Shown piece after piece: positions 1 through 37,404 of a stretch of DNA of 37,404 nucleotides. Position numbers and translations under genes: made by a program. The stretch's first letter is position 1; every line of letters starts with the position of its first letter. The DNA is from an uncultured Pirellulales bacterium (lineage in GTDB: Bacteria; Planctomycetota; Phycisphaerae; Sedimentisphaerales; Anaerobacaceae). Location: NCBI GenBank assembly GCA_964431825.1, contig CAYSLN010000002.1:1-37404 (forward strand). Direction: 5' to 3'. The notes under the pieces are model-generated. The model saw nothing but the letters and a program-made list of their open reading frames with translations, made no database searches and was not told the DNA's origin.

Positions 1-360
1 AAGATAGAAAAGGCCATTTCAAACAGTCCCGATTTTGCCAATTGGACCAAGGCTTTATTTCGCAGCGCATCACAAAATGAGGTTCCGACCGTACCTTATG
101 GCCTCATTGCTAAACGTCGATTAAAAGCAAATACTGTGATTGGTCCGAATATGGTAGGCCCTGCCAAACCATGGGTTTTGCTGAAGCGCAATCAAAACGT
201 TGTTATTAAAGTTGACAGACTTGGGCTTTTTATTACAGCCCTTGGAAAGGCTAAGCAGGACGGACAGGTCGGCGAATACATAGAAGTGCAGAATTTGGAC
301 TCGCAGCGGATAATTCTGGCTAAAGTTAATGAAGACGGAACTGTAGAACCTGTTTTTTAG
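1..360 (+). CDS. flgA: Flagellar basal-body P-ring formation chaperone FlgA, 5'-truncated by the window edge
   Basis: Frame 1 is open from base 1 to the TAG at 358-360, so the start lies upstream of the window. The C-terminal pattern VVIKV..G.FITALGKA.QDGQVGEYIEVQNL.S.RI..AKV..DGTV is typical of the FlgA C-terminal domain. The gene lies directly upstream of flgH-flgI. Confidence 0.7.
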   Translation, partial: KIEKAISNSPDFANWTKALFRSASQNEVPTVPYGLIAKRRLKANTVIGPNMVGPAKPWVLLKRNQNVVIKVDRLGLFITALGKAKQDGQVGEYIEVQNLDSQRIILAKVNEDGTVEPVF

Positions 361-372
361 AAAGAGAAAAAT

Positions 373-1002
373 ATGAAGAATAGAACTATGTTAATGTTTG
401 TCTTGATGTCTCTTATGCTCTGTTTGGGCAATTGCACACAAGCAGGGTCTATCTGGTCCCAAAGGGATAGAAATATGAGGGACTTGTACGCTGATGATGT
501 GGCTCGCCAGATAGGTGATGTCCTAACCATAAAGATATCGGAGGACAGCAAGATAGACAACAAGGCAAAGAGAGATCTGAAAAAAGAGACCGACAGGTCA
601 ACTACTTTTGATGGTAACCTCGGTATTAAAACCAACAAAAGCAACCTCATACCGAGAATGCCTGGATTTACCATGTCGGCTGACTCCAGCAATGAGCTAA
701 AGGGAAAAGCTGATTACAAAGACGAACGCAAATTCGTTGATAGCATCACCGTGGTCGTCGAGGATATCCTGCCAAACGGTAACCTTGTAGTTATGGGGAC
801 TCGCAATCGTAATATTAGCGGCGACAAACAAATCATTAAAGTAAGCGGTATAGTTCGGCCAAGTGATATTGCGTTTGATAATACAGTCAAAAGCGAACAA
901 GTTGCAAATTTCTGTATTATCACCACGCTTGGAGGTGTTTCGGAACCTTATAACAGGCCAGGCTGGCTTGGACGGATATTTGATATCATCTGGCCATTTT
1001 AG
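373..1002 (+). CDS. flgH: Flagellar L-ring lipoprotein FlgH
   Basis: Lipoprotein-type signal with a lipobox (LMLCLGNC). FlgH core blocks are present: GDVLTIKISE, ITVVVEDILPNGNLVVMG, KVSGIVRPSDI..N.V.SEQVAN. Confidence 0.9.
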   Translation: MKNRTMLMFVLMSLMLCLGNCTQAGSIWSQRDRNMRDLYADDVARQIGDVLTIKISEDSKIDNKAKRDLKKETDRSTTFDGNLGIKTNKSNLIPRMPGFTMSADSSNELKGKADYKDERKFVDSITVVVEDILPNGNLVVMGTRNRNISGDKQIIKVSGIVRPSDIAFDNTVKSEQVANFCIITTLGGVSEPYNRPGWLGRIFDIIWPF

Positions 1003-1051
1003 AGTCAGCCTGCCGACAGCAATGTGGAATTATTTTTGAGAGTTCAGTAAC

Positions 1052-2158
1052 ATGAAATTTCGTTCAACAATTTTATTATTAATCCTGCTGAGTGCAGTTG
1101 AAGTCGGACAATGTGAGCGAATAAAGGATATCGTCGATATTCAGGGGGTGAGGAGTAACCCGCTTAGCGGGATTGGGCTAGTTATAGGTCTGGCTGACAC
1201 TGGCGACACCACTTTGCCGTCACAGCAGATGCTGACGAATATCCTGAGAGATTCAGGGTTGGTACTTTCTCCCGATGATTTGACAGGCGGCAATATCGCC
1301 ATGGTTATGGTGACAGCGGAGCTGGGACCCTTTGCTCGTGAGGCCTCACGTATTGATGTTGACGTCTCTTCCATAGGAGATGCCAAAAGCCTTCAAGGTG
1401 GAATGCTCTTGCCTACACCGCTAAAAGGTCTTGATGGTCAGATTTATGCAGAAGCCCACGGAGGAGTTTTCATCGGTGGCTGGTCGGTATCCGGCAAACA
1501 AGCCTCTATCACGAAGAACCATCAGACGGTCGGTCGAATACCTGGAGGCGCCGTTGTCGAAAAGTCAGAAATTGCCACTTTTGTTGAACACATTGCCGAT
1601 GATAGGTTTATCACGCTTAATCTTAGAAACAACGATTTCTCAACCGCCGAGCATATCAGTAACGCAATAAACCAGAATTATTCAAACAGTGCAGTAGTTG
1701 TTGATGCCGGTACTATTACAGTCAAGATACCCAATCAAATTGACCAGACGGGCATAGCAGGTTTTATCGTCGATATTACCCACCTTGAAGTAAGTGTTGA
1801 TGTCCCTGCGATAGTAGTTATTAACGAACGTACCGGTACGATTGTGGTTGGAGAGAATGTCGGTATTTCTGCAGTGGCGATCTCCCAGGGTGGCTTGATT
1901 GTGAAAGTCAAGGAACAGAAAAACGTTTCCCAGCCGACAGCGGCGTTTTCCGAGGGCGCAACGACAGAAGTTACTGATGAGACCCTATTAGGGGTCCAAG
2001 AAAAAGATGGGTATCTGGTCCCGGTTTCCAGAGTAGTTACTGTCTCAGAGTTGGCTAAAGCTCTCAACGCAATAGGAGCAACACCGCGGGATCTTATAGC
2101 GATATTCAATGCTTTGAAAAAGGCAGGGGCCCTCCAGGCTAAGCTGGAAATAATGTAG
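1052..2158 (+). CDS. flgI: Flagellar P-ring protein FlgI
   Basis: Signal peptide followed by RIKDIVDIQGVRSNPL.GIGLVIGL..TGD and LQGGMLL.TPLKG.DG.IYA.A.G. The C-terminal LAKALNAIGATPRDLIAIFNALKKAGALQAKLEIM is a hallmark FlgI motif. Confidence 0.93.
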   Translation: MKFRSTILLLILLSAVEVGQCERIKDIVDIQGVRSNPLSGIGLVIGLADTGDTTLPSQQMLTNILRDSGLVLSPDDLTGGNIAMVMVTAELGPFAREASRIDVDVSSIGDAKSLQGGMLLPTPLKGLDGQIYAEAHGGVFIGGWSVSGKQASITKNHQTVGRIPGGAVVEKSEIATFVEHIADDRFITLNLRNNDFSTAEHISNAINQNYSNSAVVVDAGTITVKIPNQIDQTGIAGFIVDITHLEVSVDVPAIVVINERTGTIVVGENVGISAVAISQGGLIVKVKEQKNVSQPTAAFSEGATTEVTDETLLGVQEKDGYLVPVSRVVTVSELAKALNAIGATPRDLIAIFNALKKAGALQAKLEIM

Positions 2159-2168
2159 GAATAGTTTT

Positions 2169-2513
2169 ATGCATAGCGCCAAATTAATATCGACCGAAGC
2201 GGCTTCGCCTCAGGCACAACTGGAGAAGATAGAGAAAATAAACAGTGCTCCAGAAGCGAAGAAAAAACAATTCGCCAAGGATTTTGAATCTGTCTTTATT
2301 AACAAGCTGCTCGACGAAATGAAAAATACTATCGGAGATTGGGGCTTAGAGAGAGATGGAACTTCCAAGCAAGTTGAGGACATATTCTGGTTATACCTAG
2401 CTCGCGATATTGCAAACAACGGCGGCTTTGGGATGTGGAAGGACATATATCAGTTCTTAACTGATTCAGGACATAAAAATACAGTAGCAGAATCGTTAGA
2501 CGAAAATTTATGA
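2169..2513 (+). CDS. flgJ: FlgJ-like rod-binding protein (Rod_binding domain only, no peptidoglycan hydrolase domain)
   Basis: 114 aa with the motif AKDFESVFINKLLDEMKNT, characteristic of the FlgJ N-terminal rod-binding domain. It follows flgI. No muramidase domain can fit in this ORF length. Confidence 0.7.
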   Translation: MHSAKLISTEAASPQAQLEKIEKINSAPEAKKKQFAKDFESVFINKLLDEMKNTIGDWGLERDGTSKQVEDIFWLYLARDIANNGGFGMWKDIYQFLTDSGHKNTVAESLDENL

Positions 2514-3031
2514 AACCAGCGGTGATTAAAATAGAAAATAAAGTTGACCAGTTGATGGACGTTCTTGATAGGGATATCCAGCACGTCCAGGATACTCTGT
2601 CGAGGTTGAATGAGCTCCGTGGTCTGGTTATCAAACGGGACGATGCATCCTTGGGTAAGCTGCTCGAGAGCATCAGAAGTGAAACAGACAGCTACAAAGA
2701 CATCGAATCGAAACGGCAATCGCTTCGAGAAGAATTGGCGATTGCTTTGGGCTGTGACATCGGGCAAATGACATTATCCAGACTCGAAGCTGAGTTATCC
2801 GGGGGGAAAAAAGCTGGAGTAACTGAGAGAAGAGCAAAATTACAGACATTAGCCGGTAAACTTAAGAAGGAACATTTACGTACGACGATGCTTTTGTCAG
2901 ATTGTGCCAGGTTCAACGGTGTGCTTTTAAAGAGCGTTCTTGAACTTGGTCAAGCAGGGACAATTACATACAGTCCAAGTGGTTCCACCGAACGCCAAAC
3001 TGACTCGGCTTTTGTGAATTTACGGTTTTAA
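2510..3031 (+). CDS. FlgN-like flagellar export chaperone (putative)
   Basis: 173-aa helical protein whose start overlaps the flgJ stop by 4 nt (ATGA). It lies immediately upstream of flgK-flgL, the canonical flgN position. The heptad-like L/E/R-rich N-terminal half resembles the FlgN family. Assignment is by position and composition only. Confidence 0.5.
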   Translation: MKPAVIKIENKVDQLMDVLDRDIQHVQDTLSRLNELRGLVIKRDDASLGKLLESIRSETDSYKDIESKRQSLREELAIALGCDIGQMTLSRLEAELSGGKKAGVTERRAKLQTLAGKLKKEHLRTTMLLSDCARFNGVLLKSVLELGQAGTITYSPSGSTERQTDSAFVNLRF

Positions 3032-3058
3032 GACACACTGTTTGATTGGATTTAGGCG

Positions 3059-5050
3059 ATGTCGAATTTCAGCATAGGTATTAGCGGTCTTGATGCTGCC
3101 AAGAAGGCACTTGACGTAATTGGTAATAATATTGCAAATGCAGCTACCGAGGGCTACCACCGCCAAAGAATAGATTTTTCACCGGCCTATTCATCGCAGC
3201 AGGGATCGATTTTGCTCGGTGGAGGCGTCGATGTCAAAAGCATAACAAGAATGATCGATAATCTTCTAGAGCAGGAGATACTTCGGCAACAGTCGGTCTT
3301 AGAGCAGGTTTCCCAGGAATTTGGCACGCTGAGCACGGTTGAAAATGCATTCGGAGAGCTTTCCACAGAAGAAGGTGGTTTGAATGCAGCGATAGATAAA
3401 TTCTTCAATTCACTGCAAGACCTTACTTCTCACCCGGGAGAGATTATCTGGCAGAATCAGATTGTTAGCGATGCAAAGGCTATGGCTGATCAGTTTAGGA
3501 CGATAGGAGAATTTCTGAGTACCCTAGAGAATCAGATTCAGTTAGAAGTCGAAAATACTGTTGACTCTATCAACACTCTGACAAGCCAGATTGCTGAGCT
3601 CAATAGTAAAATAGAATCGATTCAGTTAAGGGGTGGGGATGCCAACACTATGAGCGATCAGAGGGACCAGTGTATATCAGAACTGTCCAAGTTGATTGGC
3701 ATCCAGACACTAAGTAGAAATTACGGCGTGGTTGATGTAAGTGCAGGAAAAATACCACTTGTAATGAATGCTTTTGCAAATGTACTGGAGGCTGGTTTGG
3801 ATGAAAGTAGTAGTTTGGGTCTTTCTATTGCAGGCTCATCAAATTATATCACAGATATACAAGGCGGAAAAATTGGCGGATTATTATCGCTAAAAAACGA
3901 GCTCGTCTCTGATATTCATACTAATCTGGACTCTTTAGCAACAGCGATAATACAACAGATAAATCAATACCATGTTCAGGGAGTTGGTTCAGAAGGTTCT
4001 TTTAGCGAATTGACAGGCTGGAAAAATTCAAGTGAAGACTTATCTGATTTTAGTACTATAAGTGACGGCACAATATATATAAGGGTTATCAATACCGACA
4101 CTGGTGTAATAACACGTGAGTCAATTGCTATTGATGCAGATGACAACGATTCAGGTTATGATACCTTAAGCGAGATAGCCACAGTTATTTCGGCTATCAC
4201 CGGCCTGGGTGCTTCGGTGAATTCTTCGAATCAACTGACGATCACGGCCGACACAGGCTATCAATATGATTTTTTACCCGCGGTACTATCGTCACCTGAA
4301 ACGGCCGCTATTGACTTCAACGGAACATCGGATCCAACAGTGGCCGTCTCAGGTATTTATACAGGCAGTTCAAATGACACTCTAACATTTACAGTCTCAG
4401 GCACGGGCAATGTCGGGGTTAAGGATTCCCTCACACTTATAGTAAAAGACAGTGCCCTAAACACGATTGATACCATTAATATCGGTTCCGGCTATGCCGC
4501 AGGGGATAAGATTGTTGTTGGCAATACTGGAATCAAGATATCTCTTAGCACAGGTGATTTGGCTGATGAGGATTCTTTCAGCATTGATGTTTTTGCTAAC
4601 ACCGATACTTCAGGCGTTCTTGCTACCGTTGGAATCAACACCTTTTTTTCCGGCAGTGCTGCTGTGGATATTGCCGTTTGCTCGGATATATCTGCTAATC
4701 CAAAACGAGTGGCAACAGCTCTTGGGGCGGAGATGACCGACAATGCCAACGCCGTACGAATGGCAGATTTGAAGGATGTGGCCATAAGCAGTTTGAGCTC
4801 ATTAACATGTGGAGAATTTTATCGTCAGCTGATTACTGACATTGGCCAACAACTCTCCGTCAAACAAATGCGTCAAGACAATATCGAGGTTATGGTACTG
4901 AATCTTGCGAACCAACAAAGTGAAGTGAGCGGCGTTGACATTAACGATGAAGCAGCCCAGCTATTAGTTTATGAACAGATGTTTCAGGCAATGGCCAAAT
5001 ATATGAATACAATTAACTCATCACTATCAAGTATTATTGAACTAATATAA
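3059..5050 (+). CDS. flgK: Flagellar hook-associated protein 1, FlgK
   Basis: The N-terminus MSNFSIGISGLDAAKKALDVIGNNIANAATEGYHRQR matches the flagellar basal-body rod / FlgK N-domain. The C-terminus GVDINDEAAQLLVYEQMFQAMAKYMNTINS is the typical FlgK C-terminal helix. Confidence 0.9.
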   Translation: MSNFSIGISGLDAAKKALDVIGNNIANAATEGYHRQRIDFSPAYSSQQGSILLGGGVDVKSITRMIDNLLEQEILRQQSVLEQVSQEFGTLSTVENAFGELSTEEGGLNAAIDKFFNSLQDLTSHPGEIIWQNQIVSDAKAMADQFRTIGEFLSTLENQIQLEVENTVDSINTLTSQIAELNSKIESIQLRGGDANTMSDQRDQCISELSKLIGIQTLSRNYGVVDVSAGKIPLVMNAFANVLEAGLDESSSLGLSIAGSSNYITDIQGGKIGGLLSLKNELVSDIHTNLDSLATAIIQQINQYHVQGVGSEGSFSELTGWKNSSEDLSDFSTISDGTIYIRVINTDTGVITRESIAIDADDNDSGYDTLSEIATVISAITGLGASVNSSNQLTITADTGYQYDFLPAVLSSPETAAIDFNGTSDPTVAVSGIYTGSSNDTLTFTVSGTGNVGVKDSLTLIVKDSALNTIDTINIGSGYAAGDKIVVGNTGIKISLSTGDLADEDSFSIDVFANTDTSGVLATVGINTFFSGSAAVDIAVCSDISANPKRVATALGAEMTDNANAVRMADLKDVAISSLSSLTCGEFYRQLITDIGQQLSVKQMRQDNIEVMVLNLANQQSEVSGVDINDEAAQLLVYEQMFQAMAKYMNTINSSLSSIIELI

Positions 5051-5078
5051 ACGGCCTCGACTTATTCTAAGGAACCCT

Positions 5079-6266
5079 ATGGGCGAAACACTGAGTAATA
5101 CTCACAATAATGTCAGCTTTGCATTGAAACTGCACTACAAGGAGATGGCTCGCCTGCAGGAACAGGCATATACCGGCTCACGGGTAAATCGAGCCTCAGA
5201 TGACCCATCTGCCGCTTATAGGATTTTAGGGCTAAATTCTCAGCAAAGACTGCTGGAAAATTATATGGACAATATTTCCGAGGCTATCAGCATACTGGAG
5301 ATTTCCAGCTCTGTTATCGAAGACATGGCATCAGCAATTTCTGATGCAAAGGTTTATTTGACTCAGATTATCAGTGGCACATATGATGAAGATGGACGCC
5401 AGAGACTTGCGGAACAAATCAACGATACCCTGGAACATATGGTTTCTTTAGCAAATACCGAACATTTGGGCCAGTACCTTTTTGGCGGAAGTAGTACAGG
5501 TTCAGCACCTTATGCAGTGCAGCGTACTAATGGAGAAATCACGAGTGTAACATATCAAGGAAGTTTTCAGCAGCGAGATATAGAAGTGGCCCCCGGGGTT
5601 CAATCCAACGCTTATCATGTAGGTGAAGACATTTTTTGTTCTAACAACCGAAGTACACCGGTGTTTCTGGGCGATACCGGCGCTGCATCTGGTTTGGGAA
5701 CATCAAGCGTTAAAGGCGATGCCTGGCTGACTGTAACTCATGATGGCAGCAATTATAAACTCTCTATTGACGATGGGACCACCGAAGTTACTGTTCCGTC
5801 AAGCGGAGATATCAGTAATATTGCGGTCACAAATTCAAGCGGAGAAGTTTTATATATAGATGCTACAAATATAGGCAGCACTGGTGTAGACATGGTTAGT
5901 GTTCCGGGAACATACGACGTATTTAACACTCTTATTAGTGTCAGGGATCTGCTGGAAAACGAAAGAGGTCTCTCAAATACTCAATTAGCACAGTGCCGAG
6001 AGAGGTTATCAAATTCATTGGACGAGGTAAGGAACCTTCTAACAGAAAAAACGATTTCTGTGGGGGCTAAAATCGGATTTATCGATAACCTTAAAGACTC
6101 TCTTGAGAATATAAAATTCGATACGGAGGATGAAGCCACTATATTACAGGAGGCTGACATTGCCCAGGTTGCTATAGATATTTCACAGCGTGAAGTTCTA
6201 TATCAAATGTCGTTGTCAGTGGCCGCAAAACTTATGTCCATGTCCCTTCTGGATTTTATTGAATAG
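5079..6266 (+). CDS. flgL: Flagellar hook-associated protein 3, FlgL
   Basis: Flagellin-like N-domain (LQEQAYTGSRVNRASDDPSAAYRILGL) and C-terminal helix (EADIAQVAIDISQREVLYQMSLSVAAKLMSMSLLDFI). It follows flgK. Confidence 0.85.
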   Translation: MGETLSNTHNNVSFALKLHYKEMARLQEQAYTGSRVNRASDDPSAAYRILGLNSQQRLLENYMDNISEAISILEISSSVIEDMASAISDAKVYLTQIISGTYDEDGRQRLAEQINDTLEHMVSLANTEHLGQYLFGGSSTGSAPYAVQRTNGEITSVTYQGSFQQRDIEVAPGVQSNAYHVGEDIFCSNNRSTPVFLGDTGAASGLGTSSVKGDAWLTVTHDGSNYKLSIDDGTTEVTVPSSGDISNIAVTNSSGEVLYIDATNIGSTGVDMVSVPGTYDVFNTLISVRDLLENERGLSNTQLAQCRERLSNSLDEVRNLLTEKTISVGAKIGFIDNLKDSLENIKFDTEDEATILQEADIAQVAIDISQREVLYQMSLSVAAKLMSMSLLDFIE

Positions 6267-6471
6267 ATTGGGGTAGTGCAAAAAATTACGAAAGAAAGAC
6301 TATACCGGATGATTGACGAAGTTATTTGAAACTGCTGTGGAAAAACGACCATGGTGACTTTAGTCAAAACAAGCCCATGAAGAATACAGGACATACAACA
6401 ATCTGTTTAATATCTTTACAAACATCGCAGGCAGAGTTGTGGAATCGCAAAAAAACGTCCATGTAATCTAT

Positions 6472-6487
6472 TGGCACGAAATTTGCG
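6472..6487 (+). promoter_or_regulatory. sigma54 (-24/-12) promoter, TGGCACGAAATTTGCG
   Basis: Exact TGGCAC-N5-TTGC with GG-N10-GC spacing. It sits in a 307-nt intergenic region about 90 nt upstream of the GTG start at 6574, which has a GGGAG Shine-Dalgarno at 6561-6565. Confidence 0.7.
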
Positions 6488-6573
6488 TACAAAATAGTAG
6501 TTGGATTTTGAAAGGCTGTAATTTGACTATGAGTTTATAAGGAACATAATAGATTACATAGGGAGCACTACAA

Positions 6574-7098
6574 GTGACAATCGATACAAATTCGAAAGAG
6601 AAATCACAAACACAAAACGATGCGGGAAGCCCGAATGATTACCAGAAAGCTTTGGAATTGGCCGAAACAGGCAGACACAAGGAAGCTCTTGGGTATATTC
6701 AAAAATATCTTGGTTCATCTCCAAACGATGCAGAAGCTCTGAATGATATTGGAGCAATTCTTCATTGCCTAGACCGCTCGGACGAGGCCATCGAGCATCT
6801 TGTAAAAGCGAGAAACCTACAGCCCGACTCGGCGGAAATAATCTGGAATTTATCTGAAACGTATTTGGCCGTAGGTAAAGCGACCGAAGCAATGGAGCTT
6901 TTCGACGATATGGAGCGGATGGGTATATTGAATGCAGACATGCTTAACAGAACCGCTAATGTACTTCTAAGCGAGGATAATCTATCTGATGCAGTTAAAA
7001 TGCTGAACTGGTCATTAGAGCTTTGTCCTGATCAGAAAATTATCCACCCGATGATTGAAGTAATTCGCCATAAAATGGCAGAGAATAACTGCCAATGA
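6574..7098 (+). CDS. Small cytoplasmic all-TPR protein, function unknown
   Basis: 174 aa with no signal peptide. It contains repeated 34-residue TPR-like units (A..L.....G....A...Y.KAL...P...EA). GTG start with a GGGAG SD 8 nt upstream. It is the first gene after a sigma54 promoter. Confidence 0.75.
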   Translation: MTIDTNSKEKSQTQNDAGSPNDYQKALELAETGRHKEALGYIQKYLGSSPNDAEALNDIGAILHCLDRSDEAIEHLVKARNLQPDSAEIIWNLSETYLAVGKATEAMELFDDMERMGILNADMLNRTANVLLSEDNLSDAVKMLNWSLELCPDQKIIHPMIEVIRHKMAENNCQ

Positions 7099-7177
7099 AA
7101 ACATAGTAACTGTAGACTTTTTCAAAGTTGGTTAACGAATTAGAGCTGAATAAATATTCGAAGAAAGCCAATCAGGT

Positions 7178-7816
7178 ATGGATAAAAAAAAGAATGGCGT
7201 CATTGGGCAGGATAATACAATCCAACGCTACGAAGAATTACAGAAATTAGGCGACCATTATACTTCGGTTGGTAATTATACCCAGGCACAACAGTGTTAT
7301 GGAAAAGCAGCATCACTGAGCCCTGATGAGCCTAACCCTTACGTAGGGCTTGGAGTAGTTGCTTTTCAAAAGAATCTTTTGGATGATGCCGAGATAGCCT
7401 TTAGAGTGGCTTGTCGGCTTGACCCTGATTGTTCCAGGGCCTATGCCGGTCTGGCTATGGTAGCACAGGAAAGAGCCGACTATGAGAAGGCTTTTGAGAT
7501 GTATCTTAAATGTCTGGAGTTGGATACAGACAACCTGGCAGCTCTTTTGGGCTTGTTCCAAACCTCCTGCCAGATGGGTTCTTTTGCGAAAGTCATCCAC
7601 TATCTCGAGATGTATCTGAGTATGCACCCGGATGATAGCTCTGTTATGTTCTCTTTGGCAGCGCTTTATGTGAAAGAAGACCGCTTTGAACAATCCAGAA
7701 AAATGCTTATGGATATTTTAACATTGGACCCCGGAAATAAAGATGCCATCAACCTCTTAGAGGAAGTTGATCGAAACTTAGCCCGGACGAAACAGGCAGG
7801 AGTTCAGATTCTGTGA
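7178..7816 (+). CDS. Cytoplasmic TPR protein, function unknown
   Basis: 212 aa with no signal peptide and several TPR units (e.g. YVGLGVVAFQKNLLDDAEIAFRVACRLDPDCSRAYAGLA, YEKAFEMYLKCLELDTDN). Confidence 0.75.
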   Translation: MDKKKNGVIGQDNTIQRYEELQKLGDHYTSVGNYTQAQQCYGKAASLSPDEPNPYVGLGVVAFQKNLLDDAEIAFRVACRLDPDCSRAYAGLAMVAQERADYEKAFEMYLKCLELDTDNLAALLGLFQTSCQMGSFAKVIHYLEMYLSMHPDDSSVMFSLAALYVKEDRFEQSRKMLMDILTLDPGNKDAINLLEEVDRNLARTKQAGVQIL

Positions 7817-8124
7817 ACACAGATGAACAAATGCGTCTATTGGATAATCTACAGAGCTTGTTAGAAAAGCAAATAGAAATGGTCCGCAGAAGCAATTTTC
7901 GCAGTGTTGAAGCGCTAGCCGAGCAAGCTGATTCTATCGTTGAGGAAATAGTTAAAACAAAGGCGTTTGAACAACCTGATTTCGATAGTAAGCGGGAGCA
8001 TTTAACGAAATTATACAAAAAACTGGAACTGATGCTCGCAAGCGGGAAAGATTCTGTTGGAAGACAACTAAATCAGGTTAGCAGCGTCCGAAAAACCATT
8101 CACGCATATGGCAAAAATGCCTAA
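7813..8124 (+). CDS. Small helical protein, possible FliT/FlgN-type export chaperone
   Basis: 103 aa. The GTG start overlaps the stop of the upstream TPR gene by 4 nt; an alternative ATG lies at 7831. Composition is all-helical and L/E/K-rich. It sits just upstream of fliD. The functional call rests on position and composition only. Confidence 0.45.
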   Translation: MNTDEQMRLLDNLQSLLEKQIEMVRRSNFRSVEALAEQADSIVEEIVKTKAFEQPDFDSKREHLTKLYKKLELMLASGKDSVGRQLNQVSSVRKTIHAYGKNA

Positions 8125-8243
8125 CTCAAACTTGGTACTTAAGTCCGAGGTGTTTTGTTCGAAAATAACTAAGTAAGGACTACAAAAGAACCATATGCTG
8201 CTGTTGACGGTATAAATACAAGGTTGGGATAAGGAAGCGAAGT

Positions 8244-10661
8244 ATGGGCGAGTTAAGACTTCCAGGTCTGGCTACAGGCATTGATACTTCCGCGCTTATC
8301 AAGCAGCTTATGATAATCAATAGCCGAAGGCTTGCCACATATCAGGTAAAAAAGACCAAATACGATGAACAAAAGACGGCACTTGATGATTTGCGAAGTA
8401 CTATCAGTGCAGCTAAGACGGCGGTAAGTGCTCTTTCTGATTCTGATGACCTGGATATTTTCAGCACAAGCTCCAGTGATAAGGACATATTAACCATCAG
8501 TGCATCATCAGGGGCAAATCCCGGCTCTCATTCAATTGAAATCGATCAATTAGCAACGACAGAAACGTGGATACAGGACACTTCCACCTTTAACTACAAG
8601 ACTGATTATGTAGGTGGCGGCAACTTTATATATTCCTATCATCATCAGGAAAGGACCATAACGGCAGTTGAGGACGAAACTACACTTCAAGACTTCGTCA
8701 ACTTAATAAATAACGATGAGGACAATCCCGGCGTTACTGCCAGCTTGCTGTATGAGGGAGGCAAATACCACTTGATGCTAAGCGGCCAGGAAACAGGAGA
8801 TGATTATCAAATAACCATCAATCCAACGTCTACAGAGGTATGGAAGCCTGATACAAACGAATCTTATCATACCTTTACTGACGATGGAGAAAACGCAGGC
8901 TCATCCACCAAAATCACAGAGCTCGACCAATTTAGCGGCACCCTTGGCGCAAGTGATAAAATCACAATCAGCGGTAAGAACCATCCCGGTACTGATTTGC
9001 CGGATAAAGAACTTACTATTACAGCAAATACAACTGTAGGTCATCTTATCGATGCGATTAATGAACAATTTGACGGAGTAGCAACTGCCAGACTTGATCA
9101 CGGCCAGATATGGCTGACGGACCATACCAATGGTACGAGCGGCATGGAAATCAGCAGCTTAATTTTCACAGGAGATGCGACGCTTAACCTGCCAACTATG
9201 GATGTTTCAACGGTGGGTGGTGGTACTCCGGAAAGCCTTTCATCTCTTAGTTCATCATCTTTCATCCAGACTCAGAATGCTCAGAGTTCATATATTAAGG
9301 TAGATGGCTATCCTGCATCGACGAATGGCGAGTTACAAACGCTGACTCTTGATCAAAATTCGAGTAGTGGTCATTTTCACTTGACTTACAACGGACAAAC
9401 AACCGGAGAGATCGCCGATAACGCCACTCCGGAGACTATCCAAGCCGCTCTTGAGGCATTGTCAAATGTTTCCGCTGGTGACATAATAGTAGGTGGCACA
9501 AGATTGAGCCAGACAGGCGATACAACGTTTCAATTCCTCGCTGCTGCAGGTGACGTTAGCATGATTTCGATAGATGCCAGCGCTCTCGTTGGCCCGAATA
9601 CCTGCACGTTTGTAGAAACGACAAAAGGCAGTGATGGGTGGATTCACAGAAACAGTAATAGCATTAACGATGCTATCAGTGGGATAACGCTAAATCTTCA
9701 TGACGTTACAGAAACCGATGAAACAATTGAAATAACCGTTACAAGAAACATCGCCGCAGTTGCTTCCCGGATAAAGGCCATGGTTAGCGCATACAATGGT
9801 TTGATAACCGTACTTGATGAAAAAACCAAATACGACGCCGAAACAAAAAAGTTGGGTATATTGAGCAACGATATAGCGATTTCCTTTATTGAGTCACAGG
9901 CATCTAACCCATTTATCGGGATAGTTGATGGTTTCATCGATACGATAGACAGCTTTGTTCAGGCCTCCGATATAGGTATTACCTTTGATGGTGCCGGAAT
10001 GATGGAATTCGACGAGGAGGAGTTCAATGATGCCATAAATGAAGATTTTGAGGGTGTCCTTGAGTTGCTTGGAGCAACCAAAAACGGCAACAGTAGTAGT
10101 ACTGTTGCCCAGTTTTATAATAGTAGCGATAAATATACAACCGCCGGTATTTACCATGTTAAGGTAAAGGTAGAGTATAATGGAGAGTTGGAACAAAATG
10201 TTATCACCGAGGCCAAGATAAAGCTATCTACCGACTCTACCTATCGCGATGCTACCTGGAGTGGAAATCTCATACTGGGCGATAGTGATTTTGATAGTGA
10301 AACCGGTAAACCTGCGTACCCTGAAAATAGTCTGCAGATTAGTGTAGACTTGACTAATACGGGCCAATACGGCACCGACGAAGATCCTATAGTCGTTCGA
10401 GTTAAGCAGGGTGTCTCAGGTGCCCTCGAAGATTTAATCGACGATGTACTTGAAGCTGAAGGCTGGCTTGATATCAGCAAAGGCATCCTTGATGATAAGA
10501 TAACTGCAATGGAGACAAGAATCGAAAAAGAAGAGGCCCGACTTGAAAAGGTGGAAACAAGACTTATCGAAAAATATGCACGCCTTGAAAAAACAATGGC
10601 TATGTTACAGCAGCAAATGGGGGCAGTCAGCATGGTTGACGCCATTACTTTTGGTTCTTAG
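8244..10661 (+). CDS. fliD: Flagellar filament cap protein FliD (hook-associated protein 2), unusually long at 805 aa
   Basis: FliD N-terminal motif LPGLATGIDTSALIKQLMIINSRRL. Central motif NSINDAISGITLNL. C-terminal coiled coil ILDDKITAMETRIEKEEARLEKVETRLIEKYARLEKTMAMLQQQ. Confidence 0.87.
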   Translation: MGELRLPGLATGIDTSALIKQLMIINSRRLATYQVKKTKYDEQKTALDDLRSTISAAKTAVSALSDSDDLDIFSTSSSDKDILTISASSGANPGSHSIEIDQLATTETWIQDTSTFNYKTDYVGGGNFIYSYHHQERTITAVEDETTLQDFVNLINNDEDNPGVTASLLYEGGKYHLMLSGQETGDDYQITINPTSTEVWKPDTNESYHTFTDDGENAGSSTKITELDQFSGTLGASDKITISGKNHPGTDLPDKELTITANTTVGHLIDAINEQFDGVATARLDHGQIWLTDHTNGTSGMEISSLIFTGDATLNLPTMDVSTVGGGTPESLSSLSSSSFIQTQNAQSSYIKVDGYPASTNGELQTLTLDQNSSSGHFHLTYNGQTTGEIADNATPETIQAALEALSNVSAGDIIVGGTRLSQTGDTTFQFLAAAGDVSMISIDASALVGPNTCTFVETTKGSDGWIHRNSNSINDAISGITLNLHDVTETDETIEITVTRNIAAVASRIKAMVSAYNGLITVLDEKTKYDAETKKLGILSNDIAISFIESQASNPFIGIVDGFIDTIDSFVQASDIGITFDGAGMMEFDEEEFNDAINEDFEGVLELLGATKNGNSSSTVAQFYNSSDKYTTAGIYHVKVKVEYNGELEQNVITEAKIKLSTDSTYRDATWSGNLILGDSDFDSETGKPAYPENSLQISVDLTNTGQYGTDEDPIVVRVKQGVSGALEDLIDDVLEAEGWLDISKGILDDKITAMETRIEKEEARLEKVETRLIEKYARLEKTMAMLQQQMGAVSMVDAITFGS

Positions 10662-11745
10662 ATGTACTAACCAGCCGTTTACGTTTTTCCTGCCGCAGCC
10701 GATAGATCATAGCTAATACCTCTGCCACTGCCGCGTATAGTGTCTGCGGTATAGAATCGCCGAGCTTAACTGTTGAATATATTGTTCTGGCCAATTCCGG
10801 TCTTCTTATAACAGGCACACCATAAGCCCGAGCGATCTCTCTGATTCTTTCTGCTAAGTGGCCTGCGCCTTTAGCTACCATAACGGGAGCTTCCATCGTC
10901 TTAGCTTCATAGCGAATCGCAACAGCTACATGCGTCGGGTTCACAAGAACAACACTGGCTTTGGGAACCTCCTGCATCATACGTTTCCTGGTCATTTCTA
11001 TCTGAATCCGGCGGACACGGGATTTAACCTCGGGTGAACCATCGGTGTCTTTCCGCTCCCGTTTTACTTCCTGCTTTGTCATTCTCAGATCCTTGGTATA
11101 TTTCCATTTCTGGAAAAAGACGTCGATGACCGCTATAACCAGAAGCGCTACGCAAACACGTATCAGCATTCCTAATATTATTCTTGCGATAGCCACCATT
11201 ATCTGTGCAGACCACGACCATCGAATAGCAGCAAGTGTATCTATCCTGCTGTGAAGATACAGCCAGACGATAATTGAAACAAAAATCAATTTTGCTATAG
11301 AGACACCCAGCTTTACTGCAGATTTAACATTAAACAGTCTCTCAAAACCTTTTATCGGATTGATTGCACTGAATTTCAAGTTCAAGGCCTGAGGCGCAAA
11401 ATTAAGGCCACTGATGGCAATACATGATAACATTGACCCTACAAAAAGTGCCGCCAGAATCGGGCACATAGCAATTGTCGAACTGACGATTTTTGTATTG
11501 ATAAAATTTATAAACGCTTTGTTGTCGGCGAAAATACTGATTTGCCCCGACATCCCCTGCTTCATTTGAATAATAAACCATTGCAGTAAAGCCGGTGCAG
11601 ATAAGGCCAGCACAATTACAAGCACCACAATCGAAACAGCCGCCGGCAATTCCTGGCTCTGGGCAACTTGCCCTTTCTCTTTTGCCTTCTTCAGCCGTCT
11701 TGGCGTTGGCTGTTCTGTTTTTTCAGCAGCTGGCTTCTCCGCCAT
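10645..11745 (-). CDS. flhB: Flagellar type III export gate / substrate-specificity switch protein FlhB
   Basis: N-terminus AEKTEQPTPRRLKKAKEKGQVAQSQEL, four TM segments, the autocleavage motif NPTH (VLVNPTHVAVAIRY), and a C-terminal AYGVPVIRRPELAR block. Confidence 0.94.
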   Translation of the reverse strand: MAEKPAAEKTEQPTPRRLKKAKEKGQVAQSQELPAAVSIVVLVIVLALSAPALLQWFIIQMKQGMSGQISIFADNKAFINFINTKIVSSTIAMCPILAALFVGSMLSCIAISGLNFAPQALNLKFSAINPIKGFERLFNVKSAVKLGVSIAKLIFVSIIVWLYLHSRIDTLAAIRWSWSAQIMVAIARIILGMLIRVCVALLVIAVIDVFFQKWKYTKDLRMTKQEVKRERKDTDGSPEVKSRVRRIQIEMTRKRMMQEVPKASVVLVNPTHVAVAIRYEAKTMEAPVMVAKGAGHLAERIREIARAYGVPVIRRPELARTIYSTVKLGDSIPQTLYAAVAEVLAMIYRLRQEKRKRLVSTSKNQK

Positions 11746-11797
11746 AATTTACACTCGATTTTAGTTTGCGTATTACAACAAAATAATTACTAATCAA

Positions 11798-12550
11798 TCA
11801 AAGGGGCAGCAGCTTGCCCATCCAATCAGCGAATTCAGTCACAAAATCATTAATAAACGGCAAAAACATCCCCGCCATCAGCAATCCAAGGCCCACACGC
11901 AACGGCAGACTGATAAATAAAATATTCATGTCCGGCATTATCCGTGCGAATACAGCCAACACAACCAGTAACAACAAAAACGCTGCTAACATCGGTGCGG
12001 CTAATCTTAGACACGCGATAAACATTATTGAACCAGCTTTAACTGTTCCGCCGACCAAAACTGGTATCGTTGGGATACTGCCAACAGGAAATGTCTCGTA
12101 ACTTCGTGAGATAATCAACAGAAACAAATGATGACCATTTGCGCTTAGAAATAAAAGTATAAATATCATTTCAATGAGTACGCTAAGCGGTTGGGTCCTT
12201 TCGCCCGTCAATGGATCCAAAGTCTCGGCCATTGCTAACCCCATTTGTCTTTCAATAATCCGCCCACTCAGTTTGACAGCAGAAAAAATAAAGACAACTA
12301 CTAACCCAAGAGCCAAACCATAAATTGCTTCGTTACTTATCAGCAATATAGCTTCCAATGCGGAGATTTGTTTGGAATTGACGGTAGAAGGAACAACTGT
12401 TGAAAAAAAAACTGAAATTAACAAAACAATCGCGACTTTGATTCTAACAGGAATGGTTTTCCAGCTGAAAACAGGTGTTACCAGAAAAAATGCCGACATC
12501 CTTGTCAGTACCAACACAAATCCGAGCAGCTTTGTTATCATCAACTCCAT
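11798..12550 (-). CDS. fliR: Flagellar export apparatus protein FliR
   Basis: 250-aa polytopic membrane protein (LVLTRMSAFFLVTPVF, GLALGLVV). It occupies the position between fliQ and flhB. Confidence 0.9.
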   Translation of the reverse strand: MELMITKLLGFVLVLTRMSAFFLVTPVFSWKTIPVRIKVAIVLLISVFFSTVVPSTVNSKQISALEAILLISNEAIYGLALGLVVVFIFSAVKLSGRIIERQMGLAMAETLDPLTGERTQPLSVLIEMIFILLFLSANGHHLFLLIISRSYETFPVGSIPTIPVLVGGTVKAGSIMFIACLRLAAPMLAAFLLLLVVLAVFARIMPDMNILFISLPLRVGLGLLMAGMFLPFINDFVTEFADWMGKLLPL

Positions 12551-12553
12551 TAA

Positions 12554-12823
12554 TCACTGCCCGATGCTTTGAATATGACCGAAAATCTCATTCATAAATT
12601 TAAGCAGTGTACCCAGCATCCAACTGCCGAAAAGCAGTGTGACAAACCCCACACCAATAAGCTTGGGCACTACCGTTAAAGACATATCACGTATGGAGGT
12701 AACCGCTTGAAGCAATGTCACCACTACGCCTACAATGACACAGGTCAGCAAAATCGGTGCCGACACAAGCAACGCCGTCTCGAGTGCTTGTCGCCCCAGA
12801 TAAATAGCAAAACTACTATCCAT
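12554..12823 (-). CDS. fliQ: Flagellar export apparatus protein FliQ
   Basis: 89 aa with two TM helices. The pattern ALETALLVSAPILL...VGVVVTLLQAVTSIRDMSLTVVPKL is typical of FliQ. Confidence 0.93.
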   Translation of the reverse strand: MDSSFAIYLGRQALETALLVSAPILLTCVIVGVVVTLLQAVTSIRDMSLTVVPKLIGVGFVTLLFGSWMLGTLLKFMNEIFGHIQSIGQ

Positions 12824-12852
12824 CCGTTAAATCCTTATAAAAAATTAATGCC

Positions 12853-13671
12853 TTATTGGAACCCCAGACTAAGGCTCTTAGCCAACAATCCCCATCCATC
12901 GACAAGAATAAATAATATCAGCTTGAAAGGCAGCGAAATCATTACTGGTGGCAGCATCATCATGCCGGCACTAAGCAGAACACTGGCGATAACAAGATCA
13001 ACTACCAAAAAGGGGATAAACAAAAGACAGCCTATCTCAAACGCCGTTCGAAACTCACTGATAATAAATGCCGGAATTACTATGTGCAGACCAATTTCCC
13101 TTGGATTGGCCGGGGATTCTATCTTTGCCATCTGCACAAAAAGTGCCAAATCGGATTCACGACACTGCCGGAGCATAAATTCCTTAATAGCGCCACCTGC
13201 GTTACGACCTGCTGTTTCGAAATCAATCTCATCTGCCAGATAAGGTCGAATACTGGTTTCATTAATTCTGGAAAATGTAGGGGTCATCGTATACAGCGTC
13301 AGAAACAATGCCAGCCCTATAATAGCAATAGTTGGCGGTATAGTTTGAGTAGTCAGAGCCCGACGAACAAAAGACAGCACTATAACTATTCGCGTAAAGG
13401 ACGTCATCATCACCAGGAGACTTGGTAAAATCGCCAGGCCGCTAAAGATGATTACAAGCTTGACAGGTGTCGACCAATCTCTGCCCTCAGTTCTATCAGA
13501 GGTTGCCTTATCTACAACTGTCATCAGGTCACCTATACTCGGGACCGAGTTTGTTTTATCTGGCACCTCCGCACTATCATCATTTTGACCAAAAGACAAA
13601 TTAGCCATTAACAAAACAACAAAAGCCAAAAAAAATATTCTAATAGGCTTAGCTTCCATTGGGGTCCTCAA
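12853..13671 (-). CDS. fliP: Flagellar export apparatus protein FliP
   Basis: Signal peptide plus an N-terminal extension, followed by conserved FliP blocks: LLVMMTSFTRIVIVLSFVRRALTTQTIPP, FMLRQ, AFIISEFRTAFEIG, DLVIASVLLSAGMMMLPP. Confidence 0.94.
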   Translation of the reverse strand: MRTPMEAKPIRIFFLAFVVLLMANLSFGQNDDSAEVPDKTNSVPSIGDLMTVVDKATSDRTEGRDWSTPVKLVIIFSGLAILPSLLVMMTSFTRIVIVLSFVRRALTTQTIPPTIAIIGLALFLTLYTMTPTFSRINETSIRPYLADEIDFETAGRNAGGAIKEFMLRQCRESDLALFVQMAKIESPANPREIGLHIVIPAFIISEFRTAFEIGCLLFIPFLVVDLVIASVLLSAGMMMLPPVMISLPFKLILFILVDGWGLLAKSLSLGFQ

Positions 13672-14144
13672 TTATTATCTATTTGGTTTGCCGGCAAATC
13701 CACTTCAGACAATTCATTAGTTACATCAGCCAACTTGGTGATACTTTCGTTTGTGCTGGCTATAAGAAGCATCTGCCTGCCTATTTTAATCAAATGTACT
13801 GCCTTACGCGGCCCGAGGTGAACTGTTTCGCAAACCTGAATCCTTTTGCCGGGTTGGCGAGTGAACCTTGGTAGAAGTATTTTTGATAGATAAATCGCCG
13901 CTACGCCCAAAACAACAACCAGTAAAACCATTAGTATCATTTTGAAGAACAATTCTCTGGCGCAAGAATTATTATCCGAGGCTACGGTAAGTTTTGGCTG
14001 GTTGGGATACAGAGAACCGGAATTATCAAACAACGATTTTGTACTTTCTTTTGCGCCGGATTGGGCCGAGTATACAAACGCTGCACCGCTGCACAGCGCA
14101 ATTGACAACGCATACACTACGATTTTTTTCTTAGTTAATCCCAT
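13668..14144 (-). CDS. fliO: Flagellar biosynthesis protein FliO
   Basis: One TM helix followed by RIQVCETVHLGPRKAVHLIKIGRQMLLIASTNESITKL, matching the FliO pattern (i.v...sLGpr..l.lv.vg...lLlg.t...i). The stop overlaps the fliP start by 4 nt. Confidence 0.72.
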   Translation of the reverse strand: MGLTKKKIVVYALSIALCSGAAFVYSAQSGAKESTKSLFDNSGSLYPNQPKLTVASDNNSCARELFFKMILMVLLVVVLGVAAIYLSKILLPRFTRQPGKRIQVCETVHLGPRKAVHLIKIGRQMLLIASTNESITKLADVTNELSEVDLPANQIDNN

Positions 14145-14180
14145 GCTATAAAATCACTATGCACAACTGTTATACTTACC

Positions 14181-14197
14181 AGCAAATAGCATGCCGA
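14181..14197 (-). promoter_or_regulatory. Candidate sigma54 (-24/-12) promoter, minus-strand sequence TCGGCATGCTATTTGCT
   Basis: GG-N10-GC spacing is exact and the -12 element is TTGC. The -24 element is CGGCAT rather than TGGCAC. It lies in the 194-nt gap between motB' and fliO, about 38 nt upstream of the fliO ATG and in the correct orientation. Confidence 0.5.
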
Positions 14198-14338
14198 AAC
14201 ATTAAAACGGGTGCTAATACAGCATAAACAGCCATTTTTGCGCAAAATCGAGTAAAGTATCTGACATAATGTCGAAAAACTTGACAGGGCTGCGAGTTCC
14301 TATTTACCCAAGGTTTTACGAAATGGAGGCCTGTAAAC

Positions 14339-15073
14339 CTAATCATTTACCCTCAAAACTGCGATTAGTATCTGGGACTGCTCGGAAACAGAACTGTCCC
14401 GAGTGGCCCAGCCACTTCCAGGCCCGCCCCCCCACGAATAAACGGGGCATTGGAGTTGCGAAGGCAAAAGACGCTTCAGGAAATCTGCAACAGTCTGAGC
14501 CCGCCTGGCAGACAATATCCACTGCCTTTTTTCAGTTCGTTCATCGCGAGCTAAACCTAACACATAGAGTTTAACCTCTCCTGAACCAGTATCCTGCTGC
14601 AAGTTAACAGCAAATTGTGTCAAAAACTTTTTTGCCGGTTCGTTTAACTGAGATTCATGTGGTGAAAAACTAATATTTGTTACTGAAAAATTGCTCCTTT
14701 CTGCCGCTATCTGTGAACGCTTTGTTTCCATAGTTCGAGTAACTTTTTCGAAAATCCTGCGAATATTTTCTTCTTTTGCATCTATAGTCCTAACAGCTAA
14801 GTCTTCATCTTGTCCGCTTATAAAATACTTGACTTTAGTCTTGCCAAAATCGTGCGTTATTTTCTTGCCCAAAAGCACACCGAGTCCGGCACCGCTAATG
14901 TGTCTCACAAATGCATCTCGGCTCACATTAAACAGTTCGGGATCCTGTACTTGTGCTAAACTCAAGAGCATAACAAAAAATGTCAGCAGCAGCGTTACCA
15001 TATCTGAAAAAGTAACGATATATGCAGGGACTTTAGCACCACTTTCTTCAGCTGCTTGCTTCTTGCGGCTCAA
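14339..15073 (-). CDS. motB: MotB-family stator protein, second paralog (OmpA-like C-terminal domain)
   Basis: N-terminal PAYIVTFSDMVTLLLTFFVMLL is the MotB TM helix with the conserved Asp. The C-terminal ILSARRAQTVADFLKRL is an OmpA/MotB peptidoglycan-binding motif. The TTG start overlaps the stop of the upstream motB by 4 nt (TTGA). Confidence 0.8.
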   Translation of the reverse strand: MSRKKQAAEESGAKVPAYIVTFSDMVTLLLTFFVMLLSLAQVQDPELFNVSRDAFVRHISGAGLGVLLGKKITHDFGKTKVKYFISGQDEDLAVRTIDAKEENIRRIFEKVTRTMETKRSQIAAERSNFSVTNISFSPHESQLNEPAKKFLTQFAVNLQQDTGSGEVKLYVLGLARDERTEKRQWILSARRAQTVADFLKRLLPSQLQCPVYSWGGGPGSGWATRDSSVSEQSQILIAVLRVND

Positions 15074-15762
15074 TTGTAAATACTCCGTTCTAACAATACA
15101 ATTTCAAGCATGCGGGTGGCTTTTGCTTGAGAATTATCCTCTATGTCATTATTGTGACTTTTTTGAAGTGTACCTGCTGCGATGCTGAATTGCCCCTTGT
15201 CGAGGCCCTGTTTTTTCGTTAAATACTCTATTATCGCCCATGCCCGCTGCAGCCCAAGATACTCGCTATCCTTTTCATCCCCTTGTCCATTTTCACTGAT
15301 AACCACCTTCCCAGGGACTTCTTTTAAAAATGATGCCATAACAGAAAGGGCCCTTCGACCCTGAAATGAAATAACCTTTCCATTGCCCCAGAAAATCGCC
15401 TCTGACGGGCTCAAAAATACCTTGTGCTCGTGGAAATTCTTAGACTCTGTTTCTTTTAGTAGTTTGTCTTCTTCTGCTTTTGTTAAAGTGGGCTTCTCGC
15501 TGCCCTTGTCAAGATTGTCATCGTATTGAATTAGATTTGTATCTGTAAGCGCACTCTTATCCCTCCTATCAAAACCAATTGAAGAAAACTCCTCGGTAAA
15601 TGTTTTTTGCAATCTACTAAGGGTCTTGTCATCGAAGGACGAAAAGCTCAGCAAAAGCACAAAGAATGTCAACAACAGTGTCATACAATCACTGAAAGTT
15701 ACCATCCATTCCGGCGCACCGGCTTCTTGCTCAGGTACCGTCTGTTTTCTCTTACGTCCCAT
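15070..15762 (-). CDS. motB: MotB-family stator protein, first paralog
   Basis: N-terminal PEWMVTFSDCMTLLLTFFVLLL is the MotB TM helix with the conserved Asp. The C-terminal LGLQRAWAIIEYL is a more degenerate OmpA-like motif. The ATG overlaps the motA TAA by 1 nt (TAATG). Confidence 0.77.
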   Translation of the reverse strand: MGRKRKQTVPEQEAGAPEWMVTFSDCMTLLLTFFVLLLSFSSFDDKTLSRLQKTFTEEFSSIGFDRRDKSALTDTNLIQYDDNLDKGSEKPTLTKAEEDKLLKETESKNFHEHKVFLSPSEAIFWGNGKVISFQGRRALSVMASFLKEVPGKVVISENGQGDEKDSEYLGLQRAWAIIEYLTKKQGLDKGQFSIAAGTLQKSHNNDIEDNSQAKATRMLEIVLLERSIYN

Positions 15763-16532
15763 TAGATATTGGCCTTTACCTCTTCACGTCTGCCATGAGA
15801 AATAAACGCCTGCATCTTTTCCCCAACAGCGGTCGGATTTTCACCTTGTGCAATAGCACAGATGCCTTCTGTAATCATTTCCATCGCGGTCACCTCAGCT
15901 TTGGAATAAATCCCCAATTTGCCTGCTAACGGAATAAAAATTAGATTAGCGGCAAAGGCGCCATAAAAGGTGGTTAGCAGTGCTACCGCCATACCAGATC
16001 CAATTGATTCCGGCGATTCCAAGTTGCTGAGCATTTTAACCAAACCAATAAGTGTGCCTATCATCCCAAAGGCAGGAGCAGCTGCACCCATAAACTCCAG
16101 TATTTTCTTGCCGGTTGAATGTCGGTCCTGAAGATACTGAATCTCAAGTGTCATAAGTTCGCGAATGTTCTCCGATTCTTGTCCATCTACAAGCATCTGC
16201 AAACCCTTGACAAAAAACAAATCGTTTACGTTGCGAATCTCCTGCTCCAAAGCCAATGCCCCGTCCCGTCGGTTAATAGCAGCATAATTAACCATTTTTT
16301 GAATCAATTCCGATGGCGATGGAATCTTGGAAACTATTGTCTTTCTGATTATTGAAAATATTCCAAAAAACTGTGGCAGTGAAAAATGTATCATTGTTGC
16401 GCATATCATCCCTCCTATGGTTATTGCCATCGAAGGAGCGTCAAAAAACATTCCGCCGCCACCGCCAGCTACAATAGCCCCAATTACTACCACTAGACCA
16501 AATAAAACTCCTACTACAGTCGCAATATCCAC
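15762..16532 (-). CDS. motA: Flagellar stator protein MotA
   Basis: 256 aa with four TM segments. Conserved blocks are AAPAFGMIGTLIGLVKML and MAVALLTTFYGAFAANLIFIPLAGKL. Confidence 0.92.
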   Translation of the reverse strand: MDIATVVGVLFGLVVVIGAIVAGGGGGMFFDAPSMAITIGGMICATMIHFSLPQFFGIFSIIRKTIVSKIPSPSELIQKMVNYAAINRRDGALALEQEIRNVNDLFFVKGLQMLVDGQESENIRELMTLEIQYLQDRHSTGKKILEFMGAAAPAFGMIGTLIGLVKMLSNLESPESIGSGMAVALLTTFYGAFAANLIFIPLAGKLGIYSKAEVTAMEMITEGICAIAQGENPTAVGEKMQAFISHGRREEVKANI

Positions 16533-16535
16533 AGT

Positions 16536-17234
16536 TTATTCTTCCTCTTTTATCTGCTTTAGTTTCTGGCAAAAATATGCCGAAATTGCAGGCTCTTTTG
16601 ATTCCGCTATAGAAGCCAATACCTTGGCTTTGGTCCTCTCAGTCATATAGTGAAGGATTTTTACAGCGTCGTCGGCACTGCCGTCTTTAGCCTGGCCCAT
16701 ATTCGTCAATATTTTCCCTGCACTTTCTGCATCCATCTTGTCATAAGTGGCTGCTATCGATATAAGATTATTCTTCTCGGCTGCGACAATCTCAACCCTG
16801 CTTTTTAGCAGTTTATCCTGCTCGCTCTTAAGACGGGCAACCGTTGAAGCAAGTTCGGTTCGCAGATTATGAAGTTCCTCGATATCAGTTTTTAGCACCT
16901 CTTGTGCTGTCTGCAGCCTCTGTTCTCTTATCTGAAGGGCCTGCAGTTTATTGTCGTACTCTTGTATCTTTTCCCGAACTTCATAAACAAGGCTTTTGAG
17001 CTGTTTTTCTGTCATGGTTTTTTTCATTTTGTTATCGACTGCAGTGGCGCTACTGGTTGTCGGCATCTGCGGCGTTGTCAGTCTCAACTCGGACTCCTCG
17101 TGAACCGGTTCTGTTTGCTCGGCTTCATAACTCTGTGTCTGTGGAGTTGTTTTAGTAAACCACGCAAAAGTGAACATCCCAACGAAGCTTATTAATCCAA
17201 TCATTACTATCATTATTATTAACTTTTTATTCAC
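16536..17234 (-). CDS. Membrane-anchored coiled-coil protein with an MgtE_N-like C-terminal domain (YlxF/MotE/FlbB-like)
   Basis: N-terminal TM helix and a long coiled coil. The C-terminal YDKMDAESAGKILTNM....AVKILHYMTERTKAKVLASI resembles the MgtE intracellular N-domain found in flagellar YlxF/MotE-type proteins. It is located between fliJ and motA. Confidence 0.55.
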   Translation of the reverse strand: MNKKLIIMIVMIGLISFVGMFTFAWFTKTTPQTQSYEAEQTEPVHEESELRLTTPQMPTTSSATAVDNKMKKTMTEKQLKSLVYEVREKIQEYDNKLQALQIREQRLQTAQEVLKTDIEELHNLRTELASTVARLKSEQDKLLKSRVEIVAAEKNNLISIAATYDKMDAESAGKILTNMGQAKDGSADDAVKILHYMTERTKAKVLASIAESKEPAISAYFCQKLKQIKEEE

Positions 17235-17275
17235 AACTCTATCTCCTTATTCAGCGATTGACCATTCGCGAAATC

Positions 17276-17749
17276 TCAGCCGATAGAATTATCAGCTTTA
17301 TCTCTCTGTATTATCTTTCGAGCAAAACCAATGGTAGTCATCTCGTCCGCCTCCTTTTGCTCAAGTCGTTCTTGCTCCTTTATAAATTGTATTTTTGCTT
17401 CCACTCGCAGCTTTTCCAAACCTTCTTTAAACCGTTTGAGTTTTAAAACCTCAGCGATTTTTTCTCTCTGCCGTGTTTCAAGTTCATTTACTTTGTTTTC
17501 GAGCTCCTTGATAAGCACATCGTTCGTTACCGAACACTTCAGAAAAAACTCTTGTTTGCCCAAGCGCCTCCTGGGACGCTCTTCTGTTATACTATCGATT
17601 ATGTTCTCTAATACCCTTTTTTGTTGTAACAGTTCACCTCGTGCTCGAGCTAACTTTTCGGTTACCTCAAGCAATTCCGCTTTCTTTATTTGTTCTTCCT
17701 TTCTTTTTATGTCAAGAACACGCTGCAGGCGCCATGCAAATCGTTTCAT
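17276..17749 (-). CDS. fliJ: Flagellar export protein FliJ
   Basis: 157-aa coiled-coil protein. The N-terminus FAWRLQRVLDIKRKEEQIKKAELLEV... is typical of FliJ. It lies immediately downstream of fliI. Confidence 0.78.
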   Translation of the reverse strand: MKRFAWRLQRVLDIKRKEEQIKKAELLEVTEKLARARGELLQQKRVLENIIDSITEERPRRRLGKQEFFLKCSVTNDVLIKELENKVNELETRQREKIAEVLKLKRFKEGLEKLRVEAKIQFIKEQERLEQKEADEMTTIGFARKIIQRDKADNSIG

Positions 17750-17801
17750 TTATCCCGTACCAATTACAATTATCCACGACACCAATCAGATTGATATGGG
17801 A

Positions 17802-19223
17802 CTAATTTTCATTTTTCTCAATATTAACATTTAACATTTCGTCCCACACTTCTGTAATAGCAGTTAACTGCTTGACAGTTTCTTCAAAACTGGTCCTGTC
17901 TCGAACAGGTTGGATAAGAAAGTTATTTAATCTGTCAATTAACGCGATTGCTCCATCAATACGGCGATTACTACCCGCTGAAAATGCGCCGATGTTTATC
18001 ATATCTTCAGCATCGATATAAGTGGCGTATATCTCCTTAAGTTTCTGAGCTGCCAACTTATGTTGCTCACTTACCACTGCGGGCATCAATCGACTTATGC
18101 TGGCCAAAATATCCACCGCGGGATAATGTCCGCGCTCGGCCAGTTTTCTTGACAAAACTATATGCCCATCCAGCAAGCTCTTGGCACTATCTGCTACGGG
18201 GTCAGACAAGTCATCGTTCTCAACAAGAACTGTCAGAATTCCTGTAATGCTGCCATTTTTAGAGCACCCTAAACGCTCGACAAGCCTCGGCATCAACGAG
18301 AAAACGCTTGGACAGTAACCTTTTGCTGCGGGTGGTTCACCGGCAGCAAGACCTATTTCTCGCTGAGCCTGGGCAAATCGCGTAAACGAATCCATCATAA
18401 ACAAAACATTTTTACCTTTGTCTCTGAAATACTCAGCAATTGTTACAGCTACAAACGCTGCTTTTACCCTCTGAATCGGGGGCGAATCCGATGCAGCAAT
18501 CACAACCACACTGCGAGCCAGTCCCTCATGACCAAGGTCTCCCTCGAGAAACTCCCGAACCTCCCGGCCACGTTCTCCTATCAATGCGACAATATTTACA
18601 TCCGCATCACTCGAATTGGCTATATCACCAAGTAGTACGCTTTTGCCTACTCCGCTGCCTGAGAAAATACCCACTCGCTGTCCCCTGCCGCAGGTTAACG
18701 TGCTATCAATTGACCTGATACCTAAAGCCAGAGGCTGGCTAATTTTTTCCCTGCTCAACGCTGGCGGGCCGCTGGCATCCAATGCTTTCTTCTCAGTCCC
18801 AGCCAACGGCCCTTTACCATCGATAGGCTCTCCCAATCCGTTTAGTACTCTGCCCAATACGTTCTCGCTTAGAATAATATAGCGTGGTGTGGCTCGCGTA
18901 GTTACAGTATCGCCGGGCGATATACCCTCTATATGTTCTAACGGAAGCAAAATAAGCCGATCCCCATGAAAACCCACTACTTCTGCCAATATGCGCCGAC
19001 CATCACGAATCTTGATGCCGCAAAGTTCACCTAAGCCAACTTTGGGACCGCTGGATTCAACCGTCAAACCAGAAACCCGAATCACAGAACCCTGACAATT
19101 CAACAAATTCACCGCACGCAAGGCAGAGTGAAATTTATCAAAATCAATTAAATTATTGCCGGCTTCGCCGAACGCATCTTGCTCTGTTTGAACTTTCTGC
19201 CCTTTAACTTCGCTCGTAGCCAT
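17802..19223 (-). CDS. fliI: Flagellum-specific ATPase FliI
   Basis: Walker A GQRVGIFSGSGVGKSVLL. Walker B region VLFMMDSFTRFAQAQREI. The F1/T3SS ATPase blocks PSVFS..PRL.ER and SITGILTVLVE.DD..DPVAD are also present. Confidence 0.96.
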   Translation of the reverse strand: MATSEVKGQKVQTEQDAFGEAGNNLIDFDKFHSALRAVNLLNCQGSVIRVSGLTVESSGPKVGLGELCGIKIRDGRRILAEVVGFHGDRLILLPLEHIEGISPGDTVTTRATPRYIILSENVLGRVLNGLGEPIDGKGPLAGTEKKALDASGPPALSREKISQPLALGIRSIDSTLTCGRGQRVGIFSGSGVGKSVLLGDIANSSDADVNIVALIGERGREVREFLEGDLGHEGLARSVVVIAASDSPPIQRVKAAFVAVTIAEYFRDKGKNVLFMMDSFTRFAQAQREIGLAAGEPPAAKGYCPSVFSLMPRLVERLGCSKNGSITGILTVLVENDDLSDPVADSAKSLLDGHIVLSRKLAERGHYPAVDILASISRLMPAVVSEQHKLAAQKLKEIYATYIDAEDMINIGAFSAGSNRRIDGAIALIDRLNNFLIQPVRDRTSFEETVKQLTAITEVWDEMLNVNIEKNEN

Positions 19224-19226
19224 AAG

Positions 19227-19808
19227 TTATTCCATCTTTTCCAGAGCCTTTCCGACCTGCTCAAGATGTTCCTCGATTAATGATTTTATTATTCCCTTTG
19301 GGCTCTCAAGTACACATTCAGCCCGTCCAACATTGCTATCAGCAACAACTTTAACTCCAGCTAATGTGCCACCGCCTTCACCCTGTTGAGCTTTCTGGTA
19401 GCCGGCCAGGTCTTCAGGATTCAAATGCACTACTAAATCCTGGCGAGTGGGGGCATTTTCAAGAGCCTCTTTAACAATCGATTCAATTTCATAGTCACCA
19501 TCCTGGACTTTTTGCATCAATATTTTTCTGGCAATTTCCACCGAGAGTTTGGCAATTTCTTCTTTTTGGCTAGCAAAAACCTCATCGTAAAACTGGCTGA
19601 GTTTGGCAGCCAGACCTTGAAGTGTCCGGCAAACCTCGTTATACAAACACTTCTGTGCTTGCAACTCTTCTAACAACTTGGTTTGGTCGGCATTAGCTGC
19701 CGGATTCATTGCATCTGTAACAGATGATTCGACACCACCACGGTAATCATCCGATATTTTTACCGACTTAATCGGCTTAGCAAGATTGACCGCAACTGTA
19801 CCTGGCAT
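19227..19808 (-). CDS. fliH: Flagellar export protein FliH (FliI regulator)
   Basis: 193 aa. A central helical region (EEIAKLSVEIARKIL) is followed by a C-terminal block LVVHLNPEDL...VVADSNVGRAECVLESPKGIIKSLIEEHLEQV, typical of FliH. It lies between fliG and fliI. Confidence 0.77.
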   Translation of the reverse strand: MPGTVAVNLAKPIKSVKISDDYRGGVESSVTDAMNPAANADQTKLLEELQAQKCLYNEVCRTLQGLAAKLSQFYDEVFASQKEEIAKLSVEIARKILMQKVQDGDYEIESIVKEALENAPTRQDLVVHLNPEDLAGYQKAQQGEGGGTLAGVKVVADSNVGRAECVLESPKGIIKSLIEEHLEQVGKALEKME

Positions 19809-19812
19809 TGTG

Positions 19813-20811
19813 TTATTCTTCTATAAAGTTGAGTTCACCTTTTTCATTTTTTTCCCGTAAAACCTTGACAATCTCCTCTCTGGCTTGCTCAATATCATCT
19901 TTCTTGGGAGAAGACATAAGTGACGTTTCTTCGTCTATTGCAGCTGCTGCACGCTCGGAGATGTTAGACCTGATTTTTTCAGAAATTGTTTCATCAGCTT
20001 TGACCAACGCTAATGCTAATTTCTGGGAATCAATCCCCCGTAGTGCTTCTTGCATCGACCTGTCAGCAACTTGAGTAACATCCTCCCACAGTATCATCAG
20101 ATTGGCTACTTTATCTCCAATTTCGCTGTCTTTTTCCTGTACTGCGCCAAGTAAACCATCTCGAAGTTCTTTGCCAAGGTTTCGCAATATGACCGCTACC
20201 TTCCTTAATGACCCTTCAGCGCTAACTTGGGTAGCACCGCTTTTCCCTGCTGTGAAGGTTTCAAGACGCTTGCAAACCGCCTCCGCTATTCGTGTCTTTG
20301 GCTCAGCAGCCACGACATCAGAAGCGGTCATCCTGTTGATAGCACTAAGCCGAACACCTTCTTCTAAAAGACTAAGAACCTCTGAGCTCTTCCTGGCTGG
20401 CAATTCTGATAAAACCACCGCAGTTGCCTGCGGATGCTCATTTTCTAAAACAGATGCTATTGTCTTCGAATCCGCCGAGCGAATAGATATAAAAGGATCG
20501 CGTTCTTGCAGCAGGTTTTCAATCTGGGTTTGTATTTGCTCTGCTTTTTCGTTGCCAACCGTACTCTTTAGCATCGTGTTCAAAAAACTCTTAAGATGAA
20601 ATCCTTTCTTAGCTTGCAGTGAATTGCAGAACTGACGTGCAACTTCGGCACTCTGATGGGTATCGCGTAAACCTGATGCGTCCAGATATGCCAGTTCCAC
20701 GGCTATTTCCTGAACAACTTCAGGATTCACACCTTTGAGCAATTCAGCAGCACTTACTGCATCAAGACTCATCAACAACATTGCAGCTTTTTGTTTACCA
20801 TTCAATACCAC
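19813..20811 (-). CDS. fliG: Flagellar motor switch protein FliG
   Basis: 332 aa. Contains KAAMLLMSL, the MgtE_N-like middle region, and a C-terminal torque-helix region ALRGIDSQKLALALVKADETISEKIRSNISERAAAAIDEE. Confidence 0.93.
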   Translation of the reverse strand: MVLNGKQKAAMLLMSLDAVSAAELLKGVNPEVVQEIAVELAYLDASGLRDTHQSAEVARQFCNSLQAKKGFHLKSFLNTMLKSTVGNEKAEQIQTQIENLLQERDPFISIRSADSKTIASVLENEHPQATAVVLSELPARKSSEVLSLLEEGVRLSAINRMTASDVVAAEPKTRIAEAVCKRLETFTAGKSGATQVSAEGSLRKVAVILRNLGKELRDGLLGAVQEKDSEIGDKVANLMILWEDVTQVADRSMQEALRGIDSQKLALALVKADETISEKIRSNISERAAAAIDEETSLMSSPKKDDIEQAREEIVKVLREKNEKGELNFIEE

Positions 20812-22356
20812 TTACTTAACCCCCTTTTCCTCTAGCCAGCTTGAAAACAATTGTTTAGCCTGCTCAGGATTACTTCGCAGGCTATTAGCTATTTGTCTGC
20901 GCAGCACTAATGGGTCAGAATCCTCTGCACCAGCTGGCAAAAGACCAGCAGTTTCACCGCTTGCTGCAGGTAACTGCCCTGCTGTAGCCAACGCAGCAGC
21001 TTTTTTCTTTGCACCGCTGAACATTTTCAGGACCAATAGTGCACAAATTGCCATAATACCAAGCGAAGCCTGTCCTGCCATCGCTACAAAATCGAGCCCA
21101 CCAGAATTCTCTTCATCAAGCAAAGCTTCTGTTTGACGATTAAATTTGATATCAACTACTTTAAGCCCGTCTTCAGCCAACTTCGGGCCAACAGCTTTCT
21201 TTATAATTTCCTGTACTTCTTCGATTTCCATTATCTTTCCAGCTTCGGTAGCTGACGCTTCTTCGGTTCCTCCTTCTGTGGCGGTTTCAGCCCCCTCTTG
21301 TCTAACCGACAGATCAACAAAAGCTGCCACTGTCACGGACTTTACCTCACCAGGTAATTCAACTGTTTGTTGAACGGTTTTCGGAACTAAGTATTCAGTC
21401 ATGATTGTTTCGCCTACTTTTTTGCTTGGCGTTGTAGCCGTCTCGCCCTCGGCTGATGCCACGCCTCCTTCCGTCTCAGATGTGCTTTCAATCTCTTCTC
21501 TTTTTGTTACCTTTTTACCTTCATCATAGATTTCCTTGGCGACATTGCTGCTCGTCATATCAACCTCGGCACTTACCTCTACCTCTGCACGGCCGGGACC
21601 CAAGACGACAGTCAGCATATTTTCAAGTTTATTTGCTAAATTTTGCTCTACTCTTTCCTTGTAATCGGCAATCGTGCCGGCGCCCCCAGCCATTATTTGG
21701 TCCGATTCCCTGGAGAGAAGATTTCCTTGACTATCCACAACGGTTACGTCTTCGGCATTGAGCCCTTCGACACTGCCCGCCACTAAATGTGTAATCGCTG
21801 CGATATTCAAAACGCCCCGTTGATAACCGGGTTTTAGACGAAGAACTACAGAGGCGCTTGTCTCGGAACTTCCGGATGCGAAAACCGTTCGTTCAGCGCT
21901 GACTATATGAACTCGCGCATGACTTACGCCATCAATCATTTGTATGCTCTTGGCAAGTTCATCCTGGAGGGCTCGCTTCAAATTTACGTTCTGCACAAAC
22001 GGGCTTATTCCAATCTTCTCATCGTCAAATATCCCGTAGCCTTTCTGACCACCTTCAGGCAGGCCGTCTTTTGCCATATCCAGGCGAAGCTGTGCCACAC
22101 TTTCCTTTGGGGCATAAATGGTTGTGCCCCCCCTCGCTAATTTGTAAACAATCCCTTTCTCGGCAATCTTCTCTGTAATCTTAGCCGCTTCTTCAGGGTC
22201 AAGATTAGAATAAAGCAACCCCATATCCGGTCTGCGAGCCCAGTGAACGAGCAATACACTAACAGTAACGATTGTTAATACTATCGCAATCAACAAAGTC
22301 CGTTGGACTATACTTACGTTCTGCCAAATCGCTTCTATCTTCTGGAAAAAATTCAT
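20812..22356 (-). CDS. fliF: Flagellar MS-ring protein FliF
   Basis: N-terminal TM helix. Contains YKL..GG.TIYAP, LP.GG..GYGIFD, RALQDELAKSI and HARVHIV, plus a second TM near the C-terminus. It directly abuts fliG. Confidence 0.93.
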   Translation of the reverse strand: MNFFQKIEAIWQNVSIVQRTLLIAIVLTIVTVSVLLVHWARRPDMGLLYSNLDPEEAAKITEKIAEKGIVYKLARGGTTIYAPKESVAQLRLDMAKDGLPEGGQKGYGIFDDEKIGISPFVQNVNLKRALQDELAKSIQMIDGVSHARVHIVSAERTVFASGSSETSASVVLRLKPGYQRGVLNIAAITHLVAGSVEGLNAEDVTVVDSQGNLLSRESDQIMAGGAGTIADYKERVEQNLANKLENMLTVVLGPGRAEVEVSAEVDMTSSNVAKEIYDEGKKVTKREEIESTSETEGGVASAEGETATTPSKKVGETIMTEYLVPKTVQQTVELPGEVKSVTVAAFVDLSVRQEGAETATEGGTEEASATEAGKIMEIEEVQEIIKKAVGPKLAEDGLKVVDIKFNRQTEALLDEENSGGLDFVAMAGQASLGIMAICALLVLKMFSGAKKKAAALATAGQLPAASGETAGLLPAGAEDSDPLVLRRQIANSLRSNPEQAKQLFSSWLEEKGVK

Positions 22357-22411
22357 TAAACCCTTTCGTTGATTGACAACTTGCTAACAAAAAAAGGTCA
22401 TAAATGTTCAA

Positions 22412-22732
22412 TTATAATGGCATATTCATAGTTTGTTTGTAGGCCTCAATTAGCTTATTCCTGACACCCACGAGAAGTTTAAAACTCATATCAGCCTTCG
22501 CCACTGCTGATACTACCGACGTAATGTCTTCATTTTTGCCGGACAATAAATCTTTTACGGATATATCCGATGATTGTTGAAGATCATCCACTTCGGATAT
22601 ATGTTTTCCAACAACCTTAACAGCATCAGCGAACCCCGACTTTGGATTTGTGGTTTTGGCGTTGGTTGTCCCGACAGCATCGGGACTAGTCTTAGGTAAT
22701 ATTGAGCTGACATTGGCATTTAAGTGAACCAT
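22412..22732 (-). CDS. fliE: Flagellar hook-basal body complex protein FliE
   Basis: 106 aa. FADAVK...V..LQQ in the centre and a C-terminal KADMSFKLLVGVRNKLIEAYKQTMNM are typical of FliE. Confidence 0.86.
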   Translation of the reverse strand: MVHLNANVSSILPKTSPDAVGTTNAKTTNPKSGFADAVKVVGKHISEVDDLQQSSDISVKDLLSGKNEDITSVVSAVAKADMSFKLLVGVRNKLIEAYKQTMNMPL

Positions 22733-22743
22733 TTCATTTTACC

Positions 22744-23175
22744 TTATCTAAGTAATTCAAGCGTAGTTTCCACCATTTCCTGATAACGCTTCAGAACCGC
22801 CGTGTTAGCCTGATATGCTCGCGCCGCAATGTTCAAATTCATCATCTCGACGGGCAACTTAACATTTGGCATTGTCACATATCCCTGCTCATCTGCATCT
22901 GGATGTCCGGGCTTTAATATCCTTGGGAAATCGCTCATGTCCATCGTTATTTCATCAAGGCTAACTCCCCCTACGCCATCACCGTCTGTTTTTAAGACCG
23001 CTTCAAGCCTGCGATAAGGCTGACCGTTACCGTTATCTGTAGACTGAGCATTTGCAACATTCGACGAAATCAAATCTATGTTTTTCTTTTGTGCTCGCAG
23101 GCCCGAAATCGCTATATCTATAGGGCCAAAACCTGTATCTACTTCCATCGGTATCTGCCTTTCACTAAACACCAC
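22744..23175 (-). CDS. flgC: Flagellar proximal rod protein FlgC
   Basis: ISGLRAQKKNIDLISSNVANAQST...PYRR in the N-terminal part. GHPDADEQGYVTMPNVKLPVEMMNLNIAARAYQAN at the C-terminus. Confidence 0.93.
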   Translation of the reverse strand: MVFSERQIPMEVDTGFGPIDIAISGLRAQKKNIDLISSNVANAQSTDNGNGQPYRRLEAVLKTDGDGVGGVSLDEITMDMSDFPRILKPGHPDADEQGYVTMPNVKLPVEMMNLNIAARAYQANTAVLKRYQEMVETTLELLR

Positions 23176-23191
23176 AGTTAACCACCGTGAT

Positions 23192-23551
23192 TTATTTCAC
23201 ACTTATAGCTAATTCTATTTGTTGATATTTTTTCTGAAGGAGCCGAATATATGCTTTATGGCGAAGAGTATTCTTTACCATCTGGCCCACCTCGAATTCC
23301 AGGCTGACATCATTACCGTTTGATTTCACCTCAGTCTTTTTAGGCTGGTAAATCTGCGCCTCGATTTCTTTCAAATCAACATCTCCAGATGAACTCAGTG
23401 CTTTGGAAAGTAATTCCCTGAACTTGACATCAATCCTGCGGTATTCCGGGGTTCGGAGATTAGCAACATTATTGGCAATTGTCTTCTGGCGAAGGCTTTC
23501 AGCCCTTATGCCAGCAGCTATAATGTCCACTATATTGTTTGCTTTAGACAT
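23192..23551 (-). CDS. flgB: Flagellar proximal rod protein FlgB
   Basis: QKTIANNVANLRTPEYRR in the N-terminal part. GNDVSLEFEVGQMVKNTLRHKAYIRLL at the C-terminus. It is the first gene of the minus-strand operon. Confidence 0.9.
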   Translation of the reverse strand: MSKANNIVDIIAAGIRAESLRQKTIANNVANLRTPEYRRIDVKFRELLSKALSSSGDVDLKEIEAQIYQPKKTEVKSNGNDVSLEFEVGQMVKNTLRHKAYIRLLQKKYQQIELAISVK

Positions 23552-23601
23552 CAGCTTTCAAATCCGGCACACAAAATTTATTTCTATCAAAAGTAAGAAT
23601 T

Positions 23602-23618
23602 AGCAATAATCATGCCAA
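23602..23618 (-). promoter_or_regulatory. sigma54 (-24/-12) promoter, minus-strand sequence TTGGCATGATTATTGCT
   Basis: TGGCAT-N5-TTGC with exact GG-N10-GC spacing. It lies about 50 nt upstream of the flgB ATG in the correct orientation. Confidence 0.66.
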
Positions 23619-23939
23619 ACCACCAAAGTTCGTAATTTTCGATCTATCAGCTGCCTTTTTTATGCTAAAAACCCCCTAAAACAGAAATAACGGCTTATTT
23701 GAGCACCCTCGACGATGTCAAAATCCTATACACTGAGGTGCTTACTTTACATTTTCCATTCTCCAAAAGATTTTCCAATTCGCCCCGACAAAACCGGAAA
23801 TTCCTTCCTGTTGTTCGGAATATCTCGCCGTAACCACAGCTAACCAAAGGGTTTTTTAAATTAGTCGCCATAATTTTAGTGTTTATAAACCCTTATTAAA
23901 TAAAGAATTGCATCCTTTTGCGGAAAGGCGTCCAAATAG

Positions 23940-23955
23940 TGGCATAACAATTGCT
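23940..23955 (+). promoter_or_regulatory. sigma54 (-24/-12) promoter, TGGCATAACAATTGCT
   Basis: TGGCAT-N5-TTGC with exact GG-N10-GC spacing. It is divergent from the flgB promoter and upstream of fliK. It overlaps the TTG that opens the ORF-track version of fliK. Confidence 0.66.
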
Positions 23956-24055
23956 TAAGTACTACTGTATGGATATATGTTTGTTTAAAAGTACGTTTGT
24001 AGATAACGTTGCCACTAAATCAGCTACAACCTCGCATGTGAAACAACCTACCGCA

Positions 24056-26128
24056 ATGCAAGCTGATAATGTGCCCCTAACCAATACCGGCAAAACAGTA
24101 ACGACCGATAATTCGCTACTTATTGGTCAAAAACAACCCGCTACCGAGTCATTGAAGAACTTTAACCATACACTCGACAAGAAAATATCTAACAAAACGT
24201 CCCGGAATGCTCAGCCTAATCAACCTAATAAAAGGAAAAAGCGAGACCAGAGCTCCGGGACGCTTTCTAATAAGCTTTCTAATGAAGCAATACATCCCGC
24301 TGAGCCTCTTATGCTTCAAGAAAGACTAACTCGGCCTGTGGTACTTGACAAAACCGCCAACGCAAAACTCCTAAACCAGTTCCAGCAAAAAATAGAAACC
24401 CATCAGGGTAAAACCATCCGGCTAATCAACGACTCCAACAGCTCCCTCCAAACATCTTCTCTTATCACCCAGCCTGTCAAAACAATTACCAACAGCCCCG
24501 ACCAAATAGTATCTACCACCGCCAAACCTGAAAATAAATCTATTCGACCAACCATTGACCAAAGCCAGATTAAATCCGAAATCATTTTACCTAGCATCCC
24601 TAATAAATCGCTCTTCTCCAATGCTCAGTTTGAAAAAGACAAAGATACCGGGAAAATGCAGGTACCTGATAAAGCATTCGTTGCCAAAGAAAAACTCGTC
24701 AACCAGGAAAATGCCAAAGAGTTGTTACAAGAACTACCTCTCAGCAACAGTAAAACAATAACTGCCAGTAAAAAACTTATTGTTACAGATAAACCATTAG
24801 TTCCCGAAAGTCCAAAAACACTCGAAACAAATAAAGCAGCTACTACTTCAAAAGCGATCACTGACCGAAAAAGCAGTCAGGAAATAGTATCAGAAACGCT
24901 CCCCGGTGACAGTAAAATAACCATCGCAGGTGAAAAACCACTAACAATGAACAAATCAACTGTTGTTGCTTCTTCCAGATTACACACATTTGATAAACCG
25001 ATTACCACCACCAAAACCCTTACTTACCGTGATGGCGGCAAAGACTTGATGCCTGAAACGCACACAGGTGGAAAGCCGGTTGTGACAAATGAGCTATCTG
25101 TTTTGTCAGGCGCCGAAACAACAGTAGCAACTAAACCAGTTATGACTTCAACAGTCCCTTCCAATCAGCAAAGCGGCAAAGAATCAACCCCCAAAACAGT
25201 CATCAGCAACAGCAAAACAACTGCCGACACTGAACAATCGGTTGTCACAAATAAACCCTTTGCCTCTGACGAACATTCATCTCATGCCCAGCAGAAGGTA
25301 TTGATTGGTCAGGAAATACCGACACAGGCTGGGGAGAAAACAACACCTAATAAAGCCGATACCGACCAGAAAGACCATCGCGGCGAAACAGAACTCCTTG
25401 AGTCACCGGAAAAGAACAGAGTCCTTATCGAGAACCCCTCTGTCAAATCCATCGCACATAAAATGAACCAACCACTGGTGGAGTTATCTGCCCAAAAAGC
25501 GGAAAACCACAACAACCTTCTTTCGAACCAGGCACCCAAACCAGATATGGAGCTGTATGAGCAGGAATTTACCGGTAGAAACGTCCAACTCGGGATTACA
25601 GAACAATCACCGGCCTCACCCACCTCTGGGGCATTTATTAAGAACGCTGGTAATGTTGATTCTGGCGACAGTGTCGGCGAACAAATTCAGGAATCCATCC
25701 ACAGTTCTTTCCTGCGGGGCAACCAGCAAATCATTATTCGCCTAAATCCACCCGAGCTTGGAAAGGTTGCTATAAAATTCACCGAACAGGGCAACGATAT
25801 CACCGGTTTATTACAGGTCGATAAACCACAAACCAGAGACCAGATACAACAGGCACTGCCTGAAATAGTTCAAAACCTTCAGAATTGCGGCATTGGCATA
25901 AAAAGGCTCGATGTTGTATTAACAAACCAGCAAGAGCAATATACCTCGAAAGATCAATCATCAACAGCCGGACAGGACAGCTGGTCTGAACAGCAAAGCT
26001 CGCCGAATCCCGATTCGCAAAGAAATAATACCACTTACAACGAATGGCTGACAAGTATTGACAACGACATGGAATTTAACGAAGCCCAGATGCAGTTTGC
26101 CGGCAGTTCCATAAATATGTTGATATAA
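24056..26128 (+). CDS. fliK: Flagellar hook-length control protein FliK (long, low-complexity N-terminal region)
   Basis: The C-terminal block QQIIIRLNPPELGKVAIKFTEQGNDITGLLQVDKPQTRDQIQQALPEIVQNLQNCGIGIKRLDVVL matches the Flg_hook/FliK C-terminal domain. The start is uncertain. I chose ATG 24056 because the TTG at 23951 lies inside the predicted -12 element. The ATG at 23969 would leave a leader of only about 3 nt. Confidence 0.72.
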   Translation: MQADNVPLTNTGKTVTTDNSLLIGQKQPATESLKNFNHTLDKKISNKTSRNAQPNQPNKRKKRDQSSGTLSNKLSNEAIHPAEPLMLQERLTRPVVLDKTANAKLLNQFQQKIETHQGKTIRLINDSNSSLQTSSLITQPVKTITNSPDQIVSTTAKPENKSIRPTIDQSQIKSEIILPSIPNKSLFSNAQFEKDKDTGKMQVPDKAFVAKEKLVNQENAKELLQELPLSNSKTITASKKLIVTDKPLVPESPKTLETNKAATTSKAITDRKSSQEIVSETLPGDSKITIAGEKPLTMNKSTVVASSRLHTFDKPITTTKTLTYRDGGKDLMPETHTGGKPVVTNELSVLSGAETTVATKPVMTSTVPSNQQSGKESTPKTVISNSKTTADTEQSVVTNKPFASDEHSSHAQQKVLIGQEIPTQAGEKTTPNKADTDQKDHRGETELLESPEKNRVLIENPSVKSIAHKMNQPLVELSAQKAENHNNLLSNQAPKPDMELYEQEFTGRNVQLGITEQSPASPTSGAFIKNAGNVDSGDSVGEQIQESIHSSFLRGNQQIIIRLNPPELGKVAIKFTEQGNDITGLLQVDKPQTRDQIQQALPEIVQNLQNCGIGIKRLDVVLTNQQEQYTSKDQSSTAGQDSWSEQQSSPNPDSQRNNTTYNEWLTSIDNDMEFNEAQMQFAGSSINMLI

Positions 26129-26234
26129 AGACTTCTAAAAAAATTATCAGCAATGCTGCATGGCAAGCTTAAATGAAAATACTGGATTAACTTCGCTAAA
26201 TACTTCGAAATGAATTAAATCACGGAAAGTTGCG

Positions 26235-27878
26235 ATGAAGCTATTCGGCACAGCTCAGCCTTTTATAGAATCCCGGGAAAACTCATTTAAAATTGGCAGG
26301 CTTGTAGCCAACTATGATTTTTTCAAAGCCCTTTTCAAATACTCTGACTTTGACGAGTTCCATATCTTCTGTCCAACTTTTGCTAATTGCCAACTAACCC
26401 AGAAAAGAATTTCAGAAGAAAACATCCCAAACGAACACAAAACAAGAATCAAGGTTTCCCATATTGCATCGCTGAAAAAATCGATAGCAGAAAACAATTA
26501 CCATATTTTCCATCTTGGTGGCTGGGGATTTTTCTTCCCTGGCCTTATCCATCTTCGCAACATTTATTCGCCCAGACCTTTCCCAATCACAGGTGTTACC
26601 CACTCCCTTAATGTAAAACAGGCCTCATTCTATGCGCTTAAAGTCTGCACAGCTCCTGTCCTGCCGTTTGATTCGATAGTATGCACCAGCAACTGCGGCA
26701 AAAAGGTCCTGAAAAAATTATTTGAAGTAACAGAAAACAATTTTAATCGAATGAAATTTAAATATCGGGGGCGAATGGATGTTATTCCATTAGGTATTGA
26801 TGATGCTTACAGAACCGTTCCAGACCGTAGCCAAAGCAGAAAGTCACTTGGAATAGACGATGATTCTTTTGTAATACTTTCGCTGGGACGTCTTGCATCG
26901 GATAATAAAATGGATTTTGCTCCATTCCTGACTGCCATAAAGCGATTTACAATAAAAAATAAAGACAAGAAAATAATCTTTATTCTTGCCGGTGGCGCTG
27001 ACAACCACGAGCAAAAACTTATAAAAACCCTCTTACAGGAAAATCAACTTGAAGATACTACTAAATTATTTATTAATTTTGAGGACAATAAAAAAAAACT
27101 TTTGTACAGCGCCGCAGACATATACACAGCTCCTATTGACAACTTCCAGGAAACTTTTGGGCTTTCCGTCGTAGAGGCAATGGCTTATGAATGCGCTGTT
27201 GTGGTTTCCGATTTTAATGGCTATTCCGAAATTGTAGATCACGATATAAACGGCATCAAGGTTCCGACTTTTTGGGCTGACGCAACAAGAGAATTCGAGG
27301 GTGTTTCAGAAATAATGAATTTTCCCACTTACCAGCTACTTCTTAGCCAGTCTGTTGCCGTTGACCTCGACAAGATGTCCGAGGTCTTCCAGGAATTGCT
27401 TGAAACCCCCGAAAAATGCAGGGAATTAGCAAAAGCGGCGAGAAAAAAGGTGGAACAAAATTACTTTTGGTCGGATGTTGTAAAGCAGTATTGTGCCTTA
27501 TGGGATGAGCTTGCCGAGCAGGCCAAAAGCAGTTCCGTCGACGTTGAGAAACCAAAGAATCCCTGGGAAATTGACTATTTCTCCATCTTTTCGCACTACC
27601 CTTCAAAGATTTTATCCGACAATAGCATGATATACTTATCTGAATATGGCCGGCAGGCCCTTGAGTCCGGCGATATCCCTGTTTCGTATTCGGATGTAGG
27701 CGCCAGCGCCGTTATACCACAGCTTATCACCATCGCACTGAAGCTCATAGACCAAAATCCAATCACAGCTTCACAATTTACCAATTCTCTGCAAAAACAT
27801 GTCGCGATATCAGATTCTACCGCACTGTATTATCTTTTATGGATGGCAAAGTATAATCTTGTGGGTATTTCCGATTGA
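26235..27878 (+). CDS. GT-B fold glycosyltransferase, group 1 (CAZy GT4-like), with a roughly 150-aa C-terminal extension
   Basis: EX7E motif ETFGLSVVEAMAYECAVVVSD, followed by GYSEIVDHDINGIKV, typical of Glycos_transf_1. There is a GGAAAG SD-like element before the ATG. Confidence 0.85.
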   Translation: MKLFGTAQPFIESRENSFKIGRLVANYDFFKALFKYSDFDEFHIFCPTFANCQLTQKRISEENIPNEHKTRIKVSHIASLKKSIAENNYHIFHLGGWGFFFPGLIHLRNIYSPRPFPITGVTHSLNVKQASFYALKVCTAPVLPFDSIVCTSNCGKKVLKKLFEVTENNFNRMKFKYRGRMDVIPLGIDDAYRTVPDRSQSRKSLGIDDDSFVILSLGRLASDNKMDFAPFLTAIKRFTIKNKDKKIIFILAGGADNHEQKLIKTLLQENQLEDTTKLFINFEDNKKKLLYSAADIYTAPIDNFQETFGLSVVEAMAYECAVVVSDFNGYSEIVDHDINGIKVPTFWADATREFEGVSEIMNFPTYQLLLSQSVAVDLDKMSEVFQELLETPEKCRELAKAARKKVEQNYFWSDVVKQYCALWDELAEQAKSSSVDVEKPKNPWEIDYFSIFSHYPSKILSDNSMIYLSEYGRQALESGDIPVSYSDVGASAVIPQLITIALKLIDQNPITASQFTNSLQKHVAISDSTALYYLLWMAKYNLVGISD

Positions 27879-27882
27879 GCTT

Positions 27883-28731
27883 ATGGTTTCTAATCAATCC
27901 AACGAAAAAACCGTTCAGAGTAGTAGTGATGCCGCAGGGCCGCTTGTATCAGTTATTGTACCAACCTATAACCGTCCCGATTCATTGGGGGAGGCCCTAG
28001 ATAGCATTGCAAAACAGACATTTAGAAATATCGAAGTCATTGTCGTCAACGATGGAGGTTGTGACGTTCAAAACGTAATCGAGGCAGCCTCGGAAAACAT
28101 TAATATCAAATACCTTTGTCATCACAATAACAAAGGACTCCCGGCAGCCCGCAATACCGGAATACGTAAAGCTCAGGGTAAATACATTACTTATCTGGAT
28201 GACGATGACATGTTGTATCCAGCTCACATACAAACACTGGCACATTTCCTCGAAACGACCGCATACCACGTAGCATATACAGATGCCTACCGCATCCTGC
28301 AGGAAAAACGAGATGGCACTTATATTACACTTGCAAAAGAAATCTACTATTCTCAGGATTTCAATCGAGATTACTTTCTTGTCGCAAGCTATATAGCAGT
28401 CCAGACTATCATGCACGAAAAAACATGCCTTGAAAAGGTAGGATATTTTGACGAGTCTCTGACTACTCACGAGGACCTTGATATGTGGATCCGACTGTCA
28501 CACAACTATGAATTTGCCCATATCCCCAAAGTCACTTCCGAGTTCAAGGAAAAAAACGATGGTATTTCTGTCACCAGTTCTAACAAGCTGAGGCGACTAA
28601 CAAATTTGAAACTAATCTACAAGCGATATAGCAAATGGGCATCTCCTGAAATACGTTATCTGCAGAAAAGAGTTCTACAGCGAATGTATGCCAACTATGG
28701 CCTTGATATGCCTCTGAGCCTAAAATCATAA
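27883..28731 (+). CDS. GT-A fold glycosyltransferase, family 2
   Basis: LVSVIVPTYNRPDSLGEALDSIAKQTF.NIEVIVVNDGG, the DXD region YITYLDDDDMLYP, and HEDLDMWIRL. The start is set at ATG 27883, 5 nt after the upstream stop, rather than 27799, which overlaps the upstream gene. Confidence 0.88.
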   Translation: MVSNQSNEKTVQSSSDAAGPLVSVIVPTYNRPDSLGEALDSIAKQTFRNIEVIVVNDGGCDVQNVIEAASENINIKYLCHHNNKGLPAARNTGIRKAQGKYITYLDDDDMLYPAHIQTLAHFLETTAYHVAYTDAYRILQEKRDGTYITLAKEIYYSQDFNRDYFLVASYIAVQTIMHEKTCLEKVGYFDESLTTHEDLDMWIRLSHNYEFAHIPKVTSEFKEKNDGISVTSSNKLRRLTNLKLIYKRYSKWASPEIRYLQKRVLQRMYANYGLDMPLSLKS

Positions 28732-29082
28732 AATGCTGAACACACACTTAAATCAAACAGGGCCCTAAATTCTGTCTAAAATAAACTCTGGCGGAATCAG
28801 ACTGTCTTTTTGCAATTTTCCTGAAGAACTATCCTGTTTCTCGGTTCAATTCAAATTGGGCAGAAATGCCACTTATCCCGGCGTAGGGCCCGTTTTTTTC
28901 ATTTTATTTATCATCTCTAACAGCGTAACACACACTTATCAGTATCATCAACGATGATATTACAGGCCCGATATTTTTGCCGTTTTTCCCAACCTAAAAA
29001 CCCCTTAAGTTTTTTTTATCTCAATCGAAAATGCACATTGAAAGGATTCTTTTCTCACGATGTGCTCGTTGCGCATTGAAAG

Positions 29083-29109
29083 AAAATGAAGGCTTGACGG
29101 AGCCGAAAA
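29083..29109 (+). promoter_or_regulatory. Weak candidate sigma28 (FliA)-type promoter for flagellin
   Basis: GCCGAAAA at 29102-29109 matches the -10 consensus GCCGATAA at 7 of 8 positions. Fifteen nt upstream is AAAA rather than TAAA. No -24/-12 element exists in this 414-nt intergenic region. Confidence 0.3.
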
Positions 29110-29145
29110 AAGTAAACGTTTATTTTTTTAAAAGGAGCCAAGATT

Positions 29146-30480
29146 ATGTTAGCGATTAAGAACAACATTATGGCGGATAATGCTGCCAGACACTTGGGCA
29201 AAGCATATGACAGCCTGGCCCAGAGTGTCGAAAGGCTCGCATCAGGCCTCCGAATAAATGGGGCGAAAGATGATGCAGCCGGTTTGGCTGTACGAGAGTT
29301 AATTCGTGCAGATGTCGCCGTCCTCCAGCAAGGTGGACGTAATGCCTCGGACGGCATTAGTATGTTGCAGACGATGGAAGGTGCGATGGCTGTTATAGAC
29401 GACGCTCTCATCCGAATGAAAGAGCTGGCTGAACAAGCCGCAACAGGCTCATATTCTGACGACCAGCGTATTATTATGAACGCTGAGTTCGCAGAAATGG
29501 CCGCAGAAATCGACCGTATCGCCGGTGCAACATCGTTTAACGGCATCAGGATGCTGACTACTGTTGACAGCACCGACGATGTCTCGATTCACGTTGGTAC
29601 AACCAGTACAATCGACATCTCGAGGCAGGACATGAGAACCAGCAGTTCCGGCCTTAATATCGCAACCGGCAGCGCCGGAGCAGAGGTTGTCTCGGTTGAT
29701 GCTAGTGGTATGACATTACCAACTACCGCCGGCTTCCTGACAATTGACAATACCGATGATGCAGCCGCCACCGTGACAATTGGGATTACATTTACCGATG
29801 ATGATTCTTCCACCGATGAGGAATCCATCTCCGTGGTGTTCTCAGACGCTGCCTCAGCCGGCGCTACCAGCTATACACTGCAGCAGGTTGTCGATGCTAT
29901 TAATACAGCCAGTCAGAACATCAACGTAAACGATACGAATGGTAACTCGCTGAACTACTCGATGGCTTCGGCTTATCTGGACACCTCTGAGAACACGTAT
30001 AAGCTAAAGCTCGAATCGCAGGCAAGCACCGCAGACAGTGTAGCAATTACGGCAACAGCCAGTGCCGATGGTGTTGAAGTGGATGGCTGGATTGTCGAAC
30101 CCGATGACTTTACCACCCCGATAAGCATCATAAGCACTGGTGATTACGCTGCTTTCGACGCAGTTTCAGCAGGTACGGGTATTAACATCCTGACTACTGC
30201 CGCTGCAGCGACCGCTTTGACGAGTGTCACTAGTGCAATTACCACCAAGGATACTGCCCGTGCGGCATTCGGTTACAAAATGAACCGTCTTGAGAGCACG
30301 ATAGCGATTCTCGACGTTCAGGCCGAGAATCTGATGGCTGCAGAAAGCCGAGTTTCTGATGTCGATGTCGCAACAGAGATGGCATCGATGACCAGAACGC
30401 AGGTACTTGCGCAAGCTGGTATCAGCATGCTGGCTCAGGCAAACGCCATGCCACAAATGGCCCTTTCACTGCTCAGATAA
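29146..30480 (+). CDS. fliC: Flagellin
   Basis: N-domain LAQSVERLASGLRINGAKDDAAGLAVRELIRADVAVLQQGGRNASDGISMLQTMEGAM. C-domain RVSDVDVATEMASMTRTQVLAQAGISMLAQANAMPQMALSLLR. Strong SD (AAAGGAG) 7-8 nt upstream of the ATG. Confidence 0.96.
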   Translation: MLAIKNNIMADNAARHLGKAYDSLAQSVERLASGLRINGAKDDAAGLAVRELIRADVAVLQQGGRNASDGISMLQTMEGAMAVIDDALIRMKELAEQAATGSYSDDQRIIMNAEFAEMAAEIDRIAGATSFNGIRMLTTVDSTDDVSIHVGTTSTIDISRQDMRTSSSGLNIATGSAGAEVVSVDASGMTLPTTAGFLTIDNTDDAAATVTIGITFTDDDSSTDEESISVVFSDAASAGATSYTLQQVVDAINTASQNINVNDTNGNSLNYSMASAYLDTSENTYKLKLESQASTADSVAITATASADGVEVDGWIVEPDDFTTPISIISTGDYAAFDAVSAGTGINILTTAAAATALTSVTSAITTKDTARAAFGYKMNRLESTIAILDVQAENLMAAESRVSDVDVATEMASMTRTQVLAQAGISMLAQANAMPQMALSLLR

Positions 30481-30508
30481 ACACATATTGATTATTGAAC
30501 AATCTCTG

Positions 30509-30540
30509 GGGGAGATTGGCCGGCATCGGCCAATCTCCCC
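30509..30540 (+). terminator. Perfect 14-bp-stem hairpin downstream of flagellin (terminator or attenuator / RNA-stability element)
   Basis: GGGGAGATTGGCCG - GCAT - CGGCCAATCTCCCC, starting 29 nt after the fliC stop. No U-tract follows (ATTAGTT), so this is not a textbook intrinsic terminator. Confidence 0.55.
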
Positions 30541-30592
30541 ATTAGTTAGGAACGCAATAATATATATCAAAGCATATTAACGGAGTAATATT

Positions 30593-30952
30593 ATGAAAAG
30601 CATCGAAACATATCAGGAAAACGCGGTTACCACACAAAGCAAAGGCCGAATCGTTGTCATGCTCTACGAAGGAGCCATAAAATTCTTGAAGCTGGCTAAA
30701 AAAGAAATTGAAGCAAAAAACCACGAAGCAAAGAGCAAGTACATAAACAAAGCTCTGGATATAATCAACGAACTCAACACCGTTCTGGATATGGAGGCCG
30801 GTGGCGAAGTCGCGACGAATCTCCGTAGTTTGTATATGTTTATGATTCGCCATCTTCACCAGGCCAATATAAAACAAGACCCTGTGAAGATTGACGAAGT
30901 AATCAAGCTGTTGGAAGAACTGAACCAGAGTTGGAAAGCAATTTCCGGCTAA
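30593..30952 (+). CDS. fliS: Flagellin-specific export chaperone FliS
   Basis: 119 aa. YQENAVTTQSKGRIVVMLYEGAIKFL and NKALDIINELNTVLDME.GGEVATNLRSLYMFMIRHL are typical FliS four-helix-bundle motifs. GGAG SD upstream. Confidence 0.9.
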   Translation: MKSIETYQENAVTTQSKGRIVVMLYEGAIKFLKLAKKEIEAKNHEAKSKYINKALDIINELNTVLDMEAGGEVATNLRSLYMFMIRHLHQANIKQDPVKIDEVIKLLEELNQSWKAISG

Positions 30953-31060
30953 AACCACCTGCTGAAATATAGTTGGACCGTATAATATCCTGACACCTCG
31001 ACCTCCTCAGCAAGAGGTAAAACCAGCTTTATTAGTCAAAAACTGTTCATTTCAGGCATT

Positions 31061-31076
31061 TGGCACAGTTATTGCT
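31061..31076 (+). promoter_or_regulatory. sigma54 (-24/-12) promoter, TGGCACAGTTATTGCT
   Basis: Exact TGGCAC-N5-TTGC with GG-N10-GC spacing, in a 313-nt intergenic region. It predicts a leader of about 180 nt before the first TPR-GT41 gene. Confidence 0.7.
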
Positions 31077-31200
31077 GCTTTTTTTACGGACAAAGTATTT
31101 GCTAAGAAGGCTCAAACCCTTCAGGACAATTAGTTATATGGATTCTGTTACGGCTGATATAAGGACTGAAACAGATACGCAAACCCCAAGTTGCTGGTGC

Positions 31201-31210
31201 GGGGGGGGGG
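31201..31210 (+). repeat. G10 homopolymeric tract in the leader of the TPR-GT41 operon
   Basis: Ten consecutive G residues flanked by C on both sides, read directly from the sequence. The tract lies between the sigma54 promoter (31061) and the ATG at 31266. Confidence 0.95.
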
Positions 31211-31265
31211 CTGATTCCATTGTTATTTTTAGTTTAGTTTGCGCGTCTAATTAAAAAAGACAGAA

Positions 31266-33131
31266 ATGGGGCAAAACAGAAAAATCCGTCGTGTGAGTCA
31301 TCGTAACAAAAAGAGCACAAACTCTTTGGGCTCTAAAGATAACAAAAACCGGCAAAGAACCTTGCTATTCGACGACTGGAAAGCAGAGATGCCCCAGTGG
31401 CTGAAAGATGCCTATGCCGCAGTTGAGGATGGTCAAATCCAAGAAGCTACTCGGCTTCTGGAAGAAAAAGCAGTTCAAAAGGCAATGGAGGGAATGTCCG
31501 GCTTGTCCAAAACTTTTACAAAGTATGGAATGGCGACGTTGCTGAGTCAAATCGGACAGGTAAAAAGAGCAGAGGATATCTATGAAGAGGTTTTGAAGAT
31601 AAATCCTCATCCCGCAGTCTACAACGATTTGGCTACTATATACAAGAATTCGGGGCGGCTTAATCAAGCCATACGGTATTTTAAAATAGCCATTGAAAAA
31701 GACCCGAATGAACCGCTACTGTGGGGCAATCTTGGCATCAGCCTGATGCGTTTGGGCCAAGTAGACAAAGCCATCGCATTGTTGCGACAAGCGGTGGAAA
31801 AATTGCCAAATAATAACTATGTGCGTTCAAACCTGCTGCTCCACATGCATTATTCACCTGAGGTCGATCATTCAATGATATTTGAAGAATCCAGGCGATG
31901 GGCACAGAGGAATGTGTCCGAGAGCCTAGCTAAGACATCTCACAGAAACACTCCCGACCCCGAGCGAAAGCTTCGAATCGGTTACGTCTCTCCGGACTTC
32001 CGCACGCATTCCGTAACATATTTTTTCGAACCGCTACTTGACGCACATAATCGAGATATTGTGGAAGTTTATGGGTACGGCAATATCAAACATTATGACG
32101 CTACAACCGAGAGGCTCAGGGATAAATTCGACCATTACAGGAATATTCGGCCGCTTGATGACAAAGCAACGGCCGAATTAATCGAAAACGATTGCATCGA
32201 TATCCTTGTGGACATGGCGGGACACTCAGCAGATAGCAGAATTTACGCAATGGCTTATAAACCGGCTCCGATACAGGTGACTTGGCTGGGCTATCCTGAT
32301 ACGACGGGAATGAGCCAAATAGATTATCGATTGACCGATGAGATTGCCGATCCTGTGGGTTCTGAGAAGTTTTATACCGAAGAATTATTTTATTTGCCGG
32401 ATGGCTTTCTCTGTTACGGACCCGGTGAGATGATGCCCCCAGTTGCTCAATCGCCTTGCCAAGCAAAAGGCAGCATTACTTTCGGCTCCTTCAACAATAG
32501 TACCAAGATAAATCCTGTTGTTATAGCGATGTGGTCGCGGATATTAAAATCCACGCCGGGTTCTTCGCTGTTATTGAAATTCAAATCCGGTAGCGATGAT
32601 GAGATTCGCCAAATGTTCCTTGAACGTTTTGAGAAACATGGAATCTCTCGCGACAGAGTAGCAACTTCCGGCTGGTTACAAAGTCGCCAGCATCTCGAAT
32701 TATATGGACAGGTCGATATAGCTCTGGATACTTTTCCTTATAACGGTACTACAACTACGTGCCAAGCACTTCTGATGGGAGTACCGGTTATTTCACTGGC
32801 GGGCGAGCACCATATGTCGAGGGTCGGACGCAGTATTCTAAGCCGCCTGGGGCTGGAATTCTTTGTCGCATCAACACCTAATGAGTATGTCGCAAAGGCA
32901 GTCGCTCTTGCGTCGAATCAGGATGCCCTTGGCAAAATCAGGTCTACCATGCGTGCGAGGATGGCTGTCAGTCCGCTTTGTAACAAGGCTAAATTCGCGG
33001 AAAACATCGAATGTGCTTATCGTCAGATGTGGCGTCGTTGGTGCGAATCACAGGACAACGATGATTTAGCTGAAGTCGAAAATTCGCAAGAAAAACAACG
33101 ACCGCTAAAAGTGTTTAAGCACTCAAATTGA
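31266..33131 (+). CDS. TPR + GT41-like (SPINDLY/OGT-type, FlmG-like) glycosyltransferase, paralog 1
   Basis: The N-terminal region of about 235 aa carries TPR units (e.g. AVYNDLATIYKNSGRLNQAIRYFKIAIEKDPNEP). The C-terminal blocks are LRIGYVSPDFRTHSVTYFFEPLL.AHNR...EVYGY, KPAPIQVTWLGYPDTTG..QIDYR.TDE, ITFGSFNN..KIN and DIALDTFPYNGTTTTCQALLMGVPVISL. These are typical of the COG3914/Glyco_transf_41 family. Confidence 0.85.
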   Translation: MGQNRKIRRVSHRNKKSTNSLGSKDNKNRQRTLLFDDWKAEMPQWLKDAYAAVEDGQIQEATRLLEEKAVQKAMEGMSGLSKTFTKYGMATLLSQIGQVKRAEDIYEEVLKINPHPAVYNDLATIYKNSGRLNQAIRYFKIAIEKDPNEPLLWGNLGISLMRLGQVDKAIALLRQAVEKLPNNNYVRSNLLLHMHYSPEVDHSMIFEESRRWAQRNVSESLAKTSHRNTPDPERKLRIGYVSPDFRTHSVTYFFEPLLDAHNRDIVEVYGYGNIKHYDATTERLRDKFDHYRNIRPLDDKATAELIENDCIDILVDMAGHSADSRIYAMAYKPAPIQVTWLGYPDTTGMSQIDYRLTDEIADPVGSEKFYTEELFYLPDGFLCYGPGEMMPPVAQSPCQAKGSITFGSFNNSTKINPVVIAMWSRILKSTPGSSLLLKFKSGSDDEIRQMFLERFEKHGISRDRVATSGWLQSRQHLELYGQVDIALDTFPYNGTTTTCQALLMGVPVISLAGEHHMSRVGRSILSRLGLEFFVASTPNEYVAKAVALASNQDALGKIRSTMRARMAVSPLCNKAKFAENIECAYRQMWRRWCESQDNDDLAEVENSQEKQRPLKVFKHSN

Positions 33132-33185
33132 TCGTTCCAATAAATCGCCTCGGTCAGTCTGAGTAATTTAAAGCCAAAGACTAAG

Positions 33186-34997
33186 ATGGAACAAACTGAA
33201 AAGAAAGGACATGATTCGCAGTCACAAGTTATGGCTTCAATAGATAACCTGCCAGCGTTTCTAATCGAGGCGGAAAATGCTGTAAACGCTGGAAATACGG
33301 AGAAAGCCAAAGCCTTTCTTTGTGAAAAGGCAGTCGAACAAGTTTGCAATATACAGGATGTTGCTTCAAAGGTGTTGGCGCTTTATATGCTTGCCTCACT
33401 GCTTCGTAAAGTCCGGCAGTTCGACAGAGCAGAGAAATTAAACAAAAAAATTCTTGAGTATGGTGAATATGCTTTTGCGTATAACGAGTTGAGCGGCATC
33501 TGCCAGGAAAGATGTGACTTCATAGCGGCTGTTGAATACGGAAGCAAGGCCTTGAGCCTCGAACCCGATAACCCAAAGCTCTTGTCCGTCCTCGGCAATG
33601 AACTTATCGCAATCAGCAAGATAGACGAAGGTGTCGAGTTATTGCGAAAAGCAGTCGAAATTGCGCCCGAGGATACGGAGATTGGGACGTGGCTGTTGTA
33701 CGGTCTTCATTATAAGCCCGACATAACACCGCAAATTCTTTTTGAAGAGCATAGGAAGTGGGGCAGCAGACATGCACCTATGACTATGGCCAAGATGAAT
33801 CACGATAATACTGTCGATCCTGAGAAAAAGCTTCGTATCGGGTACATTTCGCCGAATTTCCGACGGCACTCTGTCGTATATTTCTTTGAACCCCTTCTTG
33901 AAAGCCATAACCGTGAAGCAGTCGAAGTTTATGGCTACAATAATTCAAAAAAAGCAGATAAGTTTACCGAACGAATGAGACCTCAGTTTGATAACTTTAG
34001 AGATATTTACGAGCTGGCAGATGAAGAAGTCGCCGAGATGATCGTTCAGGACAAGATAGACATTCTTGTAGATCTGGCAGGTCATACCAGGGATAATAGT
34101 CTTCCTGTGTTGGCAAGGAGGCCCGCTCCTATACAGGTTACCTGGCTCGGTTATCCCAATACGACAGGTTTGGAGCAGATAGACTATCGGATAACTGACG
34201 AGTTGGCGGATCCACCCCGACTTCATAAATATTACACTGAAGAACAGGTATGTCTACCTGACGGTTTTTTATGTTATAGACCGCCGGATTTTGCACCGGC
34301 CTTGTCGGCATGTCCTTGCATCAAAAATGGTTATATCACATTTGGCTCGTTCAACATGAACGCGAAGATTAATCTTGAGGTTATATCTCTTTGGGCTCAG
34401 GTACTGAAGACAACTGAGAAGTCTCGTCTCTTGATTAAGCTTAGAGGTGGGGACCGCCGGCAGCTGCAAGACCACTATCGCAACCATTTTGAACGGCTCG
34501 GAATCAAGCCAGACAGGATAGAAATATGCGGGCGAAAATCAGCAGTGGAGCATCTGGCAATGTACGGAGAGGTAGATATTGGTCTGGACCCATATCCGTA
34601 TCATGGTACAACTACTACCTGTGAAGCCCTGTGGATGGGCGTGCCCATTATATCACTGCTTGGTGACCATCATTCCTGTCGCGTGTCTCTGAGTCTGCTC
34701 AAACGTCTTGATATGGATTATTTTGTCGCCTCAACTGAAGAAGAATATGTGGCAAAAGCATCTGCCCTCGCGGCAAATACGAAATCGTTATCGAAAATCC
34801 GCGCCACAATGCGCCAAAGACTGGCAGCCAGCGATATTTGCAACAAATCCAAATTTGCCGCGAATATTGAACAGGCCTATCGAAAAATGTGGCACCGATG
34901 GTGTCAGTCACAAGGAGTTGATGTTTCAAGTAAGCAGGTTGAGTCAAAAACCCAGCACTCGAATCAAAATATAACTCAGCATACACCTGTTATATAG
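33186..34997 (+). CDS. TPR + GT41-like glycosyltransferase, paralog 2
   Basis: It carries the same C-terminal blocks as paralog 1: LRIGYISPNFRRHSVVYFFEPLL, PAPIQVTWLGYPNTTG, ITFGSFNMNAKIN, GLDPYPYHGTTTTCEALWMGVPIISL and YRKMWHRWC. The N-terminal TPR region is divergent and about 215 aa long. Confidence 0.85.
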   Translation: MEQTEKKGHDSQSQVMASIDNLPAFLIEAENAVNAGNTEKAKAFLCEKAVEQVCNIQDVASKVLALYMLASLLRKVRQFDRAEKLNKKILEYGEYAFAYNELSGICQERCDFIAAVEYGSKALSLEPDNPKLLSVLGNELIAISKIDEGVELLRKAVEIAPEDTEIGTWLLYGLHYKPDITPQILFEEHRKWGSRHAPMTMAKMNHDNTVDPEKKLRIGYISPNFRRHSVVYFFEPLLESHNREAVEVYGYNNSKKADKFTERMRPQFDNFRDIYELADEEVAEMIVQDKIDILVDLAGHTRDNSLPVLARRPAPIQVTWLGYPNTTGLEQIDYRITDELADPPRLHKYYTEEQVCLPDGFLCYRPPDFAPALSACPCIKNGYITFGSFNMNAKINLEVISLWAQVLKTTEKSRLLIKLRGGDRRQLQDHYRNHFERLGIKPDRIEICGRKSAVEHLAMYGEVDIGLDPYPYHGTTTTCEALWMGVPIISLLGDHHSCRVSLSLLKRLDMDYFVASTEEEYVAKASALAANTKSLSKIRATMRQRLAASDICNKSKFAANIEQAYRKMWHRWCQSQGVDVSSKQVESKTQHSNQNITQHTPVI

Positions 34998-35028
34998 AAC
35001 AGAGATTGTTAATTGTTGTGGATTTGGA

Positions 35029-36744
35029 ATGGCACAGGAAAAGAAGAAAAGACCTTGTCGCAGCAAGGTAAAAAAATCTTCGCCCGTTCAACAAGATGGA
35101 ACTGAAGATGGGCTGGCTGCGTTTCTTCGCAAAATCAAATCAGCTTTTGAAGAGGGTCAGCTTGAACTTGCTATCGGCATTCTTTCACAAGCCGCAAAAT
35201 ATGTGTCGGAAACCTCGAATTTATCTTCCAGTGAGGCTGTTTTATGGGAAAAATTCGGTGTTCATCTGATATCGACAGGTGAAATAGAACAGTTGGTTGA
35301 TTTGTTGCCCAAGATGGTGAAGATACATCCATGGGATTCGAATGTTCATTCCCATATGTTGTTTACTCTGCATCACCTGCCTGAAGTTGACCAACAAATG
35401 ATTTTTGATGAACATAAACGGTGGGCTGAAATTCACGCGCCTGCGAATAAGATTGAACTCTTTCATGACAATGTTGCTGATCCTGACCGCCGGCTTCGAA
35501 TTGGTTATATCTCTCCTGATTTTCGTATGCATCCGGTGGCATTTTTTGTTGAGTCTCTTCTTAACGGCCACAATCGAAAAAATGTCGAGGTCTATGGGTA
35601 TGGTAATGTCGCCAAGCCGGAAACTGCAACTGAATACCTAAAAGGTAAGTTTGACTATTATCGTAATATCTATGGTCTCGATATCCAATCACTAATCCAT
35701 CTTATCAGGGAAGACAAAATCGACATATTGGTAGAGCTTGCAGGCCACACAAACGATAATAGTCTCACTGCCCTGGCGTATAAACCGGCACCTATCCAGG
35801 TTTCTTATTTAGGGTATCCGGGAACAACTGGAATGCAGCAAATCGATTATCGCCTGGTGGATGAATGTGTTAATCCAGCGCAATCACAGAAATACTATAC
35901 CGAAGAACTAATCCATTTGCCGGAACCTTTTATCTGCTATAATTTTACTGATCTGAAATCACCGGTCACAGCGCCTCCTGTCGAGCAAAAAGGCTACATT
36001 ACCTTCGGGGCGTTTAAGAACAATTGCAAAATTAACTCACATGTAATGTCGCTTTGGGCCAAAATCTTGAAAGCCAATGATAACTCGCGCCTATTATTAC
36101 GATTCGCGAAAGGCTCTGACCAAAATATTAGAAACCATTACCTACGCCAGTTTGAGTTCTTGGGTATCAATCCGAACAGAATTGAAATAGGCGGGTGGCT
36201 GACTTATATTGAGCACCTGCGTCAGTATGAAAATGTTGACATTGGCCTGGACACATTCCCCTTCAATGGCCATACGACTACCTGTGATGCTTTATGGATG
36301 GGCGTGCCGACAATATCACTGTTTGGCGAGTCCTTTGCTTCTCGACTTGGCTTGAGTTTGCTCAAATCGGTAGGGCTGGAGTTTTTTGCGGCTGAAACAG
36401 CCGAAGAATATGTCGCTAAAGCGACTGCGCTGGCACAAAATCATCAGTCGCTCGTTAAGATTCGAGCCTCTATGAGAGAAAGAATGCTTTCCAGTCGTTT
36501 ATGCAATTCAAAAAATTTCGCATCCGGTCTGGAAAACGCATATCGAAAAATGTGGCACCGGTGGTGCAAAAGTCGTGGAGTTGAAATGAGCGATAAAAAA
36601 ACAGGACCAACTCAAAGCCGGCAGCGGCAAGAGAAATCCTCGGAATCAGTTGAACCTGCTACTGTTGCTCGGGAACCTGAATCTAAACGTGGAATTATAT
36701 ACATGATATGGGGTGACAGTGAAAAGCATGAAAAAACACTCTAG
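35029..36744 (+). CDS. TPR-reduced + GT41-like glycosyltransferase, paralog 3 (with an unusually long C-terminal tail)
   Basis: The C-terminal blocks are the same: LRIGYISPDFRMHPVAFFVESLL, PAPIQVSYLGYPGTTG, ITFGAFKNNCKIN, GLDTFPFNGHTTTCDALWMGVPTISL and YRKMWHRWC. The N-terminal region is only about 155 aa. The tail after WHRWC is about 58 aa, against 30-35 aa in the paralogs. Confidence 0.8.
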   Translation: MAQEKKKRPCRSKVKKSSPVQQDGTEDGLAAFLRKIKSAFEEGQLELAIGILSQAAKYVSETSNLSSSEAVLWEKFGVHLISTGEIEQLVDLLPKMVKIHPWDSNVHSHMLFTLHHLPEVDQQMIFDEHKRWAEIHAPANKIELFHDNVADPDRRLRIGYISPDFRMHPVAFFVESLLNGHNRKNVEVYGYGNVAKPETATEYLKGKFDYYRNIYGLDIQSLIHLIREDKIDILVELAGHTNDNSLTALAYKPAPIQVSYLGYPGTTGMQQIDYRLVDECVNPAQSQKYYTEELIHLPEPFICYNFTDLKSPVTAPPVEQKGYITFGAFKNNCKINSHVMSLWAKILKANDNSRLLLRFAKGSDQNIRNHYLRQFEFLGINPNRIEIGGWLTYIEHLRQYENVDIGLDTFPFNGHTTTCDALWMGVPTISLFGESFASRLGLSLLKSVGLEFFAAETAEEYVAKATALAQNHQSLVKIRASMRERMLSSRLCNSKNFASGLENAYRKMWHRWCKSRGVEMSDKKTGPTQSRQRQEKSSESVEPATVAREPESKRGIIYMIWGDSEKHEKTL

Positions 36745-37404
36745 CGTTCAATCACCTCAGTTCGAGAACATCATCCTGATCTTCCTAATACACATCGAAA
36801 GGTTTGAGGCAGGCGGAAAAATAAACAAAACCAGAATATGCGAATTGAGCCCATTTGAACAGACAGCATTTCTGGATAATGACACGGTAGTTATGGGAAA
36901 TCTGGACTACGGCTTTGAAAAGGCCGGGCAGTTTGGCCTGTCATGCGTCATTAATGAGTGTCCATGGGCCAGACGATACAGTGACCCAAGACTTTCCGGT
37001 GATATGATAGAATACAACAGCGGCGTTCTTTTTTTCACCAGAAAGGCAAAGCTCGTTTTTGACGCCTGGGAAAAATTATTCCCAACGACTGATGCTTCGA
37101 TTGTTCATCTTAAAGGTAATAAGAATTGTTTAATGCCGGTAGCTGACCAAGAAAGTTTAGCGTTGGCTCTCGAGCAAACTGGATTTCAACCTTTTATTTT
37201 GCCGTATAACTGGAACTTTCGGCCCAGTTGGCACAGATCGTTATTCGGGCCGATCAAGATATGGCATTCTTATTATGATATTCCCGAAGAACTTCTCGAT
37301 TGGAATAAAGAACAGTCAGCTAAAAATGCCGTGATTCGGTTCTGTCTGCTCGATATGAACGCAAAGAATATTTCACAGAAAGATTTGGTCGGGTCGAGCA
37401 GGTA
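36728..37404 (+). CDS. GT-A fold (GT8-like, DXD) glycosyltransferase ORF, 3'-truncated by the window edge; 5' end possibly disrupted
   Basis: Frame 2 is open from 36707 to the window end and the first ATG is at 36728. It contains SPFEQTAFLDNDTVVMGNLDYGFE (DXD motif) and IEYNSGVLFF, typical of GT8-like nucleotide-diphospho-sugar transferases. The ORF track omits it because it has no stop inside the window. Confidence 0.6.
   Translation, partial: MKKHSSVQSPQFENIILIFLIHIERFEAGGKINKTRICELSPFEQTAFLDNDTVVMGNLDYGFEKAGQFGLSCVINECPWARRYSDPRLSGDMIEYNSGVLFFTRKAKLVFDAWEKLFPTTDASIVHLKGNKNCLMPVADQESLALALEQTGFQPFILPYNWNFRPSWHRSLFGPIKIWHSYYDIPEELLDWNKEQSAKNAVIRFCLLDMNAKNISQKDLVGSSR

What the first reader, a model, noticed from the sequence alone, without database searches (positions are those of the whole stretch)
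31061..36744. Three tandem TPR + GT41-like glycosyltransferase paralogs next to fliC-fliS, under their own sigma54 promoter
Seen in sequence:
- Three consecutive genes (621, 603 and 571 aa) share a highly conserved C-terminal catalytic region of about 400 aa. Shared blocks include LRIGY.SP.FR.H.V.FF, PAPIQV..LGYP.TTG..QIDYR, ITFG.F....KIN, LD..P..G.TTTC.AL.MGVP.ISL and YR.MW.RWC.
- Their N-terminal TPR regions are divergent in sequence and length: about 235, 215 and 155 aa.
- They lie directly downstream of flagellin and its chaperone, behind a consensus -24/-12 promoter.

Established knowledge: TPR plus OGT/SPINDLY-type GT-B architecture defines the GT41 family. As I recall it, the same architecture is found in Caulobacter FlmG, the enzyme that attaches a nonulosonic acid to flagellin, with the TPR part used for substrate binding.

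Inference: a conserved catalytic domain combined with diversified TPR domains suggests three enzymes with different acceptor specificities. The acceptors could be different flagellin sites, or different axial proteins such as FliD, FlgK/L or FliK. Only one flagellin gene is visible in the window, so a 3:1 enzyme-to-substrate ratio is unusual.
Basis: partly seen in the sequence, partly recalled or inferred. Interest (0 to 1): 0.75.

Follow-up and report, generated by a model that had tools for sequence, protein, structure and literature searches.

The report
SPINDLY-type glycosyltransferase trio beside flagellin
Three related sugar-attaching enzymes of the plant-SPINDLY type sit right after the flagellin gene under their own sigma-54 promoter, in an arrangement shared by related uncultured Planctomycetes; they most likely decorate the flagellar filament with sugars, a plausible but untested variant of a known kind of system.

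Summary
Three co-directional genes (621, 603 and 571 aa) follow fliC-fliS. All three hit Pfam GT41 strongly. An exact sigma-54 -24/-12 element lies 190 nt upstream of the first gene, and it recurs at the same place in five related loci.

New findings:
- The enzymes are much closer to plant SPINDLY, a GDP-fucose protein O-fucosyltransferase (E about 1e-127), than to O-GlcNAc transferases or HMW1C.
- The trio is an old a-b-c array. Each type has orthologs in the same order in related Phycisphaerae-like contigs, and arrays of 2-4 GT41 genes next to fliC-fliS are the norm there.
- The catalytic pockets are not equivalent. G1 and G2 keep SPINDLY's donor-contact Lys and Tyr. G3 and its orthologs have a different, conserved set (Arg/Gln/Phe/His).
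- G3 is the remnant of an ~800-aa GT41+GT8-like fusion. A nonsense codon and a 1-nt insertion split it, and both are also present in an independent metagenome contig that is 99.4% identical.

Best reading: a flagellin glycosylation island in which the paralogs differ in donor as well as acceptor. No glycan data exist. The FlmG comparison holds only at the level of TPR plus GT-B fold. This is a new variant of a known kind, of moderate interest.

The parts
31061..31076 (+). Sigma-54 (-24/-12) promoter of the GT41 operon: TGGCACAGTTATTGCT
   Evidence: It is the only zero-mismatch consensus match in the window. An exact TGGCAC-N5-TTGC also lies 36-157 nt upstream of the first GT41 gene in L014, L015, L016/L017, L019 and L020. 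No terminator-like site lies between fliS and G1 on the + strand.
31201..31210 (+). Poly-G tract (G10) in the 5' leader, 56 nt upstream of the G1 start codon
   Evidence: It is the only G or C homopolymer of 8 or more bases in the window. An independent assembly (L021) has G9 at this site, and that is the only indel in 6.1 kb. Relatives lack the tract.
31266..33131 (+). G1, the 'a-type' SPINDLY-like GT41: 621 aa, a basic N-terminal tail, TPR region up to about residue 190, catalytic domain from about residue 235
   Evidence: PF13844 E=3.5e-58, and TPR_1/TPR_2 E about 1e-18. Arabidopsis SPINDLY 7y4i matches at E=2.6e-127 over residues 100-596. The donor signature is K/L/Y, and K665, H495, S496 and T748 equivalents are present. 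Orthologs sit directly after fliS in all five related genomes.
33186..34997 (+). G2, the 'b-type' SPINDLY-like GT41: 603 aa with weaker TPRs
   Evidence: PF13844 E=1.1e-48, and TPR_2 E=9e-8. The signature is K/M/Y. The ortholog L014_b590 is 81% identical in the catalytic region and 68% in the N-terminal region.
35029..36744 (+). G3, the 'c-type' GT41: 571 aa with a vestigial TPR. It ends at a premature TAG relative to its ~800-aa orthologs
   Evidence: PF13844 E=2.9e-57 with no TPR hit. SPINDLY matches at E=8.8e-103. The distinct signature K661/R689/Q731/F744/H747 is shared with L014_c793 and L018_c804. The orthologs align through the stop codon.
36742..36744 (+). In-frame TAG, where L014 has TTG and L018 has GGC
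   Evidence: DNA alignment A1. The same TAG is present in L022, an independent JGI contig that is 99.4% identical.
36787..36788 (+). One extra A (CCTaATACAC) that shifts the reading frame
   Evidence: The extra base is absent from L014 and L018. It is present in L022 and L023.
36685..37404 (+). Disrupted GT8-like (GT-A fold, retaining-type) glycosyltransferase domain. Its first ~35 residues lie in the G3 reading frame. The rest is a 225-aa ORF starting at ATG 36728, whose stop codon lies just past the window end
   Evidence: tblastn gives 82% identity to residues 589-793 of L014_c793 in the next frame. The family consists of stand-alone ~225-aa proteins without a Pfam model. The AlphaFold2 model has pLDDT 94.6. 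Foldseek matches GT8 enzymes (LARGE1, XXYLT1, glycogenin, GlyE, LgtC, Skp1 alpha-GalT) and GT6 enzymes at E about 1e-7 and TM 0.5-0.62.
29146..30480 (+). Flagellin FliC (444 aa), the presumed acceptor
   Evidence: Flagellin_N E=9e-33 and Flagellin_C E=3.5e-23. The central domain (residues 141-358) is 28% Ser+Thr, against 9% in the N-terminal helices.
30593..30952 (+). FliS, the flagellin export chaperone
   Evidence: PF02561 E=1.6e-42 and TIGR00208 E=1.7e-35.
26235..27878 (+). GT4 glycosyltransferase (547 aa) between fliK and fliC, probably part of the same glycosylation island
   Evidence: Glycos_transf_1 E=8e-24. It is 62-69% identical and syntenic in L016 and L019.
27883..28731 (+). GT2 glycosyltransferase. 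The ORF as listed starts at 27799, but homology begins near residue 50, so Met29 at 27883 is the likely start
   Evidence: Glycos_transf_2 E=3e-31. It is 66-76% identical in L016 and L019, starting from query residue 50.

Best explanation
The three genes form a sigma-54-transcribed operon inside a flagellin glycosylation island. The island is conserved in a lineage of uncultured Planctomycetota, probably Phycisphaerae.

Each gene encodes a cytoplasmic GT-B protein O-glycosyltransferase of the SPINDLY branch of GT41, with a short N-terminal TPR-type module. They most likely transfer sugars from nucleotide-sugar donors onto Ser/Thr residues of the surface-exposed central domain of flagellin. This would happen before FliS-assisted export.

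The paralogs are old and non-redundant:
- G1 (a-type) is the universal core enzyme. It probably starts the glycosylation.
- G1 and G2 keep SPINDLY's guanine-contact Lys and fucose-side Tyr. They therefore probably use a GDP-linked small hexose or 6-deoxyhexose.
- G3 (c-type) has a different conserved donor pocket and almost no TPR. In relatives it is fused to a GT8-like retaining transferase that would add a second sugar. In this organism that second domain has been broken.
- The neighbouring GT4 and GT2 enzymes probably extend the glycan.

Shown here: family membership, conservation of catalytic residues, synteny, promoter conservation, the paralog-specific signatures and the gene split.

Inferred: flagellin as the acceptor, the identity of the donors and the order of action.
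For: - Family: GT41 Pfam hits are far above cut-off for all three proteins.
- Closest structure: SPINDLY is the best solved relative, with one contiguous alignment from the last TPRs to the C-terminus. E-values are 2.6e-127 for G1 and 8.8e-103 for G3. It is well ahead of TtOGT, hOGT, XcOGT and NGT/HMW1C.
- Catalytic residues: the equivalents of the essential SPY K665 and H495 are present in all three. S496 and T748 equivalents are mostly present. Residue roles are taken from PMC9715652.
- Donor signature: the SPY K689/A731/Y744 versus hOGT L866/R904/C917 scheme comes from PMC10027727. G1 is K/L/Y, G2 is K/M/Y and G3 is R/Q/F. Of the 120 closest homologs, 73 are KLY and none shows the OGT pattern.
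- Synteny: fliK, then GT4 (and in some loci GT2 or TPR genes), then fliC-fliS, then 1-3 GT41 genes in L014, L016/17, L018 and L019. L020 has four tandem GT41 genes beside fliS-fliC.
- Orthology: a-, b- and c-type orthologs share order, N-terminal length (235/215/155) and active-site signature.
- Promoter: the exact -24/-12 element is conserved upstream of the first GT41 gene in 5 of 6 loci.
- Operon structure: gaps of 54 and 31 nt separate the genes, with no terminator before or between them.
- Acceptor: the flagellin central domain is 25-29% Ser/Thr in all six loci.
- Accessory genes: glycan-tailoring genes flank the arrays in relatives. These include FkbM and other methyltransferases, a sulfotransferase, a B12-radical SAM methylase and an SDR epimerase/dehydratase.
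- c-type fusion partner: it has a GT8/GT6-like fold.
- Precedents: TPR+GT-B FlmG binds flagellin through its TPR domain (PMC7591256). GT41 genes occur in enterobacterial flagellin glycosylation islands (PMC4875605). A cyanobacterial TPR+GT41 Ogt encoded next to pilA is required for pilin glycosylation (PMC9306852).
Against: - No experimental data exist for any member of this clade. Literature searches found no flagellin glycosylation work in Planctomycetes and no characterised GT41 flagellin transferase.
- No nucleotide-sugar biosynthesis genes are in the window, so the donor is inferred from 2-3 residues only.
- Position 731 is Leu or Met in G1 and G2, not the Ala said to make room for K689. 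PMC10027727 notes a prokaryotic 'intermediate group' with mixed signatures.
- SPY-like GT41 genes also occur in tandem without any flagellin gene within 10 kb in other phyla and orders (L001-L010). Tandem arrays are therefore not flagellum-specific in themselves.
- L018 lacks the sigma-54 element.
- Whether other flagellin genes exist elsewhere in the genome is unknown.
Confidence: 0.6

Rival explanations
1. First reader's version. All three enzymes use the same donor and differ only in acceptor. They target different Ser/Thr sites of flagellin, or different axial proteins (FliD, FlgK, FlgL, FliK), as directed by their divergent TPR modules.
For: - N-terminal modules are 30-32% identical between paralogs but 68-73% identical between orthologs, and each type keeps its own length.
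- FlmG's TPR domain is the flagellin-binding determinant (PMC7591256).
- FliD, FlgK, FlgL and FliK are all about 20% Ser/Thr.
- G1 and G2 do share a near-identical donor signature.
Against: - G3 and its orthologs differ from G1 and G2 at every donor-signature position, and at K661 and H747. The difference is conserved across three genomes.
- G3 has almost no TPR left to direct acceptor choice.
- c-type enzymes are normally fused to a second glycosyltransferase. That points to differences in glycan chemistry rather than in the target protein.
Confidence: 0.15
2. Only the a-type enzyme (G1) glycosylates protein. G2 and G3 have been recruited to extend the glycan, using a sugar already on flagellin as acceptor. 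They would work with the GT4, the GT2 and, in relatives, the GT8-like domain.
For: - The a-type is the only GT41 present directly after fliS in every related locus.
- TPR content falls from G1 to G2 to G3.
- By my own recollection, not checked here, the GT41 enzyme HMW1C forms both protein-hexose and hexose-hexose links.
- The island holds 5-6 glycosyltransferases for one flagellin gene.
Against: - G2 and G3 retain the full peptide-facing architecture. Both align with SPINDLY from the last TPR onward.
- No GT41 of the SPY or OGT branch is known to me that acts only on sugar acceptors.
- L016 and L019 have a second, very different GT41 upstream of fliC with a long 300-aa TPR region, which looks protein-directed.
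Confidence: 0.15
3. The enzymes are general cytoplasmic O-glycosylation regulators, as SPINDLY and OGT are in eukaryotes, or regulators of flagellar gene expression, as GmaR is in Listeria. In this reading they are not filament-decorating enzymes, and their position next to fliC reflects co-regulation only.
For: - SPINDLY and OGT modify hundreds of intracellular proteins (PMC10027727, PMC9715652).
- SPY-like GT41 tandems occur without flagellar genes in other bacteria.
- GmaR, a bifunctional O-GlcNAc transferase and anti-repressor, is cited in PMC7591256.
Against: - Tight synteny with fliC-fliS holds across six loci whose flagellins are only 53-70% identical.
- The arrays are flanked by sugar-tailoring genes and other glycosyltransferases.
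- The operon shares the sigma-54 promoter type seen upstream of flgB and fliK in the window.
Confidence: 0.07

Closest known systems
Arabidopsis SPINDLY (SPY), a GT41 protein O-fucosyltransferase (PDB 7y4i, 8dtf)
   Same: It is the best solved relative. A single contiguous alignment runs from the last TPRs to the end of the catalytic domain, and catalytic-region identity to G1 is 46%. There is no intervening domain. K665 and H495 are conserved in all three paralogs, the guanine-contact K689 and Y744 are conserved in G1 and G2, and S496, T747 and T748 are mostly conserved.
   Different: SPY has 11 TPRs, against about 2-4 here and about 1 in G3. Position 731 is Leu, Met or Gln instead of Ala. 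G3 has R689/F744/H747. SPY is a eukaryotic nucleocytoplasmic regulator with hundreds of substrates. The proteins here are encoded in a bacterial flagellar operon. Fucosyltransferase activity is untested.
Caulobacter/Brevundimonas FlmG flagellin glycosyltransferase
   Same: Both have an N-terminal TPR module plus a C-terminal GT-B glycosyltransferase of about 600 aa. Both are cytoplasmic and associated with flagellar genes. In FlmG the TPR binds flagellin and the GT-B sets donor preference (PMC7591256; 10.1101/2022.03.25.485807).
   Different: FlmG transfers pseudaminic or legionaminic acid from CMP-activated donors. It is reported as confined to Caulobacterales (10.1101/2023.12.03.569772). No nonulosonic-acid synthesis genes occur in the window or in the flanks of six related loci. 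FlmG is a single enzyme serving six flagellins, whereas here three enzymes sit next to one visible flagellin gene.
GT41 (COG3914, SPINDLY-family) glycosyltransferases of enterobacterial flagellin glycosylation islands (De Maayer & Cowan 2016, PMC4875605)
   Same: These are GT41 genes encoded in islands next to flagellin genes, with 1-3 glycosyltransferases per island. Most are fused to methyltransferase domains. Homologs of G1 with FkbM or SAM-methyltransferase fusions are likewise common (P0021, P0022, P0027, P0070, P0098, P0112, P0114).
   Different: The enterobacterial cases are genomic predictions only. That study reports each island as holding glycosyltransferases of a single family. Here GT41 sits together with GT4, GT2 and a GT8-like domain. 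The a-b-c array, the sigma-54 promoter and the GT41-GT8 fusion are not described there.
Synechococcus elongatus Ogt (TPR + GT41) acting on pilin PilA (PMC9306852)
   Same: It is a bacterial TPR+GT41 enzyme encoded next to the gene for a filament subunit, and it is required for glycosylation of that subunit.
   Different: It is treated as an O-GlcNAc transferase and shows UDP-GlcNAc hydrolysis. It is a single gene, and the filament is a type IV pilus rather than a flagellum.
Maf-type flagellin glycosyltransferases (Campylobacter, Aeromonas, Shewanella, Clostridium)
   Same: They are functional analogues. They glycosylate flagellin Ser/Thr in the cytoplasm before export, are encoded in flagellar loci and often occur as several paralogs with different specificities (10.1101/2023.12.03.569772).
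   Different: Maf enzymes have a GT-A-type MAF_flag10 fold and use nonulosonic-acid donors. They are unrelated in sequence to GT41.
Thermobaculum terrenum TtOGT (PDB 5djs), a short-TPR bacterial GT41
   Same: It is the second-best solved relative (E=1.9e-89 for G1). It is of similar size (529 aa) and also has only a few TPRs.
   Different: It has Ile/Thr/Tyr at the three signature positions, read from the printed alignment, so it lacks the guanine-contact Lys. It has no flagellar context.

Membership tests
CAZy GT41 / Pfam PF13844 (OGT/SEC/SPY-type GT-B) | Significant match to the GT41 profile above the curated cut-off | tested here: met
   197.6, 166.3 and 194.6 bits against a cut-off of 25.
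CAZy GT41 / Pfam PF13844 (OGT/SEC/SPY-type GT-B) | Conserved catalytic-site Lys (hOGT K842 / SPY K665) and His (hOGT H558 / SPY H495) | tested here: met
   K and H are present in G1, G2 and G3 and in all a-, b- and c-type orthologs. Their roles are described in PMC9715652.
CAZy GT41 / Pfam PF13844 (OGT/SEC/SPY-type GT-B) | N-terminal TPR array joined to the catalytic domain | tested here: inconclusive
   Met for G1 (TPR_1 E=2.6e-18). Weakly met for G2 (TPR_2 E=9e-8). No TPR model hits G3, which only aligns to the last SPY TPR.
SPY-like clan of GT41 (protein O-fucosyltransferases) | Closer to SPY than to OGT/SEC, with no intervening domain | tested here: met
   For G1, SPY scores E=2.6e-127 in one stretch, while hOGT scores 8.7e-75 in split stretches. 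For G3 the values are 8.8e-103 and 5e-48.
SPY-like clan of GT41 (protein O-fucosyltransferases) | Donor signature K689 / A731 / Y744 (PMC10027727) | tested here: inconclusive
   G1 is K/L/Y and G2 is K/M/Y, so two of three positions match and none is OGT-like. G3 is R/Q/F, so no position is identical. Of 120 homologs, 73 are KLY and 3 are KAY.
SPY-like clan of GT41 (protein O-fucosyltransferases) | Transfers fucose from GDP-fucose to protein Ser/Thr | not testable with these tools
   This needs enzyme assays or glycopeptide mass spectrometry.
FlmG class of flagellin glycosyltransferases | N-terminal TPR plus C-terminal GT-B, about 600 aa | tested here: met
   The architecture is met for G1 and G2. 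The FlmG description comes from PMC7591256.
FlmG class of flagellin glycosylation enzymes | Sequence orthology to CCNA_01524 | not testable with these tools
   The FlmG sequence is not in any accessible collection. Leclerc 1998 (PMC107534) is not held. The class is reported as confined to Caulobacterales (10.1101/2023.12.03.569772).
FlmG class of flagellin glycosyltransferases | Uses CMP-pseudaminic or CMP-legionaminic acid, with a pse/leg pathway present | tested here: not met
   No NeuB/PseI/LegI-type or other nonulosonic-acid genes are among the ORFs of 100 aa or more scanned against Pfam in the window, or in the +/-10 kb flanks of L014, L016, L018, L019 and L020. The rest of the genome was not seen.
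FlmG class of flagellin glycosyltransferases | TPR domain binds flagellin | not testable with these tools
   This needs two-hybrid or pull-down assays, or complex modelling.
Flagellin glycosylation island | Glycosyltransferase genes adjacent to the flagellin gene, with conserved synteny | tested here: met
   Six related loci keep GT41 genes beside fliC-fliS.
Flagellin glycosylation island | Flagellin actually carries a glycan | not testable with these tools
   This needs mass spectrometry of filaments.
Sigma-54-dependent promoter | GG at -24 and GC at -12 in the consensus TGGCAC-N5-TTGCW, positioned upstream of the gene | tested here: met
   There is an exact match at 31061-31076, the only one in the window. 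It is conserved in 5 of 6 related loci. The activator and the transcription start site were not tested.

The most novel reading that the evidence does not exclude
The trio may be a bacterial flagellin O-fucosylation (or other GDP-sugar) system run by true SPINDLY-type enzymes. G1 and G2 would attach a GDP-linked 6-deoxyhexose to flagellin Ser/Thr. The c-type enzyme would use a different donor and, in relatives, extend the glycan through its fused GT8-like domain. This would be the first assigned physiological substrate for the large bacterial SPY-like clade. It would also be a first experimentally tractable GT41 flagellin glycosyltransferase, giving a prokaryotic context for the ancestry of plant SPINDLY. 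The poly-G tract in the operon leader could add phase-variable control.
Probability: 0.25. Interest if true: 0.7.

Novelty: new variant of a known kind. Interest (0 to 1): 0.45.

Why it matters
Flagellin glycosylation is widespread. The characterised transferases found in the searches made here are Maf (GT-A), FlmG (GT-B, Caulobacterales only) and GT2 enzymes. Those searches found GT41 enzymes in flagellar loci only as genome annotations.

This locus and its relatives give a conserved, well-delimited set of SPINDLY-type enzymes with an obvious candidate substrate. That makes two open questions testable. What do the thousands of bacterial SPY-like GT41 proteins do? How are donor and acceptor specificity divided between the GT-B pocket and the TPR module?

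The paralog-specific pocket residues (K/L/Y versus R/Q/F/H) are ready-made hypotheses for donor-switch mutagenesis. If the flagellin turns out to be unmodified, the finding reduces to an ordinary annotation.

Tried and rejected
- The genome-contig scan with G1 found only relatives of 44% identity or less, and none had flagellin nearby. The source species is not in that set.
- I tried to verify that FlmG is GT41. The FlmG papers say only 'GT-B'. Leclerc 1998 is not held. No FlmG sequence was obtainable, so this stays untested.
- I recalled that Pseudomonas FgtA (PA1091) is a TPR/SPINDLY-type enzyme. That was wrong: it is GT2 (PMC11833859).
- NCBIfam has no equivalog for G1-G3. The best hit is the NGT/HMW1C model at 39-75 bits against a cut-off of 1000.
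- Pfam and NCBIfam gave nothing for the C-terminal domain of c-type enzymes. Structure prediction was needed to identify it.
- The G3 split as a sequencing artefact was rejected. The same TAG and the same extra A occur in an independent JGI contig that differs at 7 of 1199 positions.
- I looked for a sigma-54 or clear sigma-28 promoter upstream of fliC. There is no sigma-54 site within 2 mismatches and only weak sigma-28-like matches.
- The SDR epimerase/dehydratase in L020 could not be assigned to a GDP-fucose pathway. Its best models are dTDP-glucose dehydratase and GalE, both below cut-off.
- Bootstrap values for the NJ tree were computed but not printed. Clade assignments therefore rest on the identity matrix, the signatures and synteny.
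- The protein-representatives search, the second structure job, the third homolog search and the metagenome-contig scan were not used, because they would not have changed the verdict.

Full report
**1. What is there**

The window is one large flagellar gene cluster.
- The left part, on the + strand, holds FlgH, FlgI, a FlgJ-like protein, FlgN, FlgK, FlgL, two TPR proteins and FliD.
- The middle part, on the - strand, holds FlhB, FliR, FliP, FliO, two MotB, MotA, FliJ-like, FliI, FliH, FliG, FliF, FliE, FlgC and FlgB.
- The right part, on the + strand, holds FliK, a GT4 and a GT2 glycosyltransferase, FliC, FliS and then the three genes of the finding.

The three ORFs are 31266-33131 (G1, 621 aa), 33186-34997 (G2, 603 aa) and 35029-36744 (G3, 571 aa). 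They are separated by 54 and 31 nt.

All three match Pfam Glyco_transf_41, with E-values of 3.5e-58, 1.1e-48 and 2.9e-57. TPR models hit G1 strongly and G2 weakly, and do not hit G3 at all.

The paralogs are 55-57% identical over the catalytic region and 29-32% identical over the N-terminal regions of 234, 214 and 154 aa.

TGGCACAGTTATTGCT at 31061-31076 is the only perfect sigma-54 consensus match in the window.

**2. The enzymes are SPINDLY-type**

Against all PDB sequences, the best match by far is Arabidopsis SPINDLY. For G1 the E-value is 2.6e-127, in one contiguous alignment of residues 100-596 to SPY residues 346-848.
- The next matches are the short-TPR bacterial TtOGT (1.9e-89), human OGT (8.7e-75, in split stretches), XcOGT (4.6e-42) and NGT/HMW1C (about 1e-17).
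- G3 gives the same order.
- The catalytic region of G1 is 46% identical to that of SPY.

SPY is a GDP-fucose protein O-fucosyltransferase. Its structures define two sets of residues:
- K665 and H495 are essential (PMC9715652).
- The donor signature is K689/A731/Y744, against L866/R904/C917 in human OGT (PMC10027727).

I mapped these positions onto the window proteins.
- All three paralogs keep the Lys and the His.
- G1 is K/L/Y and G2 is K/M/Y.
- G3 is R/Q/F. G3 also has Lys at position 661, and a GHTT motif like human OGT's instead of the GTTT of SPY.
- Among the 120 closest homologs of G1, 73 are K/L/Y and none has the OGT pattern.

**3. The arrangement is conserved and the paralogs are old**

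G1 has thousands of homologs. Where they carry a name, it is mostly 'SPINDLY family' from Planctomycetota, Phycisphaerae or Sedimentisphaerales. The best hit is 79% identical.

I examined the contigs that carry close homologs.
- L014: fliK, a TPR gene, GT4, a TPR gene, fliC, fliS, then three GT41 genes (611, 590 and 793 aa) and a B12-radical SAM gene.
- L018: fliK, GT4, fliC, fliS, a methyltransferase, then three GT41 genes (576, 612 and 804 aa) and a sulfotransferase.
- L016/L017 and L019: fliK, GT4, GT2, a TPR gene, one GT41, fliC, fliS and one GT41.
- L020: four tandem GT41 genes, an SDR epimerase/dehydratase and an FkbM methyltransferase beside fliS-fliC.

The flagellins in these loci are only 53-70% identical to the window's, so the synteny has been maintained over a considerable evolutionary distance.

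Identity matrices, a neighbour-joining tree and the active-site signatures sort the proteins by position.
- The a-type (G1) is the gene right after fliS, and it is present in all five genomes.
- The c-type (G3) is found in the window, L014 and L018.
- The b-type (G2) is found in the window and L014.

N-terminal modules are 68-73% identical between window and L014 orthologs, but about 31% identical between paralogs. Each type keeps its own N-terminal length.

Multi-copy GT41 arrays are therefore normal for this clade. The 3:1 ratio of enzymes to flagellin is not an oddity.

More distant SPY-like GT41 genes were found in Xanthobacteraceae, Tepidisphaerales, Planctomycetaceae and Burkholderiales. 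They also occur in tandem, but with no flagellin gene within 10 kb.

**4. The promoter**

An exact TGGCAC-N5-TTGC lies 36-190 nt upstream of the first GT41 gene in the window, L014, L015, L016/17, L019 and L020. L018 lacks it.

The window also has one-mismatch sigma-54 sites upstream of flgB and fliK. fliC itself has no sigma-54 site within two mismatches.

No terminator-like structure separates fliS from G1, or the paralogs from one another. The 'own sigma-54 promoter' claim is supported by this conservation across loci. The transcription start site and the activator are untested.

**5. G3 is a broken fusion**

The c-type orthologs are about 800 aa long. tblastn shows that they align to the G3 reading frame straight through the TAG at 36742-36744. 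They then continue, at 82% identity, in the next frame from 36788 to the window end.

The DNA alignment shows two lesions in the window. There is a TAG where L014 has TTG, and an extra A at 36787/8 that both orthologs lack.

Both lesions are present in an independent JGI metagenome contig (L022) that differs from the window at 7 of 1199 positions. The split is therefore real and inherited.

The extra domain belongs to a family of stand-alone ~225-aa 'hypothetical proteins' with no Pfam model. Its AlphaFold2 model has pLDDT 94.6. The model matches GT8 enzymes (LARGE1, XXYLT1, glycogenin, GlyE, LgtC, Skp1 alpha-galactosyltransferase) and GT6 enzymes.

The window's 225-aa ORF lacks the family's nearly invariant N-terminal motif RGVLYxxWG...RS...HPELP. 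That domain is probably inactive here, while the GT41 part of G3 is intact.

**6. Most likely mechanism**

This is a flagellin glycosylation island. Soluble SPY-type GT41 enzymes would be made from a sigma-54 promoter shared in type with the hook and basal-body genes. They would glycosylate Ser/Thr in the 28% Ser/Thr central domain of flagellin in the cytoplasm, before FliS-assisted export.
- G1, the universal a-type with the best TPRs, is the likely initiating enzyme.
- G1 and G2 probably use a GDP-linked small or 6-deoxy hexose.
- The c-type has a different pocket. In relatives it has a built-in second transferase, which implies a different sugar and a disaccharide.
- GT4, GT2 and the variable tailoring genes seen in relatives (methyltransferases, a sulfotransferase, a radical SAM enzyme) would elaborate the glycan.

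Family membership, residue conservation, synteny, the promoter and the gene split are shown here. The acceptor, the donors and the order of action are inferred.

**7. Comparison with what is known**
- FlmG has the same TPR plus GT-B layout, and its TPR binds flagellin (PMC7591256). It uses CMP-nonulosonic acids and is reported only in Caulobacterales (10.1101/2023.12.03.569772). No such pathway genes are near these loci. Whether FlmG's domain is GT41 could not be tested here.
- GT41 (COG3914) genes have been catalogued in enterobacterial flagellin glycosylation islands, with 1-3 glycosyltransferases per island and frequent methyltransferase fusions (PMC4875605). The general kind is therefore known.
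- A cyanobacterial TPR+GT41 Ogt encoded next to pilA is required for pilin glycosylation (PMC9306852).
- Literature searches found no characterised GT41 flagellin transferase and nothing on flagellin glycosylation in Planctomycetes.

**8. Verdict**

The locus is a new variant of a known kind.

The new elements are the SPINDLY-branch identity with a mostly SPY-like donor signature, the conserved a-b-c array with distinct donor pockets, the GT41-GT8 fusion lineage that is split here, and the conserved sigma-54 promoter.

Interest is moderate (0.45). The locus offers a clear, testable entry point into the function of bacterial SPY-like enzymes. Without glycan data it remains a well-supported annotation.

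Noticed in passing
window 36685-37404 (with L014:13745-16126, L018:13599-16013, L022): G3 is the remnant of an ~800-aa GT41+GT8-like fusion. A TTG-to-TAG change at 36742-36744 and a 1-nt insertion at 36787/8 split it. Both lesions recur in an independent contig that is 99.4% identical. The remaining 205 codons have no further stop, so the split looks recent.
   Followed up: yes
window 31201-31210: A G10 tract lies in the leader of the GT41 operon and is the only long G/C homopolymer in the window. The Logan assembly of run SRR9710542 (L021) has G9 here, and relatives have no tract. It could be a phase-variation switch, as in the Campylobacter glycosylation loci with homopolymeric tracts (from my own recollection, not checked here), or just homopolymer sequencing noise.
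   Followed up: partly
P0122-P0240; L001:11414-11938: There is a widespread family of ~225-aa 'hypothetical proteins' with no Pfam model. Invariant motifs include LDxDT, ECPWARR, EYNTGV, NDQ and NWNFRP. The predicted fold is a GT8/GT6-like retaining glycosyltransferase. A member also lies near tandem GT41 genes in a Xanthobacteraceae contig without flagellar genes, which suggests a recurring GT41 + GT8-like partnership.
   Followed up: partly
window 26235-28731: GT4 (547 aa) and GT2 genes lie between fliK and fliC. They are syntenic and 62-76% identical in L016 and L019. The listed GT2 ORF overlaps the GT4 gene by 80 nt, but homology starts near residue 50, so its real start is probably Met29 (27883).
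   Followed up: partly
L016:5683-7683, L019:5574-7559: A fourth, very different GT41 type lies upstream of fliC in two relatives. It has a 300-aa TPR region and the signature R665/G689/E744, so it lacks the usual Lys. The window has no counterpart.
   Followed up: no
window 6472-7816: Two small TPR proteins (174 and 212 aa) lie between flgL and fliD. They resemble SycD/LcrH-type secretion chaperones weakly (below the curated cut-off). A one-mismatch sigma-54 site at 6472 precedes them. They may be flagellar export chaperones.
   Followed up: no
window 23602-23617 (-) and 23940-23955 (+): Divergent one-mismatch sigma-54 sites lie upstream of flgB and fliK. The hook and basal-body genes and the GT41 operon therefore appear to share sigma-54 control. 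No sigma-54 site lies upstream of fliC.
   Followed up: no
window 14339-16532 (-): Two adjacent MotB paralogs (244 and 230 aa) follow a single MotA.
   Followed up: no
L022:1243-2709; L014:16188-17855: A B12-binding radical SAM methylase-like gene directly follows the c-type GT41, both in the window's own lineage (just past the window end) and in L014. Other relatives have FkbM or SAM methyltransferases, or a sulfotransferase, at this place. This suggests methylated or sulfated glycans.
   Followed up: partly
G1 residues 1-40, G3 residues 1-25, L018_c804 residues 1-25: All the GT41 paralogs begin with a strongly basic, Ser-containing, probably disordered tail, for example MGQNRKIRRVSHRNKKSTNS in G1. 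In SPINDLY an N-terminal peptide occupies the active site and is self-fucosylated (PMC9715652). Whether these tails play a similar role is unknown.
   Followed up: no
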